Below, in pieces: positions 1 through 64,000 of a DNA stretch of 64,000 nt. The notes under the pieces were generated by a model. It was not told the origin of the DNA. It did not search any database and saw only the letters and a program-made list of their open reading frames with translations. The stretch is from IMG/VR virus record IMGVR_UViG_3300045988_136451. One strand, written 5' to 3'. A program made the position numbers and the translations under genes. Each line of letters starts with the position of its first letter. Within the stretch, counting starts at the first letter, position 1. This stretch comes from a virus.

Positions 1-1488
1 GCCCTCGCGCCCAGCGTCGGACATGAGCATGAGGTTGTAGGTGCTCCCCTCTCGGAAAGACCGCTCGATCACGCCGCGCTGCGCGTCCGTCTGCCCTCCC
101 ATGTACATGAGCGGGCGGTAGCGCTCCAAGTGCTTCGACAGCGGTATGAGGCAGTTGTGCGTGTGCTGGGCGAACACCACCATCTTCTCGCCGCCTCCCA
201 TGATCTGGTCTACCAGCTCCTCGGTCGCCTTCAGCTTCTCGCTGTTCTTAGACCCCGCAAGCTCCGGCGCGTGGCGCTGCACTATCCGGCGAATCTCGCG
301 CAGCTGCTCGTCCCAGAACGGGTTGTCGCCTTCGTAGCGCCACACGTCCTCCATCAGAAGAACCTCCGGCATCCTGCACACGCGCTGAAGCATGAGCATG
401 AACAGCGAGCGCTGCTTCTCGTCCCGGTCTACGCTGCCGCCGTACGCGGCGATCTCGTCGTACAGGGCGCGCTCCGGCGGCGACAGCTCCAAGTCAAGCA
501 CGATCTCCTGACGCTTGGGGAACTCCGCCGCTATCTCCGGGTTGGTCTTCTCCGCCATGAACACGCGGGGAGCCGAAAGCAGCCCCATAACGTCGAGGTT
601 CTGGAAGCCGAGGTAGCGGTTCCACATGTCGCGCTCGCCGTTGCCGTACGTGAAGTAGTGCTCGAAGTCCTTCACGGTGCCGTAGATCGAGGCATCGAGG
701 ATGCGCCATTCGTTGTAGTAGTCCTCCGGGCTTTTCTCCAACGGCGTGGCGGTCAGGCCGCACTTGAACCTGATGTCGAGCGTCTTTTCCAGCTTCTTGA
801 ACTTCTGGTGGCGGGGCCGCGCTCGGCTCTTCAACCGCTGAACCTCGTCGTACACGAAGAAAAGGTGCTTCCCGCGCAGGGCGCGCTCTATGAAGTTCCA
901 GTCCTTCGTGTTGGTTCGGTCGTAGTTGACGACCCATATGTCGGAATCGTCGGTGTTGTACCACGCTTGGCGCTTCGCGGGCTTCGCGTTGCGGTTGACC
1001 GTGCCGACCGTCAGGCTCGTCGCCTTCTCCAACCACGGCACCCACTGCTTGACGAGCGGGGCCGGGCAGAACACCACGATCTTATCGACGGTGCCACGGT
1101 CGAACTCGCGCACGGCGAGCATCGTCCCCATGGCCGTCTTCCCCGTCCCGCACGAGCATATGAGCATGGTGTTGGGAACTCCGTCGAGCGCGTGGCCGCA
1201 TCTGTTCTGAAACCTCTTCAGCTCGAACGGGAGCGTGAGGGACGGAGATTCGATGGGCGATTCGTCGCGCACCTGCCGCAAGCGCTCCGCCGCCCGCTCC
1301 GTGAACATGACCTCCATCGTCCTCGCCATGGTCTGGCACAGCTCGACGATGCGGTCGGAGTTCTTCAGCAGATGGTCGCGGGCGAGTATCCCGCTGTGGA
1401 CGAACGGCATCAGCGCCGCCTCGTCGCCGTTGATCTTGAACTGCCCTCGGAACTCCTCGGACAGGTCAACGCAGACCGTCTCTTTCAA
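1..1488 (-). CDS. SNF2/DEAD-like superfamily-2 helicase; C-terminal end cut by the window edge; possible TTG start near 1488
   Basis: Minus-strand translation gives Walker A (LICSCGTGKTAMG), DExx box (FFVYDEVQRL), motif III (GLTATPLEK) and helicase-C motifs (MVVFAQ, NLMLMSDAGREG). The supplied + ORF 130..1524 is its antisense shadow. Confidence 0.6.
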   Translation of the reverse strand, partial: MKETVCVDLSEEFRGQFKINGDEAALMPFVHSGILARDHLLKNSDRIVELCQTMARTMEVMFTERAAERLRQVRDESPIESPSLTLPFELKRFQNRCGHALDGVPNTMLICSCGTGKTAMGTMLAVREFDRGTVDKIVVFCPAPLVKQWVPWLEKATSLTVGTVNRNAKPAKRQAWYNTDDSDIWVVNYDRTNTKDWNFIERALRGKHLFFVYDEVQRLKSRARPRHQKFKKLEKTLDIRFKCGLTATPLEKSPEDYYNEWRILDASIYGTVKDFEHYFTYGNGERDMWNRYLGFQNLDVMGLLSAPRVFMAEKTNPEIAAEFPKRQEIVLDLELSPPERALYDEIAAYGGSVDRDEKQRSLFMLMLQRVCRMPEVLLMEDVWRYEGDNPFWDEQLREIRRIVQRHAPELAGSKNSEKLKATEELVDQIMGGGEKMVVFAQHTHNCLIPLSKHLERYRPLMYMGGQTDAQRGVIERSFREGSTYNLMLMSDAGREG

Positions 1489-1553
1489 CGCGCCTCCATC
1501 TCCCTTGGTTTTCCTCTAGTGTAAGACAAGAAGTTAAGAAAATCAAGTAAAAG

Positions 1554-1588
1554 AAGAACCCCCTCGGATTGCCGTAGGGGGTTCTCGG
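1554..1588 (-). terminator. Rho-independent terminator after the fibre-like gene 1638..3524
   Basis: GC-rich hairpin gaaccccct-N11-agggggttc, followed on the minus strand by a T-rich tract (ttcttttacttgattttctt). Confidence 0.5.
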
Positions 1589-1637
1589 CGCTCATTCAAG
1601 CAAGGAGATGGAATCACGCCTCGCTCATTATACCTCA

Positions 1638-3524
1638 TCAGAAGAAGGAATACATGTAGTTTATCGTGTGCGTCGTGCTTCCCCCGACCGCGCTCTTGTA
1701 CGTCACGACTATCTCGCCGTGCGAAAGGTCGATGGATGCCGGGAATGTCAGCGCTATGTCCTTCCCGACCGTGGCCGTTATGCCCGTCTGGGCCGTCTCG
1801 GAGCCGGGGTAGAAGCCGTTCACCTTGACCGACGATATGAAGGCCGTCGGCAGGACGGAGGGGTCGTAGCTCGCCTCCCCTTCGTATATGACGTACGCGC
1901 TGACGTGTATGGTGCGCGCCTGCACGCCGATCATGTTGAGCTGGTCGGTGACGCGCAGCCCGTCGGGGCCGACGTAGTACACGTCCGCGTAGCTGGCGAT
2001 GGCGTTGAACCTCGCGGTCTTCGCCGCCACTCCGGGGAAGGTGATTCCGAGCGTGTTGTTCGAGGTCGTCGCCGTCCCCTTCCAATGCACGAGGTAGTCG
2101 TTCCCCGCCACCGTCTCGAAGTCGGTGAGCGTCTTGGAGAACGTCGGCTTGTAGGCGCTCATGTACTTGTCGTGGACGCTCTTCACGTCCCCCGTTGACA
2201 GGCTCAAATGCGGGTTCAGCAGCACGTAGGAAGACGTGCTCCATATCGCCGCGCCGAAGCTGGCGCTCGGAAGGTAGAACTCGGCTCCGTCCATACTGCC
2301 CTGCGCGTCAGAATAGTAGAAGTAGCCGGGGTCGAACGCCGTGATGGCGGCCAGAGAGCTTGTTATGGCGAGCGTCGCCGTGCTCTGGTTCACCTTGACC
2401 GTGAGCGTCGCCGTGCCAGCGGCCACGTAATCGACGGAGCAGGTCTTGCCGACGGTCATGCGGAACGCCGTCGTGTTGCTTATCGTCCACGTCGCCGCCG
2501 ACGAGCCGTTGCGCGTGTCGTACCGGATGTCGCCGATGACGTAGGTCGCGTAGAACTCGTTCGTATAGCTCACGTAGTCCGTCGCGCCGAGGCGGTTGAT
2601 CTTCAGCTCCTTTATGTGGGGGTCGAGCGCAACGCCGGAGCTGTCGATGGCGGAGACCGTGTACGTCTTGGAAGGGTCGTAGTTCTCCAACTGGTAGGAG
2701 GTGAGGCGCGTCTTGCCCACCAGCTTGTCGTCCGCGTAGATGTAGTAGACGAACACGCCGTTGCCGCCCTTCGCCTCCGTCCACGTCGCATAGCCGACAA
2801 TCGACACGGCGAAGTCGCTCTCGCCGTCTGCGGTGTTCCACGTGAGCGCGTCAGGCGTTCCGAGCTGGTAGTCGGGCTGCGGTATGAGGGCGAACGCCTG
2901 AAGCCATTCCTCCGGGTTGTTGCTCATGACGCGCGCCTTCAGCGTGTTCGTCGGGCGCGGGAGCGTCATCCGGGAGTAGGCCTTGTTCGGAAGGTCGTAC
3001 CACTGGTACCACTTGTTGCCGCCGTCCGGGCTGAACTCCCACAGGAGGTTCGAGTAGAGGAACATCGAGTTGTCGAACCACGCGGTTCCCGCGCCGGTCG
3101 TGTACAGATCGAACGAGAGGCCCACGCTCTCCGTGGTGTCGTCGTTCTTGCCCCAGCTGCGCCCCTTCTCCATCTCCTGCGGGTAGTAGCCGAACGTCTG
3201 GCGCGTATGGTACTCCGGGCCTTCGCCCTGCGGGCCGATCTCGTCGAGGACGGCGAACATGTTAGCGCCCGTCGTCGCGCGCGGGTCGGTGGGCGGCTCG
3301 AACGTGGGTGTCCACGCCGACTTGGTGCGGGCGAAGAAGCGGGCGGCCTCGTCCACCGTCTTGCGCTCGCCGATGCCGGTCTCCACCGACGGGTCGAACA
3401 CGTTGTAGGAGTATTCGCCGAGCCGCCTCTGCCCGTAGCGCACCATGCGCACGAAGCCCTTGGCGGGCTTCCCGTCCTCGAAGCAGTTTCCTATCCTCAT
3501 CGTAGGGTTCACAGCGTCCTCCAT
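1638..3524 (-). CDS. Tail fibre / receptor-binding-like structural protein (about 628 aa from MEDAVNPTMRIGN)
   Basis: Long ORF with Gly/Ser/Thr/Tyr-rich composition at the distal end of the tail module. The first ~99 aa of the track ORF are upstream read-through and not counted. Confidence 0.4.
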   Translation of the reverse strand: MEDAVNPTMRIGNCFEDGKPAKGFVRMVRYGQRRLGEYSYNVFDPSVETGIGERKTVDEAARFFARTKSAWTPTFEPPTDPRATTGANMFAVLDEIGPQGEGPEYHTRQTFGYYPQEMEKGRSWGKNDDTTESVGLSFDLYTTGAGTAWFDNSMFLYSNLLWEFSPDGGNKWYQWYDLPNKAYSRMTLPRPTNTLKARVMSNNPEEWLQAFALIPQPDYQLGTPDALTWNTADGESDFAVSIVGYATWTEAKGGNGVFVYYIYADDKLVGKTRLTSYQLENYDPSKTYTVSAIDSSGVALDPHIKELKINRLGATDYVSYTNEFYATYVIGDIRYDTRNGSSAATWTISNTTAFRMTVGKTCSVDYVAAGTATLTVKVNQSTATLAITSSLAAITAFDPGYFYYSDAQGSMDGAEFYLPSASFGAAIWSTSSYVLLNPHLSLSTGDVKSVHDKYMSAYKPTFSKTLTDFETVAGNDYLVHWKGTATTSNNTLGITFPGVAAKTARFNAIASYADVYYVGPDGLRVTDQLNMIGVQARTIHVSAYVIYEGEASYDPSVLPTAFISSVKVNGFYPGSETAQTGITATVGKDIALTFPASIDLSHGEIVVTYKSAVGGSTTHTINYMYSFF

Positions 3525-4894
3525 TTGCCGCGAGCGAAGACGTAGACCGCCTCCGATTCTCTCCACTTGCCGTTGACGTACACGCTCGCGAGGCCCTGAT
3601 GCCATCTCGCGCCGTTCGGAACGTCGTAGCGCCATATCAGGCCGCCGTAGTAATCGACGACCGCCTGAACGTCCGCGCCGTTGCGCATATGAACCGCGCG
3701 CCCCTTCGCGTCGTAGGAGCGCAGCGTGAACGTCTGGGAGGTGCGCGGCCTCTGCCGCTTCAAAGCCACCTCGACCGACTTGATTCCGGCCTGCTCGCTT
3801 CGGGCATCGGATGCCTTCCACGAGCGCACGAGGCCGTCAACGCTCCCCACAAGCTCGTAGCGCGCCACGGGGTAGGAGCCGTCTTCCCAGCCGGAGTAGT
3901 AGAACCTCACGGTCTCCCCGGCGCACAGAACCTCGTTCCGCGTTCCCCTGCGACCGATGCACCAGAGCTGCGTCGGGCCGTAGCTGGGTATCTCGAAGTA
4001 GGACACCGCGTCAGACCAAGCGACCTGCTTGCTCCACGCCTGACCGTCGTAGGTGCGGATGCCGAAGAACAGCTTGTCGCCCGTCTTGATGTCGAAGAAC
4101 GACGACGGCTGAACGCTGGCCGACGTGCTGCCGATGCCCTCGACCGCCCGCACGAACTTCGCGTGCTGCGCAACGGTGTCGGGGTTGCGAGCGCCCGACG
4201 GCACCGAATCGCCACGGTAGACGAACAGGTCGTACCCCTTCGCGCCGTTGCAGCGGTTCCACGACACCGCCACGGGCTGCGTGGCGGCTTGGATTATCTC
4301 GATCTTCGGAGGCTCGGCCTTGACATACGACGGGGTTGCGGGGCGCGGGTACGCGCCCTCGTGCCACGTGACGGTGTACATGCCGTCCTTGTTGTTCATG
4401 AACGCGCCGTCCTGCGGGCACGGCCTGCTGGCGTAGTAGCCTTGGCCGTAGCGCCCTTCCCAGTTCGTGATCTCGTTGTCCTCGAAGCTGCCCGTCCACG
4501 GGCGCACGATCATGGGGCATATCGTCAGGTTCTCGTCGTCGGTTCCTATGGGAACGTCCGCGTCGAAGACGGTGTAGGGGCCGTGCCACATGGTGCCGTC
4601 CCGGTCTCCGGCCCACGAGCCGTTAAGCCCCCAGTCGGCGTACTGCCCCCAGAACTTCCGCCCGCTCTTGATGGTCGCGCTCTGGTACACGCCGTTGACC
4701 CAGCACTGGTGCCCGATGGCGTAGCTGAAGAACGAGTTGTAGTACCTCATGCGAACCCAGCACTTTATGCGCACATGGGTGGAGCGCGCGGTGCGGCCCC
4801 ACGTCTCCACGGTGTAGCTGTACATGGTGTTGGGCTGTCCGTTGCTCTGCGTCCAGCCCTCTAGCGGCATGCCTTTGACGAACCATCCCATCAT
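3509..4894 (-). CDS. Tail-associated structural protein, 461 aa, function unknown
   Basis: Long minus-strand ORF in the fibre region with Trp/Gly/Tyr-rich composition. Its ATG overlaps the HNH gene stop (ATGA). Confidence 0.35.
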   Translation of the reverse strand: MMGWFVKGMPLEGWTQSNGQPNTMYSYTVETWGRTARSTHVRIKCWVRMRYYNSFFSYAIGHQCWVNGVYQSATIKSGRKFWGQYADWGLNGSWAGDRDGTMWHGPYTVFDADVPIGTDDENLTICPMIVRPWTGSFEDNEITNWEGRYGQGYYASRPCPQDGAFMNNKDGMYTVTWHEGAYPRPATPSYVKAEPPKIEIIQAATQPVAVSWNRCNGAKGYDLFVYRGDSVPSGARNPDTVAQHAKFVRAVEGIGSTSASVQPSSFFDIKTGDKLFFGIRTYDGQAWSKQVAWSDAVSYFEIPSYGPTQLWCIGRRGTRNEVLCAGETVRFYYSGWEDGSYPVARYELVGSVDGLVRSWKASDARSEQAGIKSVEVALKRQRPRTSQTFTLRSYDAKGRAVHMRNGADVQAVVDYYGGLIWRYDVPNGARWHQGLASVYVNGKWRESEAVYVFARGKWRTL

Positions 4895-5469
4895 CTCACC
4901 GCCATATCTTCATATCTCCAAACATATCCAGCAGCCGTATGATGTCCACGTTTCCCGCTGCATATTAGGTATATGTTTTGAACGGTCGTCGATACATTTC
5001 TCGCCGCATCCGCAATGGAAGAGAAACGACCGATTTCCTTGCCACTCAACGGGTCTATCTGAACAACCGCCCTGCCACGCTGCTCGGTTTTGCTCCTCCT
5101 CATGCGCTCTTTCGTCGGGGCGTAATTGATATTGTCGGATGCAGTGACCCATTCGAGATTCGACACTCGGTTATTCGACCTGTCGCAATCAATATGGTTT
5201 ATAAAGGGCTTGCCGTCATCGTTCTGAATGAATGCAGCCGCTACAAGACGATGGACAAGCGCATTCTCAACGTTCTTGTTTCGGGTCAGCCGAACCACCA
5301 TGTAGCCGTTGGACATGACCTTCTGCTTTAGCACAATTCCCGCATATTCACGAACCGTGCCGTTCCTGTACCTAACAATTCGGTCAAGACTTCGCACGCG
5401 TCCAAGATCACTCACCTGATAGCAGCCCTCGTAGCCCTTTATGTCGCGCCACTCTTCCATCGTATGCAT
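4891..5469 (-). CDS. Free-standing HNH homing endonuclease (NUMOD4-like N-terminus plus HNH_3 domain)
   Basis: EEWRDIKGYEGCYQVSDLGRVRSL (NUMOD4-like) and HRLVAAAF...NHIDCDRSNNRVSNLEW (HNH_3). GC content clearly lower than the flanks. Sits between two structural genes with overlapping stop/start. Confidence 0.75.
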   Translation of the reverse strand: MHTMEEWRDIKGYEGCYQVSDLGRVRSLDRIVRYRNGTVREYAGIVLKQKVMSNGYMVVRLTRNKNVENALVHRLVAAAFIQNDDGKPFINHIDCDRSNNRVSNLEWVTASDNINYAPTKERMRRSKTEQRGRAVVQIDPLSGKEIGRFSSIADAARNVSTTVQNIYLICSGKRGHHTAAGYVWRYEDMAVR

Positions 5470-5472
5470 CCT

Positions 5473-6069
5473 TTAGTCGATGTAACGAATGTACAGATCG
5501 CCGTCGCGCAGGTCTTTCGGCAGCGATGCCCTGTCCGGGTCTGCCGTGCCGTAGAAGATGCGGTAGAGGTCGGTGATCTGGCTCATGGTGTGGGTGTGAA
5601 CCTTGGCGGCGGCGGGAAGCGTAACGTCTTCAGCGCCGTCGATGAACGTGTCGGCAGCGCCGTCTATCTTGATCGTGAAGCCGGGGTCGAGCTTCCCCGA
5701 CGCGCTGGCGCTGTCGGCGTTGGGGACGTGCTCCGGCGTTGGATGGTAGTGCTGGGTCGTGACCCATCGCGTCATGCCTCCGGGCTTGCCGTCGTCCGCG
5801 CGCTTCTGAAGGTAGGCATCGACCATGAAGGTGCCGTCGGCGGGAACGGTCGCCACCACGATGGGGTCGCCGTTCTCGTCCTTGCCGACGGTTATGTTCG
5901 CGCTGCCCCCGTTCGAGACGAGCTTGGCCTTCTCGATCTTGTCGAAGATCGCGCCGCCCACCTGTTTGCGGAACAGCGCCACGTCCTGCGCGGTGTCGGC
6001 CTCCCCCTGCTGCGGGGCCGGGAAGTCCCAATCTCGGTCGGCTGCGTCGATTTCGAGGGTGTAGGCCAT
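5473..6069 (-). CDS. Small virion structural protein (about 198 aa from MAYTLEIDAADRDW)
   Basis: Strong RBS taaggagaggtaagATG. Located between the large baseplate/fibre protein and the HNH gene. Confidence 0.35.
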   Translation of the reverse strand: MAYTLEIDAADRDWDFPAPQQGEADTAQDVALFRKQVGGAIFDKIEKAKLVSNGGSANITVGKDENGDPIVVATVPADGTFMVDAYLQKRADDGKPGGMTRWVTTQHYHPTPEHVPNADSASASGKLDPGFTIKIDGAADTFIDGAEDVTLPAAAKVHTHTMSQITDLYRIFYGTADPDRASLPKDLRDGDLYIRYID

Positions 6070-6080
6070 CTTACCTCTCC

Positions 6081-9000
6081 TTAGTACACGCCGTTGTCGT
6101 AGACGGCTTCGTTGTACACGTTGTTTATGCACTCGCGCTGCACGCCGTCAATCCACACGTCCATGCTGCGCCTGTTCTTGTCGTTCGGGTCGATGCGCCC
6201 CGGCGCGGAATGCACCGGCTCGCTGCCCTGCTCGCCCCATTGTATCAGCACGTAGGACTTCACGCCCGCCTTGAACGGCGCGGGGCTTTTGTCCGCGAAG
6301 GTGTTCACGAAGCCGTCAGGCTCGACTATGCGCACCATGAGCTGCTGTTCGTAGGTGTAGACGCTGAAGCGCCTGCTCTCGTCCATGTAGTCGATGATGT
6401 AGCGCTCCTCGGCGGTGCCGCGCTGCCCCGACGGCACGCGGGCCAATGCCTCGTCCGGGATGTACTCGAACGTCAGGAAGCCCGCGCCAGCGTCGATGCG
6501 GAACGCCTCCTCGATCTGAAGCGACGCTTCCGCGTCGTCGATGTGAGCGCCCTTCTTCGCCTCGTAGGATATGGTTCCCCTCGGGTCGTTCACGGCCATC
6601 TCGTAGCACGGCTGCTCCAAGGGCTTGAACACCTTGTGGTAGTCCCTCATCGGAGCGCGCGTCTCGTTCGGGTTCCCGAAGTACACGTAGTACGCCCCCA
6701 CGAACTGGTTGAGGTCGTAGTCGTAGTAGCCCTCCGCTTTCGTGCCTGCGGGAATCTCGTCCTGCACCCGGAACCACAGCTCCATGTTGTCCGTGATGTC
6801 GCAGTCGATCTCTTGGCACTCCACGCCGTTGTAGTAGATCACGCGGAAGTCCTTCAGGTCTTGGCGCACCATGGGCGCTGTCTGCGCCCGCAGGATGGAG
6901 AAGTCGATGTTCGGCACGAACACCGTGGTTCCGGTCGGCACGAAGCCCGACAGCGGTATGCGCAGGCGGTAGTCGTACGCGTTGCTCCACCACATGCCGC
7001 CGGTCTGGGGCGTGAACACCGTGCCGATGGTCGTCCACTTGCCGCCCTCGACTTCGTAGCGCATGTTGAACACTTCCTCGTCGGAGAGGTCTTTGCAGCG
7101 CAGGTTCCACGTCCGCGCCTCGACGCTGAACACGTCAACCTGAACCGACGCTATGGCCTGCGAGCGGACGAGCTTGCTCTGCGACTGTATGCCGATCTCG
7201 TCGCCGTCGTCGGGTGCCGGTGTGTACGGTGTCGCCTTGCTCCCCGATTCCAGCTTCAGGGTGCCCTTCCTCACCTCGACCCATTTGGTAGCGTCGTACG
7301 AAGCGAGCCCGTAGAACAGCAGGACTTGGTAGTTCGTCCTGACGTTCGCGTTCGCCATGCTGAACGTCCATTCGTACCTGTTCCACTCGGTCTCCGACAT
7401 GGCGGACGGGTTCTTCGACGCTATCGACACGTTCGGTGCCGTCTTCTGCAAGAAGTAGAACGAGCCGAACGAATCTATGTTCCCACGGTACTCGAAGGAC
7501 AGCGTTACCGTCTCGCCGTCCTGCACGCAGCCGGGGAACGCGAGCGGCACCGACATGTTCGCGCCTCTGCCGAACGTCAGGCGCAGGGCCTCCCCCACGT
7601 CGGTCAGCTTGCCCGAACTTGCGATGTACATGCTTATGCCGTCCTGCCCGTTCGCCGTCGCCGTTATGGGCATCTCCTTGGTGAACTTCAGCAGGTTCAC
7701 CCCCGGCCCGCTGGCGGGAGCGTCCATCTTCAGCACGGTTCCCGAAACGCCGAACTCGGTGCTCTCAACCTCGGCGTTCAGGCCGCTCCACTCCTCGATC
7801 ATGTCGGAAGGGTGGTCGAACACCTCGCGCGGCGGGTTCTGGTTCACGGCGAAGTCGAAGCTCTTGAACGCCACCGCGCTGTTCATGTTGACGAACTCCA
7901 AGCTGTTCATCTCCTCGGTGGAGGGAACCATGCGCTCGTCGCGCGTCAGCTCGAAGCCCACGTTCTTGTCGATCACCGAAGCGTCGTTGGCGAACGCTAG
8001 GAACTCGCTGTCAGGCTCGACCGCCGCGCGGAGGCCCGACAGGCCGAACGACACCTCGCGTATGGCCGCGACGAACGCAAGCTCGTCGGAGCGCTCGCGG
8101 CGCACGGTCTTGTAGGCGTGCCGCCCGTCTTCGTAGAAGCGCATCTTCACCGTCTTGCCCTCGACCGGCTCGCGCGGCGACTGCGGAAGCTGCCGCTCGT
8201 AGCGCATGTTCTCCGCGAGGACGGAGCTGATCGCCCCGTTGTCCGTGAAGCGCCAGCTCGCCGGTGTCACCAGCGAGGGGAGGTACAGGGGATTGTAGCT
8301 CTGCGATATGATGTCCTCGATGCCGCGCTGGCGCTCGGCCTCTTGGTAGATGTTCGACGTTCCGATGGCATCGTACACCCCGAGCCGGTCTTCGTAGATC
8401 GGGCTGTCCTGCGTGGTGAGGAGCTGGCGGTACAGCTCGGTCGCGTAGGTGCTGGCGGGCTGCTGCTCGAAGTAGTGCTTCACCTCGTAGGGGTATTCCA
8501 GCTCCTCGACCTCGATGCCGTCCGACACAACCGTGTAGGGGATGGCCGACAGGCCGGTGAACTCCAACTTGACGAACGTGCACTTGCGCAGCGGCAGCGA
8601 GTAGTCGGCGCTCTGCAAGGAGTACACGGCGGGGTACGGCTTCCACGATGCCGTCTCCCAGTCGCCGTCCTCCGTCGAGTAGACGTTCATCTGGCATCCG
8701 CCGTAAACCGCGTCGATTCTCATGGAGTTCACGCGCGAGGCGTTGCCGCTCGCGTCCCTCAAATCGAACACGAGCCATTCTAAGGCGCTCTGCGTGACGT
8801 TCGGCTTGCTGCACCAGAACGTGGACGGCATGCCGTCGTGCAGCCTCTCCGGGCCGCTCACGGCCATCTCCGTCTCCACCTTGTTGCCGAACGGGTCGGA
8901 GAACACGGCGGGCGCGAAGTCATCTGCGTCCATCACGTCGTAATGGAGCGACAGACCGGCCATGTCTATGGAGAACGGGAAGTCGTCGGCCTTCAGAGCG

Positions 9001-10469
9001 CCGTCCGGCAGCGTCTTGTAGTAGGGCGCTTCGAGGCGCGTGAAGACGAGGCGGAAGCCGTAGGCCGTCGCGAGGTTGAAGCGGAACGTAACCGTCGCCA
9101 TGTCGCCCGTCACCGAAGCGCCGCCCCACGAGCGCGAGGTGTAGGACAGCGGCGTGCCAAGCTCGTTGGTGAGCCGAAGCCACGTTCCGGCCTCCTCGTC
9201 CACGAGGACGTACGGGACGATCTCCACGGGCTTCTTCGACACCTCGAACTCCAAGCGGTTCACCGGCACGCCCTTCTGAAGGCGAACCTCGAACCACTCG
9301 TGCGGCCTGTCCGCCGGATAGGCCTCGTCGCTCGACCAGATGCGCGAGCTGCGCGCGTCCTCGCTGAACTGGCGCTGCACGACGAGGATGTACTCGACGG
9401 GGTACGACCAGTCCACCATGCCGTCGGAGCCGTAGTACGAAGCGCTGTAAAGGCGGCTCGCAACGTCGGACACGGCGTTCGCCGCCTTCTGCAAGTCCGT
9501 CCGCTCCGACGTGCCGAGCGACCTGAACGCCGCCGCATGGCGCACGTCGTACGCCCCTATGTGCTCCGTCGATGCCGTCGCGTCCTCGATGGTGTAGGTG
9601 AAGTCGAACGTCTCCTCCTGATGGTTCACGAGGGCCTGCGTGGGGGCCTCGCGCCGCTCGTTGGGGGAGACCCACAGGTTCAGGTCGTCGTCAACGTCGT
9701 ACTCCCAGTCGGGCCGCCCCGTGACGTAGCGCTTGATCTGCCACAGGGAGCTTGACGCGAAGACATCTGCCACGGGCACGTCGGAATCGGGCCTCGTCTC
9801 CAAGATGAGGCTGTTGAAGAACTCGTCGCGCTGCACGACGGTTATGACCGCATCCTGCGGCCTTATCCTCTTCGTTACCTTGTTGATGTTGTAGCGCTCC
9901 GCCTCGGTCACCTCGTCGGCATCGACGACCACAACGTACTCGTTGTAGTCGGCCTGCGGGTACACGCCGGGCCGAAGGCTCGCCTGATCGCCGTCGTCCA
10001 CGTTGACGCTCTCGTAGAACTTCCACGCTTCGAGAACCTTGCACGGCTTTCCGCACGCCGCCTCCGATGCGAGGCGTATGCCGAAGGCGGTGCCGCCGTA
10101 CTGGAAGGCCGTCACGTACTTGTGGATGCGCGCGCGGTACTTGGCATCCTTCGCGTCGGCCTCGTCCTCCTGCTCCTTCGTGACGAGGCGCGTGCGCGGG
10201 TCGAACGCGTACGATTCGCTTTCCAGCCGCCTGAAGCCGAGCACGCGACCGTAGAACTCGTCGAGGTCGTTGTAGTGCGTCTCGTCGAGGCTCGTCTGCA
10301 AGCGCTTCAGCATGAGGTGGTTGCGCGCGGCCTCGACACCAGCGCCGCCGCAGAGAGCGTCGAGCAGGCGCACCATGTGCGACGAGCGCTTCTTGCTGTA
10401 GACCTCCTCCGGGAGGCCGGAAAGGTACTCCGCCCTGTTCGTCGGGCGCAGCTTGTTCACGCCGCCCAT
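6081..10469 (-). CDS. Large baseplate / tail fibre-associated structural protein, 1462 aa
   Basis: Very long ORF immediately downstream of the baseplate J-like gene. No enzymatic motif recognised. Confidence 0.4.
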   Translation of the reverse strand: MGGVNKLRPTNRAEYLSGLPEEVYSKKRSSHMVRLLDALCGGAGVEAARNHLMLKRLQTSLDETHYNDLDEFYGRVLGFRRLESESYAFDPRTRLVTKEQEDEADAKDAKYRARIHKYVTAFQYGGTAFGIRLASEAACGKPCKVLEAWKFYESVNVDDGDQASLRPGVYPQADYNEYVVVVDADEVTEAERYNINKVTKRIRPQDAVITVVQRDEFFNSLILETRPDSDVPVADVFASSSLWQIKRYVTGRPDWEYDVDDDLNLWVSPNERREAPTQALVNHQEETFDFTYTIEDATASTEHIGAYDVRHAAAFRSLGTSERTDLQKAANAVSDVASRLYSASYYGSDGMVDWSYPVEYILVVQRQFSEDARSSRIWSSDEAYPADRPHEWFEVRLQKGVPVNRLEFEVSKKPVEIVPYVLVDEEAGTWLRLTNELGTPLSYTSRSWGGASVTGDMATVTFRFNLATAYGFRLVFTRLEAPYYKTLPDGALKADDFPFSIDMAGLSLHYDVMDADDFAPAVFSDPFGNKVETEMAVSGPERLHDGMPSTFWCSKPNVTQSALEWLVFDLRDASGNASRVNSMRIDAVYGGCQMNVYSTEDGDWETASWKPYPAVYSLQSADYSLPLRKCTFVKLEFTGLSAIPYTVVSDGIEVEELEYPYEVKHYFEQQPASTYATELYRQLLTTQDSPIYEDRLGVYDAIGTSNIYQEAERQRGIEDIISQSYNPLYLPSLVTPASWRFTDNGAISSVLAENMRYERQLPQSPREPVEGKTVKMRFYEDGRHAYKTVRRERSDELAFVAAIREVSFGLSGLRAAVEPDSEFLAFANDASVIDKNVGFELTRDERMVPSTEEMNSLEFVNMNSAVAFKSFDFAVNQNPPREVFDHPSDMIEEWSGLNAEVESTEFGVSGTVLKMDAPASGPGVNLLKFTKEMPITATANGQDGISMYIASSGKLTDVGEALRLTFGRGANMSVPLAFPGCVQDGETVTLSFEYRGNIDSFGSFYFLQKTAPNVSIASKNPSAMSETEWNRYEWTFSMANANVRTNYQVLLFYGLASYDATKWVEVRKGTLKLESGSKATPYTPAPDDGDEIGIQSQSKLVRSQAIASVQVDVFSVEARTWNLRCKDLSDEEVFNMRYEVEGGKWTTIGTVFTPQTGGMWWSNAYDYRLRIPLSGFVPTGTTVFVPNIDFSILRAQTAPMVRQDLKDFRVIYYNGVECQEIDCDITDNMELWFRVQDEIPAGTKAEGYYDYDLNQFVGAYYVYFGNPNETRAPMRDYHKVFKPLEQPCYEMAVNDPRGTISYEAKKGAHIDDAEASLQIEEAFRIDAGAGFLTFEYIPDEALARVPSGQRGTAEERYIIDYMDESRRFSVYTYEQQLMVRIVEPDGFVNTFADKSPAPFKAGVKSYVLIQWGEQGSEPVHSAPGRIDPNDKNRRSMDVWIDGVQRECINNVYNEAVYDNGVY

Positions 10470-10470
10470 G

Positions 10471-12465
10471 CTACATCCACCCCTGCTGCGTGCGGCTGTA
10501 GAAATGGACGTACTGGACGTAGAAGCATTCGTTGCCCTTCTGCCTGAAGTCGGTCGTGTACTGCGCCTTCTGCGTCTTCCCGTCGCGTTCGTACTCCACG
10601 ATGCCGTACGCGCCGAAGGTGCCGGAGCCGTCGGCCACCTTACCGGCAGCGTCGGCCTGCGTCGAAACCCTCACGTTATCGACACCGGCGACGTTGGCCG
10701 CCACCGTCTCGATGTCGGAGAACTGGATTGTCTGGCCGAACGGAAGCGAGTTGGCCCAGTCTATCACGGCCTTCTCCACCGATGCCTTTATCGCGTCCCG
10801 CGTGTACACGCTGAACATGAGCGTGAGGTGAACGCCGTACCTGCGTCGGCGCACCTCGTGAACCAGCGTGTTGGCCGTGACCACGCTCTGCTTCCCCACG
10901 AGCTTCTGCACCTCGGAGGGCACCGTGTTGTAGACGAACGGGATGTTCAGCGGTGTCTCGTTGGTCAAGCTGATGTTCGTGCCAGCCGGAACGAAACTGT
11001 TCTTATCGCCGCTGTAGGTGCCCATAAGCTCCACAGCGTCCATGGCGCGCGAGCTGCCGTCTCGGTTCGCGTAGCCGGAATCGTACAGCATGCGGAACTG
11101 CTTGCCTTCTTGCAGGATGATGTCCGCGCCGACGTTTATCATGCCGTTGTAAGAGCGCATGACGGGCTGGTAGGACAGGGGTATGTACAGATTGTTCTCG
11201 GTCGGCATCGTCCCGTCGTCGTGCCGCCAGTTCCCACGGTTCTGCGCCGTGACGAGCTTGTTGAAGTCGATGAACTGAAGGTCGGCGACCGTCTGCCCGC
11301 TCTCGCCGTCCACGAACACCTCGACCGTCTTGATGCCGCCACGGTTCAGGTTGGACAGGTAGTCGTACTCGATGGTGATGAAGTCGCCGATGCTCGCCGC
11401 CTTGTAGACGTAGGACACCAGAACGGTCTGGCCCACGTAGTCGGCGGGGAACGAGGACGTTATCGTGATCTGGTTCCCGGACACCGTGAAGCCCGTCGTG
11501 ATCGGCGTAACGCCGTCGTTCGACGTGATGCCGGACACGCGCAGGACGTTGGGCTGCGAAAGCGAGTAGGAGTTGCCCCGCATGACGGGGCCGATAAGCT
11601 CGGTCGTCGCCACGTCGTGGAAGGTTATCACGGCGTTCTCCGCGTCAACGTCGTACTCGCCGCGAGAGTACAGCTTGTCGGTGTCCGCGTTGCGCACCCA
11701 GAAGCGGTTCTGCACATCGAGCATTTCGGCAACCTCGTCGATTGAGTACGTCGCCGTGTAGTTGCTCTGGACTGCCACCGTCTCCGTCCACGTGCTCTCC
11801 TGCCCGATGACCGATGCGCGGCTGTCGGCGGCATGCGCGAGCGCGAGGCCCAAGTACTGGTCTACGGTGCCGAACTCGCCACGGAATATCGTGTTCACGA
11901 TTCGGGTGCGGAACTCCGCGTCCGTCTCCAAGTCGCGCCCGCCGGTCATGGGGAGGTCGTTCGTCACGCCGAAGTAGCCGGTGTAGCTCACGGAGTACGT
12001 GACGGTGTTGGCCGCGACGTTCGCCGCGCTGCCAGCGACGGTGGCGACCACGGGTATCTCCGCCTTGGTGACCCCCTTCGCCATCTCCTGATAGCTCGTC
12101 GTCTGGAAGTACACGGCGGCCTGCGTCGCGGTCGCGGGCTTGTAGAACTGCGCGCCGTAGGCTATCGCCTGCACGCTGTCGGCGTTGTCGCGCGTGATGG
12201 AGATTGTGCCGCTCGCCGCCTGCGCCTGCTGGCGCGCGAAGCCGAACATCGCGCCGAAAGCGTCAAGCTCGGAGCCGCTGTAGGAATCGACCGACCACAG
12301 GGTGGTCGTTGTGTTCTCGTCAACCACGAGGCTCGCGAGCTGCGATGCCACGGCGGTGATGATCTTGCGCGTCGGAGTGCCGAGCGTCGTGCTCAACGTG
12401 GGGTCTACCGTCGCGAGCTGGTTTATGATGCTGGCCTCGAATTGCGCCTGCGTTTGTGCTGCCAT
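10471..12465 (-). CDS. Baseplate J-like (gp47/XkdT-like) baseplate wedge protein
   Basis: 664 aa. N-terminal MAAQTQAQFEASIINQLATVDPTL...TRKII resembles the baseplate-J family. Sits directly after a gp25-like gene, the conserved contractile-tail order. RBS aaggagaagg. Confidence 0.5.
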   Translation of the reverse strand: MAAQTQAQFEASIINQLATVDPTLSTTLGTPTRKIITAVASQLASLVVDENTTTTLWSVDSYSGSELDAFGAMFGFARQQAQAASGTISITRDNADSVQAIAYGAQFYKPATATQAAVYFQTTSYQEMAKGVTKAEIPVVATVAGSAANVAANTVTYSVSYTGYFGVTNDLPMTGGRDLETDAEFRTRIVNTIFRGEFGTVDQYLGLALAHAADSRASVIGQESTWTETVAVQSNYTATYSIDEVAEMLDVQNRFWVRNADTDKLYSRGEYDVDAENAVITFHDVATTELIGPVMRGNSYSLSQPNVLRVSGITSNDGVTPITTGFTVSGNQITITSSFPADYVGQTVLVSYVYKAASIGDFITIEYDYLSNLNRGGIKTVEVFVDGESGQTVADLQFIDFNKLVTAQNRGNWRHDDGTMPTENNLYIPLSYQPVMRSYNGMINVGADIILQEGKQFRMLYDSGYANRDGSSRAMDAVELMGTYSGDKNSFVPAGTNISLTNETPLNIPFVYNTVPSEVQKLVGKQSVVTANTLVHEVRRRRYGVHLTLMFSVYTRDAIKASVEKAVIDWANSLPFGQTIQFSDIETVAANVAGVDNVRVSTQADAAGKVADGSGTFGAYGIVEYERDGKTQKAQYTTDFRQKGNECFYVQYVHFYSRTQQGWM

Positions 12466-12474
12466 GCCTTCTCC

Positions 12475-12912
12475 TTAGAGCGTCTGCGCGACGGAGACCT
12501 GCGTGGCCGCCGCCGTGCTCACGATGACGAGGACGTTCACGTTCGTGCCGGTCGCGCTGACCGTTATGCTGTTGAGGGTGGAAACTATGTCGTCGTCCGT
12601 CCAGACCTGTAGGAACTCGTTGTCCGAGAGGCGCTGCTTGTCCCTTGCGATCTGCTCGTTCTGGGCCGCTATGTAGTTCGTCACGACGCGGTTGACCTCC
12701 GAGCGGATGGCCGTCAGGTTGTCGTCGAACGCGGGTGCCCCTATGTAGTTCCAGAGGTCGGAGCCGAACTTGGGGTAGACGGCATCCGTGCCGATAGGTT
12801 CGAGCAGCCAAAGCGCCATCTCCTGCTGGATGCGCGCGGCCCCCTCGACCATCACGGGCTTGCCGTCCCCTCCTATGACTATATCGCCATCCGCGACCTT
12901 GATACACTTCAT
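12475..12912 (-). CDS. Baseplate wedge gp25/W-like protein, 145 aa
   Basis: Size and position (directly upstream of baseplate J). Motif DGDIVIGGDGKPVMVEG...PIGTDAVYPKFGSDL resembles the GPW/gp25 family. Confidence 0.4.
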   Translation of the reverse strand: MKCIKVADGDIVIGGDGKPVMVEGAARIQQEMALWLLEPIGTDAVYPKFGSDLWNYIGAPAFDDNLTAIRSEVNRVVTNYIAAQNEQIARDKQRLSDNEFLQVWTDDDIVSTLNSITVSATGTNVNVLVIVSTAAATQVSVAQTL

Positions 12913-12980
12913 GCGGTCGTCTCCTTACCCTAGTCGTCTTACGGACATTCTAGCAGCAAGGGCGGTCGGCGGCGACGGCC

Positions 12981-14864
12981 TTACGCGTCGCGGGAAACGG
13001 AGAACACGAACAGCTCGCTCGCAAGCTCGGTGAGCATGCTTTCCGCGAGAACGTCTATCCCCATGTACACGTGCCTGTCGCGGACGAGGACGGGTGCGTT
13101 CACGACCACATTGACAATGTTTTCAGCGCTCTGCACCTGATCGTAGCCCGTCGCCCTCCCCTTTCCCATGACGGTGAGCAGCCCGGTTGCCCCAAGCCCT
13201 ATGTAGAACGAGCGGTCGTAGTCCGAAACCAAGCCGCCGTCGAGCGTGACCGAGTAGATGTACTCGCGGATGTTCGCTGCGCTCTCGCCGAACAGGCCGA
13301 CGAACGGGTACGGTCGCATCTCCACGGTGTCGTCCACGTAGTATCCGCACCGACCGACGAGGCAGACGTACTTCCCGCCGCTCTCGATTATTTTATCGAC
13401 AACCGCAATCGCGTCGGCCTCCATGTTCGACACCATGAACAGGCATGTGGCGGCGTTCCGGCTGTACTTGTCCTCATGCTTCAGATCGTCATCGAAGAGA
13501 ACCCTCATGCGGTTGCTCGTCTTGTCGATCATGAGCGATGCCATGGAGTACCACGCCTCCATGTACGACACGTTGGCCTCGGTCTGCCAGTTCGCCGCCT
13601 GAAGCGAGCGCATGGACAGCGCCATGCCGTTGTAATCGGAGGCGTTGCGCTCCGATATGCGGTACTTGTCCATCGCGGCCCACAGCTCGATCACCTTCTC
13701 GTCCGATAGAAGGCGGTAGTCGGAGTAGTCGCCCACGACGACCTGCGAGGCGTTGTACTTCGCGAGCACGGAGAACATTCCGTCGGGCTGCGTTATGTCG
13801 GGCACGTCGAGCACGAATACCGGCTTGCACGCCTCCCCGATGCGGCAGCACACGGCGGTCAACGCCTCGAAGCTGCGAAGCTCGCTCTGCTCGTCGGTGC
13901 TCTTCTGGTACTTCATGGGCATGCCCGCATAGGCCCAGCCGTACGTGCCGAAGTCGGACGCTATGCCGCTCCTCGCATACCCGGCACCGTCGGAATCGAC
14001 TAGGCAGTAGGCGTAGTCGGGAACTATTGCCGTGAGGGCCGTCTGCCCTATCTTGGACTTGATCGAGACGCACAGCGCGCGCTGCTCCTCCGCGAGGAAC
14101 GAGCGCCACAGCAGGTAGTCGTCGTCCACCCCGTTGATGACGTAGCGGTCGCTGGGCATGACGCGGTTCCGCTCGTAGAAGTTCCTGTCAGCCGTCGCGT
14201 TGCGGTCGTATCGCAGACCGGCAAGCCCGATGCCGTCGAGGCAGTACCCGTACACGTCGGTTCCGTGCATCGTGCGCAGCTCGTCGATGAGGGCGGTGAG
14301 CGCGTCCTTCGCCCCGGACGGCGAAAACATGCGCGAGTACTCGCCCGTGCTCGACCTCTGCTGGTACGGATGGAAGTCGGGGTTCGTCGTGTCGCTCCAC
14401 AACTCTGACGACACGGCGCACGTCACGGCCACGTTGCGGTGCCTGAAACGGTCGAGCAGCTGCTTCAGAACCGGGTTCTTGCCCAGCCCGTAATCGGCGG
14501 CGACCTCGCTGTCCCAGTAAACCATGCCGTCCTTTGCGACGGTCAGAAGCACCTCGTCGAAGCCTGCGGACGCTATGTCCTCGACCACGACCCGCTCCTT
14601 GCCCACGCAGTCCGCCGCGTTCAGGCGGATGGCGTACCGCATCACGTTCGTCTCGCCGTTGGTGACGCGGTTCCACAGCTTCCACTTGTTCGAGGCGATG
14701 CGCTGGATGAGCCACACTTCGTTGACCTTCGGCGGCTGGTCGAAGCCCGACAGGTCGAACGATATGGTGAGCTTGCCGGTCTGCGTCATGCATGTTATTC
14801 CGTCGCTGCCAACGTTGGTTATCATCGCGGGCAGCATCTCGTTCTTGTTCATGTTCCTCTGCAT
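12981..14864 (-). CDS. Tail/baseplate-associated protein, 627 aa, possibly glycoside-hydrolase-like (GHL10/DUF187-like TIM barrel)
   Basis: YGYCLDGIGLAGLRYD resembles the G-x-hLDyIRYP signature of glycoside-hydrolase-like family 10. Weak call. Confidence 0.3.
   Translation of the reverse strand: MQRNMNKNEMLPAMITNVGSDGITCMTQTGKLTISFDLSGFDQPPKVNEVWLIQRIASNKWKLWNRVTNGETNVMRYAIRLNAADCVGKERVVVEDIASAGFDEVLLTVAKDGMVYWDSEVAADYGLGKNPVLKQLLDRFRHRNVAVTCAVSSELWSDTTNPDFHPYQQRSSTGEYSRMFSPSGAKDALTALIDELRTMHGTDVYGYCLDGIGLAGLRYDRNATADRNFYERNRVMPSDRYVINGVDDDYLLWRSFLAEEQRALCVSIKSKIGQTALTAIVPDYAYCLVDSDGAGYARSGIASDFGTYGWAYAGMPMKYQKSTDEQSELRSFEALTAVCCRIGEACKPVFVLDVPDITQPDGMFSVLAKYNASQVVVGDYSDYRLLSDEKVIELWAAMDKYRISERNASDYNGMALSMRSLQAANWQTEANVSYMEAWYSMASLMIDKTSNRMRVLFDDDLKHEDKYSRNAATCLFMVSNMEADAIAVVDKIIESGGKYVCLVGRCGYYVDDTVEMRPYPFVGLFGESAANIREYIYSVTLDGGLVSDYDRSFYIGLGATGLLTVMGKGRATGYDQVQSAENIVNVVVNAPVLVRDRHVYMGIDVLAESMLTELASELFVFSVSRDA
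13384..13399. repeat. Copy of the AT-rich motif TCGATTATTTTATCGA (inside a coding region)
   Basis: One of six copies of TCGAT-TA(A/T)(A/T)T(A/T)A-TCGA. Encodes DKIIE here. Confidence 0.5.
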
Positions 14865-14865
14865 G

Positions 14866-16284
14866 TCACTTCTCCCACGAGACCATGCCGGGGAACCGAG
14901 TGTCGCCCTTCTCGCACTGCGGGCACACGAGCGTCACGCTCGTGCTGTACTGGCCCGCGTTCGGGCCTCCGCTGTGCTGCACGTTGGTGACGTACCCGGA
15001 AAGCCCCAAGCTCTTCACCTTCACGCGCATGCCGGGCCAGATGTTCGGCATCCACGTTATCTGCAAGCTCATCTGGTACTGGTTGGCCCAGTTTCGCATG
15101 AACTCGTACAGCGCGTAAAGGAACGGGAGGATGTACTGCGGGTTCGCGTCCGTCCCTCCGCTCGTCCCGCTGTCGTTCGGCTTCTCGATGACGTGCTGAA
15201 GCTGCTTCTTGGCGGGCCTCGCCCCGTAGCGGCGGTACAGCTCGCGCGGCGTGAACCGCCACTCCTCGCCCTCCGGTATGTTGATGAGCTTCTTCAGCAG
15301 CTCGCTCGGCTCGTTCGATATGGCGTTCTCCCCGACATCGTTCAAAACGCCCGACGACAAGGCGGCTGTGTTGCTCTCGATGGACACCACGCCCTGCGTG
15401 AGCGCCCATTGCATGTCGGAGGTCTGGCCGCTGCTTGTGAGGTACTGCCCGCCGGTGTTCACGCCTGCGCAGAACTGATGGCTCACGAACGTGTCGTCGG
15501 ACTGGGTTATCTTCAGGTCGATCAGCTCGATGTCGTCGAGCAGAAGGCACGGCGTGTTGCCAGAAACGCCCCAGTAGTCGGGATACCACGCCATGAAGGT
15601 ACCGTCCGGCCCGGCCATCACCGTGCGCATGGACGAGTTGAATATGTCCTTGACCGTGTTCCACACCGGCTCGTCGTTCGCCAGCGCGCGCTCGCCGACG
15701 AGCAGCTGGGATGCCGCCGCGTTCATCGTGTCGCCGAAGCTCGATGCGAAGAACCACGCCGTCGAGGCGAGGGAGCCTGACGAGGAGTTCGCCCCTCCGC
15801 CCTGCGCCTCGGCCTCCTCGGTGCTGTCAGCATCGCCGCCGTACTCGCTCGCCGTTATTCCGTCCTTGCTCTGAACGTACCTCGGCGTAACAAACAAGAA
15901 GCCGCCGCTGTCGTACACGTTCACCGACAAGTTGTACTTCAGGGCATAGGACGATATTGCGTTGACGGCGTTCAACTTGGTTCGCTCGCCAACGTCGATA
16001 AGGGAGAACTCCCATGCAAGCCCGTAGCCGAAATAATGTATGTACTGCAAGAACTTGACGTTGCCGTCCTCGGCCCACCTCTCGGCGCTCTCCTTTGACA
16101 CGTAGCCTGAATAGCCGAAGTCTATGGTAAGCCCGTTGTAGTTCTTTTCGAGGTCTGCCGCAAACAGGCGACACGCCGCCTCGAACGCGCCTTGGAGGCC
16201 GTTCGTGCCCTCTCCGCGCGTTTCGGCCTCGTTAACCCCCGCGTACTTGTCGTCGTCGGTTGGCACGAAGTACTTCCCTAGCAT
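14866..16284 (-). CDS. Baseplate-associated structural protein (about 472 aa from MLGKYFVPTDDDKY)
   Basis: RBS ggaggatagg before the ATG. Located between the hub-lysozyme paralog and the 627 aa protein. Confidence 0.35.
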   Translation of the reverse strand: MLGKYFVPTDDDKYAGVNEAETRGEGTNGLQGAFEAACRLFAADLEKNYNGLTIDFGYSGYVSKESAERWAEDGNVKFLQYIHYFGYGLAWEFSLIDVGERTKLNAVNAISSYALKYNLSVNVYDSGGFLFVTPRYVQSKDGITASEYGGDADSTEEAEAQGGGANSSSGSLASTAWFFASSFGDTMNAAASQLLVGERALANDEPVWNTVKDIFNSSMRTVMAGPDGTFMAWYPDYWGVSGNTPCLLLDDIELIDLKITQSDDTFVSHQFCAGVNTGGQYLTSSGQTSDMQWALTQGVVSIESNTAALSSGVLNDVGENAISNEPSELLKKLINIPEGEEWRFTPRELYRRYGARPAKKQLQHVIEKPNDSGTSGGTDANPQYILPFLYALYEFMRNWANQYQMSLQITWMPNIWPGMRVKVKSLGLSGYVTNVQHSGGPNAGQYSTSVTLVCPQCEKGDTRFPGMVSWEK

Positions 16285-16285
16285 C

Positions 16286-17431
16286 CTATCCTCCGAACTG
16301 GTCGTACGCCGACCGGGCATATGCGATGCGCTTCTCCATCATGGGGACGGAACCGCGCGTGTACACCCGCTCGAACGCCTCCGTTGCCCATGGCAGATCG
16401 GTGATCGCCTTGAACTGGTCGAACGTCATCTTCTCCGCTATCCACGCCTGCGCGCCGTTCGGATACGTGTAAACTCCGTTGCCGGTGAAAGCGTCGAACT
16501 GGGCGGGTGCCTCGCTGACGAAGAACAAGAGCTGCGCCTGTATGTCCGTCCATTCGGTGCCGCGCTCCGACGCGAAGGCGCACAGGTCGCTGAACCGGCC
16601 AGAACCGGCCTCCCACTGAAGCAGCCCGCGTCCGGGGCCTCCGCCTCCTTGGCACGCCGCCGGGTCTACGCCGCTCTCCTGCTGCATGTTCCCGATCACG
16701 CCAGCCGCCGCCTGCTTGCTGAAGCCTTGGCTCATGCAGAAGTTCCACACCACCTCCGCGTTGCTGTTGCCGCTGAAGTCGGCAGCGCCGCCGGACGACG
16801 AGCCTCCGCTTGCGCCGCCTATGGTCGGCCCCGACGTTTGGAGCATCGCGTAAATCTGCGCCACCATGTCCGCGCCTTGGGTGTCCGATAGCTTCGCTTG
16901 GTACATGGATGTCGCCCACTCGATCACGTCGCTCGGTATCTGGCCCACGCTGATCTTCGACGCGGGCCAGTCCGCGACCGCTTGGAGCACCTTGACCCCG
17001 CTCTTCCAATAGCCGCCGTCCTGCTCCGCATCGTCCTGTCCACGGTAGACGAGCCAGAAGCTCTCCTCCAAGCCCGCGTCCCAGTAGAGCTTCTGCAAGC
17101 GGTACAGGACATCGCGCCCCCTTATCTCAACCTCGTCGGTGTTGAGGTTGTAGTAAGGGGCCTTCGTGACGTAGCCCGCGAGGACTTGGTAGCGGTCGGC
17201 CTTGGAGAGGTATATGGCTATCTTGTCCATGGGCATGAGAAGCCCGGTGTACTTCTTCCCCTCGTTCTTCAGATGCAGGATGAAGTCGCTCGAATCGTCC
17301 GTCTTCAGGTTGACGGTGAACCGCGTGATGTCGTCCGAGAGGTCGTACGCGGTCGTCCTCCCGTCGCGCGTCAGCGACACGTTGGCCTCGACCATGGGGG
17401 TGTATGTAAGGATAGCCGTCATGGCTGACAT
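16286..17431 (-). CDS. Tail-associated lysin paralog 3: shared N-terminal module plus phage tail lysozyme-like domain
   Basis: N-terminus MSAMTAILTYTPMV is paralogous to 22452..23552 and 21364..22455. After a Gly/Ser linker comes AAGVIGNMQQESGVDP...GRGLLQWE, the G-N-x3-ESG lysozyme-like signature. Confidence 0.5.
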   Translation of the reverse strand: MSAMTAILTYTPMVEANVSLTRDGRTTAYDLSDDITRFTVNLKTDDSSDFILHLKNEGKKYTGLLMPMDKIAIYLSKADRYQVLAGYVTKAPYYNLNTDEVEIRGRDVLYRLQKLYWDAGLEESFWLVYRGQDDAEQDGGYWKSGVKVLQAVADWPASKISVGQIPSDVIEWATSMYQAKLSDTQGADMVAQIYAMLQTSGPTIGGASGGSSSGGAADFSGNSNAEVVWNFCMSQGFSKQAAAGVIGNMQQESGVDPAACQGGGGPGRGLLQWEAGSGRFSDLCAFASERGTEWTDIQAQLLFFVSEAPAQFDAFTGNGVYTYPNGAQAWIAEKMTFDQFKAITDLPWATEAFERVYTRGSVPMMEKRIAYARSAYDQFGG

Positions 17432-17472
17432 TCTACCATTCGCGGCGCTCCCCCTCCATGCAGCTCGGCACC

Positions 17473-17488
17473 TCGATTATTTTATCGA
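17473..17488. repeat. Copy of TCGATTATTTTATCGA (overlaps the stop of the C39 peptidase gene; about 45 bp upstream of the lysin-paralog-3 start)
   Basis: Identical 16-mer, read in a different frame from the other coding copies. Confidence 0.5.
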
Positions 17489-18184
17489 GCGGAGACTGTA
17501 GAAGTAGAGCCACTGCGTGGCGTTAAGCTCCTCATCGGAATAAGGGCGCTGCGAGTTGTCGCCGCTCTTGGGGTCGCGGACGCGAACGTCGCCGTCGAAG
17601 CTCTGCCACAGCAGCACGACGTGGCCGCCGTAGCAGTTGCCCTGCCCGCCGAGCTGCCCGGTCATACCTGCGAACACCACCGCGCCGTCCGCGCACTCCG
17701 CCAGCGCCTCGTCGAGCGTCCAGTAGATTTCGGAGCCGTCGAGGCCGTAAGCCTCCTCCGCGTACGCGCAGAACTTGCCGGGGTCGTTGACCCCATCGGT
17801 CAGGCACGTGTCGCCAACGACCGCCGCGAGGTCGCGCGGGTAGGTGATCTGGTTCGTAAGGTACTCTATCGCCATGGCGGCGCACACGAGGCCGCACCCG
17901 GCCTGCGAGATCGACGAGCCTGCGTACTCGATTCCTCCCCACTGCGGGTCGTCCTGAAGGTACAGCGGCATGTTGTAGCCCGTCGGTATGGCCCTCTGGG
18001 CCTCTGTGGCGGGCGCTGGGAGGTCGTTAGCGTCGAAGTCGAGATAGGGTTCATCTTCGAGCCAAACGGGGGTTCTGGGAGGCTCTGCGTCCGTCTGTGG
18101 CACATCGGAGAAAACCGAATAGCCGATGATCGCCGCGAACAGCGCGGCGACCGCCAGACATTTTATGTAGCCGTTTCGTCTCAT
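17477..18184 (-). CDS. Membrane-anchored C39-like cysteine peptidase (candidate endolysin / cell-wall peptidase)
   Basis: N-terminal hydrophobic segment CLAVAALFAAIIGY. QDDPQWGG...SISQAGCGLVCAAMAIEYL (C39_2-like Cys motif) and downstream GGHVVLL His. Confidence 0.5.
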   Translation of the reverse strand: MRRNGYIKCLAVAALFAAIIGYSVFSDVPQTDAEPPRTPVWLEDEPYLDFDANDLPAPATEAQRAIPTGYNMPLYLQDDPQWGGIEYAGSSISQAGCGLVCAAMAIEYLTNQITYPRDLAAVVGDTCLTDGVNDPGKFCAYAEEAYGLDGSEIYWTLDEALAECADGAVVFAGMTGQLGGQGNCYGGHVVLLWQSFDGDVRVRDPKSGDNSQRPYSDEELNATQWLYFYSLRSIK

Positions 18185-18217
18185 GGCCGATGATTATACC
18201 CCAGCGGGAGCCAAGCG

Positions 18218-18637
18218 TCACCCGGTTCGCTCCCACAGCGGCACCGCCACCGACAACGGCATGTTGTTGTGAGGCCGGTTCTGCGCCATGGGCACGTCGT
18301 CCCTGTGGTTCTCCTCGTCGTTGATGAAGCCCCACCCGGAGGTACCGGTGCCTTGGAAGAACTCGACCCCCGACATGCTCGAACCAGAGGCTAGGTTGCA
18401 CAGGAGCGCGTGCGCATGCCACGGAAGCTCCGCAGCGGTGAGCGCGTGCGCGTTCTCCCCGTACCTTCCGCCCGTCCGGTACGTGCCGCCAGCCGCCACG
18501 AGGTACACGCCCTCGTCGTGGCGCTCCCACGTGGTGCCGGGCCACTCCGCGTTCGGGTCGCCCTTGCAGAACACGAACTCGCCGACGGCGTGCGGGCAGT
18601 AAACGGAGCGCTTCGGCCCGAAGAGGATGCTAGTCAC
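18218..18637 (-). CDS. Tail collar-domain paralog 1, 139 aa
   Basis: YCPHAVGE...WPGTTW...HALTAAELPWHAH...RPHNNMPLSVAVPLWERTG. GTG start with RBS gaaggagg. Confidence 0.5.
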   Translation of the reverse strand: MTSILFGPKRSVYCPHAVGEFVFCKGDPNAEWPGTTWERHDEGVYLVAAGGTYRTGGRYGENAHALTAAELPWHAHALLCNLASGSSMSGVEFFQGTGTSGWGFINDEENHRDDVPMAQNRPHNNMPLSVAVPLWERTG

Positions 18638-18649
18638 GATGCGCCTCCT

Positions 18650-19108
18650 TCAGAGCGAGAAGCCCCCCCCCGACGTGCACTTCCACACGTAGGCTGCGAT
18701 GTACGGCGGAACGTTGTTGTGAGGCTTGTCGCCGCCCGTGTAGTAAATCAGGTTCTGCACCCAGTTCGACCACGCCCCCTCCGTGTAGGCCACGGTGCCG
18801 TCGTCCACCCTGTAGTCCCCGGAAGCGCTCATGTTGAACTTCTTCCCGTTCGGATTGTCGGGGGAGTGCGTGTGCCGGGGCATCTCATCGACCGTGAGGA
18901 CGTGCGCGGCCTCGCCGCCCGTGCTGCCGACTGCGTACGCTCCGGAGGCCGCGCCCGCGCACACGAACGTCCCGGCGGCCAAAAGCTCCCACTTCGTCCC
19001 CGGCCATCTTGCTGACGGGTCGGTGTCCGACAGCGTGAAGTACAGGTCTCCCGCGTCGTACGGGCACAAGACCGATTTACCGCCGCCGCTCTGAACCTTG
19101 ACCGTCAT
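18650..19108 (-). CDS. Tail collar-domain paralog 2 (about 152 aa from MTVKVQ), variant C-terminus
   Basis: LCPYDAGD...WPGTKW...HVLTVDEMPRHTH...KPHNNVPPYIAAYVWKCTSGGGFSL. A G9 homopolymer encodes the last residues. Confidence 0.45.
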   Translation of the reverse strand: MTVKVQSGGGKSVLCPYDAGDLYFTLSDTDPSARWPGTKWELLAAGTFVCAGAASGAYAVGSTGGEAAHVLTVDEMPRHTHSPDNPNGKKFNMSASGDYRVDDGTVAYTEGAWSNWVQNLIYYTGGDKPHNNVPPYIAAYVWKCTSGGGFSL

Positions 19109-19129
19109 AGCGGCATCGCCCCGCACAGA

Positions 19130-19531
19130 TCACGCGGTGCGCCTCCACAGCGGGACGCATACGGAGTACGGCATGTTGTTGTGGGGCTGGCCTCCGCCCG
19201 TGTGGACGGAACTGCTGTCAATCCAGTTGTTGCCAGAAACAGCGGCGTACCTCCCCGTGTTGCCGCCCTTCGACAGCTCGACGTTCCAGTTGTTGCCGCC
19301 GTCGCCGGTGTGGCTGTGGCTCGGAATCTCCTCGATGGTGAGGATGTGCGAGTTCTCCCCACGGTTCGTGAGCGTCTTGAAGTTGTCGCCGGAAGAGACG
19401 AGGTAGGTTGCCTCCTCGTATCTGGCCCATGTGGTGCCGGGCCACTCGCCGTTGGGGTCGAACTCGCAGTGCAGCCACGTTCCAACAGGATGCGGGCAGT
19501 AGTAGCCCTTCCCCTTGACGTTAAGCCGCAT
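19130..19531 (-). CDS. Tail collar-domain paralog 3, 133 aa
   Basis: YCPHPVGT...WPGTTW...HILTIEEIPSHSH...QPHNNMPYSVCVPLWRRTA. Confidence 0.5.
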   Translation of the reverse strand: MRLNVKGKGYYCPHPVGTWLHCEFDPNGEWPGTTWARYEEATYLVSSGDNFKTLTNRGENSHILTIEEIPSHSHTGDGGNNWNVELSKGGNTGRYAAVSGNNWIDSSSVHTGGGQPHNNMPYSVCVPLWRRTA

Positions 19532-19549
19532 GGCGCATCACGGAGGCGG

Positions 19550-19990
19550 CTATGCCCCCCCCCTGATCGTGCGCAGGTTTATCTTCACGGGCCAATTAGA
19601 CCCGTTGCAGGTTCCGTCGACATCGGAGAACGTCACCTTCGTCCCGGATATGGCGGCCCTCGCGCGCCAAAGGCACGAGTTGCCCCCAATCGCGGTTCCG
19701 AAATGGAGGTCTACCGTCTTGCCGTTCGGTGAGTACACGCGGAAGGTCGGGAGCCAAACGCCGTCTTCGTACATGAACTCGAAGTCGAGCCACTGGTAGC
19801 TCGCGGCGCTCGCGCTCAACGCGTACACGTTGCCGTTGCTCAAAAGATGGCTGCCGCTCCACAAGGTCGCTACGCCCTGCTTCGAGTACGGGATGGTCGG
19901 TATCTTCGCGAGCGTGAGCGTCGGTATCTGCGCGATGTTGAGCACGGGCGTTTGAACGCCGGACGAGTTACGGTACTTCAGGTACATCTC
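19550..19990 (-). CDS. Small unrelated structural protein inserted in the collar array (about 146 aa from MYLKYRNSS)
   Basis: ORF without the collar motifs. A G9 tract encodes its last codons (RTIRGGA). Confidence 0.3.
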   Translation of the reverse strand, partial: EMYLKYRNSSGVQTPVLNIAQIPTLTLAKIPTIPYSKQGVATLWSGSHLLSNGNVYALSASAASYQWLDFEFMYEDGVWLPTFRVYSPNGKTVDLHFGTAIGGNSCLWRARAAISGTKVTFSDVDGTCNGSNWPVKINLRTIRGGA

Positions 19991-20007
19991 ATGCCTCCTC
20001 TCGGAGG

Positions 20008-20445
20008 CTACGCGGTGCGCCTCCACATATCGACGGAAAGGTACGGGGGCCTGTTCTCATGCGGCTTGTTCCTTCCGGGGAGCCGAACGTACGTATCTTC
20101 CCACTTGACCTTACCGTATTCGCTCGCAATGCCCCAAGCGTCTGCTCCGCCGCTATTGTCGCGCTGCTTCGATTGCAGATTGATTTGCGGCAAAGCGTCT
20201 GCCGACAACGTGACGGAGGCAGCGCCTCCGGTCTTGCCGACGGCGTAATCGCCGGTCGTCGCGCCTCCGCTCGACACGAGGAAGGTGCCCGCAGCGATGC
20301 GCGTCCAAGTCGTCCCCGGCCAGAGAGCGGACGGCGTGACGTTGGATGCGCTGATGTAAACCCCTCCCACCGGGAACGGGCAGAACTGCTGAACGGATGC
20401 TCCGTTGCGCCATTTGAGGACGGACAGGTTAGCCATGCAGACCAC
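20008..20445 (-). CDS. Tail collar-domain paralog 4, 145 aa
   Basis: FCPFPVGG...WPGTTW...RNKPHENRPPYLSVDMWRRTA. Confidence 0.45.
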   Translation of the reverse strand: MVCMANLSVLKWRNGASVQQFCPFPVGGVYISASNVTPSALWPGTTWTRIAAGTFLVSSGGATTGDYAVGKTGGAASVTLSADALPQINLQSKQRDNSGGADAWGIASEYGKVKWEDTYVRLPGRNKPHENRPPYLSVDMWRRTA

Positions 20446-20457
20446 CGCCCGAAGATG

Positions 20458-20870
20458 CTACGCGGTGCGCTTCCACATGTACACGGCGAGCCAAGGCGGC
20501 ATGTTGTTGTGCGCCGCGCCGCGCCGCCGGTATTTGCGATTCCGCCGTCCTGCCACCTGCTGCTGGGCGGCGACGGAGTATGCCACTCCCAGCCCCATGT
20601 GGCGACGTTGCCGCCGTCCTCGACCGCAAGAAGCTGATGATGATGGCTCGGCATCTCGTCGATTGTGAGCACGTGCGTGTTGGAGCCGTACGTATTGTTG
20701 ACCTTGTAGGTGTCGCCCGCCGAGACGAGGTAATGGCCCTCTCCATGCCGATGCCACGTCGTGCCCGGCCAGACCGCGTTGGGGTCGTACAGGCAGAAAA
20801 GGCACGTGCCGACAGGGAACGGGCAGTACTCCTCGAACGACGCGCCTTGGCGGAACTTGATCTTAGCCAC
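20458..20870 (-). pseudogene. Tail collar-domain paralog 5, frame-disrupted at a (GGCGC)3 pentanucleotide repeat (plus-strand GCGCC x3 at 20511..20525)
   Basis: N-terminal part (MAKIKF...YCPFPVGT...WPGTTW...HVLTIDEMPSHHH) is in the frame that starts at 20870. The conserved C-terminus GAAHNNMPPWLAVYMWKRTA is in the -1 frame ending at 20458. Removing one 5-nt unit gives ...IANTGGAAHNNMPP... in frame. Confidence 0.55.
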
Positions 20871-20885
20871 GGGAAGCCTCCCGCG

Positions 20886-21308
20886 CTACGCCGTCCTCTT
20901 CCAGACGTTGACGGAGATATGCAGGGGGTAGTAATCTGCCCCCCCTCCCGTCGCTCTACAGGCATCCATGTCCCAGTTGTACTTTTTATCTTGGGCGATC
21001 CATGGCGGGTAAGAGCCTCTAAGCGTTGTCGTACCAGCCTCGCTGTTGTAGCCGTAATACTCGTGAGTATGCGACGGCATCTGCGCGATGCCTATCTTCT
21101 TCGAGCCTCCGGTTGAACCCGCTGCGGCATAACCGGCCGTTCCGGCGCAAGCCAGTACGCCGCCCGTCAGCTTCGCCCACGAACCGCCCAAGACGGTGGC
21201 GGGGTTCTCCGAGCCGACGGTGAGGTAGAGGCTGTTCACCGGGTACACGAGGTCGAGCATCGTCTTGCCGATGCCGCCCTCCAGATGGAACCCGCTCAAT
21301 CTTGCCAT
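20886..21308 (-). CDS. Tail collar-domain paralog 6 (about 140 aa from MARLSGF)
   Basis: RBS aggagg. ...KIGIAQMPSHTHEYY...ADYYPLHISVNVWKRTA. Confidence 0.45.
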   Translation of the reverse strand: MARLSGFHLEGGIGKTMLDLVYPVNSLYLTVGSENPATVLGGSWAKLTGGVLACAGTAGYAAAGSTGGSKKIGIAQMPSHTHEYYGYNSEAGTTTLRGSYPPWIAQDKKYNWDMDACRATGGGADYYPLHISVNVWKRTA

Positions 21309-21363
21309 TGCCGCCTCCTGTGGTGTCGAATGCTGAAATGATAGCACAGGGCCGCGCGCTCGG

Positions 21364-22455
21364 CTACGCCGCCTTCTCGTAGCGGAAGAAGTGCGTCCAG
21401 CTGCCGGAGATTTTCACCACGGATATCTCGTCGCCCGTCTGGTCTCCGCCCTGCCCGTATATGCCGCCGTCCTCGGCGCTGTGAGCGCCCGCCGTCTCGC
21501 CGTTGCCGATATACCATTCCGTGTGAGCGGCGCGCCACATGATGTCGCCGCGCTTCAGCGAGCCGACGTTGCCGTCGTACGGGTACATCTTCCATCCGAT
21601 GGGCGGAAGAACCTCCTGCATGCGCGTCGTGTTGAACGTCCAGCTTCCAAGCTCCTCGCGCGTCCATCCACCGGCGAGGAGCGAGTAGAAGACCAATGAC
21701 GAGCAGTCGTAGTCGGGGTTCCCGTCGCGGTTCCCCTGACTGTACCCGTGGCTGTCGTCGTTGCATATCTGTATGGCCCACTGCACGGCCTTCTCGACCG
21801 CCTCGTACGAGGCGGTTCCCCCTCCGGCTGACGACGAGCCGCCGGAGCCTATGGCGGGGCCTGACGTTTGCAGCATCTTGTAAATCTGGTTCACCATGTC
21901 CGCGCCTTGGGTGTCGGCCAGCTTGACGCGGTACATCGACGTTGCGAACTCGATCACGTCGTCGGGCAGCTGCCCTATGGCGATCTTCGACGCGTCCCAG
22001 TTGGCGACGTTGGTGAGCACGTTCGCCCCCACGCGCCAGTACTCATCGTGCGTCTTCCACGTCGAGCTGTTCGTGAACAGGAGCTGCTGCGATTCGTACA
22101 GCCCCGCGTCCCAGTAGAGCGCTTGGAGGCGGTAGAGCGCGCACTTCCCGGACATCTCGAAGTCGGCGTTGTAAAGCCGCCAGAAGTCGCACTTGGTGAT
22201 GTACCCGGCGAAGACCGGGTACTCGTCGCCCTTGGACAGGCGTATGACGATTCTGTCCATGGGGGTGAACGCCCCGTTGTACTTCCCTCCCTTGTTCTGA
22301 AGGGACAGGGAGAACGTGGAGCAGCTATCGACGTTCAGGTTTATCTTGAAGCCGGTGATGTCGTCGGTGAGGTCGTACGCGCGCACGGAGCCGTCCGGCT
22401 GGCGCACCGCCACCTCGGCCTTGACCATCGGCGTGTAGGCGAGTATGGCCGTCAT
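21364..22455 (-). CDS. Tail-associated lysin paralog 2: shared N-terminal module plus CHAP/NlpC-P60-like cysteine peptidase domain
   Basis: MTAILAYTPMVKAEV... N-terminal module. C-terminus DCSSLVFYSL (Cys) and HTEWYIGNGETAGAHS (His). Start overlaps the stop of 22452..23552. The track ORF 21364..22731 includes upstream read-through. Confidence 0.5.
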   Translation of the reverse strand: MTAILAYTPMVKAEVAVRQPDGSVRAYDLTDDITGFKINLNVDSCSTFSLSLQNKGGKYNGAFTPMDRIVIRLSKGDEYPVFAGYITKCDFWRLYNADFEMSGKCALYRLQALYWDAGLYESQQLLFTNSSTWKTHDEYWRVGANVLTNVANWDASKIAIGQLPDDVIEFATSMYRVKLADTQGADMVNQIYKMLQTSGPAIGSGGSSSAGGGTASYEAVEKAVQWAIQICNDDSHGYSQGNRDGNPDYDCSSLVFYSLLAGGWTREELGSWTFNTTRMQEVLPPIGWKMYPYDGNVGSLKRGDIMWRAAHTEWYIGNGETAGAHSAEDGGIYGQGGDQTGDEISVVKISGSWTHFFRYEKAA

Positions 22456-23552
22456 GGCAGAAGCCCCGGCCTGCACGGATAGGCCTCGTCGAGTATAACG
22501 CCGCCGTTCCAGCCCCACCCGGTGCCCTGCGGCACGTAGGTGTTGCCGGAGTTCACCCATTCCGTCAGCGACCACTCGTGCACGTACCCTATGTTGTCGA
22601 GAACCACGCCGTTGCCGACGTAGATTCCCACATGGCCGTACACGCATCCGGGGTTGCCGGAGTTGTCCCAGCCGTAGCCGAACACGGCTGCTCCGACCTT
22701 GACCTTGCTCCAATCCGTCGATGCGCCCCACGCCCGCGCCGCCTCGCGCGCCGAAGACTTGCGGGGTATCTTGATTCCGGCAGCGTCGAACACGTCGTCA
22801 ACCCACTTCTGGCAGAAGCCGCCCTGCGTGGTTATGCCGTACCTCTCGGAGTTCTTCGCGACCTCGACGATCTTCTTCTGCGCCTCGGTCACGTCGCCGT
22901 CGAACACGTCCCCGCCGAGGCCCCCGATGTCCCCCGTCGCCTCCGTGAAGGTAGGCCCCGACACCTGCAACATCGAGTAGATTTGATTCACCATGTCGGC
23001 TCCCTGCGTGTCGGCCAGCCTCGCATCGTACATCGACAGCGCCCACTCGATGACCTCGGTCGGTATCTGGCCCACGCTGATGCGCTCGGCGGGCCAACCG
23101 GCGACGCTCATCAGGACGTTGGCTGCGGCGCGCCAGTAGCCGCCGTCCTGATCGGAGCTTTCGGCGCTCTGGAAAGTGACAAGCTCGCGAGACGCGAGAA
23201 GGCCGCTGTCCCAGTAAAGGGCCTGCAAGCGCCATAGAACGTCCTTGCCCGTTATGGTGACGGGCTGCGAGTTCAGCATGAACATGGGAACCTTCGTGAC
23301 GTAGCCCGCTAGGACTTGGTAGCGGTTCGCCTTGGAGAGGTATATGGCTATCGCGTCCATGGGCTTGAACGCCCCGTCGTACTTGCCGCCGACGTTCTGA
23401 AGCGTGAGCGAGAACGTGGAGCAGCCGTCGGTGTTCAGCGTCACGGAGAAGTCGGTGATGTCGTCGGTGAGGTCGTAGTACTTGTAGCCGTTCGCCGTCT
23501 GCGCCCTCACCTGCGCGCTCACCATCGGCGTGTAGGCGAGTATGGCCGTCAT
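22452..23552 (-). CDS. Tail-associated lysin paralog 1: shared N-terminal module plus CHAP/NlpC-P60-like domain
   Basis: MTAILAYTPMVSAQV... N-terminal module. C-terminus GFCQKWVDDVF (Cys) ... YGHVGIYVGNG (His). Confidence 0.5.
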   Translation of the reverse strand: MTAILAYTPMVSAQVRAQTANGYKYYDLTDDITDFSVTLNTDGCSTFSLTLQNVGGKYDGAFKPMDAIAIYLSKANRYQVLAGYVTKVPMFMLNSQPVTITGKDVLWRLQALYWDSGLLASRELVTFQSAESSDQDGGYWRAAANVLMSVAGWPAERISVGQIPTEVIEWALSMYDARLADTQGADMVNQIYSMLQVSGPTFTEATGDIGGLGGDVFDGDVTEAQKKIVEVAKNSERYGITTQGGFCQKWVDDVFDAAGIKIPRKSSAREAARAWGASTDWSKVKVGAAVFGYGWDNSGNPGCVYGHVGIYVGNGVVLDNIGYVHEWSLTEWVNSGNTYVPQGTGWGWNGGVILDEAYPCRPGLLP

Positions 23553-24061
23553 GCCCCGGTCGCCTCCCCACGGAACGCAGCGTCGCCCTGCGCCTTGATA
23601 TCGTCCTGCTCAACCTTGTCGGCGGGGATGTCGCCAACGCCTCCGGTGTTCTCGCTCTCGTTGCCCTCCTCGCCCGTCTCGTCCTTGACGATGACGCACT
23701 GGTAGGAGTTCTGATAGACGGAATCGCCGAACTTCACGTCAACCGGGAAGCTGGTGAACGCGATGGAGTAGGACTTCTTTATGACGGGGATGGACAGCAC
23801 CATGTGGCTCGGCTTGGTCATCGAGGTGAGGTACATGTGGTACTCGGCTATCCAGCGCGAGAACTCCAAGTACTCCTCCCGGCTCCTGAACGCGAGGCCG
23901 AGCGTTATGTCGCTCTTGCGCCAGTTGCGGGGGTACGCCGTCTGCCCCTGCCGCGCGTACGACGTTGCCGTGAGGCCGAGCGACATGCCGAAGGCGAAGT
24001 CCTCGACTATGACATCCTTGCTCCTGCCGTTGTACGTCAGCGTCCCGTTGAACGTTCCCAT
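23549..24061 (-). CDS. Baseplate/tail assembly protein, 170 aa
   Basis: ORF between the post-tape-measure gene and the hub-lysin paralogs. Confidence 0.3.
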   Translation of the reverse strand: MGTFNGTLTYNGRSKDVIVEDFAFGMSLGLTATSYARQGQTAYPRNWRKSDITLGLAFRSREEYLEFSRWIAEYHMYLTSMTKPSHMVLSIPVIKKSYSIAFTSFPVDVKFGDSVYQNSYQCVIVKDETGEEGNESENTGGVGDIPADKVEQDDIKAQGDAAFRGEATGA

Positions 24062-24062
24062 G

Positions 24063-24776
24063 TCAGCTCACCCTGTTGTAGGAGCCGTCTTCGTTCCACA
24101 CGTAGCGAACCATCTCCGACGTGCCGCCCGACACTTCGAGGCGCACCACGCCGTCGTCGGTCGTGACCTCTCCCTCGTCGTTCTGCCTGATCTTCTCGTA
24201 CTGCTCGTAGAGGCTCGCGCCGTAAGCATCGTAGCTCCCGCTGTTCTCCACGACCTGCTTCAGCGCCTTCAGCATGTCTTCCCAGTTGTTCGTGTCGGGC
24301 GTGTTGTACACGCTGCGCGTCCACCCAACGCCGTCGGGGATGGCGTTGAGCGCGTCGGTCGCCACGATCTCCTTGATGGTGTCGAAGCCGGTATCGACGA
24401 AGAACGTGAGCTGGTAGCTTATGGCCGCGACCTTCGGGCTGTAGCTGAACTTCGACACGTCCTTCAGGAACACCTTCCCGTTCCATCCGAGCACCGGGAA
24501 GTAGAACGTGACCGGGTTGCCGGTGTCCACGTGGTACTGCATGATGTCGGCCATCTTCTGCTGGAACTCCTCCATGCGCTGGTAGCGGTTCTCGTTCGTG
24601 AGGCCGCGCGCCGAGAGGTAGCCGGTGATGGTGAGGTCGCTGATGTTGCGCGCGATGATCTGGACGACGGTGCCGCCCTTCGTCTGAATCTTGTTCGTCT
24701 TCAGCTCGTAGCCCCATTTCGCCGTGCTGGGGTCGATGCCGAACGCGTAGTTGCCGAGCCTCGCCGTAGCCATCAC
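24063..24776 (-). CDS. Tail protein immediately downstream of the tape measure, 237 aa
   Basis: Position (XkdP/gpU-equivalent slot). Overlaps the tape-measure stop. Confidence 0.3.
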   Translation of the reverse strand: MMATARLGNYAFGIDPSTAKWGYELKTNKIQTKGGTVVQIIARNISDLTITGYLSARGLTNENRYQRMEEFQQKMADIMQYHVDTGNPVTFYFPVLGWNGKVFLKDVSKFSYSPKVAAISYQLTFFVDTGFDTIKEIVATDALNAIPDGVGWTRSVYNTPDTNNWEDMLKALKQVVENSGSYDAYGASLYEQYEKIRQNDEGEVTTDDGVVRLEVSGGTSEMVRYVWNEDGSYNRVS

Positions 24777-26983
24777 ATGCCCCCGTTGTCCGACTGCATC
24801 TGCTCGCGCCCGTTCTCGACCATGATGGCGAGCACCTTTTCAGCGTCGTCCTGCCACCTCACGGTCAGCGCCACGGGCGTTTCTCCCGTGTCGGAATCGG
24901 AGTAGCCGTACCACGCGCCCTTGTCCTGCCAGTCGAACTTGCCCGACAGGAACGACGCAGCGCCCGTCTGGTTGCCGAGCCAGTCCTTGCCGTACTCGCC
25001 GTAAGACCACGCGGTGTCGCTGAACATGCGGGCCATGCCCTCGTCGGTCATCCCGGCCATGTCCTCTGCGGTCACTTCGCCGGAAAGCTCCATGGCCTGC
25101 ATGAAGATGGCCTTCTCGTCGTCCGACAGGCTCGCGTAGTCCTTCGACAGGATGTCCTTCAGAACCGCGTCGCCCTTCTTGTCGCCCATGCTAAGGCCGC
25201 TCACGTAGTTGGACATCCCGCTGACCTCGATGATGCCCGCCTCGGAGTACGTGTTGATGCTCGATGCCTCGGTGCTTCCGCCAAGCTCCTTCGCACGTTC
25301 GAGCATGGAGTTCACGCCGTCGCCGCCCACCGATTCCTGCTGGGCGCGGTTCGCGCCGCCCACGAGAACGTCGGACAGCATGTCGAACACCCCGTCGGGG
25401 TCTTCTATGAGGCTCATTGGAAGCTGCTTCATGCCGAACAGGGACGCGAGCTGCTGCTGCACGCTTATCTGCTTCGCCATGCCGTCGATGCCGAGGCCGC
25501 TTGCGCTCTTCAGCTCGCCCACCACGCTGTTGAACTTGTCCCGGTCGCCGCTCATGACCGCGCCGATGAGCGCTTCCACGTCGCCGCCCTTCGTCTGCGC
25601 GGCGTACCCGACCGTCTGCTGTATGGCGGCTGCGTACGCCTGACCGGTGTCCATGCCCTGCGCGATGTTCTGCGACACGTTGTTCTGGAACATGGGGTTG
25701 CTCCCGTACGCGCTTATGAAGCCGTTGGCGGCGCTGTAGGTGTTGCCGCTCGCGTCGCCGAAGAAGCGGGTGAGGTCAACGCCGACCTCCTGCGCCTCGA
25801 CCGACGAGCCGGTAAGCCCCTCCATGGTCTTCGCGAAGCCCTCCTGCTGCTCCTGTATGGACGACAGGGACGCGCCCGTGCTCTCCGCCACCTGCGCGAG
25901 CGTGTCGAACTTCTCGTTCAGGTAATCGACGCTCTTGCCGCCCTTCACGACGGCCTTCACGTACTCGTCGGTCGCCTTCGAGGCGGACAGGCCGCGCTCC
26001 TGCGTCGCGTTCACGACCCAATCGTATCCCTGTCCGTACGTCTCGCTGCCGTAGGTCGCGCCGCCCGACATGAGGCCCTGCTGAATCGTCTGCACGTCCT
26101 TGTCCGAGAGGTTGGTCGTGAACTCCGTGAGCTTCGACTGGATGCCCTGCTCCACGCCGACGTTGAGGTTGCCGGTGCCGCCGGTCGCCTCCAACGAGGC
26201 GTTCTTCAGACCTTGGAACTGGTCGATGCCGCTCTCCACGAGGTTGAGACCCGCAACGGCGGTGCCGAGCACCGCGCCCACGGGGCCGAGGAACTTCAGC
26301 ACGCCGCCCGCCTTTGAAAGGACGTTGGCGATGGTGCCCATGCCGCGCGTGCCGCCAGCCCCCAGAGCGCCTATGACGGACGTAGCGCCCTGCGCGACCT
26401 CCGCTGCGGTTCCCGCGCCCTGCATGACGCGATCTGCCGTGCTAGGCCCTTCATAGCTCTCCACAAGCCTATCGAAGGAGCTTTGCTGCGCAGACGCGCT
26501 GCCCTGACGCACGACGTTCGAGTACAGCTTGTCCATGAACTCGTCGTCGCGCGCCCGCATGTCCTCCGCCATCTGTCGGCGGTCGTCGTCGAGGGCGCGT
26601 ATGAACTCATCGACCTTCTTGGTTCGCTCCGCCTGCTCCTTGTCGATCTTCTCCTGAAGACTGGCGAACGTCTCCCTCGTCTCGCGAGCGGCATCCGTCT
26701 GCTCCTCAACCGCCTTGGTGAGTTCGGGGGTTTCGAGAACCATGGCCGCGCCGGTGCCGTTGCCGTCGATGCCGACGCTGCCGCCTAGGTCGCGTATCTC
26801 CTCGATGTAGTCTTGGAACACCCCTATCTGCTTGGTCATCTTATCGACCTCGGAGACGAGGGAGGTTGCCGCCTCCTCGACAACGCTCTTCGACGCGTCG
26901 GCGCGCTGCACCAGCTCGCCCATGCGCTGCGCAACGTCCGTGGAGGACGTTACGGGCCTGCGTACCACGTTGTCTTCGGCCAT
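24773..26983 (-). CDS. Tail tape measure protein
   Basis: 736 aa, alpha-helical and Gly/Ala/Gln-rich repetitive sequence. Directly downstream of the frameshifting chaperone pair and the tube/sheath genes. Confidence 0.6.
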   Translation of the reverse strand: MAEDNVVRRPVTSSTDVAQRMGELVQRADASKSVVEEAATSLVSEVDKMTKQIGVFQDYIEEIRDLGGSVGIDGNGTGAAMVLETPELTKAVEEQTDAARETRETFASLQEKIDKEQAERTKKVDEFIRALDDDRRQMAEDMRARDDEFMDKLYSNVVRQGSASAQQSSFDRLVESYEGPSTADRVMQGAGTAAEVAQGATSVIGALGAGGTRGMGTIANVLSKAGGVLKFLGPVGAVLGTAVAGLNLVESGIDQFQGLKNASLEATGGTGNLNVGVEQGIQSKLTEFTTNLSDKDVQTIQQGLMSGGATYGSETYGQGYDWVVNATQERGLSASKATDEYVKAVVKGGKSVDYLNEKFDTLAQVAESTGASLSSIQEQQEGFAKTMEGLTGSSVEAQEVGVDLTRFFGDASGNTYSAANGFISAYGSNPMFQNNVSQNIAQGMDTGQAYAAAIQQTVGYAAQTKGGDVEALIGAVMSGDRDKFNSVVGELKSASGLGIDGMAKQISVQQQLASLFGMKQLPMSLIEDPDGVFDMLSDVLVGGANRAQQESVGGDGVNSMLERAKELGGSTEASSINTYSEAGIIEVSGMSNYVSGLSMGDKKGDAVLKDILSKDYASLSDDEKAIFMQAMELSGEVTAEDMAGMTDEGMARMFSDTAWSYGEYGKDWLGNQTGAASFLSGKFDWQDKGAWYGYSDSDTGETPVALTVRWQDDAEKVLAIMVENGREQMQSDNGGM

Positions 26984-26984
26984 G

Positions 26985-27350
26985 CTACACTCCCTGCTGC
27001 TCCATCATCCGCATAAGGCCCTCCATGGTGTCGGACGTGATGCACACGTCGTCCGCCTCCTGCGACTTGCGCCATTGGCGCATCTCAATCGACTTCTGGT
27101 AGCTGTCCGGGTGCTCGTAGGAAAGCCAGAAGTCCTTGTCCTCCCTATTATCGAGGAGTTCGCGCGCCCGTTCAAGACGCTTGGCGATGTCGAGCGCCGT
27201 GATCTGCACGACGTTCAGGTCTCCTTCGAGCATCCGCCGATGATAGGCCTGCTGGCACTGCGAGAAGGCGAGCGCGACACCTCGCGGCAGCTCGTCCTCG
27301 CTGCCAGTCAGGCCGATTATTTTTTTAGCGCGCCCGCCACCTCGGCGCAC
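26985..27350 (-). CDS. Tail assembly chaperone, frameshift extension (GT-like), made by -1 frameshifting from 27317..27720
   Basis: ORF in the -1 frame overlapping the 3' end of the upstream chaperone across an A7 slippery run (plus-strand T7 at 27320..27326). Confidence 0.5.
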   Translation of the reverse strand: MRRGGGRAKKIIGLTGSEDELPRGVALAFSQCQQAYHRRMLEGDLNVVQITALDIAKRLERARELLDNREDKDFWLSYEHPDSYQKSIEMRQWRKSQEADDVCITSDTMEGLMRMMEQQGV

Positions 27351-27720
27351 GACCTGCTCATGGCCTTGTACTCGTCGTAAAGGAACTCGACGACCGTGGC
27401 GTACCAGTTCTTCATCTGCTCCGCCTTGGTCGCGATGGGGTCTACCTCCGGCTGTATGCCGCCGAGCATCGACTGGCCGTCAACGCTCTGCACCGCCGCC
27501 GCGACGGTGTAGAGCTTCAGAGCGCTTATCTCGTTGCGGCAACCCACGTACTCGCGCGTGAGCTGCCCCACGCGCAGCTCCTCGCCCTGCGTGAGCGTCT
27601 TCAGCGCGATCTTGTGCCCCGCGTACTCAACGGTCTTCGTCATGGCCCCGACGTAAAGCAGCCCTAGGAAGGGCTGCTTGTATTCTTCGGGGAAGACCTC
27701 GCCGATAGCTTTCTCGGCCA
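27317..27720 (-). CDS. Tail assembly chaperone (gpG-like, about 134 aa from MAEKAIGEVF)
   Basis: Located between the tube and tape-measure genes. Ends ...AGALKK-stop inside the A7 run. Confidence 0.5.
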
Positions 27721-27741
27721 TTGTTCGTCCTCCCTGTCGCG

Positions 27742-28317
27742 TTAGTATGTGATGCCGCCTGCGGTGTCGCGCTCGGCGACGGTGAGCGTCTGCACGAGGC
27801 GGCGGGTGTACTTGATCTCGATGTCCACGGTCATCTCCATGGTGCGGCTCTCGAACGTCTCCGGCTGGATGCAGTTCGTGATGACCGCGCCTTCGTAGGT
27901 GATGACCCTCCAAAGGTTGTCGCTCGCGCCGCTACCGGCCCGCTCGAACTTCTTCACGAGGATGCGGTTGCCCGCCTTGCGCTGCGCCTCGAACACCTCG
28001 TAGATGTTCACGAGGCGGTTGGCCTCCGTGGGGCCGCCGAGCACGTTGGTGTTCTCCAACGCCGTCGCGATGCCCTCCTTTCCCCAGAGCTGCCATACGC
28101 GGCAGCGGATGGTGCCGGAGCCTTGCACGACGGGCGGAACGATCTCGACGGGGCAGAACGAGCCTACCGGGATGATGTCAACGGCGCTCGTGACGGCGGT
28201 GCCGGGGGTGTCGGTCGCCTGCGCCATGAAGCGCATGGGCTTGGTGGAACCCCCTTCGTCGCCGATGGCGATGAACGTGTTGCCGCCGCCTGCGACGCGT
28301 ACTTGGGAATCAGGCAT
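27742..28317 (-). CDS. Tail tube protein
   Basis: 191 aa, immediately downstream of the sheath gene. Confidence 0.5.
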   Translation of the reverse strand: MPDSQVRVAGGGNTFIAIGDEGGSTKPMRFMAQATDTPGTAVTSAVDIIPVGSFCPVEIVPPVVQGSGTIRCRVWQLWGKEGIATALENTNVLGGPTEANRLVNIYEVFEAQRKAGNRILVKKFERAGSGASDNLWRVITYEGAVITNCIQPETFESRTMEMTVDIEIKYTRRLVQTLTVAERDTAGGITY

Positions 28318-28330
28318 TTCTCACTCCTTC

Positions 28331-30262
28331 CTAGACTGCGGTGGTGCCGTTGATGGAGAACTTGATGTAGATGCGGTTGATGCCGTAGGTCGGCGTGTAC
28401 CCCAAGCTGATGTTCACCTGCGTGGGGTCGGTCGCATCCTGCTCCACCGACGGGTCGGTGTACTCGGTCAGGTACCCGTCGGTCTGCATGCGCGACAGGA
28501 GCGCGGCGGTGCTGGACTTGATGTCGAGGAGCACCTGCGCGGTGGCGACAGAGCCGATGAAGCCCGACGCGAACGCGCGGCGCAGCGACTTCACGATGTA
28601 GAGCTTGCACATCTGGATGTTCAGCTCGCGCTTGACGACGGACGCGGTGGACGTGGTGATTCCTTGGATGACCGTCATGGCCGCGTTGATGTAGTCGATG
28701 AACAGAAGGCCGTTGTTCACTTGGTTCGTCTTGACCGTGGTGGTGAACGTCTCGTTCGGGCCGTACAGCCCGAGCACCTTCTTGTGCGTGAGCGGGTTGT
28801 ACTGCGCCATGGATGACGCGAGACCGGCGACCGCCGCCGCGCCGTAGAAACCGGCGATTGCCTCGACCACGTTGGTCTGGCGGTTGCGGAACTGGAACGT
28901 CGCGGGCGAGACCAGCACGCAGTCCTCGCTCGCGATGGACTTCGCGTAGGCGATCATCTGGTCGGAGGTCACGGCCTCCTCGGTTCCGTCAGCGCCCATG
29001 AACGCTATGCGCTCGTCCGCGTTCTCCTTCATGGTGCGGATGTGCGCCTGCGCGGCGTTCCACACCTCCGGTGAGCCGGACACGGGGACAACGATGTCGA
29101 TTCCCGAGACCTTGGTAAGCTGCTCGAACGCGTCCTCGAACGACTGGACGGTGTAGGTCGCGGCGCTGCCGCCCTGCGTGGCCGGGTTGCACGCAGCCGC
29201 GTAGAAGCCCGACAGGCCGCACAGCGACGCGATGTAGATCGCGAGGGACAGCGGGGACTGCACGTTGCCCGCAGCGTCCCACGGCACGCCGTACACGTCG
29301 ATGCACTCGTTGTAGGACGCGAAGTACTGCGGTGCGGTGTAAGCGTCCCCCTTGTAGTTGTACGAAACGACAACGCGGTCGCCGCTGCGGATGCCGCAAT
29401 AGGCGTACGCGGCGTACATGTAGTTGCCCTTCGATTCGTCGAACGTCGGGATGCGGCTCGACGGCGTGCGCGATATGCGCCCCGTCTGGTAGTCCACAAC
29501 GAAGTCGATGCCCTCGACGTATCCGCCCTCGACCTGACCGCTGCCGTTGCCGTCCGGAGTGTCGCCGTAGGCGTTGCCGTCGGTCGCGCTGGACACGATG
29601 ACCACGGTGCTCTCGCCCGATTCGTCCTTCGACACGTAGGGATGGGAGAGCGTGTAGGCCGCCTCGCCGTTGAGCTGGACAGGCTCCGCCGTCGCCCAGT
29701 CGAACGATATGGACAGCTTGGTGTTGTTCGCCAGCGCCCCGCCGATCTTGGACGAGAACGTGCCCGTCTGGTAGTTGATGATGTAGTCGGTTCCCTCCAC
29801 GTAGTTCTTCGACTTGTCGTCCTTGACCACGACCGTACCGGCGATGACGAAGCCCTCGATGGGGTTGTTCTCGCCGTCGAAGAGGATGGAGAAGCTGGGC
29901 TGCGCGGAGAAATAGGTGTACTGCTTCTCCGTCACGGTATTCTTCGTGGTTGTGCTGCGCAGCAGCTTTCGCGCGATTGTCGCCTTCTGGTCTGCGCCCT
30001 GCACGACGGTGTAGTCCTGCTCGTTCACGAACTGAACGCCGCTGGACGCACTTGTGACGGTGTAGCTGTCGGCTATAACGCCCGCGTTGTTCAGCGGCAC
30101 AGCGGTCACGCCTTCGAGCGTGATCTGCTGCGTGGCCGTGCGGAAGCCGATTGCGGGGCCGACGAAAGCGACCACGGCGTTCCCACCCACTGTGGTATTC
30201 AGACGGGGGCCTTCTACTTCCTCCGTGTAGATACCCGGCAGCGAGTTGTTCAAATCAGCCAT
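28331..30262 (-). CDS. Contractile tail sheath protein (about 644 aa from MADLNNSLPGIYTEE)
   Basis: N-terminal LPGIYTEEV motif and size typical of tail sheaths. Followed by the tube gene. Confidence 0.6.
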   Translation of the reverse strand: MADLNNSLPGIYTEEVEGPRLNTTVGGNAVVAFVGPAIGFRTATQQITLEGVTAVPLNNAGVIADSYTVTSASSGVQFVNEQDYTVVQGADQKATIARKLLRSTTTKNTVTEKQYTYFSAQPSFSILFDGENNPIEGFVIAGTVVVKDDKSKNYVEGTDYIINYQTGTFSSKIGGALANNTKLSISFDWATAEPVQLNGEAAYTLSHPYVSKDESGESTVVIVSSATDGNAYGDTPDGNGSGQVEGGYVEGIDFVVDYQTGRISRTPSSRIPTFDESKGNYMYAAYAYCGIRSGDRVVVSYNYKGDAYTAPQYFASYNECIDVYGVPWDAAGNVQSPLSLAIYIASLCGLSGFYAAACNPATQGGSAATYTVQSFEDAFEQLTKVSGIDIVVPVSGSPEVWNAAQAHIRTMKENADERIAFMGADGTEEAVTSDQMIAYAKSIASEDCVLVSPATFQFRNRQTNVVEAIAGFYGAAAVAGLASSMAQYNPLTHKKVLGLYGPNETFTTTVKTNQVNNGLLFIDYINAAMTVIQGITTSTASVVKRELNIQMCKLYIVKSLRRAFASGFIGSVATAQVLLDIKSSTAALLSRMQTDGYLTEYTDPSVEQDATDPTQVNISLGYTPTYGINRIYIKFSINGTTAV

Positions 30263-30336
30263 GGGTACTCTCCTTCGATTGCTCGACATTGACAATGACC
30301 CCATTTTAGACGAGAAAGATGCCCTCCGCCATGCCC

Positions 30337-31026
30337 TTAGATCGCAGGCTCGACGAACATGCCCTCCTCCGCCTGCTTCTCGCCCGTGATTATCACGTCA
30401 AGCTCGTCGGCGTCTATCATGAGATGCAGCTTGATCTTCTCGATGAACGTGGGGTTCACGCGGTCGATGTAGTAGAACTCGCCGCGCACCTTGAACGAGA
30501 ACTGCTTGAACACCGTCACCAAGTCGTCGTCCCACGGAGTGCCCTTGCTGTCGTTGTTCGTCGTGTTCGATAGCGTCGCCATGTTAGGCTCTATGTTCAC
30601 GTACGGGTTGTCCCGCAGGCACTGGCGGTACTTCGGGTCGATTCCGATTCCGCTCACGATGCAGTCGGCGAGGATGGCACCCTCGACGGGGGAGTTCGCG
30701 TACACGTCGATGGTCACCCTGCCGCTGAAAACGTAGGCCGCAACGTCAACCCTGCCGCCGGTGCTCTTGTCGGTCACCATGACCCACTCGTTCGGGGCGG
30801 CTGGCTGGAAGTCCTCGTTCACGTATCCCACGCGGACGTAGGGCCACGCCTCGGCCACGATGGGGTAGTCCGATTCGACCTTCAGGTCTTTGTAGCCGTG
30901 GACGGCGACCATCTCGGGAGATTGCAGGAACTTCCTGATGCTGTCGGTCGCAGCCGTAAGGCAGCTGTAGAAGTACCCCACGTGCTTCGGCTCGTGCCAT
31001 ACCATGTGCCCGTCGTTACTCATCAA
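30337..31026 (-). CDS. Neck / tail terminator-region protein, 229 aa
   Basis: ORF between the intein-containing small protein and the sheath. Confidence 0.3.
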   Translation of the reverse strand: MMSNDGHMVWHEPKHVGYFYSCLTAATDSIRKFLQSPEMVAVHGYKDLKVESDYPIVAEAWPYVRVGYVNEDFQPAAPNEWVMVTDKSTGGRVDVAAYVFSGRVTIDVYANSPVEGAILADCIVSGIGIDPKYRQCLRDNPYVNIEPNMATLSNTTNNDSKGTPWDDDLVTVFKQFSFKVRGEFYYIDRVNPTFIEKIKLHLMIDADELDVIITGEKQAEEGMFVEPAI

Positions 31027-32635
31027 TCCACTCCATCATCCCGCCGACGAAGGCGTAGTCTATGTCCTCGCTGTGCATCGCTATCGCGTCGTCTATCGCG
31101 TCGGCGATGAACTGCACGGGGCCGTGGCCCGGATGCACCCAGCTCCTCGATTGGCGCGTCTCCGGCATAAGCTCGCCGTCCTGACCGCGCACCCAGTACG
31201 TCTTCTCGCCCTTGCGCCACTGGTTGATGTTCGTCACCTTGCGGAACACGAGCTGGCCGCCGATCACCATGGGGACGGTGTTGTGCGTGACTATGTAATC
31301 GTTCGTGACGTACAACCCGTCCGCACTATCGACGAGGATGCAACGGCACTCCTCGCGTCCGGAAAAGGAAACGCTCTTGAATCTCCTGCACCAACACTTT
31401 GCGCTCTGATGCGCAACGTTGTCAAGATAGCGCTTCAGCTTCTTTTCGTAAGGGGCGAGGAACGGCACAACGCCGTTGTCGAACCTCATCTCGACGATGT
31501 ACGCCACACCGTTTCGATATTTGCCGCTGCGCCTGTCCTCGTGAATATACGCATGGCCTCCGAGCGAAAGCGCTAGGCTCCGCACCTGCACCGCGAGGTC
31601 GCGGCACACCGTGGTGTACTGGCATATCGCACCGCGAGCGGCGCACGAGCCGTCCGTGTCCATGAGGCCCTGCAATAGAAGGACGCGATCTTCGACGCAC
31701 GAAAGCATGTACTCTTCTGGGATGGTCTTGCCGTATGCGTCATGCCCCCATAGTCCGAGCGACCTGAACGCATCTATGAGCGGCGATGTCGAATTGCCGC
31801 CGCGCCCCCAACGCGACGGCGCGGCATTGTAGCCGGGAGCGCCGCACGCCAACGCTATTCTAGCTCCATCTTCAGCGACCGCATGGGGGGTGACGCACTC
31901 CGGCACGAACCTCATGAACGTGTCGATGCCAGCCCCGTCATAACAGCAGAAGTACGGATACGGCCCCCGGAGGCATCCATCGCCTATCATCGCTCCGACA
32001 AAATATGGATGCAATGGAAGATCGCGCTTGTCGAACATGATCTTCGGGGCAAGACGGATGCGCCAGCTATCGCCGTGCGTCCTCCCTATCCTTCCCATGA
32101 AGTCTTCTAACGGCATCACCCGATCATCGACCCATGCCCCGTTGCGCCTGACAGACCATAAGTGCTCTTTCGTGCATCTTGTATGGCCGCCGTCCGTGAA
32201 CTCGACATCGTAAACGTCGCACATGCCCTGATCGTAAACATCGATCACCTTCACAGGCGCTCCGTCCGAGCCGATGACCAAGCATCCCGGCTCTATCTCC
32301 CCCATCGGCTTGAAGCCGTCGGGCGTGAGCACCGGCTCCGAGAGCGGCTGCGCCTTCCCGTACAGGCTCTTCATCGGGAACGTCTGGAAGCCGTTCTCTT
32401 GGTAGATGAGGTAGTGGTGCTCCGGCACGATGCCGACACCCGCGTAGCCAGCCGCGTAGTCGGGCGACGGGTAGAACGCCATCCTGCCGCCCTTGAACGT
32501 GGCGAATATGCCGCTTCCGTACTCCGCCGCGAGGTCGCATGCGGTCTCCGAAACCATGTCGAGCACGCGGTTCGCCAGACTTGTCCCGGTTAGGGGCATG
32601 TCGGCGTAAACGTCCTCGATCACTCGCTCGTCCAC
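31016..32635 (-). CDS. Small neck-region protein (about 205 aa after splicing) interrupted by a LAGLIDADG intein
   Basis: Hint N-block CLVIGSDGAPVKVIDV and block B GGHTRCTKEH. LAGLIDADG motifs FVGAMIGDGCL and LLQGLMDTDGSC. C-terminal ...YIVTHN followed by Thr. Confidence 0.5.
   Translation of the reverse strand: MDERVIEDVYADMPLTGTSLANRVLDMVSETACDLAAEYGSGIFATFKGGRMAFYPSPDYAAGYAGVGIVPEHHYLIYQENGFQTFPMKSLYGKAQPLSEPVLTPDGFKPMGEIEPGCLVIGSDGAPVKVIDVYDQGMCDVYDVEFTDGGHTRCTKEHLWSVRRNGAWVDDRVMPLEDFMGRIGRTHGDSWRIRLAPKIMFDKRDLPLHPYFVGAMIGDGCLRGPYPYFCCYDGAGIDTFMRFVPECVTPHAVAEDGARIALACGAPGYNAAPSRWGRGGNSTSPLIDAFRSLGLWGHDAYGKTIPEEYMLSCVEDRVLLLQGLMDTDGSCAARGAICQYTTVCRDLAVQVRSLALSLGGHAYIHEDRRSGKYRNGVAYIVEMRFDNGVVPFLAPYEKKLKRYLDNVAHQSAKCWCRRFKSVSFSGREECRCILVDSADGLYVTNDYIVTHNTVPMVIGGQLVFRKVTNINQWRKGEKTYWVRGQDGELMPETRQSRSWVHPGHGPVQFIADAIDDAIAMHSEDIDYAFVGGMMEWIDE
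31280..32284 (-). mobile_element. Intein (about 335 aa, LAGLIDADG homing endonuclease type) inside 31016..32635
   Basis: Boundaries from Cys1 (IEPG|C) to the terminal HN|T, counted by hand. Confidence 0.45.
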
Positions 32636-32645
32636 GGGGAGCCTC

Positions 32646-33359
32646 CTACGGCCAAGACGGCTCGGACTGCCACTTGCCGCCGCTCTGGTTGTCGGAGTTC
32701 ATGAGCTGCGGCGGGTCGCATACGTGGTCGCGCGACACCGTGAGCGAGTGCGGAGCGCCGCCCCACAGCTCGTCGGAATAGCGGAAGTCGGTAGGGAGCA
32801 GCAGCTTCGCCGTCCCGCTCTGCGACACGAGCATGCGCTGCAAGTTGGTCGTCATCTCGGTGTTGTTCGACGACACAACGCCCTGAATCGTCTGGTACTT
32901 CACGGGGCCGTCCAGCTGGAAGATGCGACCGCGAAGCGTCACGAGCGTGCCGGTCATCTCCAACACCTCGCACAGCAGGTCGCCGTCGTGGTAGATCGGC
33001 TCGACCGCCATCTTCACCGTAACGTCGAACTTCTCGCGCGTGCCGTGGTTGTCGTACTCGGTGTTGTCGCTGCCGTTCTCGTTCACCACCATGCGGCGCA
33101 TCTCCAAAGGGCGGTAGCCTCCGTCGAACGTCGTGCCGTAGCAGTTCGGGCAGTCGTTCGGTCGCTTCGACTGGTGGTTCACCTCGTCCCAGCAGACCGG
33201 GCAGCGCTTCACGAGGCCGTCCGCGAGGTCTTGCAGCGTCCACATGCGGCGCACGAGCCACGTTGAGCCGCACAGCCTCATGCCGTCCTCGACGGCCTTC
33301 CTCGTGTAGAGGACTTCGCGGGAGACGTGCCCCGCGTCCCAGTAGGCGACCCGTCCCAT
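32646..33359 (-). CDS. Neck/head-completion-like protein with zinc ribbon, 237 aa
   Basis: CPVCWDEV...CPNCYG four-Cys motif. Located downstream of the capsid genes. Confidence 0.3.
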   Translation of the reverse strand: MGRVAYWDAGHVSREVLYTRKAVEDGMRLCGSTWLVRRMWTLQDLADGLVKRCPVCWDEVNHQSKRPNDCPNCYGTTFDGGYRPLEMRRMVVNENGSDNTEYDNHGTREKFDVTVKMAVEPIYHDGDLLCEVLEMTGTLVTLRGRIFQLDGPVKYQTIQGVVSSNNTEMTTNLQRMLVSQSGTAKLLLPTDFRYSDELWGGAPHSLTVSRDHVCDPPQLMNSDNQSGGKWQSEPSWP

Positions 33360-33360
33360 C

Positions 33361-33933
33361 CTAGCGCCCCCACCAAGGCAGGGCCTTCTCGTAGGAGCGG
33401 AAGAAGGGCCATCCCAGAGAGGCGTAGGGGGTGGATGCCCAGTCGATGAGCGCGATGGTGTTGTGCGCCGCGCTCATGTCCTGAAGGACGGTGGACAGCT
33501 TCTTGCCCGCCTCCTTCAGCTGGTTCTGGTAGTCGGTCAGCACGGACTGCCAGCGGTTGAGGTAGTCGCGGCGCACCACGTCCGGCGCGCCGACGCGGGA
33601 CGTGTCCGGTATCTCGACGTAGCCGATTATGTACTGGCGTATTATCTCGATCTTCAAGGCGACCTCGAACGCCGCCGACAGGAATGGAACCGCCCACGGG
33701 AACGACTGCATGTCCCAGTTCGCGCTGGGGTGCATGCAGTACGTCATGAGGGTGCCGAGCGCCGCCGGGACGAGGGCAGCGTCAGCGTCGATGCTGTACG
33801 GCGTTACCTCTTCCAGAAACGGCCCCCAGTCGTTGTTGTCGAACTGCATGGTGAAGTAGGCGGCGACGTTGCGCACCGCCGACTGCGCGCCCTCCGGCAG
33901 GTCTGCGAACTTTATGCTTCCCTCTATCTCCAT
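33361..33933 (-). CDS. Head-tail connector/adaptor-like protein, 190 aa
   Basis: Position downstream of the major capsid protein. Confidence 0.3.
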   Translation of the reverse strand: MEIEGSIKFADLPEGAQSAVRNVAAYFTMQFDNNDWGPFLEEVTPYSIDADAALVPAALGTLMTYCMHPSANWDMQSFPWAVPFLSAAFEVALKIEIIRQYIIGYVEIPDTSRVGAPDVVRRDYLNRWQSVLTDYQNQLKEAGKKLSTVLQDMSAAHNTIALIDWASTPYASLGWPFFRSYEKALPWWGR

Positions 33934-33963
33934 GGTGCAGGCTCCTTCCCGCCGCGCCCAGAA

Positions 33964-34545
33964 CTACTCGTTGTCGAACACGGGACGCGCGTCTGCGGGC
34001 GCGAGGGGCGACGTGGCGGCCTCTGCGGGCTTGGAAGCGTCCGAACCCTCTCCTTCTGCGTTCCCCGCCTCTGCGGGCTTCACAGGTGCCTCTGCGGGCT
34101 TCTTGGCGGCCTTCTCGTCGGCCTTCTTCGCCGCCGCGCCGGTCTTCGTCCACTTCCCGTCGATCAGCTCGTAGTCGTCGGGATTCTCGTCCTTGTGGCG
34201 ACCGCAGAAGCGCGGAGCGTCCTCGTACCTCTCGCCCTCCGCGAGCTGCACGACGGCGTTGCACGGGTTGCCGTTCTTGAACACTCCGGGGCAGTGCACG
34301 GTGGTAAGAACCTCGGTGTCGCCCGCGTCGATGAGGTCGGCGACGGTCTCCTGCTCCTTCGCGGCCTTCGGCTTCTCGCCGTCCACGATCTCGACGTAGC
34401 CGAGCGACACGAGCGTTCTGATCGCAGTGTCGTCCTCCTTCGCGTCGATCAGCGCCACGGTCTCGCCGGGTGCGATCTGGCGCTGGCGCTTGCCGTCGTT
34501 GTAGGCGAAGTTCTGGAATGTCTTGGACACGTTCTTCAAAAACAT
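33964..34545 (-). CDS. Hypothetical protein with Lys/Ala/Pro/Glu-rich tail (about 194 aa from MFLKNVSK)
   Basis: ORF with a low-complexity C-terminus, located after the major capsid terminator. Confidence 0.3.
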   Translation of the reverse strand: MFLKNVSKTFQNFAYNDGKRQRQIAPGETVALIDAKEDDTAIRTLVSLGYVEIVDGEKPKAAKEQETVADLIDAGDTEVLTTVHCPGVFKNGNPCNAVVQLAEGERYEDAPRFCGRHKDENPDDYELIDGKWTKTGAAAKKADEKAAKKPAEAPVKPAEAGNAEGEGSDASKPAEAATSPLAPADARPVFDNE

Positions 34546-34628
34546 GGCTTTCTCCTTACTTGCGGGTTGACTTTCCCTTGGTTGCAAAGTCTACCTCAAA
34601 ACGGGAAGACGTGCGACATGCGCGGTGT

Positions 34629-34644
34629 CGATTAAATAATCGAG
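34629..34644. repeat. Copy of the perfect palindrome TCGATTAAATAATCGA (intergenic, downstream of the major capsid gene)
   Basis: 7-bp arms tcgatta/taatcga around a 2-bp centre. Confidence 0.5.
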
Positions 34645-34726
34645 GCCCTTGACAGGCCGTGCCCCCCCCCATAACGGTTCCTTCGGGCGGCCAGATCAAC
34701 ATAGTCAGGCTCCCGACACCGGCGTA

Positions 34727-34758
34727 AAAAAAAGAACCCCTCTCGCGAGGGGTTCTTC
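34727..34758 (-). terminator. Strong rho-independent terminator after the major capsid gene
   Basis: Hairpin gaacccctctcgcgaggggttc, followed on the minus strand by T8. Confidence 0.6.
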
Positions 34759-34769
34759 TCTTGCTGCGG

Positions 34770-35723
34770 TTAAGCTACATTCAAGTCCATGCGGACGACA
34801 CCGTAGGAGTTGGCGATGATCTCGTTGATGAGTTCGCTGTACACCCAGCCGATGGTGAAGTTCTCGGCCTTGGGGTTGTCCACGCCGTCGAGCTGCTTCA
34901 GAATCGGCATCCAGCCAAGATACTCCGGCTCCGGAACGAGGTAAATCTTGTTCATCGGGCAGATGATCGAGGTCATGATGGAGAAGCGGCCCATCTTGGT
35001 GATCGGCTTGCCGTCCATCACGTCGTCGAGGAACTTAACGCCCGTGGTGTCGAGCTTCCACTTGTACAGGTCGTTCGCCGTCGCCGGGTTCATGATGACG
35101 CGGTTGGACTGCAAGCGGTTCTGGATGGCGATCTTCTCGGCATCGTAGAACGCGCCGGGGTTGATCTCGCCGGTGACCGTGGTCACATGCGAGGTGAGGC
35201 CCGCCCAGTCCGGGTTTTCGGAGGTGATCTTGGACACGGCAGCGTCGAGCGAGGAGAACAGGTAGCCGTCCTCCTGCTCCATGATGCGCTGCTCGGCCTC
35301 GCCCTTGGCGTAGTCCACCATGTTGATGGCGAGCTTGTAGATGTCCTCCTCGGCGATCTGGGGGAACGCCGCGATGCGGATGACCTCGTAGCGTACGCGG
35401 TTGCCCTCGTACTGCGCGATCTTCACTTCGTTGTCGTGCGGTTGCAGCTTGTAGGCCGCGCCGAACTCGGTGGTGATGTCGTAGAACAGGCCAGCGCCCT
35501 GCGGCAGCGGGTCTTCCATCAGAACGGAGCGCACGATGCCCTCGTAGCGGAGACGCATGATGATCGGGCCTACCACGCCCTGCGCGACCTTGGTGGACGC
35601 GAGACGCATGTCGTGGCGGTTGTCCGTCAGAATCTTGTTGAGCGCCGCCTGACGCTTCGCGGGGGACGACGGTTTCGCACCCATCTCCGCGACGATCTCG
35701 GCGGAAGTCTTAGGCATTGCCAT
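34770..35723 (-). CDS. Major capsid protein (HK97-fold-like)
   Basis: 317 aa. Follows the scaffold and decoration-like genes and precedes a strong terminator. Composition typical of major capsid proteins. Confidence 0.5.
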   Translation of the reverse strand: MAMPKTSAEIVAEMGAKPSSPAKRQAALNKILTDNRHDMRLASTKVAQGVVGPIIMRLRYEGIVRSVLMEDPLPQGAGLFYDITTEFGAAYKLQPHDNEVKIAQYEGNRVRYEVIRIAAFPQIAEEDIYKLAINMVDYAKGEAEQRIMEQEDGYLFSSLDAAVSKITSENPDWAGLTSHVTTVTGEINPGAFYDAEKIAIQNRLQSNRVIMNPATANDLYKWKLDTTGVKFLDDVMDGKPITKMGRFSIMTSIICPMNKIYLVPEPEYLGWMPILKQLDGVDNPKAENFTIGWVYSELINEIIANSYGVVRMDLNVA

Positions 35724-35747
35724 TTCTCTGCACCTTCCCTTCTTATC

Positions 35748-36257
35748 TTAGCGGGCGAACGTGACGATGAGGGTGGAACCCTCCATGCCGAGCAGTTCGC
35801 AGATGGTGTTCTCGGTCTTGGTCTGCGGCGCGGTTTCGAGCGTCAGCAGGCCCTTGGCGTTGGACTTCAGGTAGACGTTCTTGCCAGCCTTCAGGTTGGC
35901 GATCTCCGCCGTCCAACCGGCGCCCGTGTCGTACGCCGGGGGATAGATGGCGAACTGGCTGTCTTCGCCGCCGACCCACACGCCCATCAGGTTGAGGCCG
36001 TTTTCGCGCACCTCGTCGATGTTCATGCCGGGAGCGCAGAAGCTGTCTGCGAGGCCGTAAGGGGCCTTCGTGCCGTCGCACAGGGTCACAACGCCGTTGC
36101 CGAGATAGGACATGACGCAGCCGGGGAGGATGTCTCCGGATGCGGCGGTGAACGTCGGGTCGAGCGTCATGGACTGGTTGGTGGCTTGGGTCTTCGCGTA
36201 CAGCGGCTTGATGGTGCGGTGCTGCAAGGGGTTGTTGGCAGGAACCATGAGTGCCAT
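35748..36257 (-). CDS. Capsid decoration/cement-like protein (about 170 aa from MALMVPANNPLQHRT), paralog of 42212..43123
   Basis: RBS aaaggag. N-terminal HRTIKPLYAKTQAT is shared with 42212..43123 (HRTLKPLFTKTQAT). Confidence 0.4.
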   Translation of the reverse strand: MALMVPANNPLQHRTIKPLYAKTQATNQSMTLDPTFTAASGDILPGCVMSYLGNGVVTLCDGTKAPYGLADSFCAPGMNIDEVRENGLNLMGVWVGGEDSQFAIYPPAYDTGAGWTAEIANLKAGKNVYLKSNAKGLLTLETAPQTKTENTICELLGMEGSTLIVTFAR

Positions 36258-36280
36258 AGTAACCACTCCTTTCTTTCGTC

Positions 36281-37228
36281 TTAGTAGAGCGCACCGAGTT
36301 CGGTGCGGGTTGCGGATACGGCCTTGCTCGCGGTCTTCGCCGCGACGTGCCGGGCCGGTGCGACACCGGCGACGCGCTGGGCGCTGCCCACGGCGCGCAG
36401 CTTCTCGGTCGCCAGCTTCATGGCCTCGACGGAGTAGCGGTTGGCGTACTCCTCGCACACGGCGGCATCGCGCACCGTCGGGGCGAGGACACCTGCGGCC
36501 TTCTCGACCTTCACGAGGTCGAGCGCGGCGCAGAACGTCGCCTTGGCGGCCTCCACGGACGCGGGCGGCTTAACGCCCTCGCCGTTGTCCTTGGTGGTGC
36601 CGTCGGGGGCGATGGACTTCTCTTCGAGGTCGTCGGAAACGGCGACCTCGGTTGCCGTGTCCTTCTGCGGAAGATCGGGGGCCTCTGCGGTGTCCTTCAC
36701 GAGGTCGTCGGAGATTTCGCCGTCGGCGGTCTCCGCCTTCTTGCCGCGAGAGGCCACGCGCGCCCTGCGCGCCAGCTTCTTCTTCGACGCGCTGCGCTTG
36801 ACAGCCGCTTCCACGGCATCCTCCACAGCGTCCTCGATGATCTCGGCCAGCTCCTCCTCCGGCAGCGCTGCGGCTTCCGGTATCGCATCGACGATGGCCT
36901 GCACGGCCTCGTCGGAAACGGCATCGGCAACGTCGTCTGCCACGTCCTCCTCCTCGTCATCCACGATGCGCTCGATCTCCTCGGCGTGCTCGTCCTGCGC
37001 GATCTTGTAGGCACGGCGCTTCAGCTTGCGGGCGAAACGCTTTGCCTCCTTGTCGTCGTCGGTCACGTCCTTGGTCTCGGTCTCCGTGACTTCCTTGGTC
37101 TCGTCGTAATCCTCTTGGGAAGTCTTGGCCGTGGGGCGAGCGGACTTGGGCATGGCGGATGCGTTCTTGCGCTTGGCAGCGATGGAGGCCAGCATAGACC
37201 TGCGCTGCTCTGCATTGAGCTTACCCAT
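36281..37228 (-). CDS. Scaffolding protein (about 316 aa from MGKLNAEQRRS)
   Basis: Highly acidic Ala/Glu/Asp/Lys-rich helical sequence immediately upstream of the decoration-like and major capsid genes. RBS gaaaggagcg. Confidence 0.5.
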   Translation of the reverse strand: MGKLNAEQRRSMLASIAAKRKNASAMPKSARPTAKTSQEDYDETKEVTETETKDVTDDDKEAKRFARKLKRRAYKIAQDEHAEEIERIVDDEEEDVADDVADAVSDEAVQAIVDAIPEAAALPEEELAEIIEDAVEDAVEAAVKRSASKKKLARRARVASRGKKAETADGEISDDLVKDTAEAPDLPQKDTATEVAVSDDLEEKSIAPDGTTKDNGEGVKPPASVEAAKATFCAALDLVKVEKAAGVLAPTVRDAAVCEEYANRYSVEAMKLATEKLRAVGSAQRVAGVAPARHVAAKTASKAVSATRTELGALY

Positions 37229-37263
37229 GTAACGCTCCTTTCGTGAAACTAGTGTCTCCTGAA

Positions 37264-37282
37264 CGTGCACGCATGGTGCACG
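37264..37282 (-). promoter_or_regulatory. 7-bp inverted repeat cgtgcac-N5-gtgcacg in the scaffold/capsid operon leader
   Basis: Lies between a hairpin (37322..37345) and the scaffold RBS. Confidence 0.3.
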
Positions 37283-37408
37283 GCTCCATTTTGACACATA
37301 CAGAAAATCGCGCAACATAGAAAGCGCCCCTCCGAAGAGGGGCGCTGCCGGTCTACCACTGGCCGTTCGGCTTATCAGGCTCGTTTCAACCCACGCCCTC
37401 GCGGGCGA

Positions 37409-37657
37409 CTAATCGTAGAAGTACAGTATGCTGCTGTCGTCGGTCACCATCGACGGGCTTACGCCGCCCCTATCGACGAACGGGTCGAGCACGGGCGTTG
37501 TGAACACCGCGTCGCCCTTCACGAAGTAATGCTCGCCGTCGGCGTAGAACGTGTCGTCCCACCTCGTCGATTCGAGCGCGCGGACGAACGCGTTGTCCGC
37601 CGGGGTGCTCCTGTCCCAAGCCTCGCGCAGGAAGTTGTAAAGTTCGAGGTCTGTCAT
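37409..37657 (-). CDS. Small hypothetical protein (about 83 aa from MTDLELYNF)
   Basis: ORF with plausible RBS. Confidence 0.3.
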   Translation of the reverse strand: MTDLELYNFLREAWDRSTPADNAFVRALESTRWDDTFYADGEHYFVKGDAVFTTPVLDPFVDRGGVSPSMVTDDSSILYFYD

Positions 37658-37670
37658 CGCAAGCCCCTTC

Positions 37671-40517
37671 CTACGCACCCAATGCCGCCTTGGAGCCGGT
37701 GCGCCTGCCGACCTCCTCGGTGACGGCGCTCTTCGCGCCCTCCAACGTGTCCTCGTCGCCCTCGGCCATCTTCTCGCCGGACGCGCCGCCGCTCGTCATG
37801 TCGATCAGCTCCCAGTGGTACTTTCCGGGCGTGGAGTAGTCGTAATCGACCTCCATCTCGTACGGGTGCTCGAACTTGGCCCACACGCCGTCCTGCTCCT
37901 CCCAGCCGTCGTCGGCGGTCTTCGCGGAGGCGGTGCGGCCCAGAGCGTCGTCGATGGCGGCCTGCGCGCTCGGGAAGTACCCTTGGCGCGGATAGCCCTT
38001 CACTCCCACGTCTTCGGTGACCCAGTACCAGTTGTAGGTTCCGTCGGCCTCGACTTCGGCGTTCACGATCTTGCCGTCGCCCGTGAAGCGCCACGGGCTT
38101 CCGAGAGCGCCGCCGCCCATGGTCTCGAACTTCGTCCAGCCGTCGGGCGCGGGCGTTGAGCGCCCGGTGTCGTGCCCGTCGCTCGCCGCCGTCTTGGCGG
38201 GGAGGCGCTGGGCGTTCTGCGCCAGCCACTCGTCCGCGAGCCTCGCGCAGTACTCCATGGCAGGCTCGATCATGCAGAAGCCGTCCTCCGGGTTGTCGTA
38301 CTTCGCCAGCAGCTGGTCGTACGGCATGCTTTCGACCTCGGCGTAGGGCAGGCCGTCGATTGAGACGGTCTTGACGCGGGCGATCTCCAAGCTCGGCTCG
38401 TACGCGCCGTCCAGCGTTCCGTCGTAATAGGCGTAGCAGCCCTTCGCGTCGTAGTAGAGGTTTCCGGGAAGGTTCGTCCAGCCAGCCCACGACACGTTGA
38501 CGGTGGAGCCATCGCTTCCGACGTACTTGTACCAGTAGTCTTCGCCCGCATGCTCCCATCCGCCCATCTGCGCGGTCTTTCCGCCGACGAGATGCAATCC
38601 TTCCGCCCTGTCGGAAAGCCAGTCGTGGGCATCGTACGTGGTGTCGAAGTACTCGACATCTTCGCCATCGGAGGCTTGCCAGCAATCGTACTGGTCGTTC
38701 CACTCTATGGCATATCCGTCATAAGTGTACTTGGTGGTGCCGTCAGGCCCCGCGCCCGTCTGCCATGAATCGAGCGACGGAAGCGATGCGGTCTTCGATG
38801 CCGTGGTGACGCGCACGGTCTTGGGAGGCGCTGCGGAAACGACCTCGTTGTACGTCATCTTCTCGAACCGCTCCGCCTGACGCAGGGCGTAGTCCATGTT
38901 CGGCATCATGCCGAACTCGTGCACCTGACCCTTGTCGGAGATGACGGTGAGCTGCGGCTTGGAGCCGATCTGCTGCTGGACGACACCGATGGTCGCCCTC
39001 TTGTCCTTCGTCTGCCCTTCGTAGAAGGCGTAGAACGGCAGCTCCTCGTCATGGTAGCTAATCTCCGGGGCGAGGCCGCCGCTGGCCGTCTTGCGCGGCG
39101 CACGCCTCGCCTCCCTCATTATCCTCTCGATCTCGCTTTTCGCATCTTCCTCATAATCGTCCTCGCCCTCTGCGAGAACGTATCCATAGGCATCCTCGAC
39201 GAACCAAACCCCGTCTTCCGACAGAACCGCGCGGGTTCCGTTGTCGCCGGTCGCCTTCCACCCGTTATATCCGTTGTCCTTCCACACGACATCAGCCGTC
39301 TTGCCGCGCGACGCGCGTTTTGCAGCGCCGACGAAAGACCGGACGGAAACGTCGATGTCCTTCCCGTCGTTGTATTCCTTCTCGAAGGAAACCGTGTATT
39401 CGTCCCAAACGGAGAAGTCGTCGAAAGGCGCTTCCCTGCCGGAGACCATCTGGGATATTTTGCGCGTCATCTCGCCGTCCAGCTCAACGTCGCTCCGCAT
39501 GTGCACGTTGATGCCGTCAAACACCTGCCCGTAATTGAACTCGGACGACACCTTCCTCGATGCCGTGCGGCGCGCGGAGCGCTTGCGCCCTGCGGAGCGG
39601 GCCGCCCTGTTCTCCGCGCTCTTCTTCTCCATGTCGTCGTCCTTTCCATCGGTCTCCCGCTCGACCTCTCCGATGCCTTCGTTGAACTCGTCCTCCTCGG
39701 ACGGGTCGAGGTCGATGAGCAGCTTGTGAAGCTCTCCGGCGTGCTCCTTCTCCTCGTCGCGTATGTCCTCCAAGCCCTTGCGCACGGGGTCGCCCTCGGG
39801 CAGGAGGTCGATGTAGGCGCTGTACATCAGGATAGCGTCGTTCTCCGCCTTCATGTTGTCGCGGATGGCGCGCTTCTTCAGCTCCTCCTCCGAAAGCTCC
39901 TCGGGGTCAACCGGCATCTGCTGCGCGGTCTTCCCCTCCTTCCATTCGCCCTCGATGCCGTCGGCTTCGAGCTTCGCCACGACGGCATCGTACAGCTCGC
40001 CGCCGAGCGCGTCTTGGACGATCTGCCAGTAGCGGTTGTCGTGCTCCTCCATGGCGGTGCCGTGGTCGTATCCGGCCAAGTCCCCCGCCACGAGCCAGTC
40101 AACGACGGCCTGAACCGTGCGGTCGTCCGGCATGGACGCGCTCTTGGGCATCCTGCCGCTCCCTGACACCTCTTCTGTGTCCCTGCCGTACTCCGGCAGC
40201 GTTTTGAACTCGACGCGCCCCACATCGGCTCCTGTTCCCTCGGAGGCGGCGTTGCGCCCCATGCACAGGGGCAGCTTCCCGCTGCCCTCGATCAATTTGC
40301 AGAACTCGCGCGCCTCGTCCTCGTCCGCGCACACCTTGAACCGCGCCGCCTCGTTCGGCTTGTCCTTCTCGAAGACACCGGCCCACACGGTGTCGCCGGT
40401 CTTGTCTATCGAGTAGTTGAACGCCTCGCCGCACGATGTCAGGACGCGGGGCATCTCCTCTTTCCATCGCAGGGCCGTCTTCGCGCCCCGCTCGATTATT
40501 TTATCGGGCTTGCCCAT
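37671..40517 (-). CDS. Giant acidic protein, 948 aa, with a ferritin/rubrerythrin-like ExxH motif; candidate virion-internal or anti-defence protein
   Basis: RBS gaaggag. Very Asp/Glu-rich. ENDAILMYSAYIDLLP...EDIRDEEKEHAGELHKLL resembles a ferritin-like diiron motif. Confidence 0.35.
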   Translation of the reverse strand: MGKPDKIIERGAKTALRWKEEMPRVLTSCGEAFNYSIDKTGDTVWAGVFEKDKPNEAARFKVCADEDEAREFCKLIEGSGKLPLCMGRNAASEGTGADVGRVEFKTLPEYGRDTEEVSGSGRMPKSASMPDDRTVQAVVDWLVAGDLAGYDHGTAMEEHDNRYWQIVQDALGGELYDAVVAKLEADGIEGEWKEGKTAQQMPVDPEELSEEELKKRAIRDNMKAENDAILMYSAYIDLLPEGDPVRKGLEDIRDEEKEHAGELHKLLIDLDPSEEDEFNEGIGEVERETDGKDDDMEKKSAENRAARSAGRKRSARRTASRKVSSEFNYGQVFDGINVHMRSDVELDGEMTRKISQMVSGREAPFDDFSVWDEYTVSFEKEYNDGKDIDVSVRSFVGAAKRASRGKTADVVWKDNGYNGWKATGDNGTRAVLSEDGVWFVEDAYGYVLAEGEDDYEEDAKSEIERIMREARRAPRKTASGGLAPEISYHDEELPFYAFYEGQTKDKRATIGVVQQQIGSKPQLTVISDKGQVHEFGMMPNMDYALRQAERFEKMTYNEVVSAAPPKTVRVTTASKTASLPSLDSWQTGAGPDGTTKYTYDGYAIEWNDQYDCWQASDGEDVEYFDTTYDAHDWLSDRAEGLHLVGGKTAQMGGWEHAGEDYWYKYVGSDGSTVNVSWAGWTNLPGNLYYDAKGCYAYYDGTLDGAYEPSLEIARVKTVSIDGLPYAEVESMPYDQLLAKYDNPEDGFCMIEPAMEYCARLADEWLAQNAQRLPAKTAASDGHDTGRSTPAPDGWTKFETMGGGALGSPWRFTGDGKIVNAEVEADGTYNWYWVTEDVGVKGYPRQGYFPSAQAAIDDALGRTASAKTADDGWEEQDGVWAKFEHPYEMEVDYDYSTPGKYHWELIDMTSGGASGEKMAEGDEDTLEGAKSAVTEEVGRRTGSKAALGA
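40492..40507. repeat. Copy of TCGATTATTTTATCGg (codons 4-8 of the giant acidic protein gene)
   Basis: Encodes DKIIE, as at 13384. Confidence 0.45.
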
Positions 40518-40575
40518 GCTCGCTCCTTCAAAAGTCCGAAGGGGAGGGGCCTCGCCCTCCCCTGAAAGCTGTCTC

Positions 40576-42201
40576 CTACCGGTTCCACGCCGGGTCGTAC
40601 GCGAACGGAACCTCGTACCACGGTTTGCCGTCGATCTCGTCGATGAACGTGCTCACTTGGTTCTTGAACTCGTATCCGTCGATGATCGCGGTCGTCTCCG
40701 GGGTCACGCGCAGGTACAGATCGCTGTTCCAATGGCTGATGTCGCTGTCGGGAACGCCGCTGCGCTCGATCTCCTCGAACAGGCTTGCGGTCTTCTTGGT
40801 CATGGATGCGGCCTTCCTCTTGGTTTTCCTCGCTGCCGCCATCTTACCACAAGTCTTAACTTTTGTCTTAACTTTTTCTCCGACTTTTTCCCTTACGTTC
40901 TTCTCCGCCAAAGCGACCAGCATGCGCGCGTGGATGTCGTTGCCGAGCGCGGTGCGGGAGGCGACGCGGAACGCGAAGCCGTTGTCGATGGTGTAGCCGT
41001 CGTTGATAACGATGTCGCGCCCGAAGCCCTCGTAGTCGAAGTACATCTCCTTCTCGTCGTCGCTGATGCCGTCGAAGCCAAACTCATCGACGATGCGGTA
41101 CCCCAAGTCGCGCTCGTCGTACACGTCGCTCCAATAGTCAACGTCGTCGATGTGCTCGGCGACGTATTCAAGGCTTTCGTAGTCGAGCAGCGCGTCGAGC
41201 AGATCGTCGTCGAGGTCTGCGTCCTCTATGGCCTCCACCCACTCGTTCACGCTGTATATGTCGTCGTACTCGCCGACGCTGCTGCCAAGCCCGTCGGTGT
41301 CGGAGATCATGACCTCCTCGTAGAACTCGCCGTCGGGGCCGGTCTGCGCGCGCTCGATGGCCTCCTCGATCTCGCTCTCGGAGGCTGGCAGCTTCAACCA
41401 GTCGCCGTTGGTGGGGTTGGACACCGCGCCGATGAATATCTCGCAGTCGCCGCCGAACGCCACCTTGCGCGCGGCCCATGCCCTGTAGCGCGCCTCCTTC
41501 GTCGCGAGGCGCGGCTTGCGGGACGCGTGCTTCGGCATCTTCTCGACCTCGGCCTTGTACTCCGCATAGGCCTCCTTGTCGGTCAGCTTCGCGCAGGCGA
41601 CCATGCCCACGGCGCAGCCCATGCCCGCGAGGTGGTGCAGCACCTCGTCGTTGACCTTCCTCGCCATGCGGCGCTCCGCCATGCGGGACGCAACCCATTC
41701 CGCCTTGGCGATCTCCCCTGCGGGCACGCCGTCGGGGTCTCCGTCCATGAGGTCGTCAGCCGCGTCGGTAAGCTCGTCGATGTCCTGCGCGACCCTGAAC
41801 GCGGCGCTCTCCTTCTCGTGCGCCTTCAGGTGCTCTTCCAAAGCGTCGTCGGCATCGTTCTTGGCATCCTCGATGCTGTCGGAATGCCCGCTGTCCACGG
41901 TGCGGTCGTCGGTGTCCAGCACGTCCCAGCGGTAGCGCTTCTCGCCGCCGTCGTCCCACTTGACGGTCGCCTGATAGCCGCCGTCGTGCTTGCGCCACGT
42001 GGTGTCCTTCTCGTCCGGGTTCCCCTCGTTGTCTGCCTTCCATTCAGCGGCCATCTTGCGGCCTCCTTCCATGCGCTTCAGGCGCTTCAGCTCGTCTCGC
42101 TGGTGGTCTGTCTCGTCGTAGTCGTAAGGCAGCGCGAAGTCCGTCACGCAGTCGCCGTCGCCCTCGCGAGCCTTGCGGCTCATACCCTTAACAAGCTCCA
42201 T
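40576..42201 (-). CDS. ardA: ArdA-like anti-restriction domain embedded in a 541 aa fusion protein
   Basis: Central region IFIGAVSNPTNGDWLKLP ... EKEMYFDYEGFGRDIVINDGYTIDNGFAFRV matches the ArdA family signature (compare Tn916 ArdA VYIANLGKYNEGELVGAW ... YIDYQAYGRDLDLSGTFISTNHGIFEI). Acidic N-terminal and basic C-terminal extensions. RBS taaggagag. Confidence 0.55.
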   Translation of the reverse strand: MELVKGMSRKAREGDGDCVTDFALPYDYDETDHQRDELKRLKRMEGGRKMAAEWKADNEGNPDEKDTTWRKHDGGYQATVKWDDGGEKRYRWDVLDTDDRTVDSGHSDSIEDAKNDADDALEEHLKAHEKESAAFRVAQDIDELTDAADDLMDGDPDGVPAGEIAKAEWVASRMAERRMARKVNDEVLHHLAGMGCAVGMVACAKLTDKEAYAEYKAEVEKMPKHASRKPRLATKEARYRAWAARKVAFGGDCEIFIGAVSNPTNGDWLKLPASESEIEEAIERAQTGPDGEFYEEVMISDTDGLGSSVGEYDDIYSVNEWVEAIEDADLDDDLLDALLDYESLEYVAEHIDDVDYWSDVYDERDLGYRIVDEFGFDGISDDEKEMYFDYEGFGRDIVINDGYTIDNGFAFRVASRTALGNDIHARMLVALAEKNVREKVGEKVKTKVKTCGKMAAARKTKRKAASMTKKTASLFEEIERSGVPDSDISHWNSDLYLRVTPETTAIIDGYEFKNQVSTFIDEIDGKPWYEVPFAYDPAWNR

Positions 42202-42211
42202 CTTTCTCTCC

Positions 42212-43123
42212 TTACTCGCCGAAGACGCAGGCGGTAAAATCGAACGTGTATTCCGTGCCGTCCGTCTTGCTCTCGGCATCCTCGGCGCTCGCGTACAGCG
42301 TCGCCGTGAACTCCTTCACATCCTTCTGAATGGCGGCGACGAGGTTGATGGCTCCCGGCCCGTCGCCCGTCTGGCCGAACACAAGCGTCTTCTCGCCGCT
42401 GCCGAGCGTCTGGCGGACGAACGCGGAGCCGTCAGCCGCCTTCATCTCGAACGCGGCGTAGTAGCCCGTTCTGTCCTCCTCTGCGGCGAAGAACTCCGTC
42501 CAGTCGGGAACGTGGTTGACGGTTCCACCGAAGACGACGTTCGTGCCTTCGACTCTCGCGGTGAGGCCGCTCGTCAGCTCGCCTAGGTTCTTACCGGCGA
42601 AGTTCGTTCCGGCGAAGTCCGTCTTCCCTATCGTCAGCGCCGCTGGCTGCGGCGGCTCCGCGACGAGGGCTTCCGGCGCTTCTGAAACGGTTATCTTCGC
42701 CTGACCGACCGACATCAGCATGCACACCGGGTTCCCGTCGCCGACCGTCAAGCGACCGTTGGCATCCGATTCGAGCAGCACGCGGCCTCCCGACTTCAAC
42801 GTCGCCTCCGCCGCCTCCCAGTCAGCATCCTTGTCGATGACGGAGCGCGACACGTCCGCCATCGCCCCGCCTCCGAAGACGAGAACGCCAGCGCTGGGAA
42901 CCTCCCAGACATTGTGCGTCCTGTACGTCGAGAACAGCCCCAAGGGGCGCTCCGCCCCGGTTGACGGCCTCACCCCGTCAGGCCCCATGCAGGCGACCAT
43001 GCCCGGCATGATGTCGTGCCTCGAAGGGTCAACGGGCCAATCTTGGAACGTCGCCTGCGTCTTCGTGAACAATGGTTTCAGGGTTCGATGCTCCTGCGTT
43101 GCGAAATTTGACACTATAGCCAT
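42212..43123 (-). CDS. Capsid-associated protein, 303 aa, paralogous to the decoration-like protein 35748..36257, with a C-terminal extension
   Basis: Shared N-terminal HRTLKPLFTKTQAT and central W.AE.A.LK.G..V.L.S.A.G.LT blocks. Confidence 0.35.
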   Translation of the reverse strand: MAIVSNFATQEHRTLKPLFTKTQATFQDWPVDPSRHDIMPGMVACMGPDGVRPSTGAERPLGLFSTYRTHNVWEVPSAGVLVFGGGAMADVSRSVIDKDADWEAAEATLKSGGRVLLESDANGRLTVGDGNPVCMLMSVGQAKITVSEAPEALVAEPPQPAALTIGKTDFAGTNFAGKNLGELTSGLTARVEGTNVVFGGTVNHVPDWTEFFAAEEDRTGYYAAFEMKAADGSAFVRQTLGSGEKTLVFGQTGDGPGAINLVAAIQKDVKEFTATLYASAEDAESKTDGTEYTFDFTACVFGE

Positions 43124-46100
43124 CTGCTTTCCTTTCCGATAACTCCGCCGCGCATCAATTCGTCAAGCGATGCGGAGTAAGAGGCGATCTTACCTCCGCT
43201 CGCAAGATCGTAGTCTATGCCCTCTGCGTACCCGGCATCGGCGAGCGCCGCGAGCACGGTGCCCTGATCGTCCGGAACGTCGAACAGGCGGGCCGCGATG
43301 CGGGCATCGTCGGTGTCCTCCGCGTACTCCTCCTCGGCATCTTCGGTCACCTCCGCGTCAGGCTCCTCCGCATCGTCCAAGTCCTTGCGCAGCTCCTTGT
43401 TCTCCTGCGCCTCCTCCGTGTCGATGTCGCCGAAGCCCTCGGCGTACTCGACGTACTCGCACACGTCGCAGTAGATGCCGTCGAAGTCGGGGCTTCCGCA
43501 TATCGGGCACACGCGGTCGGAGTTCTGCATGTCCACCTCTTCGGGGATGCGCAGCTTGTTCACCATGTTGTCGGCCAGCTTGTAGTGACCGGCGATCTCT
43601 TGGAGGGCATCGGCGTAGAACTCCTCGTCGGCATCGGCGGCCTCCTCGACGGCGCTCCACACCTCTGCGGCAAGCTCGTCGTAGCTGTCGAAGGACAGGC
43701 CGAGGCTGTCGTACTCCTCGATGAAGTCGTTGGCGAAGCCGCTTGCGTCGTCTGCGGAGCCTTCCTTGCCCTCGCCGAACGGCTCGATGCCGAACCTCCT
43801 GCACGCGGCGTTCACCTTGTCGATGACGGCCTGCCTGTCATCGGACGGTATCTCGACCTTGTTCCCGCGATAGCCCTTGCCGAGCGCGGCCTTCGCCGCA
43901 GCGGCATGGTCTTTGTCCGAGATGTCCAGCTTCCAATCGCTCGGATTGTCGGTCGGAGTGTACGCATAGTCCGACTTGCTCTTCTCCGCCGCCGTCACCC
44001 GAAGCAGCGTCCGCGCCTCGTCGTATACTTCATCGTTCATGTCGGTGTGCCTCCATTGCATCGTCCCGAACATATGGTCGGCAAGCGTCCCGTCTGCTCC
44101 GCTGCCCACGTAGCTCTCCACCACGTCGTTCACTTTCTTGTCGAAGATGCAGTCGTAGTTCTCCGTGTTCTCGAAGTCAGACCACCTCGCATAGCCGTAC
44201 AGCTCGCCGCCGTACATCTGCCTGTTGATGCCGTCGAGGTACCAGTTGCACCCGCCAACGCCGTAGCCCCAATGGTCGGAGCCGCGAACAACGCCGTCAG
44301 GGAAGTACCAGTACTCGGAGCCTGATTCGCTCGTGTAGTCGGGAGCGCCCTGCGGCCTGTCCTCCACCTCCGCGAAGTCCGCCTCGGTCTCTATGTAGAA
44401 GTTGTCGGGGCCGAACTCCCTTTCCTTCGCGGCGACCTTGGCGGTCTTCGCCTCGGCCTCCAACGCCTGCACGGTGGCCGTCGGGTCTGCCGGGTCGTAC
44501 ACCCAGCTCTCCTCGAAGAACGCTATGCCGTTGCATATCTCGAACGCGAGAACGCCGTCGAACTCGCGCCCCTTCTGCTTGATGTGGTTGCAGAACTGGG
44601 CGGGCTGCTCTGCCACGTTCCCGCACACCGAGCACGTCGTGGTCTCGCAATTATGAACGGCATACCCCTCGGCAATATAACTATGATCTTCCTCAACTTC
44701 AAAGTTATACACCATCCCCGTGTACGGAAGAACCCTTATGCGGTCTATGCGCCTCCAAGTGCCTTGTTCGTCAACATAGCACATCATCATTTTCTTCTGT
44801 TCTTCGGAGCGATCTCCATAAGAGACGTAACGTGTGTGTTTGGCAATATCGGATATTCTCTCGGAAGACCTAGCGATTGGTTTGGACATCTTGATGCCAA
44901 GTTGAGTGCATATTGAAAATATCTGATATGCAAGGTCTTTTGAAACGGTGGAATATGCGACCCTGCGATCATCAATGTAATGTCCGTCTCCATTAAGATA
45001 CGCTTCGACAAGATCGCCAAGACACTCATCATCCCAGCGCATTGCTTCGTCGCTTATTCTTTTCCCATGGGAATACTTCCCACCATGCTCTAACATCATA
45101 TTTGCAAGTTCCGGTGAATTGCACCTTATCGTAGCAGCTCCACGCTTGATATACGGCCCAACCGCCTTATATCCGAGTTCAGAGCAAAGCGCCATGACTT
45201 CATCGTGATAATCAGTCTCGCTATCGCAAAACGTCCACTCGACAAACGCTGGTGCGCCAACACCAATGTTCAGCTTTTTGTCATATCCGAAGTTTCCCTC
45301 TGCGAGATAGTATCCAAGGAGCCTTGCGAACGCGCGATTCCCGCCACGCGATGTGCGAACGGGCTTCGGGTCGAGAACGTAATCTCCAACCTCCAAGTCA
45401 CTCGCAATGACCCATCCTTCAAAATCGGGCTGGTATCCATGGCCGTCAACGCCGTTCTTCGCGGCCTCGCGCACATGCGCCGCAAGGCTTCTATGGCTCT
45501 TGAACGAGCGCCCGCAAATGCAAGAATGCTCTGCATTGTCGCCATCATGAGCTATCCTGCTTTCACGTATGGTTCGCATCGCGTCGTTCTTCATTCGACG
45601 CACCCAGACGGGATGCTCGTCGGTAAGAACCATCGGACGTTTGCTTCCATAAGATCGCACCTCATACACGATTCCGGAATGCAAGCTCGCCATCGTGTCG
45701 GCAACCCTTCGCACGTTCCCAAGATGCGTTATAACCTCATCGCCGACCGCAACGTCTTCGATGTTTTTGACGGTGCCGTTTGACATAGTTATATGCGTTC
45801 CGGGAACAAAGCAGTTGAGGCCCATGGAAACGGTGTCGATGTCGCCGCTGCGGATGAGCGCGCACAGCCTCGGGAACGTAACCTCGTCCATCTCCATCAG
45901 AATCTCTATCCAACGGTCTTCCGGGTCTTCGTCGTGGTACACCGCGTCGATGATGTAGCCGCGCGCCCTGTCGAGGTTCGTGTTCGAGTGGTTCACGTAC
46001 ACCGGCTTGCCGACGAACGTGCGGTACGCGGTCTTCAGCTCCTCGTGCGGCAGCATGTCGAAGTTCAGGTTCGGAACGTCTGCGGTGCATGCGCGGACGG

Positions 46101-46227
46101 AGACGTACAGGAACCCGTCGCCGCGATCATCGTACTCGAACGAGCCGAGGGCCTTGCGCGCGGCGACGCGCCCGGTCGTCCCGAAGCTCGTTCCGATTAT
46201 GGAGCAGTTGGAGAACTTAACGAACAT
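43114..46227 (-). CDS. Head morphogenesis protein (possible prohead protease / minor capsid protein) with LAGLIDADG intein, zinc ribbon and long acidic C-terminus
   Basis: Hint block CFVPGTHITMSNGTVKNIEDVAVGDEVITHLG. LAGLIDADG motifs LLGYYLAEGNF and LVEAYLNGDGHY. C-terminal ...EGYAVHN followed by Cys. CPICGSPDFDGIYCDVC zinc ribbon. Confidence 0.45.
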   Translation of the reverse strand: MFVKFSNCSIIGTSFGTTGRVAARKALGSFEYDDRGDGFLYVSVRACTADVPNLNFDMLPHEELKTAYRTFVGKPVYVNHSNTNLDRARGYIIDAVYHDEDPEDRWIEILMEMDEVTFPRLCALIRSGDIDTVSMGLNCFVPGTHITMSNGTVKNIEDVAVGDEVITHLGNVRRVADTMASLHSGIVYEVRSYGSKRPMVLTDEHPVWVRRMKNDAMRTIRESRIAHDGDNAEHSCICGRSFKSHRSLAAHVREAAKNGVDGHGYQPDFEGWVIASDLEVGDYVLDPKPVRTSRGGNRAFARLLGYYLAEGNFGYDKKLNIGVGAPAFVEWTFCDSETDYHDEVMALCSELGYKAVGPYIKRGAATIRCNSPELANMMLEHGGKYSHGKRISDEAMRWDDECLGDLVEAYLNGDGHYIDDRRVAYSTVSKDLAYQIFSICTQLGIKMSKPIARSSERISDIAKHTRYVSYGDRSEEQKKMMMCYVDEQGTWRRIDRIRVLPYTGMVYNFEVEEDHSYIAEGYAVHNCETTTCSVCGNVAEQPAQFCNHIKQKGREFDGVLAFEICNGIAFFEESWVYDPADPTATVQALEAEAKTAKVAAKEREFGPDNFYIETEADFAEVEDRPQGAPDYTSESGSEYWYFPDGVVRGSDHWGYGVGGCNWYLDGINRQMYGGELYGYARWSDFENTENYDCIFDKKVNDVVESYVGSGADGTLADHMFGTMQWRHTDMNDEVYDEARTLLRVTAAEKSKSDYAYTPTDNPSDWKLDISDKDHAAAAKAALGKGYRGNKVEIPSDDRQAVIDKVNAACRRFGIEPFGEGKEGSADDASGFANDFIEEYDSLGLSFDSYDELAAEVWSAVEEAADADEEFYADALQEIAGHYKLADNMVNKLRIPEEVDMQNSDRVCPICGSPDFDGIYCDVCEYVEYAEGFGDIDTEEAQENKELRKDLDDAEEPDAEVTEDAEEEYAEDTDDARIAARLFDVPDDQGTVLAALADAGYAEGIDYDLASGGKIASYSASLDELMRGGVIGKESRWL
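44650..45813 (-). mobile_element. Intein (about 388 aa) within 43114..46227
   Basis: Boundaries MGLN|C ... AVHN|C, hand-counted. Lower GC than the flanks. Confidence 0.5.
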
Positions 46228-46813
46228 GCTTGCCCTTCTTCCTCGCCTTATACGCCATGTAGCAGTTCACGATCAAAGCGGCCTCCATGAGCGCCACCAG
46301 AGCCATTTTGACGACGAGAAGCGCGTTCGGGCCCGGCAGGCCTATGAACGCGCTGTCGGCCAGCGTCACGACCGCGAGAACGCCCATTATGAGCGCTATG
46401 AGCATCTTGTCGTTCGCATAGTAGCGGATTGCCATGACGGCGAAGCCCGCGAAGACGACGAACGCCGACGGCATGACGACCGAGTGCGGCGCTCGCGTGA
46501 AGAAGCCGCCGATGACCGACGACATGAAGACGAACACGACGAGCAGCAGCATGTCTATCGAACGCCAGCTCTTGTCGGTCGCCCCCGCGAACATGAAGAC
46601 ACCCGCCATGCCGTAGGCTGCGAGCGAGAAGAAGCGGGCGAACATGTCGTGCTCGCCCGCCGATGCGATGATCGAGGCGGAGAGCGCCATCGAGGCGAGC
46701 GCTGCGGCCATGTAGGGCATGCTCTTGTCCCCGCACGTCCTGACGCTCAACGCGGACGCGATGACGAATATCGGAAAAGTCGCTCCGAAGATCGAGAGGA
46801 CAGCGGCGTTCAT
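46217..46813 (-). CDS. Polytopic membrane protein (about 198 aa from MNAAVLSIFG)
   Basis: About 5-6 hydrophobic helices. ATGA overlap with the upstream membrane protein gene. Confidence 0.4.
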   Translation of the reverse strand: MNAAVLSIFGATFPIFVIASALSVRTCGDKSMPYMAAALASMALSASIIASAGEHDMFARFFSLAAYGMAGVFMFAGATDKSWRSIDMLLLVVFVFMSSVIGGFFTRAPHSVVMPSAFVVFAGFAVMAIRYYANDKMLIALIMGVLAVVTLADSAFIGLPGPNALLVVKMALVALMEAALIVNCYMAYKARKKGKHVR

Positions 46814-47178
46814 CGCTTTTCGCCTCCCTTCGAGGAGCTTGCTTCGTCCTTCGAGCCTCCGAACTTCGATTCGAGCGAGTTTATGATCTGCTCCAATATC
46901 ATGGGGGCTATGATGGCCGAAGAGAAGGCCGTCCAGATCGACTGATCGACTATCACGCCGACCGCGCCGCCCATTATCAGCGACGCTACGAAGCCGAGAT
47001 GGACGTACACGCCTCCGTCGTCCTTGCGCTCGATGCGCAGCGGAAGCTCCAAGCAGCCGTCGTTCACGCAGATGTCGCGGACGAACGCACCGCAAGCACC
47101 GGCGAGGAACAGGAACAAAGCCTGCTCGAAGCTGGTTATCTCGCTCATGTGCACGAGCGATGCGAAAAGTTCGTCCAC
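46810..47178 (-). CDS. Small membrane protein, 122 aa, two predicted TM helices, charged C-terminus
   Basis: Hydrophobic segments ALFLFLAGACGAFV and LGFVASLIMGGAVGVIV. Confidence 0.4.
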   Translation of the reverse strand: MDELFASLVHMSEITSFEQALFLFLAGACGAFVRDICVNDGCLELPLRIERKDDGGVYVHLGFVASLIMGGAVGVIVDQSIWTAFSSAIIAPMILEQIINSLESKFGGSKDEASSSKGGEKR

Positions 47179-47193
47179 GCTACGCTCCCTTCT

Positions 47194-48180
47194 TTAGTAA
47201 AGGGAGGCATCTTCTCCCTTGTAGCGGTCTCTGTTGCGAGCCAACTGGCCGGTGCTCTCCTCTTGGAGTTCCTTCTGCTCCTGCTGGCTGAATATCCTTG
47301 TGGCGCTTTTATTGTATCCGCTGTTGCTTTTCGCCGCCACTGGCAACGCGACGCGCCGAGCGCCCGCAGACACGCACATGACACCGCCGTACTCGTGGAC
47401 GCGCATCGCCTCGCGGATGCCGCGCTGCATCGTCTCGGGGGCCGATTCGTCGAGGAACGCGACGGCCTCGCGCCTCTCGCCCTCGTTGGTCGAGTACAGG
47501 CGCGCGACCATGGCGTTGAACACCTCGTCCTCGAAGCAGTCGGGGCACAGTTCGTGCAGCCCATCGCGCTCGCCGTATTTCCCGCAGTGCGAGCAGAAGC
47601 CCGTCTCGTTGTAAACCATGCTTGCCGTCCTATCTCCGAAGAACTCTTTCCTCGCCCTCGCGTTGCTCACCATGAGCGTCGCGAGCGCGTGGCTGCACAT
47701 CCTGCCGCCCCAGCCGCTCCTGCTGCTGTGGCCCGGAGCGCCGTCGTAGTAGCTGCCCCACTTGCAATCGCACAGGTAGCCCTGAACCCATCCGCCGTAG
47801 TTAGGCGACTTGTTCCATCCCTTGCGCGCGAGTATCACGCCGTAGGGGCCTCCGCGATAGACGGGGAAGCGCCCCGCCACCTGCGCGCTCGTGACGACGG
47901 CATCGACCTCCTCGCTGTCGTCGCGGGTGATGACAACGCCGCCCGTGGCGGCTATGGCCTCGGCCTTCGCCTTCACGTCCGCCCATGCCGCGCGCTTCTC
48001 CAACATCGACGTTTTCCGCATGTCGTCTGCCACCGCGAGCGGGCAGTGCAGCAGGCGCTCGTCGGAGCGTTCGTAGGAGCATGCGCCAAGCTCGACGCTC
48101 GCCGTCCTCTCCGACACGTCAACCCTCTGCACGCACCGCCCGCAGTCCCAGAACATGCAGTCGCATCCGCTACTCATCGC
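47194..48180 (-). CDS. SWIM zinc-finger protein (about 328 aa)
   Basis: CDCKWGSYYDGAPGHSSRSGWGGRMCSHALATL fits the SWIM CxCx(n)CxH motif. Confidence 0.45.
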   Translation of the reverse strand, partial: AMSSGCDCMFWDCGRCVQRVDVSERTASVELGACSYERSDERLLHCPLAVADDMRKTSMLEKRAAWADVKAKAEAIAATGGVVITRDDSEEVDAVVTSAQVAGRFPVYRGGPYGVILARKGWNKSPNYGGWVQGYLCDCKWGSYYDGAPGHSSRSGWGGRMCSHALATLMVSNARARKEFFGDRTASMVYNETGFCSHCGKYGERDGLHELCPDCFEDEVFNAMVARLYSTNEGERREAVAFLDESAPETMQRGIREAMRVHEYGGVMCVSAGARRVALPVAAKSNSGYNKSATRIFSQQEQKELQEESTGQLARNRDRYKGEDASLY

Positions 48181-51100
48181 CGCCGTCCTCCGCGACCAAC
48201 GGCACGCCCTGCTCCACCAGAGATGCCGTTCGCTTGCTGCGGACGCTTGCGCGGTGGTTGGCGACCACGGAGCGCTTCGTGCTCCCAACGTCCTTCATGG
48301 CGCTTCTGGCGGCCTCGTGCGGGATGTCTCCGCCCTTCGCCGCGAACGTGCCCGGAGCGTCCATGTCCTCGCGCCTCTCGTCCGACACGTCGGGTCTTGC
48401 GCCGTCTCCGGGGGCGTACTCCTCCTCGTCCACCACGTCGGTCACCGCTTCGAGCTGCGATACCGCCTCCTCTTCGGGCGACTTCCCGAACGGGCCGTCC
48501 TTGCCGTCGTCCTCCTTCGGGGCTATCTTCTTCAGAAGCTCCTGCTCTTCCAACGGCGCTATGCCGTCCTTCATGAACTTCACCGTGTCGGGAGGAACGG
48601 GAACGCCCTTCTCGACGCACGCGCGGAAGATCGCGGCGTGCTCCTCCGCGCGCTGCACGGCATCGTGTATGGCATCCTGCGATGCCTGCTCCGCCGTCGC
48701 ACGGTAGTCGATGTCGGTTCCCATGAAGAACGCCTGACGGGCGATTGGCACGCCCTGCTTCTGCAACTGCATGAGGAAGTCGCGCGTCTTCTCCGTCGTG
48801 TTGAAGTTGATCGTCTCCATGCGCAGCTCCGGATAGAGCAGCTTGGGAACCTCCTTGATGACGTAGCCGCCCTCTCCGTCGTTGACCGATTCGTCCCACA
48901 CCTCGCGCCACTCGGTCTTGTCGATCTTGACCCCGCCTATGATGTCGTAGTCGTAGATGCCGTTCGCCTCGGCGACGAACGCCGCGCGGCGGTTGTACAG
49001 CTCGCACAGGCACTTCTGGTAGCTGCGGAGCATCTGGCTCGCCAGCTCGAACTCCATGGCCGACGTTGCGTACGGGCCGCTCGCAGGCTTCAAGATCGAC
49101 GATGAGAGGCCCCACGCCATGAACAGGCGGTCGTCGTACATGTCGATGTCGTTCTTGAAGTTCGCCATCTTGTCGCCGCGTATGACCTCCTGCACGTTCA
49201 CAAACTGGTTTGTGACCAAGGCTCGGAAGTCGGACGAAAGCGCCTCGTCGAGACGCGTTCGGAAGGTAGCTATGGCGTTCGGAGACGGGATGTAGGGGCT
49301 TCCGTCGGCAAGGTTGCCTCCGAGCGAGAACAAGAGGAGCGGCGCGTACATGCGGTCTGCCGTCGCGAGCATGGCCGACTGAAGGCGCTCCTCCAACCGC
49401 AGGGTGTTCCAAGCGCGCAGGGCGACCGGCGTTCCGTGAAGGTCTCGCACGCTGTCCTTGTTCGCGAGGTGGACGCATCGGTCTGGCGATATGAGGATGT
49501 CCTTTCCGGTCTTCACCAGCTCGGCGAACTCCGGGTTCTCCTCCTCGAAGATGCGCCCTGCAACGTCCATGCTGTTGACGATGCGCTTCATGTCCTCGTC
49601 GGGAACGAACTTCAAGATGTTCTCCGATGAGAACGGCACCCTTATTATCTCCATCTGGCGCGGGTCTAAAAGCTCCTCGCCCGTCCATATGCCCAAGCTG
49701 TCGTCCCACACGCCGTTGGCGAACACCTCTCCGTACTGCCAGTACTCGCGGCCAACGTCGATCAGGAAGTTCTCGTAGTCCAAGTCCTCGAAGAAAATCT
49801 GCTCGAAGAAGTCTTTCACGTCCTTGTTCTTGCATTCGAGGTGCGCGCCTGCGGTGGGGTACCTCGCGTACACCTCCAAGCAGTTGTGAGACGCGAAGCC
49901 GTCGGCTAGATAGCTATGGTCTTCATCGACCTCCAAGTTGTACACGGCCCCCTCGAACCTCTCGACGGACACCGACTTCACCGCGAAGTGCATGTAGTCG
50001 CCGCTTAGGAAGCCGAGGGAGACGCGCGAGTACGGGCGCTTCTCGCGCTCGTGCCGTATACCATTGTCGTCGCGAAAAGAGCATGCCGATGCCCCGCTGT
50101 ACCTCACAGCGCCGAGCGACGTTTGCACGATGGACGCTTTCTCATTGTCCGCGACGAACCTCTCGAACATGCAGTTCCGAGGCCATTTCACGCACACCTC
50201 GTAACCGCACCTGATCGAAATAGCGGCAAGGCCGTTCACAAGATCGCGGGAGACGCTGTTCATCACGATCTCGTTCTTCCCGTTGCAGCCGTCTCCACGG
50301 AAGAACCCGACAAGCAGCTGACGCTGCTTCTCGATTGGAAGCTCCTGAACCCATAGCGGTATGCGCTTCGAGTGAGCGCCGCACAAAAACTCATCGCGCA
50401 GCCATTGGGCGAGCGGCGCGGAGTTCACATCGACGACCCACATGTTCCTGCGCCCGTCTCTGCGAGCCTTCGCCTCGATGCCGAGGCATTCGCGGCATAT
50501 CCTCTTAACGTCATCAACGTACTCGACCTCATGCGCGCCGAAGCAGATGCTCGTCCTGTTGCCCGATGCCGCTCCGTCAGAGAGATGGTATCCCACGAAC
50601 CTGAAGAAGTCTGCATTCGCCTTGATCTCCAACCGCATCGAACGCTTCGACTTCGTTGGGGGGACGACCTTGCCCGTCTTCGTCTTGTACGAACCCTGAA
50701 CCCATTCGACATCGCGCTTCGCGACGATACGCTCGACATCCTCGACGCTTTTGCCGACCGGCATCACAAGATAGTCTCCGATGCGAACCTCGCTCGCCGA
50801 AACCCACTTGTACTCGCCCTCCGGCAGCGCTCCGTCAAGGTACGTCGTGCCGCCCGTGCGTCTGAACACGTACAGGTTGTGGTCTTCGGTGCAGCGCAGC
50901 TCCGAATCGCTCTGATGCACCTTGAACGAATACATGTCCCCGTCATACCCGAACGCCATTGTTTCGAGAACCTTGCGGTAGCGCCCAGCATGCGTCTTTA
51001 CCTCGTCTCCGACCGCCACGTCCTCGATGGGCACGAGAGACCCTTCGACATCGACGAGCGTCCCGGCGGGGTGGCACGCGCGCATGACGGGGTTGGTCTT

Positions 51101-51391
51101 CATGATGACCTCAACGCCGTCGAGGAGGTTCTTCCTCGCCTCCTCGTTGTGGTCGATGTCCATGTAGTTGTTGTAGCCGTAGCCTCTAAGGCCGATGCGC
51201 TTCTGGCGCGCCGGGTCGAATATGCGCGGTATGGCGAACTCCGCCCCCGGCTCCCCGAACGCCGCCGTGTGCTCGAACTTCGAGCTTGCCGGTGCCGCCT
51301 GCTCAACGAGCACGCGAAGATGGGACGCGTCGTGCGCCTGCACCTGACGGGTGGGGAGGTTGACTATCGCCTTCTTGCCTTTAGATTCCAT
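48170..51391 (-). CDS. Portal protein interrupted by a LAGLIDADG intein
   Basis: Extein has portal-like features (size, acidic C-terminus, position after terminase). Intein CHPAGTLVDVEGSLVPIEDVAVGDEV... ; FVGYHLSDGAAS and LLVGFFRGDGCNG; ...DGFASHN followed by Cys. Confidence 0.55.
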   Translation of the reverse strand: MESKGKKAIVNLPTRQVQAHDASHLRVLVEQAAPASSKFEHTAAFGEPGAEFAIPRIFDPARQKRIGLRGYGYNNYMDIDHNEEARKNLLDGVEVIMKTNPVMRACHPAGTLVDVEGSLVPIEDVAVGDEVKTHAGRYRKVLETMAFGYDGDMYSFKVHQSDSELRCTEDHNLYVFRRTGGTTYLDGALPEGEYKWVSASEVRIGDYLVMPVGKSVEDVERIVAKRDVEWVQGSYKTKTGKVVPPTKSKRSMRLEIKANADFFRFVGYHLSDGAASGNRTSICFGAHEVEYVDDVKRICRECLGIEAKARRDGRRNMWVVDVNSAPLAQWLRDEFLCGAHSKRIPLWVQELPIEKQRQLLVGFFRGDGCNGKNEIVMNSVSRDLVNGLAAISIRCGYEVCVKWPRNCMFERFVADNEKASIVQTSLGAVRYSGASACSFRDDNGIRHEREKRPYSRVSLGFLSGDYMHFAVKSVSVERFEGAVYNLEVDEDHSYLADGFASHNCLEVYARYPTAGAHLECKNKDVKDFFEQIFFEDLDYENFLIDVGREYWQYGEVFANGVWDDSLGIWTGEELLDPRQMEIIRVPFSSENILKFVPDEDMKRIVNSMDVAGRIFEEENPEFAELVKTGKDILISPDRCVHLANKDSVRDLHGTPVALRAWNTLRLEERLQSAMLATADRMYAPLLLFSLGGNLADGSPYIPSPNAIATFRTRLDEALSSDFRALVTNQFVNVQEVIRGDKMANFKNDIDMYDDRLFMAWGLSSSILKPASGPYATSAMEFELASQMLRSYQKCLCELYNRRAAFVAEANGIYDYDIIGGVKIDKTEWREVWDESVNDGEGGYVIKEVPKLLYPELRMETINFNTTEKTRDFLMQLQKQGVPIARQAFFMGTDIDYRATAEQASQDAIHDAVQRAEEHAAIFRACVEKGVPVPPDTVKFMKDGIAPLEEQELLKKIAPKEDDGKDGPFGKSPEEEAVSQLEAVTDVVDEEEYAPGDGARPDVSDERREDMDAPGTFAAKGGDIPHEAARSAMKDVGSTKRSVVANHRASVRSKRTASLVEQGVPLVAEDGGDE
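49883..51076 (-). mobile_element. Intein (about 398 aa) within the portal gene
   Basis: Boundaries MRA|C ... SHN|C, hand-counted. Confidence 0.55.
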
Positions 51392-53741
51392 GGACTTCGC
51401 ATCCTATCTCCTTGTAGCTGCTGCCGTCGCTTAGTATGTACGGCTTCACGCTGTACTCGACCTCGCTGTTCATCAGCGTGGCGCTCGACTGCTCCAACCG
51501 CAGCGCGTTCTTTCCGCTAATTATACAGTCTTCAACGGTGAACCCGTCGCAATCGTAGAGGTACACGCCGGTGTCCACCGCCCGGTAAGAGTAGTAGACG
51601 GTGTTGGAAAGCTCGGAGACGGTGCCCTGCTTGTCTATCGCCCCTATGCGGAACGCGTTGTCCTTCGAGGAAAGGGCGGTCTCCATGAACACGACGGTGC
51701 CGTAGCTCGCCTTGCCCTTGCGCCAATCCGTCGCCGCCAGACCGTTCACGTAGATTCGGTACTTGTAGTACGTTCCGTCGTCCGTCCACGGCGCGCCCTC
51801 GCTCGCCGGGTTGAAGGCGAGTATCGCCTTCGAGCTGTCGGTTGACGAGCGCGTGACCGTGAGCAGCACCGGCGGCTTCACGTGCGGCGGGTTGTACTGG
51901 TACTCCACGCGCCCCGGCACGCTGGCCCAGTCGTTGTACGCCGTGACCGTGAAGGTCGTCAGCTCGACCTCGAACCAATCGACGGCCAGCGTGTAGTCGG
52001 TCTGCCCGCTCACGTATTGGACGGTGAACGAGCGCGAGTTCACGTTGTTGGTTATCACGAACCGCGTGGGGGCAACGTCGATGATCGCGGAGAACGACAG
52101 CACCAGCTTCGTTATCTCCCGATCTTCGTAGTTGTTGTCCTGACGCGCGCGCACCCAGTTGAAGCCCATGGGAGGGCTTTTCAGCGTGAGGGTGGCGCTG
52201 TAGGGCGAGTATCGACCGGACACGGAGCTGTAGACGCGCGCCCTCACGTAATAGGTGAGGTACTGCGTCGTGAGCGAGCCGTTGAACGATGTCCACGTGC
52301 TGTTGTTCGTCGAGTATTCGAGCTGCACGACCGAGCTGTAGGTGTTTCCAGCGTCGTTCTTCGACGATGCGGACAGCGACGTGCCGGAGCGCGAGCCTGT
52401 CGGGGTCGCCGGGGCGTAGAGGGTGCCGTACCCCGTGACGCTGCCGGAGTTCGCCGTGCCGCCCGTGCCGTACGCCTGCACGTACACGCTGCCGGTCTTG
52501 CCCTTGATCGAGGAGGGCCAGCTGATCGAATAAGATGCGCCGGAAACCGCGCCCGAAGCGCTCGCCACCGTCTTGACCAGCGAGCCGCCAGCGTAGATTC
52601 TGAACCCCGTTCGCGGCTTCGACGCGGTTGGCGCGTTCGCCGAGAACGTGACGGTCGCCGTCGTGTCGGTGACCGACGAGAGCGAAAGGCCGTAGGGAGC
52701 GTCGGGCGCTACCGCGCCGTTCGCCAGCGAGACCGTCGATATGCTTCCCGCGAAGCCGTCGAGGTGCGCGTACGTCGCGTAGCTCGCTTTGTCGGAGCGC
52801 TTCCAAGCGGCGTAGCTCGACACCTGCACGAGGCTGAACTTCTTCGTCTCGTAGCCGCCCGTGGTGCTCCAAATGCTCGCGTTGCTGTAGGTCGCAACGC
52901 CGGGTTCCAGCTTCGCAAGCAGCTTCGCGCTGCCAGCGTTCAGCTTGCCGTTCGAGGAGACGGACACCGTTCCCTCGTAGATGTAGGTGTAGTAATCGGT
53001 GAGCGACTGGGTGTTCTTCCACGTGAACGTAGCCCCGAACGTGGTGTTCGCCTTGACCGAGAAGCCGGTGGGGGCGCTCGGCCTCGTCAGGAGCGCAACG
53101 GTCTGCGACAGCTTCCAAGAGCCTGTCTTGCCGTACGTCGCTATCCTTCGAGAGCTGACGTTGCCGTTCGCGCTCACGCTGTTCGTCCACGGGTTGGCGC
53201 TGATCTGCGAGCCAGACCATCCCGGAGATGCCGCGTCGCTGCCGAACACGGCAACGTCAACGTTCGTCTGCGTGGCGGGTGCCTGCGCGGTCGAATGCGT
53301 GTCGTACGCAAGGCTCTCGCTCGTGCCGTTCGACGACGTGTACGACGTGATCGTCGGGGTCGCCTGCGTCGCCCAAGTAGCGTCGAAGTAAGTCCTGAAG
53401 TCGGGAATATCGACGGAGCCTGTCACGTTCGACGAGCCGGAAACGCCGCCGTCGCAGAACGTCGTGTAGTAGTCGGCATCGTAGCCGGGGTACAGCGTCA
53501 CGCTCCACGTCTGGCTCCCGCTGCCAGCCTCGGTGTTGCTCCACGAGAACCGATGGGAGTTCCCGCCGATGGTGACGTTCACGTACCTCTCGTCGGAGTA
53601 GAGCCACGCGTTGTAGGTCTCGTAGTAGGCCGTGACCCTGAACGTGACTGCGGTGCCGGAGCGGGACGTGACCGACGTATCGACGTAGAAGCGAACGCCC
53701 CATCCTCCCTTGTTGTACGCAGACCAGCCGGAGTTAGCCAT
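51381..53741 (-). CDS. Ser/Thr-rich protein with FN3-like repeats, 786 aa (candidate head fibre or adhesin)
   Basis: Repeated APTGFSVKANTTFGATFTWKN / PDAPYGLSLSSVTDTTATVTFSANAPT blocks typical of fibronectin type III domains. Confidence 0.4.
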   Translation of the reverse strand: MANSGWSAYNKGGWGVRFYVDTSVTSRSGTAVTFRVTAYYETYNAWLYSDERYVNVTIGGNSHRFSWSNTEAGSGSQTWSVTLYPGYDADYYTTFCDGGVSGSSNVTGSVDIPDFRTYFDATWATQATPTITSYTSSNGTSESLAYDTHSTAQAPATQTNVDVAVFGSDAASPGWSGSQISANPWTNSVSANGNVSSRRIATYGKTGSWKLSQTVALLTRPSAPTGFSVKANTTFGATFTWKNTQSLTDYYTYIYEGTVSVSSNGKLNAGSAKLLAKLEPGVATYSNASIWSTTGGYETKKFSLVQVSSYAAWKRSDKASYATYAHLDGFAGSISTVSLANGAVAPDAPYGLSLSSVTDTTATVTFSANAPTASKPRTGFRIYAGGSLVKTVASASGAVSGASYSISWPSSIKGKTGSVYVQAYGTGGTANSGSVTGYGTLYAPATPTGSRSGTSLSASSKNDAGNTYSSVVQLEYSTNNSTWTSFNGSLTTQYLTYYVRARVYSSVSGRYSPYSATLTLKSPPMGFNWVRARQDNNYEDREITKLVLSFSAIIDVAPTRFVITNNVNSRSFTVQYVSGQTDYTLAVDWFEVELTTFTVTAYNDWASVPGRVEYQYNPPHVKPPVLLTVTRSSTDSSKAILAFNPASEGAPWTDDGTYYKYRIYVNGLAATDWRKGKASYGTVVFMETALSSKDNAFRIGAIDKQGTVSELSNTVYYSYRAVDTGVYLYDCDGFTVEDCIISGKNALRLEQSSATLMNSEVEYSVKPYILSDGSSYKEIGCEVHGI

Positions 53742-54201
53742 GGTTTCCCCTCAACGTCATGCGGTATATGCCGGAGCGCGAGCCGCTTACCGACAGTATG
53801 GCGGAATCTTCCCCGGCCTTCTGCTTCAGAACGGTGTGCTCCTTGCTCTGACCTTCGAGCGACACGTTCCCGCTCACGACGATGCGCGTCACGACGTACA
53901 CGCCGATGGAGAACTCGACTATCCCGCCGCCGAATCCCTCAACGTAGTCGATGGCCGACTGTATCGCCAGCGTGTCGTCGGCTATGCCGTCGCCCTTCGC
54001 GCCGAAGTCGGCGACGGACGCGTGGCGAAGCCCCGATTCGTACGCCGAAACGCTTATGGGGAGGGCGGACAGGTCGTTGCCCATCGCTATCGACAGGTAG
54101 TCGTCGTACGGCATCGACACCGAGGCGTTCGGGGCTATCGACTTGTCCCCGACCTGAATGCGGTAGTTCGCCAAGTTGCGTATTTCCATGAAACGAAGCA
54201 C
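53734..54201 (-). CDS. Pectate-lyase-fold (Pectate_lyase_3-like) N-terminal module, 155 aa; may be fused to 51381..53741 if a frameshift is present
   Basis: SVADFGAKGDGIADDTLAIQSAIDYVEGFGGGIVEFSIGVYVV is the classic N-terminal motif of right-handed beta-helix depolymerases. Its stop overlaps the next ATG by 8 nt. Confidence 0.4.
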   Translation of the reverse strand: MLRFMEIRNLANYRIQVGDKSIAPNASVSMPYDDYLSIAMGNDLSALPISVSAYESGLRHASVADFGAKGDGIADDTLAIQSAIDYVEGFGGGIVEFSIGVYVVTRIVVSGNVSLEGQSKEHTVLKQKAGEDSAILSVSGSRSGIYRMTLRGNHG

Positions 54202-54211
54202 TGGCCGCCCT

Positions 54212-54240
54212 TTGCCCTTCTCTCGCTTTTACCCGATAAT
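54212..54240 (+). promoter_or_regulatory. Sigma70-like promoter TTGCCC-17-GATAAT driving the plus-strand DUF192 gene
   Basis: -35 at 54212..54217, 17-nt spacer, -10 at 54235..54240, about 45 nt upstream of the RBS. Confidence 0.45.
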
Positions 54241-54286
54241 TGTACTCAAAACAAGGTCGCTCGGATAGCGGCCCGGAAGGAGCGCC

Positions 54287-54634
54287 ATGAAGTACAGGGT
54301 TGACGATATATTCGCAACGCCGAGCGAGCAGGCGCGCGGCCTCATGTTCAGGGAGGACTATCCGGAGGACGCTTGCGCCGCGTTCCTCTACCACGACGAG
54401 CCGCGCGTGCTGTCGTTCCACGGGCGCAACTGCCTGTTCCCGATCATCGCGGCGTTCTTCAGGAAGGACTTGACGCTCGACTGCTGGCACGTCCTCGAAC
54501 CCGACGGGGAACCGGCCTCGTCGGTCGGCGAATGCTCCCTCGTCGTCGAGGTCAAGGCGACCGAGCGCAACATCGCGGTCGTCTCGCAGTGCGTGAGGGC
54601 CGCAATCGACAAGAACTGCATATCCCTCCTGTAA
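54287..54634 (+). CDS. DUF192-family protein, 115 aa; the only convincing plus-strand gene (moron)
   Basis: RBS ggaaggag. QARGLMFRE...LFPIIAAFF...LDCWHV matches the DUF192 (COG1430) signature. Confidence 0.5.
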   Translation: MKYRVDDIFATPSEQARGLMFREDYPEDACAAFLYHDEPRVLSFHGRNCLFPIIAAFFRKDLTLDCWHVLEPDGEPASSVGECSLVVEVKATERNIAVVSQCVRAAIDKNCISLL

Positions 54635-54642
54635 AACGAAAG

Positions 54643-54662
54643 AGGCCCCTCACGGGGCCTCT
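54643..54662. terminator. Bidirectional rho-independent terminator hairpin
   Basis: gaggcccctcacggggcctc. T-rich run follows on the minus strand (terminates 54678..55055). Also closes the plus-strand DUF192 gene. Confidence 0.5.
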
Positions 54663-54677
54663 CGCTGCCTCTTACGG

Positions 54678-55055
54678 CTATTCTTTCTTCGCGTGCTTCG
54701 CCTCGCCAACGTCCTCGGCCTCGCCGCCGATGGGCAGCTCCGCCTTGTCGTCGCTTGTGAAGTGAAAGAACTTGTCGAGCCATTCGTCTGTAACGCCAAT
54801 CGCCTTGAACAGGTTGTAAGCCGCCTGAACTCCGCCCACCACGGCGGCCACCCAGAGCACGAACGTCTCCGGTGTCGGCGCTCCGCTGATGAAGGCGGTG
54901 AAAACGCCAGCGGCCAGCGATATGACCACGGCTATCGTCCAGTTGACCTTCTTAGACCAACCGCCGCGCTTGACGAGCTGAACGACATAGGGCAGGAAAA
55001 GCGAGAAGAACACGGCAGCGATAGCCGGAACCCACGCCTCGAAACCCTCGAACAT
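54678..55055 (-). CDS. Holin-like three-TM membrane protein, 125 aa
   Basis: Three hydrophobic helices and a highly charged C-terminus (AKHAKKE). Confidence 0.35.
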   Translation of the reverse strand: MFEGFEAWVPAIAAVFFSLFLPYVVQLVKRGGWSKKVNWTIAVVISLAAGVFTAFISGAPTPETFVLWVAAVVGGVQAAYNLFKAIGVTDEWLDKFFHFTSDDKAELPIGGEAEDVGEAKHAKKE

Positions 55056-55125
55056 AGCGTCTCCTCTCTTCGGGGTCTTTCCGCCCCGCCTCGCGGGGCC
55101 TTCGGGACATTATACGCCGAAGCCG

Positions 55126-58113
55126 CTACAGGCCGCCACACCACGGCCTCCCGGCCCATCCGTCGGTGAGGCCCATCTGCCTCTCGAACTCCATGGAGCG
55201 CTCGAAGTAGAACTGCTCCTTCGCAAGGTTCTCCCTCATGCCGACCTCCGGCATGTAGCCGCCCTGCGCCGCGCCGGTGATGCGCAGCAGGGTTCCCTCT
55301 CCAAGCGCCTCGACCTGATCTGACAGGAGGTTCACGCACACCGTCGAAACGCAGTCCGCCATGTCGTTGTGACAGTTTCCGGAAATGAGAATCTTGCCGT
55401 TCCTGCGCGTGACAAGCGTTCCATTTTGAACCTCGAAGCAATACACCATGCCGTCGTATCGGCTTATATCGACCTTACTTCTCTCAACCGCCGATTCTTT
55501 GCGACCGAGAAGGCATATTTCGTGAAATTCCCCGCCCGACGGCGTTTTGCAATCATAGTATGACGTTGCGGTTCCGTTTGTCATAAATACGGCCTGCATC
55601 GCATCGGCAACGCCCTTGTCCTTTATCCCCGCTCTGATGTAAGCGTTCTTGTCCTTGCTAAAGGTGCCGTCTCCATGCAGGAAGCCATCTATGAAGCAGT
55701 CCTGCTCCTTCTTGCCCCATTCCACGAAAATCTCCGAAGGTATTGCAAGGTCACCAGCTCCATCGAAAAACCTTTCCAGCGTCCAGTCTGCAAGCCATTT
55801 GCTATACACCTTGTATTCGTATAGCACTTTCCTCTGATATCCGCTTTTCTTGCACTCTCGTTTAGACCACTCGAAGCCAGACCCATCAAGAGCCGCCTCG
55901 ATATACACGATTCCATCTTCCTTCGACTGCGAGATTATAAAAACTCCATCACGCCGAAGCGCAATCTTTCCGCCATCCGCCAACCAGAAACCGACGATCC
56001 TTGCAAAGCAGCCGAAATCAACTCCGCTCGGAAGATCGACCAAAGCACCTGCATTCCCGTTTTCACCACACCTTGGGATGAAGAACTTAGACCGATTGGC
56101 CAAGATGCCATCAATAGGGGACTTCATAAGCTCAGTCATCTTCCCGTGGTTGCACAGCCTGTACAGCATCCTATGATTCGGTGTCACCTTGAAATCGACA
56201 AGACGGTTCGAGTATCCGTACATTTCGCCATGGTACTCGTATGCGATTTTCCTGATCGGCTGCTGCCACTCGATCTTGCCGTCCTTTGAATACGTTGCGA
56301 CGCGTCTGCCCATGACGGCATCTTTGAACAGAACCCATCCATCCTCCGTCAAAACCTCCGTTGCGGCATCGTGACATACGTCGCCCGTCTCCGGGTGGTC
56401 TACCTTCTTGCCGTTCTTCAGGATGAGGAACTTCAGCTCCTTCTCCAACATGCACACCTCGCCGAGACCCAGTATGTCGTCTATCACGAACGGGGCGTGA
56501 ACCCATCCTTGGTAGAGGGCCTGCTTGAACCGCTCCCAGCGCTTCATGTTCTTCTTCTCGGTGGCGGTGTCCTCCTCGATGACGACCGAGCCGTTGAGGA
56601 ACGTCCCCATCGTCCTCTCCAAGTTCAGCGTGTCGATGAGCGACGCGCTCTGGTACTGGTCGAACGTGCAGCGGACGATGTTGAACAGCTTCAGGTACTC
56701 GATGATCTGCTTCTGCACGACCGTGTAGTTGATGCGCCGAACGCCGTGCTCGTCGGGAGGGAAGTCCTTCGCTTGGAAAATCTTCTGCACGTCGATGAAG
56801 GCGTGGAAGAAGCCGTCCTCGCACAGCTCCTTGTGGCCGATTGCTATGCAGAAGTTGTCGTTCACGCGCCCAGCGTCGCAGTGCATGACGTACTGGCGGT
56901 CGATGCGCCCGTGCCTAGCCGGGACGTTCGCGTTGCCCTGAAGGTCTGGGTACGCGTTGAACATCTTCTCAACCATGTCGGGGTTCAGGTACGCGTCCTG
57001 CGACTTGGCGAACTGCGCGCGGTACTCAACCCTGAACTTCTCCGGGTCGCGCTCCTCCTCCATGGCGAACGATTCGTCCTGCTCCGGAGGAAGCAGCAGG
57101 GGCTTGCCTATCGCCGGTACGTACTGGCCGTCCGTGAACAGCTCCCACGACGGCGCTTGCATGCAGAACATGTCGGGGTGCTTCGAGCTGCCGTCCTCGT
57201 CGCGCTCGAAGGCGTTCTTGAACAGCTTGTAGAACATGCCCACCTCCGACACGGGGGTGGACGGGACGACTATCATGGCCTCCTTGCCGACCTGACGCAG
57301 CGACGGCGTTAGGGCCTTCCAGATCGCCTCCGACGATGCCTTCAGGCCGTCGTCGCGACCGTAGGCGAACTCGTCGTACGCCTGTATGATCGAGGCGTTG
57401 CCTCGCGCGGAATCGGGGTTGGCGGCCTTCGGCTCGACGAGAAGCGATGCCCTGCGCCTTATGTTCTTCCTGATGCCCGATTCGATCTGCCGCATCTCCT
57501 CGCGCTCGTTGAACACCTTGTCCGCAGCCGTTTCCAGCTTTATCGCGGTCTCGGACAGCGAGCTAGTCCACGGGTCGAACCACGAGCACTCTATGATGGT
57601 GTTCAGGATGTCGAGGTACAGCGCGGACTTCGCTTGGCTGAACGTCGTCGCCATGACATCGACGTGCATCTCCTTGCCGTCCGGCAGGTGGAGGACGCGC
57701 TGGGGGTTGCCGAGCGAGAGCATCTGGGCCAGCTTGTAGTCGATGAGGTGCGACACGGTGAAGCCCTTTGAGCCGCGTCGCCCGAGGCAGAAGATGTTCT
57801 CGCGGAAGTGCTTGTATCCGCGCTTCTTCAGCCACTCGATGCGGTCGAAGATGTCGAGCGGAATCTTCACCGGGCCGCCGTTGCGCGTGCTCTCGCGCCA
57901 CCCTTCTATCACTTGGAAGTCGTACCGGTTCATCTGGTCGATCTCCAAGAAGATGATCTTCATGAGCGTCTTCTGGCGGGGGTACAGCGGTGTCCATTGC
58001 AGGGACGGCGTGTACATGTCGTAGAAGTCGCAGATCGGCGGGAGCCGTTCGAGCGCCAGCTTCGGGGCCGCCAGCGACGAGAAGACATCTATGCCGTGCT
58101 TGATCTCGCCCAT
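55126..58113 (-). CDS. Terminase large subunit interrupted by a LAGLIDADG intein
   Basis: Position after a small coupled gene and before portal. Extein of about 660 aa. Intein CHDAATEVLTEDG... with FWLADGG and FIDGFLHGDGT motifs, ending ...ILISGN followed by Cys. Confidence 0.55.
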   Translation of the reverse strand: MGEIKHGIDVFSSLAAPKLALERLPPICDFYDMYTPSLQWTPLYPRQKTLMKIIFLEIDQMNRYDFQVIEGWRESTRNGGPVKIPLDIFDRIEWLKKRGYKHFRENIFCLGRRGSKGFTVSHLIDYKLAQMLSLGNPQRVLHLPDGKEMHVDVMATTFSQAKSALYLDILNTIIECSWFDPWTSSLSETAIKLETAADKVFNEREEMRQIESGIRKNIRRRASLLVEPKAANPDSARGNASIIQAYDEFAYGRDDGLKASSEAIWKALTPSLRQVGKEAMIVVPSTPVSEVGMFYKLFKNAFERDEDGSSKHPDMFCMQAPSWELFTDGQYVPAIGKPLLLPPEQDESFAMEEERDPEKFRVEYRAQFAKSQDAYLNPDMVEKMFNAYPDLQGNANVPARHGRIDRQYVMHCDAGRVNDNFCIAIGHKELCEDGFFHAFIDVQKIFQAKDFPPDEHGVRRINYTVVQKQIIEYLKLFNIVRCTFDQYQSASLIDTLNLERTMGTFLNGSVVIEEDTATEKKNMKRWERFKQALYQGWVHAPFVIDDILGLGEVCMLEKELKFLILKNGKKVDHPETGDVCHDAATEVLTEDGWVLFKDAVMGRRVATYSKDGKIEWQQPIRKIAYEYHGEMYGYSNRLVDFKVTPNHRMLYRLCNHGKMTELMKSPIDGILANRSKFFIPRCGENGNAGALVDLPSGVDFGCFARIVGFWLADGGKIALRRDGVFIISQSKEDGIVYIEAALDGSGFEWSKRECKKSGYQRKVLYEYKVYSKWLADWTLERFFDGAGDLAIPSEIFVEWGKKEQDCFIDGFLHGDGTFSKDKNAYIRAGIKDKGVADAMQAVFMTNGTATSYYDCKTPSGGEFHEICLLGRKESAVERSKVDISRYDGMVYCFEVQNGTLVTRRNGKILISGNCHNDMADCVSTVCVNLLSDQVEALGEGTLLRITGAAQGGYMPEVGMRENLAKEQFYFERSMEFERQMGLTDGWAGRPWCGGL
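55375..56376 (-). mobile_element. Intein (about 334 aa) within the large terminase gene
   Basis: Boundaries GDV|C ... SGN|C, hand-counted. Unusual GN rather than HN terminus. Confidence 0.45.
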
Positions 58114-58114
58114 G

Positions 58115-58519
58115 CTACTGAAGCAGGTTGGTGTCCCAACCCATGTCCTTCATCTGCTTCGAGCTGTAGCGCTGCGCGTCGTACGCCTTGCGCTCGATGT
58201 CCACGCCCTCGTCGAGGTACGCCTGCTGGCGCTTGTCGAGGCGGCCCGTGACCGTCACGACCGGGTAGAAGGTCTCGGTCTCCCTGCCGGGGACGATGAG
58301 GCCGGCGACGGCCACCGGCTCCTTCTTCGATTCTATCCCTATGTAGCCGTCGAGGCCGAGCCTGTCGTGGAGGTAGGCGAGCGACCACTTCAGCATGTCG
58401 GCAACCAAGTCGATCTTCTGCTTGCGGTCGTCGCAGGTGCGGCCTTCGTACCGCGCGGAGAAGTCCCGCTTGAACTGCTCTATGCGCCTCTGGTCGTCGG
58501 AGTTGATTCCCACGTTCGC
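58115..58519 (-). CDS. Putative terminase small subunit (about 134 aa from MANVGINSDD)
   Basis: Translationally coupled immediately upstream of the large terminase. No diagnostic motif. Confidence 0.3.
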   Translation of the reverse strand, partial: ANVGINSDDQRRIEQFKRDFSARYEGRTCDDRKQKIDLVADMLKWSLAYLHDRLGLDGYIGIESKKEPVAVAGLIVPGRETETFYPVVTVTGRLDKRQQAYLDEGVDIERKAYDAQRYSSKQMKDMGWDTNLLQ

Positions 58520-58568
58520 CATTCTGTCCTCCAAAAGTGAAACGGCGCTCCCGCGCCAAGTCGATTCC

Positions 58569-58793
58569 CTATGACGGGCCGTTGCCCATGTACCGCTCCG
58601 TCCAGTCGCCTATCTCGTCGTCGCGGTTGGCGTAGCCCCCGCAGTTGCCGGAGTTCGGTTCGACGATCAGCTCCGGAACGTCGGCATCGCAGGCGCAGCC
58701 GAAGAAGCAGACGGCGAAGTTGTTCACGCCGTCTATCCTCCTCCCGTGGAAGCACGAGAAGCACGACTGTTTCCTGTTGCCCGCCTTTTTCAA
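58569..58793 (-). CDS. Small Cys-rich protein, 74 aa, TTG start
   Basis: RBS aaggag 4 nt before TTG. CFSCFH...CFFGCAC...CGG cysteine cluster. Confidence 0.25.
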   Translation of the reverse strand: MKKAGNRKQSCFSCFHGRRIDGVNNFAVCFFGCACDADVPELIVEPNSGNCGGYANRDDEIGDWTERYMGNGPS

Positions 58794-58861
58794 ACCGCTC
58801 CTTCAAGAAAGCCCCGGCACGGATGCCGGGGCATAGTATCGCACAGAACAGCGCGCCGCCG

Positions 58862-59953
58862 CTACACCTCGTCTATCAGGATGGCGTCGCAGTTGTTGCA
58901 TCGGTGCTCCTTGTGAGACTTCACCACGACGTAACCGGCGAGGCGCTGTAGCTTGCGCACGCTGTTGGGCTTGATCTCGGCGATGAAGCAGCTCGACGTG
59001 ATGAGGTCGATAAGCTCGCCGGTCGTCCCGTGCTCGCCCGCCGACGTGCCGAGGCGGTATTCGTCGAAGCACGTGAGCGACGTTGCGCGCACGCGGGCGG
59101 GCAGTCCGTGCTCGGAGTACATGTGCATGATGCGCTTGCGCATGCGCGGTATCTCCTCGCCGTAGACCTCCCTCATGGTGTACGCGAGGCCTTCCAAGCT
59201 GTCAACGGCGTTCTCGACCTTCTCGCCGATGACGCGGAGGATGTCGTCGTACGATAGGTCGCGGATGTTGATCGGGTCTAGGTAGTCGTCGCACTCGATG
59301 ATGCCGCAGCTCGCCTCGTTGAGGAAGATCGGGGACACCTCCGGCGCTTGGAACTTGCGCTTGTGTACGAAGCGGATGCCAGCCATGTAGGTCTCCCCCA
59401 CGTCGTAGCGCTTGTCGGGGATGAGGATGTCGATCTGGGTGTGCCCCAGCGAGCTGTCGGTTCGGATGATCTGGGCGCTTCCGCCGACCTTCTCGTAGAG
59501 CACCTTCAGGCAGTCCACGAAGTCGATGTTCTGGCGCTTCGCCTCGCCGAACTCGACGAGGTTGGGGGTCGTCTCGTCGCCGGAGCGGCGCGTTCCGAGC
59601 GCGAACTTCCTGTCGCCCTCCTTCTTCAGCCAGTAGTTGATGTTGTCGGCCCGCATGTCAGGCCCCAAGCGCACGAGGTACGGCACGGGAATCTTCAGCA
59701 GCGCGCCGATCTTGTCGTAGCACGCGATGTGCCCGACCAGATCAAGCTTCTCCTCGCCCATGGCGTTCTTGCCCACGAGGTACATGTCCTCGTTCTTCAC
59801 GCGCATCTCGCTCCCGAGCGCTTCGGAGCGCTCGACCGCATCGTAGGCCTTCTTGGCGCGCTCGTAGGCCTGCCTGACCGTGATGATCTCCTTGCCAGCC
59901 TCGTTCACGTACTCCTCTATCGTCTTGCCGAGGTCTGTGTATGCGTCTGCCAT
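58862..59953 (-). CDS. Hypothetical protein, 363 aa
   Basis: ORF with a downstream hairpin (58816..58840) and T-tract. No family recognised with confidence. Confidence 0.35.
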   Translation of the reverse strand: MADAYTDLGKTIEEYVNEAGKEIITVRQAYERAKKAYDAVERSEALGSEMRVKNEDMYLVGKNAMGEEKLDLVGHIACYDKIGALLKIPVPYLVRLGPDMRADNINYWLKKEGDRKFALGTRRSGDETTPNLVEFGEAKRQNIDFVDCLKVLYEKVGGSAQIIRTDSSLGHTQIDILIPDKRYDVGETYMAGIRFVHKRKFQAPEVSPIFLNEASCGIIECDDYLDPINIRDLSYDDILRVIGEKVENAVDSLEGLAYTMREVYGEEIPRMRKRIMHMYSEHGLPARVRATSLTCFDEYRLGTSAGEHGTTGELIDLITSSCFIAEIKPNSVRKLQRLAGYVVVKSHKEHRCNNCDAILIDEV

Positions 59954-59957
59954 CTCC

Positions 59958-60392
59958 CTAGCCTTCCTTCGATTGTCTCTCTATGGTCTCGACGGCGACA
60001 GCCGCCTTCCTCGCGGAGTTCATCATGTCGGCGTAAAGCCCTCCGCGCGAAACGCCCATGCTCTCCGGCGTGAGCTGCGCCACCACGTTGACCGTCCCGA
60101 CGGGGACGAGCAGGCAGCTAACGCCAGCGCCCACCATCGCGTCGCTTATCGCGCCGACGGCCTCTTGGCCGATGTCCGCGCTCACCTCGACGACGTAGGT
60201 GGGCCTGCCTATGTCGTTCTGAAGCTCCATGACGCGCTCGACGTACTCCGCCGCCGCCCCGACGGCATCGAACCCGGCCTTGTCGGCGACGTACTCCGCA
60301 AGCGCCGCCCTGTCCCACACGACGCATCCGCCCTGCGGCTCCCGCCGTGGTGCCTCGTCGCGCTCCTCGCGCCTCCTACGGAACAAGCCCAT
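59958..60392 (-). CDS. Hypothetical protein, 144 aa
   Basis: ORF in the early-region operon. Confidence 0.3.
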   Translation of the reverse strand: MGLFRRRREERDEAPRREPQGGCVVWDRAALAEYVADKAGFDAVGAAAEYVERVMELQNDIGRPTYVVEVSADIGQEAVGAISDAMVGAGVSCLLVPVGTVNVVAQLTPESMGVSRGGLYADMMNSARKAAVAVETIERQSKEG

Positions 60393-60699
60393 GCGGCACC
60401 TCGCCTTCTATCTCCTTGAACATGTCGAGCGCCATGGAGAGCGCCTTGCGCGACGGGTTGCCGAACTCGTCGCCGTCGGGAACCGCCCAAGCTGGCGCGG
60501 ACATGTCGATAGGCTCGCACCGCCTCTTGCACGGGTACCACTTCCGGTCGATGCGGACGCTGAAGGTGAACTCCCATTCGGCCCCCAAGTCATCGTAGCC
60601 GATCAGGATGCCGTCCGCGCCGTCCGTCTTGACGCAGTTGCGCCACCCGTTCACCAGAGAGCGCTCGACGAGCGCGGAAAACCTCTCGAAGTCGTTCAT
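60376..60699 (-). CDS. Hypothetical protein, 107 aa
   Basis: ORF overlapping its neighbours (operon). Confidence 0.3.
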   Translation of the reverse strand: MNDFERFSALVERSLVNGWRNCVKTDGADGILIGYDDLGAEWEFTFSVRIDRKWYPCKRRCEPIDMSAPAWAVPDGDEFGNPSRKALSMALDMFKEIEGEVPHGLVP

Positions 60700-61022
60700 G
60701 CGAACACCTCCTCGTCCGCCATGCCGCCGCTGGCGACGTGAACGCCCATGATTCCCTTCACGTTGTCGGAGACTATGGCGTTGATCTCATCGACGGCCTG
60801 CGGGTCGTCGGCGTGCGAGGATGCCATCGACCGGAACTTCTCCCTAGCCGCCTCCTCGCGGTTGGCAGCGTCGGCGGACTTGACTTCGAGCGCCCGAATC
60901 GTCTCCGCGAGCGACGCTATCCTGCCCTCGCACTCCGAGCACTCGTCGAACGCCTCGCGCCATTCCTGCATGACCTTGGTGATCGCGCTCCGCGAAGCGC
61001 CGTCAAGACCGGGCATCGTCAC
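60696..61022 (-). CDS. Hypothetical protein, 108 aa
   Basis: ORF with ATGA overlap. Confidence 0.3.
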   Translation of the reverse strand: MTMPGLDGASRSAITKVMQEWREAFDECSECEGRIASLAETIRALEVKSADAANREEAAREKFRSMASSHADDPQAVDEINAIVSDNVKGIMGVHVASGGMADEEVFA

Positions 61023-61660
61023 ACCGCCGGTGTCGTAGTCGAGAAGTCGTACACGGAGGCGAGCGATGGTTCTATCAGCGTCTCGGCACCGTCGTCTTCG
61101 AGGGTCGCCGCGACCGCTCCGGGCTTCGCCTGCTCCTGCTTCCGGTTCTGCTGCGCCGCGCGCTTCAGCGGCTTAGGCCCGGAAGATGCCCTCTGCGGGG
61201 CGCTGACGGCCTTCTGGGGGGCGCTGGGCTGCTTTTCGGGTTCGGGTGCCGCCTCGTCCGCTTCGGGGGCGCAGAACAGCTTTGAGGGCTTCACGGCTAT
61301 CTCCGCCGCCGCCTCGCTCCTTCCCCTGCTCTCCGCAGCCACCTCCTCGATGCCGCCGGGAATCTTCACCTCGCGCTTGCGGGAGGGCTTCTGCCCCTCC
61401 GCCGGTGCGGCCTTCTTGGCCGGTGCGGCCTTCTCGGAGTTCGCTGCGCCGCCCTGCGAGAGGAAGCCCTTCACGACCGCCTCGAACTGCTCGCGGTGCC
61501 TCGCGCACACGTCGTCGAGGAGCATGTACCTCTCGCCGTCGATAAGAACCTCGATTGCGGCGGGCTTGTCCTCGCCGTACTCTTCCAGAATCGCCTCGGT
61601 CTCCTCCGGGGATATGACATCCCCGCAACCGGGCACGTCGCACACCAACGCTATGCCCAT
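61019..61660 (-). CDS. Lsr2-like (?) nucleoid-associated protein with Lys/Pro/Ala/Glu-rich linker, 213 aa
   Basis: N-terminal IEVLIDGERYMLLDDVCARHREQFEAVVKG resembles the Lsr2 dimerisation segment (VEFGLDGVTYEIDLS..NA..LR..L..WV). Central SRGRS. Histone-H1-like low-complexity region. Confidence 0.3.
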   Translation of the reverse strand: MGIALVCDVPGCGDVISPEETEAILEEYGEDKPAAIEVLIDGERYMLLDDVCARHREQFEAVVKGFLSQGGAANSEKAAPAKKAAPAEGQKPSRKREVKIPGGIEEVAAESRGRSEAAAEIAVKPSKLFCAPEADEAAPEPEKQPSAPQKAVSAPQRASSGPKPLKRAAQQNRKQEQAKPGAVAATLEDDGAETLIEPSLASVYDFSTTTPAV

Positions 61661-61683
61661 GAGCTTCCATCTCCTTTGAACGC

Positions 61684-61699
61684 TCGATTATTTAATCGA
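61684..61699. repeat. Copy of TCGATTATTTAATCGA (intergenic, 24 bp upstream of the Lsr2-like gene start)
   Basis: Perfect palindrome variant. Confidence 0.5.
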
Positions 61700-61706
61700 C
61701 ATTGTA

Positions 61707-62528
61707 TCACAGCCACTTGCCCTCGGTTGAGAATCTTTGCCAGTCGCCGGAGGCGAGCACGTTGCCGAGCGTCGGGCACCAGTCGCCGCGCCTGTTGTCC
61801 ATGAGCCACTTCCGGAAGTCGGGGTTGCGAAGCGCCCGCAGAACGTCCTCCCTCCAACGCCCAACGCCGTCGCCCGCAGCCTCTGCCGCCTCGGCCACGA
61901 TCTCCCGCTCGCGCTCCAAGAAGCTCTCGTTCTGGTACCGCAGCGGAACGTCCGGGTACGCCTCCCTGAAGTCCCGATGCGCAGCGTCGATTAAATAATC
62001 GAGTTCTGCGGTGCCCTGCCCTTGGGTGTCTGCGGAGATTTTCCGCGCGCGCGCGCGTTCATTCGTTCCTCCCTCATGTCCATCTCTGTCAGGAGTGGTT
62101 TGGTTGTTACAGGTGGGGCTTTGGTTGATGTTACTTTGGTTGATATTACTTTGTGTCGTGTTATCCGACGACGGGTTATCCGATGACGGGTTTTCCGTCA
62201 TCGGGGCTGAACTGGTGTTTTCCGTGTACGGCCTGATAAAGTATCTTACGCCGCTGAACGTGCCGTCATTCTCGCTTTTAACGGTTTCTCGTCGGACGTA
62301 TCCAAGCTCTTCGAGTTCCTTGACGGCGCTGCGCACGGCATCGCGCCCGTCGGCCATGCACTTCGATATGCCGTTGATCGAATAGTCCCACTCTTCGGAG
62401 CAGGAGAGCATGAAGGCGAGAACCCCCATCGCTTTGGCGCTCAACCTCTTGTCTCGTAGAAAGTCGATCTTGACGACCATGAAGCCGTCTGCGCCGGTGT
62501 CCACCATGCATTGCTTGTCTGCTCTCAT
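61707..62528 (-). CDS. Replication initiator / replisome-organiser-like winged-helix protein (about 274 aa from MRADKQC), with internal repeat region
   Basis: N-terminal MGVLAFMLS...GISKCMADGRDAVRSAVKELEELGYVRRE fits a winged-HTH initiator N-domain. Central linker NPSSDNPSSD...NINQSNINQS is encoded by direct DNA repeats. Confidence 0.45.
   Translation of the reverse strand: MRADKQCMVDTGADGFMVVKIDFLRDKRLSAKAMGVLAFMLSCSEEWDYSINGISKCMADGRDAVRSAVKELEELGYVRRETVKSENDGTFSGVRYFIRPYTENTSSAPMTENPSSDNPSSDNTTQSNINQSNINQSPTCNNQTTPDRDGHEGGTNERARARKISADTQGQGTAELDYLIDAAHRDFREAYPDVPLRYQNESFLEREREIVAEAAEAAGDGVGRWREDVLRALRNPDFRKWLMDNRRGDWCPTLGNVLASGDWQRFSTEGKWL
61986..62001. repeat. Copy of TCGATTAAATAATCGA (inside the 3' part of the initiator-like gene; encodes ELDYLIDA)
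   Basis: Perfect palindrome variant. Confidence 0.5.
62044..62210. repeat. Iteron-like repeat cluster inside the initiator-like gene (candidate origin of replication)
   Basis: (CG)7 at 62044..62058. Two 15-bp direct repeats tttggttgat(g/a)ttac. Two 15-bp repeats ccga(c/t)gacgggtt. Inverted repeat ccgatgacgg-N5-ccgtcatcgg. Locally AT-richer. Confidence 0.45.
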
Positions 62529-62570
62529 TGCACACCCCATAACAAAAAAAAAGAACCCGTTGCATGTCTT

Positions 62571-62637
62571 CGCGTAGGGGTGCACGATAGAATACAATGG
62601 GTCTAACCGAAATTGTATCCTATCACGCACCCCTACG
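62571..62637. promoter_or_regulatory. Long imperfect palindrome (27-bp arms, 13-bp spacer) between a promoter-like TTGTAA-16-TATACA (minus strand, about 62640..62672) and the initiator-like gene
   Basis: Arms gcgtaggggtgcacgatagaatacaat / attgtatcctatcacgcacccctacgc. A9/T9 run at 62543..62551. Confidence 0.4.
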
Positions 62638-62678
62638 CAAGACCCCATTGTATACCCAAGCGCCCAGAGATTACAAGA

Positions 62679-62994
62679 TCATAACGCGTCGGACGGCATC
62701 CATTCGATTCTGTCCATCACGGCGCGCTCGGTTCTCCCGTCAATCGCGTCGCCCTCGAACCGAAGCTCGATGCCCGTCTTCCCTCCAAGGCCGCGCTCGA
62801 TGTACGCTTCGAGCACCTTCTGCGCCTCGCTGTCGATGACCGATGCCCTGTGCATCTGCTCGACGGTCAGGCCGCAGCCGGTGAGCATGTCTATCCACTC
62901 CTTGGTGGCGACGGTCGAGTATGCTATGGGGCGCTTCAGCCCCGGAGCGTGCCACTCCACGTCGTGGCAGTCCCAATCGCTCTTCCTCGTCATC
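62679..62994 (-). CDS. Hypothetical protein (about 105 aa from MTRKSDWDCHD)
   Basis: ORF. Confidence 0.3.
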
Positions 62995-63308
62995 GCGGCA
63001 GCCTCGCTCCCGGCGCGTAGCGGCAACGGCAGCGGTTGCGGTCGTACACGTCGCGCCCCGCCTGCTCCATGGACGCTCCGTAGCGCTCCAAGAGCCTCTT
63101 GCCCTGCTCCACGGCGTGGTCGATGTCCATGAACTCCTCGACGAGCCGCACGTGGTCTGCGTGGTCGCCGGTCTTGGCGAACTCCTCGAACGCCTCGCGC
63201 GCCTCGGCCAGCTCCTCGGCGACCTTGCGCAGCTGCGTGTCGATGTCGGCGTACTCGCAGCCCGTGAAAAGCCCCGGCATCTCCGGGTAGTTGTAGCGGT
63301 GGCGCATG
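62990..63308 (-). CDS. Possible MazG-like NTP pyrophosphohydrolase (about 106 aa from MRHRYNYPE)
   Basis: All-alpha sequence with EELAEAREAFEE ... EEFMDIDH acidic motifs reminiscent of small phage MazG proteins. Confidence 0.3.
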
Positions 63309-63388
63309 CCAGATTCCTCCTTACTCGGAACGTGAAAAGGGCACCCTCTCGGGTGCCCTTCGATGTTACATCCCATAGGCGCTCGGCG

Positions 63389-63967
63389 CTAGATGGCGAC
63401 GTAGCCCTTTTCGTCGATCATGGCGTAGAACTCCTGCACCGGGAGCCACTTGGCGGCACCCTCGTTGAACATGGAGGCAGCGCTGGCGGTGTCTGCGTAC
63501 TGCACCATGCCCTCGCCCTTCGCCATGACCTCTATCACGTTGCCGTCGTCGCCTTGGTACTGGCTCCCCTCGACGGCAACGTCGGCGTACACGTCGTGGC
63601 GGGCGCTCCTGATGATGTCGCCGCGCTCGATCTGCCCGACGAGGGCGGCTGCGGTCGCGGTGAACAGCGCGCCGCTGTCGAGCTGCACGCCGCTCACGGA
63701 GTTGCCGGAGACGGACGCTATGCGCATCTTGGAACCGGTGTGGGCCGACGCGTACACGTCGCCCTCGGCGATGCCTATGTAGCGGTCGTACCACGTCTGG
63801 CAGTGGTCTAGCGCCTCCGCGTACCCCTGCGCCGAACCGCTCGACACCTCGATGCCCTCCAACGTCACGCACCACGACACCCCGTCAGGCCCGAACGAGA
63901 TGTGCGATTCTATGCCGGGGCTGAACTCCATCGTGTCGGTCACCGGCTCGACGGCCATCGTGCCCAT
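63389..63967 (-). CDS. Hypothetical protein, 192 aa
   Basis: ORF. Confidence 0.3.
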   Translation of the reverse strand: MGTMAVEPVTDTMEFSPGIESHISFGPDGVSWCVTLEGIEVSSGSAQGYAEALDHCQTWYDRYIGIAEGDVYASAHTGSKMRIASVSGNSVSGVQLDSGALFTATAAALVGQIERGDIIRSARHDVYADVAVEGSQYQGDDGNVIEVMAKGEGMVQYADTASAASMFNEGAAKWLPVQEFYAMIDEKGYVAI

Positions 63968-64000
63968 CGAATGGTCTACCGAGAAGGACGTTCCGCACTC

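Follow-up and report, generated by a model that had tools for sequence, protein, structure and literature searches.

The window analysed here, a 64,000-nucleotide stretch of a virus deposited in IMG/VR as record IMGVR_UViG_3300045988_136451, carries on its minus strand a gene for a 539-residue precursor protein (Table 1). Its reading frame opens with GTG, and AGGAGG lies 7 nt upstream of the start. The gene order MCP, 207, 190, 237, precursor gene, 229, sheath, tube, in which the flanking neck genes are putatively identified, confirms the position between the capsid and tail sheath genes that the initial annotation had given for this open reading frame, and loci L003-L007 show the same order around it. 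The precursor is 99.8% identical to LE23_82 of Eggerthella phage LE2-3 (MW679026.1), a cultured, plaque-forming isolate, and the product of LE23_82 is named 'PhoH family protein' in GenBank.

Table 1. Features of the precursor gene in the window (all positions in window coordinates; residue numbers refer to the 539-aa precursor; relatives are the 96 related inteins)
Feature	Position	Strand	Basis
Precursor gene, 539 aa	31016..32635	minus	ORF list; equals LE23_82 of Eggerthella phage LE2-3
N-extein, residues 1-94, ending ...FPMKSLYGK	32354..32635	minus	Alignment with intein-less P0001-P0007
Predicted class 3 intein, A95-N452, 358 aa, Hint domain split by LAGLIDADG endonuclease	31280..32353	minus	Exact gap against intein-less alleles; 96 relatives of the form AQP...THN; class 3 inteins as best PDB matches
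Ala95, intein residue 1, non-nucleophilic	32351..32353	minus	Ala in 88/96 relatives; junction set by intein-less homologues
Cys118, internal block A position, not a splice residue	32282..32284	minus	Column Asp in 80/96 relatives, Cys only here; aligns with Asp of 'VGDHLLG' in 6bs8
Block B core T155-K-E-H158-L-W160 (B:7 Thr, B:10 His, B:12 Trp)	32156..32173	minus	His 95/96, Trp 95/96 relatives; aligns with AQHQW of Msm DnaBi1
LAGLIDADG motif 1, residues 210-221, PYFVGAMIGDGC, acidic D219	31973..32008	minus	G214 96/96, D219 93/96, G220 94/96 relatives
LAGLIDADG motif 2, residues 318-329, VLLLQGLMDTDG, acidic D328	31649..31684	minus	D326, D328 and G329 each 96/96 relatives
Cys432, block F:4, predicted initiating nucleophile	31340..31342	minus	Cys in 95/96 relatives; 'CRCILVD' aligns with 'VRCVEVD' of 6bs8
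Block G end T450-H451-N452 and Thr453 (+1, first C-extein residue)	31277..31288	minus	T 96/96, H 95/96, N 95/96; +1 is T in 83/96, S in 11/96
C-extein, residues 453-539 (TVPMVIGGQLVFRK...EWIDE) and stop codon	31016..31279	minus	Alignment with intein-less homologues
Predicted homing site, ~30 nt of extein on each side, intein between	31250..32383	minus	Substitution cluster against L002

The limits of the insertion are given by proteins that lack it. Seven intein-less homologues of the extein (P0001-P0007, 172-193 aa), which the initial annotation had suggested looking for, were found to be contiguous across ...SLYGK/(T or V)-PM without a gap (the stroke marks the insertion point), and one of them, 181 aa long, is 98% identical to the spliced exteins. 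Empty alleles were also confirmed in DNA (L002-L006), including syntenic phage contigs of ~110 kb. Because the intein-less homologues are contiguous at LYGK/T, the intein is assigned to A95-N452 (358 aa), with predicted junctions at K94/A95 and N452/T453, and the mature protein to 181 aa, which replaces the 335-aa element and 205-aa host originally proposed. With the splice junction at K94/A95, the spliced peptide ...EIEPG-TVPMV... expected earlier is wrong, and the correct one would be ...SLYGK-TVPMV.... This revision has practical weight, as with the earlier junction any splicing assay or proteomic analysis of virions would have failed. The insertion point falls inside the most conserved motif of the host family, L-x-G-K/T-[IV]-P, and GC3 is 0.729 in the intein compared with 0.85-0.93 in the exteins and neighbouring genes.

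The two assignments differ by the 23 residues AQPLSEPVLTPDGFKPMGEIEPG, which had been left with the host when Cys118 (CLVIGSDG...) was taken as Cys1. Under that reading the element would be a class 1 intein of 335 aa in a host of ~205 aa, with Cys1 performing the N-S acyl shift, and it draws on the hydrophobic residues that follow this cysteine as well as on the canonical T155xxH158 of block B, whose sequence GGHTRCTKEH is present as initially described. However, the 23 residues are missing from all seven intein-less homologues, and in the solved structures of the class 3 inteins 6bs8 and 6rix their counterparts, aligned in register, are residues 4-26, in block A. Moreover, the relatives keep Ala, Gln and Pro at positions 1, 2 and 3 (88, 90 and 92 of 96, respectively), while the residue-118 column is Asp in 80 of 96. 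The class 1 reading is refuted by the intein-less alleles and given next to no credence, and AQPLSEPVLTPDGFKPMGEIEPG is best assigned to the start of the Hint domain, 23 residues before the cysteine, and not to the host protein. As an alternative nucleophile, Cys118 was ruled out on the same Asp column.

The features of class 3 inteins and the block positions of their WCT triplet (B:12, F:4 and G:5) have been defined previously (PMC2807308). In the LE2-3 element, the corresponding W160, C432 and T450 align to W67, C118 and T137 of Msm DnaBi1, in which Cys118 (6bs8) is the catalytic cysteine, and they are kept in 95, 95 and 96 of the 96 relatives, respectively. The best matches among solved structures (phmmer against the PDB) were the class 3 inteins Msm DnaBi1 (6bs8) and Mch DnaBi1 (6rix), at E ~2e-5 and in register from residue 4. 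In total, 140 intein-bearing homologues were found, and intein-bearing proteins match the precursor at E values of 1e-27 to 1e-114 (tblastn, HMMER), so that the intein match is far beyond chance. Of the two Pfam profiles proposed earlier as a check, LAGLIDADG_3 aligns to residues 319-375 (E 6.8e-07) and scores 29.9 bits, above its cutoff of 22.5, whereas a search of the full 539-aa protein returned no Hint model at E<=0.1; NCBIfam intein models gave sub-threshold partial matches only, to intein-bearing families. As judged from its residues, the element carries the complete class 3 signature, and the K94/A95 junction, Ala as residue 1 and the WCT triplet show the class 1 mechanism implied at first to be wrong. 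We infer that the element splices, that splicing requires Cys432 and that the endonuclease is active.

The locus very probably encodes a 181-aa Ne1/tail-completion neck protein that is split between Lys94 and Thr(+1) by a 358-aa class 3 intein with a two-motif LAGLIDADG endonuclease, and the core of the initial annotation, namely an intein with such an endonuclease in a small neck-region virion protein, is supported. In the proposed mechanism, translation would yield the 539-aa precursor, in which Cys432 (block F:4) instead of residue 1 would attack the Lys94-Ala95 bond and form a branched thioester. The side chain of Thr453 would then receive the N-extein, cyclisation of Asn452 would release the intein, and an O-to-N shift would produce the mature ...SLYGK-TVPMV... 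protein, which would be placed in the neck. When related phages co-infect a cell, the freed intein might subsequently act as a homing endonuclease on their intein-less alleles and be copied in by recombinational repair. It might instead be supposed that the element is a decayed, splicing-inactive remnant, with the 539-aa protein working unspliced or the gene being dispensable, since splicing is here a prediction from sequence and the composition of the intein is partly ameliorated (GC3 0.73), which suggests long residence. This is very unlikely, as all catalytic positions and both endonuclease motifs are intact, LE2-3 forms plaques in culture, and Ne1/TCP proteins are important for infectivity in lambda, P2 and SPP1. 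In addition, because the insertion splits the most conserved motif, the unspliced form would hardly fold as the mature protein.

Both LAGLIDADG motifs noticed initially are present, reading PYFVGAMIGDG at residues 210-220 and LLLQGLMDTDG at residues 319-329, and so is the terminal HN followed by Thr (H451-N452/T453). The empty site reconstructed for LE2-3 is TACGGGAAG joined at the insertion point to ACCGTCCCCATGGTGATCGGCGGC, while the L005-type empty site reads TACGGCAAG joined to ACCGTCCCGATG, and the L002 variant reads TACGGAAAA joined to GTCGTCCCAATGCTT. The empty allele L002, which is 98% identical, differs at 14 nucleotides, and nine of these are located at -4 to +24 of the insertion point (Bonferroni P ~2e-6); the cluster may stem from co-conversion, from selection for resistance to the endonuclease, or from local recombination that has nothing to do with homing. 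Resident inteins often have dead endonucleases, and a single Pfam LAGLIDADG match, that to the second motif, passes the threshold here. A splicing-competent class 3 intein with a dead endonuclease, inherited only vertically, is nevertheless considered rather unlikely, because both motifs keep their acidic residues, the insertion point is where most differences from L002 are concentrated, and the eight allelic inteins reside in exteins far more diverged than expected from a single recent descent.

The host protein, which had been left unassigned, can now be placed with moderate confidence in the Ne1/tail-completion superfamily on the basis of fold, remote profile matches and gene order. The 68 family members were compared with PHROGs and Pfam by profile searches: all 68 match phrog_2819, which is the only match of the spliced protein itself, while 11 match phrog_5 'tail completion or Neck1' (best E 1.5e-08) and two match Pfam HK97-gp10_like (PF04883; best E 2.9e-05). 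The AF2 model of the spliced protein reached a pLDDT of 90.9 with the 68-sequence alignment, compared with 60.5 with eight sequences, and consists of a long N-terminal helix, a beta apex and a C-terminal helix, matching 80alpha gp51. The BFVD matches to the host protein are named 'tail component' or 'HK97-gp10'. Foldseek with the good spliced model gave nothing significant in the PDB, and the profile of the extein family had no match among PDB sequences. Among cultured phages, the tblastn matches of the spliced extein were confined to LE2-3 itself and Rhodococcus phage Finch, where the matching protein is hypothetical, so that no annotated homologue was informative. The host gene lies two genes upstream of the tube gene in the order x-x-host-x-sheath-tube, as is the case for Ne1, whose gene order is Ad-Hc-Ne1-Tc1-tail.

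The GenBank name and the GK/T junction could be taken to mean that the host is a PhoH-like or other P-loop NTPase with the intein in a true Walker A motif. The Pfam search found neither a PhoH (PF02562) nor any other P-loop domain in the protein, and the helix/beta/helix model of the spliced form resembles 80alpha gp51. Furthermore, 63 of the 68 family members have Met at position 88, five positions before Gly93, where the first Walker A glycine would stand, and therefore the host motif is not [AG]xxxxGK[ST]. A P-loop host thus has scarcely any probability, and the 'PhoH family protein' label of LE23_82 is a mis-annotation due to intein-to-intein similarity. With the Ne1/tail-completion reading, phrog_2819 gains a function-level assignment and the public PhoH label is corrected.

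The eight inteins at the neck-protein site form one clade in 32 of 40 neighbour-joining bootstraps, and this clade appears nested in a large group of 'AQP...THN' class 3 inteins that mostly occupy P-loop GK/T sites: 52 of the 96 relatives have a GK/(T or S) site, and Lys stands at -1 in 81 of 96. A single invasion of the neck-protein site, by an intein from the class 3 pool that targets P-loops, is probable, as the site mimics the Walker A 'GK/T' junction. The sister of the clade is a single long branch (P0050, with a WR/C junction) that is uninformative on origin, so the P-loop origin is a plausible reading and not a firmer one.

With 16 cysteines (4.5%; median 1.8%), the neck intein ranks first in cysteine fraction among the 96 relatives, and the 16 include the pair C430-R-C432 around the predicted catalytic cysteine and the pair C414-W-C416. 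In the class 3 intein Msm DnaBi1, a disulfide to the catalytic cysteine blocks it reversibly. Since in 80alpha the equivalent of the host protein is present as a single copy inside the neck, splicing of the host protein could govern the timing of tail joining and infectivity, or whether these are reached at all. It is conceivable, if quite improbable, that the neck intein is more than a parasite and gates virion completion at the post-translational level in response to redox state or metals, the bacterial host of this phage being a strict anaerobe; if so, maturation could be blocked once that host meets oxygen. As for the wider occurrence of inteins in this phage, at least three morphogenesis genes of LE2-3 carry one (those of the neck protein, a protease-like protein and the terminase), and metagenomes hold near-identical intein-free relatives of LE2-3, which makes this phage well suited as a natural system in which to follow intein homing among gut phages.

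The host protein and the insertion site are new, while the kind of element is known. The prototype class 3 intein, that of the DnaB of mycobacteriophage Bethlehem (PMC2807308), shares with the LE2-3 neck intein a non-nucleophilic residue 1, WCT at B:12/F:4/G:5, Thr at +1 and a terminal HN, and is likewise phage-borne and of similar length (341 aa vs 358 aa). It differs in that residue 1 is Pro instead of Ala, in that its host is a DnaB-like helicase and not a small non-enzymatic neck protein, and in that its splicing has been demonstrated, whereas that of the neck intein is predicted from sequence. The DnaBi1 inteins of M. smegmatis and M. chimaera (6bs8 and 6rix; PMC6195587, PMC7664689) have the same Ala1, H-x-W block B, R-C-[VI]-x-V-D block F and THN end as LE2-3; in contrast, they are mini-inteins without an endonuclease, are located in the DnaB P-loop with Ser instead of Thr at +1, and have DxxH rather than TxxH in block B. 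Closer in build are the 'AQP...THN' inteins of PhoH, TerL, Cas4/PD-(D/E)XK and helicase genes from phage and metagenome contigs (P0016-P0128), which are 28-37% identical to the neck intein over the full 358 aa and possess the same termini and endonuclease, with a K/(T or S) junction in most. Their exteins, however, are nucleotide-handling enzymes, and the eight neck-protein inteins form a separate clade. Class 3 inteins, which had been known almost entirely from P-loop helicases, terminases, PhoH and Cas4-like nucleases, thereby gain a small non-enzymatic neck protein as a further host, the likely route being invasion of a conserved 'GK/T' site that mimics Walker A.

On the side of the host, 80alpha gp51, SPP1 gp16.1, lambda gpZ, P2 gpS and HK97 gp10 share the fold of helix, beta apex and helix and the gene order with the LE2-3 protein, while likeness in sequence to these tail completion/Ne1 proteins is seen only via intermediate family members and the beta region is larger in the LE2-3 host. 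None of the characterised members has an intein, and the searched literature gave no account of the present case, nor of an intein in any tail completion/Ne1 protein. The rarity that the initial annotation had attached to a small virion or neck protein as intein host is to be qualified, since a survey of actinophages (10.1101/2025.01.02.630785) has reported inteins in portal, minor capsid and tape measure proteins. Class 3 inteins were limited to four extein types in that survey, and one class 3 intein is reported in the minor capsid protein of phage REQ3. The inteins of minor capsid proteins have non-canonical endonucleases, whereas the LE2-3 neck intein contains a canonical in-frame LAGLIDADG endonuclease.

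The window closely matches the genome of Eggerthella phage LE2-3 (MW679026.1; 99.8% identity across 8 kb), in which LE23_82, deposited as a "PhoH family protein", is the counterpart of the minus-strand ORF at 31016..32635. This ORF is genuine, with 539 aa, a GTG start and AGGAGG 7 bases upstream, and the minus-strand gene order runs from the major capsid protein (phrog_2522) through small proteins of 207, 190 and 237 aa to the intein gene, followed by a 229-aa protein, the tail sheath (Phage_sheath_1C, phrog_2839) and a tube-like virion protein. Three neck-region neighbours match solely PHROGs of unknown function and, judged by position alone, would correspond to the tail terminator, head closure and adaptor proteins.

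Residues ~85-454 of the ORF product are matched by intein-containing PHROG families (terminase, DnaC-like, primase), and tblastn against cultured phages matched 683 records, nearly all covering query residues 93-453 and lying within helicases, terminases, PhoH and primases. Since no Pfam Hint or NCBIfam intein model was significant on the 539-aa protein, the curated-profile check proposed in the initial annotation was borne out only by LAGLIDADG_3, which scored above cutoff (Pfam, E 6.8e-07), and the intein call is upheld on direct homology. When the extein was spliced in silico and run against a 5.8-billion-protein collection, seven intein-less homologues of 172-193 aa were recovered, one of them 98% identical and several on syntenic ~110-kb phage contigs, and all seven are contiguous through [LF]-[YFE]-G-[KR] / [TV]-[IV]-P-[ML] (the slash marks the junction here and below). 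Repeated residues permitting boundary sliding are absent at both junctions, so the assignment is unambiguous, and the mature spliced protein has 181 aa. These limits replace the earlier 335-aa element in a ~205-aa host: the proposed Cys1 (C118) lies 23 residues within the intein, in a column that is Asp in 80 of 96 relatives and Cys here alone, and the 23 residues counted there as host sequence (AQPLSEPVLTPDGFKPMGEIEPG) line up, in register, with the opening strands of inteins of solved structure.

Table. Coordinates of the intein gene, its neck-region neighbours and the other inteins in the window.
Feature	Coordinates	Residues	Basis or match
N-extein	32354..32635 (-)	1-94	intein-less homologues
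Intein	31280..32353 (-)	Ala95-Asn452, 358 aa	intein-less homologues
C-extein	31016..31279 (-)	453-539	intein-less homologues
Neck-region neighbour	30337..31026 (-)		phrog_2748
Neck-region neighbour	32646..33359 (-)		phrog_2806
Neck-region neighbour	33361..33933 (-)		phrog_2791
1037-aa protein	43114..46227 (-)		phrog_18299 (N-terminus)
Second intein	~44650..45813	139-526	
Large terminase, 995 aa	55126..58113 (-)		phrog_2
Third intein	~55375..56376	~580-913	placed by eye

Among solved structures, the class 3 DnaB inteins of M. smegmatis (6bs8) and M. chimaera (6rix/6riy) matched best, ahead of gp41-1; the alignments start at residue 4 in query and target alike, and at the C-terminus CRCILVDSADGLYVTNDYIVTHN of the query intein stands opposite VRCVEVDNPEHLYLAGPGMVPTHN of a solved class 3 intein. 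Class 3 is defined by a non-nucleophilic residue 1 co-varying with Trp B:12, Cys F:4 and Thr G:5, with Thr or Ser at +1 (Tori et al., PMC2807308); in the 6bs8 intein the triplet is W67, C118 and T137, and C118A abolishes splicing (Kelley et al.). At the sequence level, the 358-aa intein carries all of these defining features. Among 96 aligned full-length intein relatives, residue 1 (Ala95) is conserved in 88, Thr450 (G:5) in all 96, and His158 (B:10), Trp160 (B:12), Cys432 (F:4), His451 (G:6) and Asn452 (G:7) in 95 each, while the +1 position (Thr453) is T in 83 and S in 11. Splicing would begin with attack of Cys432 on the Lys94-Ala95 bond, after which Thr453 would receive the N-extein, Asn452 would cyclise and an O-to-N shift would finish ligation. 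The initial annotation stands for an intein in a neck-region protein but not for its boundary, size or mechanism class. The intein also has 16 cysteines (4.5%), the highest content of the 96 relatives (median 1.8%), in clusters that include CC (230-231), CWC (414-416) and CRC (430-432, holding the predicted catalytic Cys), and there are 14 in P0010, its closest relative. For a phage with a strictly anaerobic host, this richness in cysteine may have a bearing on redox- or metal-dependent control of splicing.

Two other inteins are present in the window. The second, within a 1037-aa protein that matches a head maturation protease family at its N-terminus, looks like class 1 (SMGLN/CFVPGTHITM...EGYAVHN/CETTT), with Pfam Hint and Intein_splicing matches below cutoff and a GC3 of 0.52 against ~0.89 in its extein. 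The third, in the large terminase, has the putative junctions HPETGDV/CHDAATEVLTEDGW...GKILISGN/CHNDMADC, with Gly in place of His as the penultimate residue, and a GC3 of 0.61 vs 0.90.

Both LAGLIDADG motifs of the neck-protein intein are intact and near-invariant among the 96 relatives (GAMIGDG, D219; GLMDTDG, D328). Its GC3 is 0.73, compared with 0.85-0.93 in the exteins and in every structural gene nearby, a difference that fits a foreign, partly ameliorated element. Between the spliced LE2-3 gene and L002, a near-identical intein-free metagenome allele, 14 of 546 nucleotides differ, and 9 of the 14 fall at -4 to +24 of the insertion point (Bonferroni-corrected binomial P ~2e-6), among them replacements of Thr by Val at +1 and of Val by Leu. 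Such a cluster is the pattern expected of a co-conversion tract or of a selected endonuclease-resistant site; the polarity of the differences could not be deduced from the more distant alleles L003-L006. The L002 allele (L002:98-643, contig ERR10101914_333149), which is 98% identical, has Val for Thr at +1 (ACC to GTC) and seven further changes within ~25 nt. Val at +1 is tolerated by the host protein, since 16 of 68 family members have it, and would stop splicing of any intein inserted there.

A search with the extein profile against 1.84 billion representatives gave 91 relatives, mostly intein-less as judged by their length (mostly 110-260 aa). All 68 members of the resulting alignment match phrog_2819 (unknown function); further matches are to phrog_5 "tail completion or Neck1 protein" in 11 of them (best E 1.5e-08) and to Pfam HK97-gp10_like in two (best E 2.9e-05). 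The AlphaFold2 model built with this alignment is confident (pLDDT 90.9) and shows a long helix at the N-terminus, a beta region, and further helices at the C-terminus; its BFVD matches carry labels that include tail component, HK97-gp10 and neck protein, and neither Foldseek nor a profile-versus-PDB sequence search found a match in the PDB. The gene position agrees with the Ad1-Hc1-Ne1-Tc1 order of type 1 necks (Lopes et al.), and in 80alpha the equivalent protein is present as one copy inside the neck, in contact with the end of the DNA and with the tape measure protein. Taken together, these profile matches, fold, names, position and comparison make the host protein a probable member of the Ne1/tail-completion superfamily, an assignment held with moderate confidence. 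The deposited name would instead make it PhoH, a candidate that was rejected: the exteins contain no PhoH or P-loop domain, Met88 (63/68 members) occupies the first Walker A glycine position, and the label arises from intein-to-intein similarity. A side match, P0008 (149 aa, on an 830-nt ENA contig), is ThiF-like (PF00899) with its final ~31 residues identical to the neck-protein C-terminus (FIADAIDDAIAMHSEDIDYAFVGGMMEWIDE), and is probably a chimeric metagenome assembly.

The intein interrupts the most conserved motif of the host family (consensus L-x-G-K/T-[IV]-P), in which G82 is invariant, M88, G93 and P97 each exceed 90%, and K94 occurs in 55 of 68 members. Among the 96 "AQP...THN" relatives, 52 have GK/T or GK/S junctions and Lys stands at -1 in 81; Walker A loops in PhoH, TerL and helicases account for most of these sites. 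Eight inteins occupy the homologous neck-protein site (the query, P0010, P0011, P0012-15 and P0017); one of these belongs to a distinct myovirus-like module whose genes run in the same order. Once spliced, the exteins of all eight fit the family profile (E 1e-26 to 1e-53), and in a neighbour-joining tree the inteins group as a single clade in 32 of 40 bootstraps. Most simply, and plausibly, an intein of the P-loop-targeting class 3 pool jumped once into a GK/T-mimicking site and later spread in the family.

[quoted passage not shown] Neither tail-completion, Ne1 or HK97 gp10 proteins nor Eggerthella phages are reported to carry an intein in the literature searched, so both the host, a tail-completion-like neck protein, and the insertion site are new for this class 3 LAGLIDADG intein, itself an element of a well-known kind.

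Follow-up and report, generated by a model that had tools for sequence, protein, structure and literature searches.

The window, the whole 64-kb stretch of viral DNA analysed here, shares 99.4% identity with Eggerthella phage LE2-3, a virulent Eggerthella lenta myovirus of ~112 kb. It is high in GC and its encoded proteins are very acidic, features that would also suit a haloarchaeal virus, but such an origin is rejected by the match to LE2-3. Its head-morphogenesis module is arranged in the order portal, protease, cement-like protein, ArdA fusion, 948-aa protein, scaffold-like protein, cement protein and major capsid protein (Table 1). The capsid-gene neighbours that a preliminary description had placed around the ArdA fusion are present as claimed, with the 303-aa cement-like protein, protease and portal upstream, and the scaffold-like, cement and major capsid proteins downstream. 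The fusion protein is 99.1% identical to an LE2-3 product which already carries the annotation 'antirestriction protein' in GenBank MW679026.1, so that the assignment to ArdA is in itself nothing new. The LE2-3 annotation lists no other anti-R-M gene and no methyltransferase.

The 541-aa reading frame lies on the minus strand, and the plus-strand translation of 40576-42201 was rejected as a gene. The ATG start at 42201 is preceded by a GGAGAG Shine-Dalgarno sequence and is backed by alignment to LE2-3; a longer 567-aa ORF from 42279 runs into the upstream gene. The ArdA-fusion gene is tightly, translationally coupled to the late structural genes. No promoter-like site was found near it in a scan for the sigma-70 consensus; Coriobacteriia promoters may deviate from this consensus, and as such the gene could still be expressed early.

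Table 1. Features of the ArdA-fusion gene and the surrounding head module.
Feature	Coordinates	Strand	Basis
Head-maturation protease; N-terminal ~215 aa with intein, long acidic C-terminal extension	43114..46227	minus	phrog_18299 (1.5e-19), phrog_2774 (1.4e-41), Hint/intein matches
303-aa paralogue of capsid cement/decoration protein	42212..43123	minus	PF23968 Phage_cement_3, 36.9 bits
Stop codon of upstream cement-like gene, then GGAGAG ribosome-binding site; 10-nt intergenic gap	42202..42214	minus	LE2-3 alignment
ArdA-fusion gene, 541 aa plus stop	40576..42201	minus	ORF list; start by alignment to LE2-3 LE23_73
N-terminal leader MELVKGMSRKA, aa 1-11, basic-x-A end	42169..42201	minus	family alignment
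Acidic N-terminal region, aa 12-130, net -15	41812..42168	minus	charge
Family-specific helical region, aa 131-250	41452..41811	minus	conserved in relatives
Complete three-domain ArdA, aa ~249-415	40954..41451	minus	Pfam, phmmer, AF2, Foldseek, charge
Basic helical linker, aa 417-470, net +12, pI 10.7	40792..40953	minus	charge, motifs, low inter-domain pLDDT
C-terminal ~70-aa acidic beta-rich domain, net -9	40579..40791	minus	family alignment
948-aa modular protein; ferritin/rubrerythrin-like segment and string of small modules	37671..40517	minus	profile matches, motifs
GC-rich hairpin, 10-bp stem, T-rich tail, between 89-aa gene and scaffold-like gene	37323..37346	minus	terminator-like scan
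Acidic scaffold-like protein, 315 aa from MGKLN	36281..37228	minus	position and composition, which suggest the function
Capsid cement protein, 169 aa	35748..36257	minus	PF23968, 113.9 bits
Major capsid protein	34770..35723	minus	phrog_2522, 6.5e-61

The major capsid protein is 38% identical to the capsid proteins of mycobacteriophage cluster C (Bixzunavirus), whose related head block includes genes for giant LysM-domain proteins. The scaffold-like protein had no family match in Pfam or PHROG, and the intein-free protease domain gave no Pfam match, so that it could be assigned to no family of known specificity. ArdA fusions 40-47% identical to this one are encoded by two relatives, L002 (40% GC) and L004 (57% GC). 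In both, the head genes follow each other as they do here, from portal to major capsid protein, with the 948-aa protein missing from L004. The placement of ArdA inside a head-morphogenesis operon is unusual and is evolutionarily conserved across three diverged lineages. The nearest outgroup ArdAs (P0033 and P0034) and those of cultured phages are stand-alone genes of 166-263 aa among small genes, some of them close to DNA methylases, in regions of early type.

Fold and charge of the ArdA domain

A complete ArdA domain, strongly acidic and belonging to the DNA mimics that bind type I R-M enzymes and block them, is present in the protein. The search with PF07275 proposed in the preliminary description was positive (E=5.5e-23, 82.7 bits against a cut-off of 27), with residues 266-410 matching positions 16-154 of the 155 in the profile, and the strand EIFIGAV upstream of this match aligns to the first strand of ArdA. 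PHROG 2059, 'anti-restriction protein', was also matched (6.7e-12), as was 2w82_A, the Tn916 Orf18 ArdA, by phmmer against the PDB (E=6.7e-7). The signature Y-x-D-Y-x-x-(F/Y)-G-R-D is present, as described, in the form YFDYEGFGRD at residues 387-396 (41014-41043), and the domain spans ~166 aa (249-415) instead of the 190 aa first given. An AF2 model built from a 132-sequence alignment had pLDDT values of 77-96 across the domain, and Foldseek with this model returned 2w82_A/B as the best match (E=3e-6, 171 aligned columns, target-normalised TM 0.71); only ArdA matches were significant, the next match having E>1. A first full-length AF2 model from a 26-sequence alignment had a mean pLDDT of 49.6 and was discarded, and Foldseek against the PDB with this discarded model returned only noise and did not recover ArdA. 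In sampling the ArdA family, a word-indexed search with the domain alone retrieved 2 proteins, and an alignment query 3,247 matches.

Within the 166 aa of the domain there are 49 D/E and 8 K/R residues, giving a net charge of about -41 and a pI of 4.05. Identity to Orf18 is ~27%. In the phmmer alignment, the equivalents of Orf18 D109, D112, D115, E122 and E123 are all acidic (D359, D362, D365, D372 and E373), and the essential Orf18 residues F91, Y137, I138 and F161 of the VF motif (PMC2731889) correspond to Y341, Y387, F388 and F411. The dimer-interface tyrosine of ArdA domain 3 is conserved. Profile and sequence matches, fold, charge and key residues all bear out the original identification as ArdA. 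The domain shares with Orf18 (2W82) and ColIb-P9 ArdA the three-domain fold, the extreme acidity, the dimer-interface region Y-x-D-Y-x-x-F/Y-G-R-D and the VF-motif phenylalanine, and DNA mimicry and a block of type I R-M would be expected here also. In contrast to these ~165-aa products of leading-region or early genes, the present domain lies within a modular protein of 541 aa, of which ~250 aa precede it and ~125 aa follow it, and its gene belongs to a phage head-morphogenesis operon. These flanking fusion partners might hinder ArdA homodimerisation unless they are removed.

Regions outside the ArdA domain

The leader pattern M-x-L-x4-S-(R/K)-x-x-A is kept in most family members, and is absent from P0032, the most distant member, which is also the only relative to lack the helical region. 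Within the acidic N-terminal region, residues 63-115 (41857-42015) form a small module of beta-strand and helix which resembles modules of the neighbouring 948-aa protein (blastp against the proteins of the window, E=6e-5 and 0.006), and LE2-3 has one additional 80-aa module in this region, through a 240-bp in-frame indel. The helical region ends just before ArdA in R245-K-V-A248. When 1.84 billion representatives were searched exhaustively with a profile, it turned up in no family but that of the ArdA fusions. That it is a general capsid-targeting module with swappable cargo was rejected, as it is present in ArdA fusions alone. The C-terminal extension had been described as basic, which holds for a 54-aa linker with a strongly positive net charge, but the ~70-aa domain that follows is acidic. 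The linker contains the motifs R-T-A (416-418), K-M-A, R-K-A and K-T-A (470-472), and the C-terminal acidic domain is limited to the Eggerthella-phage subgroup. Searches of Pfam and PHROG at permissive E-values gave nothing credible for the N-terminal, helical and C-terminal segments or for the extra LE2-3 module.

A linker motif shared by the head-module proteins

A short basic linker motif, K/R-x-A, which takes the form K-T-A-S/Q/D in this phage, is ~60-fold enriched in the genes from protease to scaffold. The pattern [KR]TA[SQDA] occurs 11 times in the 2,986 aa encoded by these genes, against a single copy in the other 16,832 aa (Fisher 9e-9; the test is post hoc, as the motif was defined after viewing the data). 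The sites coincide with module boundaries and with linkers of low pLDDT. In the 948-aa protein, 8 K-T-A and 2 R-T-A lie at module boundaries, and in a 710-aa homologue (45% identity) the motifs align as K-x-A and bound module indels. The protease has K-T-A immediately after the protease domain (aa 594), and its Bixzunavirus homologue gp100 has K-T-A-G in the same place; the scaffold-like protein has K-T-A-S close to its C-terminus. The ArdA domain is flanked by the motif on both sides, by R-K-V-A248 and by R-V-A414-S-R-T-A418. Outside this lineage the motif is degenerate: at the aligned positions the 40%-GC relative has K-x-A only, without strict K-T-A, and loosening the motif to K-x-A reduces its statistical weight. 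We infer that the K/R-x-A motifs are candidate prohead-protease sites.

Discussion

The position of the gene in the head module suggests, but does not prove, that ArdA is taken up by the capsid and enters the next cell along with the DNA. We give an even chance to a mechanism in which a late-made ArdA fusion is packaged in the prohead, released by the protease, injected, and blocks type I R-M. The fusion protein would be made alongside the head proteins and taken into the prohead, with the conserved leader, the family-specific helical region and the modules in common with the 948-aa protein as candidate targeting elements. The prohead protease would cut it at the basic-x-Ala linker motifs (K-T-A-S/Q/D in this phage), and cuts after A248 and A414 would free an ArdA of ~166 aa, of canonical size and capable of dimerisation. 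This ready ArdA would exit together with the DNA when the next cell is infected, and would neutralise host type I R-M ahead of all phage gene expression. With a rod-like shape, about 20 A wide and 70 A per monomer, ArdA would be compatible with passage through a tail channel. Capsid delivery is circumstantially backed by the linker motif common to protease, scaffold and 948-aa protein, by the shared small modules, and by the contrast with the early stand-alone ArdAs of other phages. A LysM domain, as found in the Bixzunavirus head block, is useful solely at the cell envelope, and was therefore counted in favour of delivery of head-block proteins. Against packaging, a net charge of -41 beside densely packed DNA is electrostatically awkward; against targeting, P0032 has neither leader nor helical region, and the helical region never occurs with other cargo.

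The same locus could encode a conventional cytoplasmic ArdA lodged in a head operon, which would be made late, or from an internal or early promoter that escaped recognition, would remain soluble, full-length and unpackaged, and would act on type I R-M or block modification. Early expression precedes the action of every ArdA and Ocr protein that has been characterised (PMC2731889; PMC5512222), the domain here is intact, and the promoter scan covered only sigma-70-like sites. We nevertheless consider this explanation rather unlikely: in three diverged lineages the gene keeps its place and its tight coupling, its architecture and linker motif recur in neighbours of head-internal type, and the ArdAs of other phages are small and located in early-type regions. 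An inhibitor that is made late and is not packaged also could not shield the incoming genome.

The location of the gene among scaffold and protease genes, the acidic modular architecture that it has in common with the scaffold-like and 948-aa proteins, and protease-type linker motifs that would fit degradation during maturation are also consistent with an ArdA-like mimic co-opted for head assembly. One such role would be that of an acidic filler, internal or scaffold-like; another, that of a decoy which prevents the DNA-binding surfaces of portal, terminase or capsid interior from being occupied before packaging. Afterwards the protein would be degraded or expelled. A role in head assembly is improbable in our view, since the residues important for ArdA fold and dimerisation match those of bona fide ArdAs, as does the acidic pattern, and L004 retains ArdA although it has no 948-aa protein. 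We also know of no precedent for a structural role of ArdA.

Whether delivered or expressed, the DNA mimic could be directed chiefly against another DNA-recognising defence of Coriobacteriia, for example one of BREX-like, type III, type IV or helicase-nuclease kind. T7 Ocr inhibits BREX as well (cited in PMC12373910), the defence islands of E. lenta are varied, with type II and type IV enzymes and helicase-nuclease genes, and the family has diverged to the low identity with Orf18 given above. However, every tested ArdA inhibits type I enzymes (PMC2731889; PMC12373910) and the key ArdA residues are conserved here, and we assign only a slim likelihood to a target of this kind.

Packaging of the ArdA fusion would have parallels in several known systems. 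The Dar proteins of P1 (DarA, DarB, Hdf, Ulx and DdrA/B) are a pre-made, capsid-carried anti-type I function linked to head morphogenesis, and DarA is processed by the head protease (PMC5512222). They protect co-injected DNA and are not DNA mimics, whereas packaging of the present protein is a proposal; no homology to DarA, DarB or Hdf was found, ArdA being the sole Pfam or PHROG match with the whole protein and with segments. T4 Ip1, Ip2 and Ip3 are small defence inhibitors which have an N-terminal capsid-targeting sequence, are cut by the prohead protease and are injected (PMC12373910). The leader and basic-x-Ala motif of the ArdA fusion could hypothetically serve likewise, although the T4 proteins target a type IV system (GmrSD), are cut at L/I-x-E and are unrelated in sequence. 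ArdA also occurs in the multidomain polyvalent proteins, which are predicted to enter with DNA (Iyer et al. 2017, PMC5512222), and this precedent, together with the existing gene annotation (MW679026.1), tempers the novelty claimed in the preliminary description. The ArdA fusions among them are mainly from Firmicutes conjugative elements and combine ArdA with ArdC-N and enzymatic domains; polyvalent proteins as a class are defined by at least two conflict effector domains in one polypeptide, typically accompanied by ArdC-N, MuF, methylase or helicase modules. This is in contrast to the ArdA fusion, in which ArdA is the one recognisable effector domain and the partner modules are lineage-specific. 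T7 Ocr, whose gene enters the cell and is expressed ahead of all others, is likewise a phage-encoded DNA mimic acting against type I R-M, but has an unrelated fold and is not virion-associated. In phiKZ-like phages the prohead protease motif is S/A/G-x-E. Multiple inner-body proteins of such phages, for example SPN3US, are processed by the protease at a short consensus and ejected into the cell (PMC10052503, PMC7411985). These phages differ in protease motif and lineage, and have no ArdA.

Literature searches yielded neither virion proteomics nor N-terminal sequencing nor transcript timing, whether for this phage or for its relatives, and no usable description of LE2-3 or of Bxz1 protease sites. 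We note that the phiKL11 paper concerns another phage, with 59 ORFs. A broader proposal, to which we give slightly less than an even chance, is that bead-on-string polyproteins are packed into the capsids of a whole class of myoviruses (LE2-3-like Eggerthella phages with relatives of lower GC and, by extension, mycobacteriophage cluster C) and are cut by the prohead protease at a basic-x-Ala motif. One bead set free in this way would be an ArdA that passes through the tail behind the genome and disarms type I restriction ahead of any transcription, and the ferritin-like domain would be another cargo. Among encapsidated anti-restriction proteins, such an ArdA would be the first DNA mimic.

Textbooks illustrate anti-restriction by early expression with ArdA and Ocr, and anti-restriction by protein injection with P1 Dar and the T4 internal proteins. 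If ArdA is packaged in this phage, the two strategies would be joined. If it is an ordinary cytoplasmic ArdA, it would simply be an unusually placed and fused member of a well-known family. E. lenta is a gut species and a target of phage-based microbiome editing. Should the candidate protease motif be verified, it would provide a sequence rule for capsid cargo in this lineage and in mycobacteriophage cluster C, and possibly a handle to load foreign proteins into capsids. R-M systems are common in E. lenta and vary between strains, and a packaged ArdA would explain how the phage crosses strain barriers in this host with neither a methyltransferase nor an early anti-R-M gene.

Identity and architecture of the ArdA fusion

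The ArdA fusion is encoded on the minus strand, and translation of 40576-42201 on the plus strand gives no gene. Counted from its first ATG the ORF (40576..42279) would encode 567 aa, and alignment with the closest public genome supports the ATG at 42201 (MELVKG..., 541 aa) as the true start, preceded by GGAGAG and with the stop of the upstream gene 10 nt away. This genome, Eggerthella phage LE2-3 (MW679026.1; 111,961-bp record; host E. lenta DSM 2243; isolated in Cork), is 99.4% identical over window positions 34000-47000, and as its LE23_73 is annotated 'antirestriction protein', the ArdA call itself was already known. LE23_73 has 621 aa; relative to it, 240 bp are deleted in frame behind codon 8 of the window copy (window 42175-42180; about 20180-20420 in L001, the LE2-3 sequence), with loss of one 80-aa beta-rich N-terminal module that lies exactly between a pair of S-R-x-A motifs. 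Metagenomes commonly contain the 541/542-aa form; protein P0005, for instance, is present on 17 contigs, the longest of 119 kb.

The preliminary description had placed an ArdA-containing 541-aa gene at 40576-42201 within the head-morphogenesis module, and in both its ArdA identity and its placement, though not throughout, its interpretation is supported. The domain is ArdA by every test run, with all computable ArdA features present. The profile PF07275, proposed there as a check, matches aa 266-410 (82.7 bits, cut-off 27; profile positions 16-154 of 155), PHROG 2059 'anti-restriction protein' matches at 6.7e-12, and Tn916 Orf18 ArdA (2w82), also present in the EcoR124I complexes 7bto/7btr, is a plain phmmer match in PDB sequences (E=6.7e-7; aa 266-410 against Orf18 21-160). 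An AlphaFold model from a 132-sequence alignment has pLDDT 77-96 across the domain, and Foldseek against the PDB gave 2w82_A/B as sole significant matches (E=3e-6, 171 columns, TM 0.71 on target; all others E>1). In residues 251-416, Asp/Glu outnumber Lys/Arg by 49 to 8 (net -41; pI 4.05). In the phmmer alignment, the Orf18 fold and interface residues F91, Y137, I138 and F161 singled out by McMahon et al. 2009 (PMC2731889) correspond to Y341, Y387, F388 and F411, and the conserved acidic residues D109, D112, D115, E122 and E123 described there to D359, D362, D365, D372 and E373. As the first ArdA strand (EIFIGAV, aa 254-260, from a sequence alignment) lies upstream of the Pfam envelope, the domain spans approximately aa 249-415, a length equal to that of stand-alone ArdA proteins. 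Homology predicts an inhibitor of type I restriction-modification (R-M); a different target we consider improbable, as we do a structural co-option of the domain.

The regions outside the ArdA domain had no Pfam or PHROG match, and an exhaustive search of 1.84 billion representative proteins with the helical-region profile found three clusters, all ArdA fusions of the same family. A search against the proteins encoded in the window showed the small module in the acidic region to be similar to two of those in the neighbouring 948-aa protein (E=6e-5 and 0.006). The C-extension, previously described as basic, is so in its first part only, the remainder being acidic. The most distant family member, P0032, lacks both leader and helical region. 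Variation within the family involves whole modules, with ArdA domains 1-2 tandemly duplicated in P0001 and an additional C-terminal module in P0018.

Regions of the ArdA fusion and genes of the surrounding region, in transcription order as far as the tail sheath
Feature	Position	Strand	Remarks
Leader	aa 1-11
Acidic region	aa 12-130		net -15
Three-strand and helix module	aa 63-115		inside acidic region
Helical region	aa 131-250		kept in nearly all relatives
Strongly basic helix	aa 417-470		net +12
Acidic beta-rich domain	aa 471-541
Terminase large subunit	55126-58113	-	995 aa; intein
786-aa protein		-	after terminase
Portal	48170-51391	-	intein; then small genes
Head-maturation protease	43114-46227	-	phrog_18299, phrog_2774; long C-terminal extension; intein
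303-aa cement-protein paralogue	42212-43123	-	extra C-terminal domain of ~150 aa
ArdA fusion	40576-42201	-	between 303-aa paralogue and 948-aa protein
948-aa modular protein	37671-40517	-	weak rubrerythrin/ferritin-like match
89-aa ORF		-	between 948-aa protein and hairpin
GC-rich hairpin	37346-37323	-	strong; 10-bp stem, T-rich tail
Acidic scaffold-like protein		-	after hairpin
Cement protein	35748-36257	-	PF23968, 113.9 bits
Major capsid protein (MCP)	34770-35723	-	phrog_2522, 6.5e-61
Tail sheath		-	further on past MCP
PhoH-like ATPase	31016-32635	-	intein

Head-module context

All genes of this region are on the minus strand, with the protease and a cement paralogue upstream of the ArdA fusion and the scaffold-like, cement and capsid proteins downstream. 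This arrangement is not a local accident, since it is kept in two relatives. In L002 (40% GC) an ArdA fusion of 426 aa, approximately 40-47% identical, occupies the same order (protease, cement-like, ArdA, 710-aa ferritin-like protein, scaffold, cement, MCP), and in L004 (57% GC) one of 391 aa follows the protease and two ORFs and precedes scaffold, cement and MCP. The nearest ArdAs outside the family, P0033 and P0034 (~260 aa), lie among small genes beside DNA methylases, those of Paenibacillus phage SV21 and Microcystis phage MaeS (166-175 aa) head arrays of small early-type genes, and the best 120 of 3,247 matches in a wider ArdA search have 168-280 aa. A conventional cytoplasmic ArdA is in our view rather unlikely here; a scan restricted to sigma-70-like sites found no promoter near the ArdA fusion, and early expression from an unconventional promoter is possible.

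Several further features of these loci were observed. The closest outgroup ArdAs (~260 aa; L006 10001-10783, and L007/L008) carry two copies of the C-terminal (dimer-interface) domain and adjoin DNA cytosine methylases, one with an intein. The window has two Phage_cement_3 capsid cement paralogues, and the hairpin divides the block from protease to 89-aa ORF from the scaffold-cement-MCP block, possibly as an attenuator setting the ratio of cargo to shell protein. In the 948-aa protein, aa 220-290 form a four-helix segment like that of ferritin/rubrerythrin (slightly under the Pfam threshold at 21.7 bits; weak DUF2383 in the L002 homologue), behind which come small Trp-rich modules strung on K-T-A linkers; the protein could be a ferritin-like cargo inside the capsid, recalling the cargo of encapsulins. 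Four genes in 64 kb bear inteins (Hint, intein-splicing or LAGLIDADG matches). That of the terminase (LAGLIDADG-type, ~334 aa, about aa 580-913) is missing in LE2-3, whose terminase (661 aa) is 97-99% identical apart from it; this is therefore a presence/absence polymorphism between near-identical phages. The 'tRNA synthetase' label of the LE2-3 protease looks like a mis-annotation.

A linker motif in head-module proteins

Motifs were counted over all plausible window ORFs, comparing the protease-to-scaffold genes (36281-46227, minus strand; 2,986 aa) with the rest (16,832 aa). KTA occurs 12 times against 3 (Fisher p 3.9e-08) and [KR]TA[SQDA] 11 times against 1 (approximately 60-fold enriched; p 9e-9), p-values that are optimistic because the pattern was chosen once the data had been seen. 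The K-T-A instances usually follow basic residues and mark module boundaries: nine or ten are in the 948-aa protein, one is directly behind the protease domain (EAEAKTAKVAAKE), and one each is near the C-termini of the scaffold-like protein and portal. In the ArdA fusion, R416-T-A lies right past ArdA and K470-T-A-S opens the C-terminal domain, while looser K/R-x-A sites end the leader (S-R-K-A11) and directly precede ArdA (R245-K-V-A248); the last ArdA strand is made up of R412-V-A414-S. L002 does not conserve the strict motif. When the 948-aa protein and its homologue of 710 aa are aligned pairwise, the sites match up as K-x-A-polar (KSAS/KKAN, KTAS/KKAD, KTAS/KEAQ, KTAD/KHAQ, KTAL/KIAL), and large module indels start and stop at them.

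Discussion

We give roughly an even chance to a model in which the ArdA fusion would be synthesised alongside the head proteins, enter the prohead and be cut there at linker sites, with cuts after A248 and A414 releasing a 166-aa ArdA that would stay in the head and exit with the DNA. Functional logic favours packaging, because a late-only inhibitor without particle carry-over cannot protect the incoming genome, and because the LE2-3 annotation includes no methyltransferase or other anti-R-M gene, while R-M systems are common in E. lenta and differ by strain. ArdA measures 70 x 20 A per monomer, with a dimer chord of 140 A (PMC2731889), and we speculate that such DNA-like dimensions make transit of the tail channel conceivable. 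Against packaging stand the post hoc, degenerate motif, the apparent lack of other cargo partners for the helical region, the absence of leader and helical region from the P0032 sequence, and the electrostatic cost of a -41 domain beside packaged DNA.

The proposed delivery resembles, without homology, that of P1 Dar, that of T4 Ip1-3, proteins with a capsid-targeting sequence that are cleaved by protease and injected (PMC12373910), and that of the ejection proteins which a protease processes in phiKZ-like phages. ArdA domains also occur, with ArdC-N, in 'polyvalent proteins', mostly of Firmicutes conjugative elements (Iyer et al. 2017, PMC5512222); the ArdA fusion falls outside this definition, as ArdA is its sole recognisable effector domain. 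Our literature search found no report that places ArdA in virions or in the head module of a phage.

The window capsid protein is 38% identical to that of mycobacteriophage cluster C (Bixzunavirus), whose homologous head block comprises gp99 (1,337 aa, LysM domain), gp100 (1,369 aa), cement protein and MCP. In Mycobacterium phage EasyJones (L005, 3188-11346) gp99 and gp100, both giant and labelled 'hypothetical proteins', are encoded immediately upstream of the genes for the cement and capsid proteins. The gp100 protein combines an N-terminal protease domain homologous to that of the window with a Phage_L5_gp82 domain, and [KR]TA[AG] occurs five times in gp100, once directly behind the protease domain, and three times in gp99; both may be comparable polyproteins located inside the head. 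For the window protease domain, Pfam gives no match to a family whose specificity is known. The simplest reading of these sequences is that basic-x-Ala is a candidate recognition site of an uncharacterised prohead-protease lineage, and that the long head-module proteins would be polyproteins taken apart in the prohead.

Follow-up and report, generated by a model that had tools for sequence, protein, structure and literature searches.

Judging by a nucleotide identity of 99.4–99.7%, the window (the whole 64,000-nt stretch of viral DNA analysed, IMGVR_UViG_3300045988_136451) is a variant of Eggerthella phage LE2-3 (MW679026). As the best explanation of the data taken together, the source is very probably a myovirus-type phage of the gut bacterium Eggerthella lenta, nearly identical to LE2-3, and with similarly high confidence it carries four in-frame, full-length, independently acquired inteins, one per virion-morphogenesis gene, plus one intergenic free-standing NUMOD4-HNH gene. 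The interrupted genes encode the large terminase (TerL), the portal, a head-maturation-protease-like protein, and a small conserved protein of unknown function (phrog_2819), and each intein combines a HINT splicing domain with a two-motif LAGLIDADG homing endonuclease. Exact in-frame empty sites exclude chance and, together with Pfam matches, bear out the preliminary description, which had counted four inteins and one HNH homing-endonuclease gene and had assigned a full-length intein with a homing endonuclease domain to both portal and TerL; in both, this domain is a two-motif LAGLIDADG one. No fifth intein was found by phmmer with the four inteins as queries against all six-frame ORFs of the window. 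Base composition is foreign in all five elements: GC3 is 0.52, 0.61, 0.73, and 0.78 in the inteins, 0.86–0.90 in the exteins, and 0.565 in the HNH gene. LE2-3, a plaque-forming isolate, has three of these inteins, all in genes presumed essential; hence, we infer, those three must splice.

The TerL precursor gene (55126..58113, minus strand) is an ORF of 995 aa, whose spliced product would be 661 aa. The spliced extein matches phrog_2 “terminase large subunit” (E 8e-23) and shares 32–35% identity with the TerL proteins of Myrna, cluster C1 mycobacteriophages, and Gordonia/Rhodococcus phages, while LE23_62, annotated as “terminase” in LE2-3, is a 661-aa intein-free allele; no solved structure was matched by sequence. 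The intein (55375..56376, minus strand; aa 580–913, 334 aa, class 1, with a LAGLIDADG domain) is an exact 1002-nt insertion relative to LE2-3 and IMGVR_UViG_3300045988_116257, both intein-free. With slashes marking the junctions, the window has GDV/[CHDAAT...ISGN]/CHNDMADC and the empty site reads GDV/THNDMADC, which confirms the placement of the GN/C junction. The insertion falls 3 and 6 residues before two invariant Asp of a C-terminal TerL motif, and these conserved positions would place the intein site in the nuclease motif.

The portal precursor (48170..51391, minus strand; 1073 aa, spliced 675 aa; phrog_2833 portal, E 1e-78) is 100% identical to LE23_67 of LE2-3. Its intein (49883..51076, minus strand; aa 106–503, 398 aa, class 1, LAGLIDADG; CHPAG...CTEDH...VYNLEVDEDHSYLADGFASHN/C) is an exact gap against the 70%-identical intein-free portal of IMGVR_UViG_3300045988_115635 (PVMRA/CLEVY), and the extein fits Myrna gp89 without gaps. 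Profile matches are above cut-off (Pfam LAGLIDADG_3, 28.2 bits; TIGR01443 intein_Cterm, 35.8 bits), and among PDB sequences the intein matches PI-PkoII (2cw7). The protease-like precursor (43114..46227, minus strand; 1037 aa) is labelled “tRNA synthetase” in LE2-3; a domain search found no tRNA-synthetase domain in it, and its spliced extein has matches to phrog_2774 (E 5e-49) and to phrog_18299 (“head maturation protease”, E 2e-25). The intein in this gene (44650..45813, minus strand; 388 aa, class 1, LAGLIDADG; CFVPG...LTDEH...VYNFEVEEDHSYIAEGYAVHN/C; GC3 0.518) is exact against the intein-free homologue in IMGVR_UViG_3300045988_115635 (SMGLN/CQSTTC). Stretches matching Pfam Hom_end_hint, Intein_splicing, and Hint_2 end exactly at aa 139 and 526, and TIGR01443 scores 28.1 bits, above cut-off. 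Comparison with intein-free homologues thus puts the junctions of the TerL, portal, and protease-like inteins exactly where they had been drawn.

The fourth intein interrupts the phrog_2819 gene (31016..32635, minus strand; 539 aa, spliced 181 aa), whose intein-free homologues have 181–198 aa; the phrog_2819 match runs across the intein junction. The protein, labelled “PhoH family protein” in LE2-3, contains no P-loop, and the label may derive from the intein, since phage relatives of the latter include one in a gene annotated PhoH. An intein had been proposed here at 31280..32284; its existence stands, but its N-terminus lies 69 nt further upstream in the gene (31280..32353, minus strand; aa 95–452, 358 aa). 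The junction LYGK/.../TVPM is set by nine intein-free homologues, one of them 98% identical (empty site LYGK/[TV]VPM), and phage homologues of this intein begin at aa 93. The element starts with Ala1 (AQPLSEPVLTPDG), contains two LAGLIDADG motifs (LAGLIDADG_3, 29.9 bits, above cut-off), and has block B TKEHLW, block F CRCILVD, and block G IVTHN followed by Thr+1. Its best PDB sequence matches are the DnaB inteins 6bs8, which we take to be class 3, and 6rix/6riy; the alignment keeps register from residue 4 onwards and pairs the Trp, the block F Cys, and the Thr-His-Asn. We presume that 6rix/6riy are the M. chimaera intein described in PMC7664689, which is class 3.

On its Ala start and Trp-Cys-Thr hallmarks, the fourth intein is to be assigned to class 3 and not to the Cys1-initiated type. 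Like class 3 inteins of mycobacterial DnaB (6bs8, 6rix/6riy) and mycobacteriophage Bethlehem DnaB, it has no nucleophile at residue 1, and it has in common with known members of the class the Trp-Cys-Thr triplet (blocks B, F, and G) and the Thr-His-Asn end followed by a nucleophile. It differs in its full LAGLIDADG domain, the solved class 3 examples being mini-inteins, and in its host, a small virion-module protein, whereas actinophage class 3 inteins have been reported in only four host proteins.

The free-standing HNH homing endonuclease gene (4891..5469, minus strand; 192 aa) contains NUMOD4 and HNH_3 domains that score 59.8 and 35.7 bits, respectively, each exceeding its Pfam cut-off. The gene is missing from LE2-3, where a 10-nt intergenic spacer stands in place of the insert 4892..5473, which lies exactly between one stop codon and the next start codon. 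Seven substitutions are found 12–24 nt upstream and five 14–21 nt downstream; outside these clusters, only eight occur in the 4 kb of flanking sequence that was compared. Free-standing HNH homing endonucleases bearing NUMOD4 are a type found in T4-like and SPO1-like phages. The gene in the window resembles them in its NUMOD4 and HNH_3 domains, its intergenic position, a near-identical genome without the gene, and clustered flanking substitutions; it differs in lying between two tail-region genes of an Eggerthella phage, and the endonuclease itself is putative.

The clustering of substitutions at insertion sites indicates, at the sequence level, recent homing of the elements, and there is presence/absence polymorphism among near-identical phages, LE2-3 having neither the TerL intein nor the HNH gene. 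In an intein-free phrog_2819 allele, 9 of 14 substitutions lie within −4..+24 nt of the site. At TerL, the +1 Cys codon TGT (55372..55374, minus strand) replaces Thr (ACC) of the intein-free alleles, and the −1 Val codon GTA (56377..56379, minus strand) replaces GTT. Apart from these four nucleotides, the window and the intein-free alleles agree for ~60 nt of C-extein sequence from the junction and for >1 kb of N-extein sequence. The same intein-bearing junction haplotype occurs in ERR2235316, and SRR25491945 contains the C-terminal part of the intein with the same C-junction. One nucleotide of a T5 run within the intein is deleted in the public ERR2235316 contig, and if the deletion is real, that allele would be dead.

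Parsimony is the sole guide to whether TerL gained or lost its intein. Coexistence of TerL alleles with and without the intein in the population would fit a scenario in which recombination with an empty allele had precisely removed the intein from LE2-3 and the IMG/VR relative, and the intein-free phrog_2819 allele, with its heavily substituted site and non-nucleophilic Val at +1, demonstrates the circulation of empty, possibly resistant, alleles. Nevertheless, we consider such a loss unlikely. GTT ACC is common to LE2-3 and the more divergent UViG (19–22 substitutions), and Thr at +1 also occurs in 69% and 32–35% identical TerL homologues, homologues more distant than these two alleles having Thr or Gln there. 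Apart from the junction nucleotides, the TerL genes of the window and LE2-3 differ at only three positions; the intein GC3 (0.605, against 0.88–0.90 in the TerL exteins) is far from ameliorated; and the site is free of inteins in all 51 IMG/VR relatives of TerL. We therefore favour a recent acquisition by the lineage of the window.

The TerL intein ends in GN, a feature earlier read as a possible sign of non-canonical or weakened splicing. Its splicing motifs are Cys1, block B TPNH, block F VYCFEV, and C-terminal ISGN, followed by Cys+1. We aligned 62 members of its family from many host proteins and counted residues per column: Cys1 is found in 60/60, Thr-x-x-His in 61/61, the block F Cys in 55/59, the penultimate Gly in 57/59, the terminal Asn in 58/59, and Cys or Ser at +1 in 55/59. 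LAGLIDADG motif 1 (55969..56007, minus strand; FARIVGFWLADGG) has Asp134 of the intein in translation, a column with Asp or Glu in 54/56 members, and motif 2 (55666..55695, minus strand; FIDGFLHGDG) has Asp236, with Asp in 55/55. Inteins of the isolated phages P1201, Stab23, and SHSML-45 also have these motifs, and Gly-bearing members include the corynephage P1201 Thy1 and mycobacteriophage Bethlehem gp51 inteins. The latter is a distant homologue that aligns end to end with the TerL intein, from Cys1 to ...LTGN/S (E 3e-12). It splices completely, being fully spliced at time zero (Kelley 2016, PMC5050341), and the G316H mutation (Gly to His) slows it to over 5 h for 50% (PMC5050341). In mycobacteriophage and actinobacteriophage inteins, Gly, Lys, or Ser often stands in for the penultimate His (PMC5050341; 10.1101/2025.01.02.630785).

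A weakened, slow, or conditional intein, delaying or regulating terminase maturation, appears distinctly improbable. It would accord with the absence of both His residues that usually assist Asn cyclisation, the penultimate one and that of block F (here Gly; His in about a third of the family), and with the failure of canonical C-terminal splicing profiles to match. Retention of Gly across unrelated host proteins is, however, unlike decay, the Bethlehem intein is slowed by restoring His, TerL is expected to be essential, and the intein-bearing allele is present in at least three independent datasets. From its relatives and by analogy with Bethlehem, the GN ending is best seen as a normal inherited family trait, not a defect. 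The TerL intein would belong to a phage-borne class 1 lineage with the inteins of P1201 Thy1, Bethlehem gp51, the nicotinamide phosphoribosyltransferase of Staphylococcus phage Stab23 (Twortvirinae), and the ribonucleotide reductase of Tequintavirus (T5-like). Its conserved state would comprise penultimate Gly, an Arg-Arg pair, and Cys as the fourth residue of block F, so that GN would be a working configuration. The Bethlehem gp51 (RDF/phosphoesterase) and P1201 Thy1 inteins are homologous to it from end to end at 21–27% identity and likewise have Cys1, Thr-x-x-His, a LAGLIDADG domain, the block F Cys (VWCLRV or VYCATV, against VYCFEV), and a ...[ST]GN/[CS] terminus; the TerL intein differs from them in host protein, site, and Gly at the block F His position. 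Among database relatives other than its own alleles, none exceeds 31% identity to the TerL intein.

Pairwise identity among the four inteins does not exceed 26%, and together with the differing GC3 this argues for independent invasions. The proposal that they are paralogous copies spread within this genome is highly improbable: although the portal intein and the one in the protease-like gene match each other better (26% identity along their full length, 90 bits) than their best hits in other isolated phages (61–76 bits), such identity is far too low for recent copying. The TerL and portal inteins are 24% identical (E 3e-6), the class 3 intein resembles the other three in the endonuclease domain alone, splicing classes differ, and each intein has different closest database relatives.

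The TerL element is also predicted to have the intein/LAGLIDADG fold. Its AlphaFold2 model (pLDDT 83.5, pTM 0.86) has as top Foldseek matches the TliVMA intein 7qsu (E 1e-14), PI-SceI, 2cw7 (intein homing endonuclease II/PI-PkoII), and PI-PfuI, and I-DmoI matches its middle domain. That the insert is a retained domain or dead intein kept in the mature terminase is scarcely credible: it goes uncalled at profile level (no Pfam Intein_splicing match; TIGR01445 and LAGLIDADG_3 reach 14.9 and 20.1 bits where the cut-offs are 24.5 and 22.5), yet the block B Thr-x-x-His and every nucleophile are preserved, the +1 Thr-to-Cys change comes with the insertion, 334 aa right before the invariant Asp pair would be expected to block function, and the predicted fold is that of an intein-endonuclease.

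The load of homing elements had been called unusually high; the count holds, and “unusually” is only relative, given that actinobacteriophage surveys list 784 inteins in 19 host genes, among them portal, TerL, minor capsid, tape measure, and baseplate, and that seven genes bear inteins in mycobacteriophages of subcluster C1 alone. Among phage genes, TerL is the most frequent host of inteins, and examples in portal genes have been described (PMC5050341; Gosselin et al. 2025 preprint, 10.1101/2025.01.02.630785), and classes 1 and 3 both occur in actinobacteriophages (PMC5050341; 10.1101/2025.01.02.630785). Cluster C phages are the richest in inteins, and their TerL and portal exteins share 30–35% identity with those of the window. 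Unlike the surveyed phages, the window has a host, Eggerthella (Coriobacteriia), outside PhagesDB. Its TerL site would lie in the C-terminal nuclease region (V579/T580), in contrast to the seven mycobacteriophage TerL sites, each of which falls in the ATPase domain; its portal site is 13 residues downstream of the C1 one; and the head-protease-like and phrog_2819 genes are outside the 19 listed host genes.

Each precursor would be translated whole, the intein excising itself and ligating the exteins into a functional protein. Three inteins would follow the class 1 route (Cys1 thioester, transfer to Cys+1, Asn cyclisation), and in the fourth, because residue 1 is Ala, the block F Cys would attack the N-terminal junction by the class 3 route. 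Among actinobacteriophages, LAGLIDADG endonucleases cleave the allele of a sister phage that has no intein (PMC5050341; 10.1101/2025.01.02.630785). In mixed infection the endonuclease would cut the empty allele, and recombinational repair would copy in the element with a few flanking nucleotides, which at TerL may have turned the +1 Thr codon into Cys. All five elements are new examples of well-known selfish elements; the novelty is that some of the host genes are new, as is the TerL insertion site.

In a megablast search of GenBank phages, the region 48000..58200 matched only Eggerthella phage LE2-3 (MW679026; 111,961 bp; host E. lenta DSM 2243); the match is 99.7% identical, is split into two segments, and covers 90% of the query. 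Local blastn against the full LE2-3 genome aligned window positions 1..64000 with LE2-3 92018..28046 on the reverse strand. The two are collinear, at 97.3–99.7% identity (mostly 99.4–99.7%), and are separated by a handful of indels, two of which correspond exactly to an intein in the large terminase gene (TerL; about 55372..56377) and to a free-standing HNH homing endonuclease gene (4892..5473). Three more inteins reside in the genes for portal, a protease-like protein and a protein of family phrog_2819; no fifth intein was found in the window. All five genes lie on the minus strand. The viable isolate LE2-3 itself bears the portal, protease-like and class 3 (phrog_2819) inteins, in genes expected to be essential; none of its inteins is annotated in its record. 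The elements listed in the preliminary description, four inteins plus the HNH gene, were all confirmed, whereas their interpretation was supported only in part.

Other structural differences from LE2-3 were recorded at window positions 20463..20513, 42176, and 62115..62535. LE2-3 is longer by about 835 nt among repeated tail-gene modules; its 'antirestriction protein' gene has 238 nt more at its start, and a 420-nt window segment stands in place of 826 nt of LE2-3. The interval between the terminase and portal genes has an unusual content: a Ser/Thr-rich ORF of 786 aa (51381..53741, minus strand; 'immunoglobulin-like fold protein' in LE2-3) without a Pfam match, followed by a small pectate-lyase-fold ORF (53734..54201).

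The TerL intein (55375..56376) is an exact in-frame insertion of 1002 nt relative both to LE2-3, compared base by base, and to an IMG/VR UViG, and the ORF encodes 995 aa in the window vs. 661 aa in LE2-3 (LE23_62, 'terminase'). Where LE2-3 reads …GAC GTT ACC CAC AAC GAC…, the window reads …GAC GTA/TGT CAC GAT…GGA AAC/TGT CAC AAC GAC… (slashes mark junctions). The corresponding protein junctions are GDV/CHDAAT…ISGN/CHNDMADC in the window and GDV/THNDMADC at the empty site of LE2-3 (…GGCGACGTTACCCACAACGAC…). Predicted spliced junction peptides of the inteins described here include TNPVMRACLEVYAR, SLYGKTVPMVIGGQLVFR, and TGDVCHNDMADCV. A second empty allele, from IMGVR_UViG_3300045988_116257, is more divergent (19–22 substitutions) and likewise has GTT ACC. 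The four nucleotides adjoining the junctions are the sole nearby differences. TerL relatives at 69% and 45% identity have GPV/THNDMADC and GPW/QHNDMADC, respectively, and the first C-extein position (+1) is Thr in Myrna and RedWattleHog and Gln in JayJay. These comparisons indicate that the +1 Cys came in together with the intein. The GN/C junction had been placed correctly, as set by the intein-free alleles of LE2-3 and the IMG/VR UViG, and the intein has C1, TPNH in block B, N334, and C+1. Elsewhere in the same gene, codon 992 (55135..55137) carries a private Gly-to-Cys change near the C-terminus (RPWCGGL); LE2-3, the IMG/VR relative, and both Logan contigs have RPWGGGL.

The insertion site is located 82 residues from the TerL C-terminus, 3 and 6 residues ahead of two Asp that are invariant among five homologues. 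Since a profile of the TerL alignment matched no solved structure in the PDB, we infer, rather than observe, that the terminase nuclease domain has its third acidic motif at these residues. All seven TerL intein sites of mycobacteriophages are within the ATPase domain (Kelley et al., PMC5050341). IMG/VR relatives of the window TerL contain inteins at about residue 288–302 and about residue 487, and none of the 51 IMG/VR TerL loci has one at 579/580. A location at the Pham3880-g site was therefore rejected, as Pham3880-g inteins are found at about 288–302, that of another relative at about 487, and none at 579/580. The IMG/VR TerL relatives L052, L062, L065, and L067 have intein-sized insertions at about residue 288–302, presumably of the Pham3880-g type, and at about residue 487, adjoining a conserved DQ motif. 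Given insertions at two further positions, the TerL family has at least three intein sites.

The penultimate His of block G is typical of class 1 inteins, although not obligatory. In the TerL intein this residue is Gly333, which had been read as a possible sign of non-canonical or weakened splicing. When the intein was used as query, the matches were a fragment from two public runs, at 99% identity, and about 60 inteins that share 22–31% identity with it; apart from its own alleles, no donor above 31% was found in the database search. The relatives are hosted by papain-type peptidases (at the catalytic Cys), ThyX, GTP cyclohydrolase I, a GpA-type terminase, and others. In an alignment of 62 sequences, Cys1 is present in 60/60, the block B Thr and His in 61/61, the block F position 4 Cys in 55/59, the Arg-Arg pair in 57–58/59, Asn at the terminus in 58/59, and the acidic residues of the two LAGLIDADG motifs in 54/56 and 55/55. 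The penultimate residue is Gly in 57 of 59 family members and Ser in the remaining two. The same lineage includes the Thy1 intein of corynephage P1201 (…VWSGN/S), the nicotinamide phosphoribosyltransferase intein of Staphylococcus phage Stab23 of the Twortvirinae (…VSGN/T), and the ribonucleotide reductase intein of a Tequintavirus (T5-like) phage (…VCGN/S), and the Bethlehem gp51 intein aligns with the TerL intein from Cys1 through …LTGN/S (E 3e-12). Splicing of the Bethlehem intein was complete at time zero, while its G316H mutant needed more than 5 h for 50%, and phage class 1 inteins in general conserve the penultimate His poorly (Kelley et al., PMC5050341). Because Gly is conserved in the family and a Gly-bearing relative splices fully, the alignment and this analogy argue that GN is the conserved working state of the lineage, and the reading of it as a defect is not supported.

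Pfam and NCBIfam profiles matched the TerL intein only below threshold, TIGR01445 (14.9 bits; cut-off 24.5) being the sole intein profile to do so, and phmmer against the PDB gave nothing relevant. As curated profiles and phmmer were uninformative, we relied on the empty-site alleles, the family alignment, and a predicted structure. Inteins of this lineage escape standard profiles and hence are probably under-annotated. AlphaFold2, given the family alignment, produced a model (pLDDT 83.5, pTM 0.86) that Foldseek matched to TliVMA (7qsu; E 1e-14, TM 0.62), PI-SceI, 2cw7 (intein homing endonuclease II, PI-PkoII), and PI-PfuI, with the middle domain matching I-DmoI. For this intein, the only one modeled, the prediction is thus of a HINT fold flanking an inserted endonuclease domain. 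A further GN-lineage member, 26% identical, was observed in an ENA metagenome protein of 444 aa (P0037), at …NEGLD/C… within a protein bearing PF20454, which we take to be the nuclease domain of GpA-type terminases. The site motif resembles HNDMADC just downstream of the TerL site in the window, possibly a hint of site switching between terminase types.

The spliced extein of the second gene is a portal protein (phrog_2833), and its full-length intein (49883..51076), as initially described, is confirmed by an exact in-frame gap of 398 aa against the 70% identical, intein-free portal of IMGVR_UViG_3300045988_115635 (…TNPVMRA/CLEVYSRYP…) and by canonical blocks (C1, TEDH in block B, N398, C+1), with a penultimate His (SHN/C). 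Myrna gp89 aligns without gaps over the insertion point. Both TIGR01443 (35.8 bits; cut-off 15.6) and LAGLIDADG_3 scored above their cut-offs, and Pfam Intein_splicing was near threshold. A site shared with cluster C1 mycobacteriophages was considered and rejected: the portal intein of C1 phage JayJay is 13 residues upstream.

The gene at 43114..46227 (LE23_71 in LE2-3) is labeled 'tRNA synthetase'; its extein matches head-maturation-protease families, no tRNA synthetase domain was found in it, and the name looks wrong. An intein-free homologue (SMGLN/CQSTTC) fixes the intein at exactly 44650..45813, in agreement with the earlier coordinates. It has C1, TDEH in block B, N388, C+1, and a penultimate His (VHN); TIGR01443 was passed (28.1 bits; cut-off 15.6), and Pfam Intein_splicing was again near threshold.

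The name 'PhoH family protein' given to the gene at 31016..32635 (LE23_82) also looks wrong. Its extein is a 181-aa phrog_2819 protein with no assigned function, in which no P-loop was found, and the label may derive from the intein, one of whose phage relatives resides in a PhoH-annotated gene. The intein is real, but its start had been misplaced at Cys118, giving 31280..32284: the reading LYGK/[TV][VI]PM in nine homologues that lack the intein, among them one at 98% identity, sets the true extent at aa 95–452 (31280..32353), with the N-junction LYGK/AQPLSEP. Residue 1 is Ala, so that a Cys, Ser, or Thr nucleophile is missing. Class 3 inteins are marked by Trp at block B position 12, Cys at block F position 4, and Thr at block G position 5 (PMC5050341). 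This triplet is present (TKEHLW, CRCILVD, IVTHN/T) and aligns with the same residues of DnaB inteins 6bs8 and 6rix; by sequence, the closest PDB entries are 6bs8 and 6rix/6riy, which stay in register from residue 4 onward. In our reading, 6rix/6riy represent the class 3 M. chimaera intein described in PMC7664689; 6bs8 is likewise of class 3. Based on Ala1, the triplet, and the DnaB matches, we assign this intein to class 3 by sequence. The 98% identical intein-free allele (L023, Logan contig ERR10101914_333149) has Val for Thr at +1, and 9 of its 14 substitutions fall between −4 and +24 nt of the site, in a dense cluster that is mostly synonymous. Such an empty site may be endonuclease-resistant and unable to support splicing.

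The HNH gene (4891..5469) encodes NUMOD4 (59.8 bits; cut-off 23.4) and HNH_3 (35.7 bits; cut-off 24.8) domains. The gap from a stop codon to the following start codon, a 10-nt spacer in LE2-3, is taken up in the window by a 582-nt segment instead, with 12 substitutions within 24 nt of the insertion vs. eight in the remaining roughly 4 kb examined, the pattern predicted for an optional intergenic insertion with co-conversion of flanking markers. Each of the four inteins has two LAGLIDADG motifs, in all of which a terminal acidic residue precedes Gly: WLADGG and LHGDG (TerL), HLSDGA and FRGDG (portal), YLAEGN and LNGDG (protease-like), and MIGDG and MDTDG (class 3). The portal and class 3 inteins passed the cut-off of Pfam LAGLIDADG_3, and the TerL and protease-like inteins scored below it. 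Presence and absence of elements among near-identical genomes, together with the substitution clusters at their sites, are consistent with homing in the population. In public data, ERR2235316 contains an intein-bearing TerL with junctions identical to those of the window, and SRR25491945 contains the C-terminal part of the intein and the same C-junction. The ERR2235316 contig (L021, Logan ERR2235316_68809) has a 1-nt deletion in a T5 run within the endonuclease domain (TerL nt 2171, about 55943 in the window), which breaks the ORF into products of 441 and 260 aa and reflects an assembly error or else a dead allele.

Spread of the four inteins as paralogous copies within this genome, raised in the preliminary description, was rejected, as pairwise identity among them is 26% at most. 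Base composition also points to independent origins: GC3 ranges over 0.52–0.78 across the inteins and is 0.565 for the HNH gene, vs. 0.86–0.90 in all exteins. The portal intein finds its best match in the protease-like intein, and vice versa (26% identity, 90 bits, vs. at most 76 bits for any other isolated-phage intein); a very old ectopic transfer between these genes would be compatible with this result.

A far bolder reading couples two proposals, and we consider the pair very improbable. The first is that the TerL intein lineage embodies a distinct catalytic solution, reflected in three near-invariant features: the block F position 4 Cys beside Cys1, the Arg-Arg pair, and the penultimate Gly. 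One possibility would be a hybrid of classes 1 and 3 whose block F Cys serves as an acyl relay; another would be Arg acting in place of His in Asn cyclization. The second is that the four inteins serve as an assembly gate. If true, inteins in successive morphogenesis proteins (terminase, portal, protease, and a head/neck-region protein) could post-translationally gate virion assembly and would not be purely selfish.

The literature already documents TerL and portal inteins in phages, phage inteins of class 3, penultimate residues other than His, and actinophage genomes rich in inteins, and the present understanding of inteins is unchanged by these elements. Only particulars are new: which phage group hosts the inteins, a C-terminal site in TerL, host proteins of the protease-like and phrog_2819 types, and naturally occurring pairs of filled and empty alleles. 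These are the first inteins described for phages of Eggerthella (Coriobacteriia). The intein catalogue gains two host proteins (head-maturation-protease-like and phrog_2819) and a C-terminal TerL site, and the GenBank record of LE2-3 is corrected for two products, named there 'tRNA synthetase' and 'PhoH family protein'. Finally, the TerL intein, the class 3 intein, and the HNH gene each come with a natural filled/empty allele pair at >99% identity, providing ready substrates for work on homing and splicing in a phage of a gut anaerobe.
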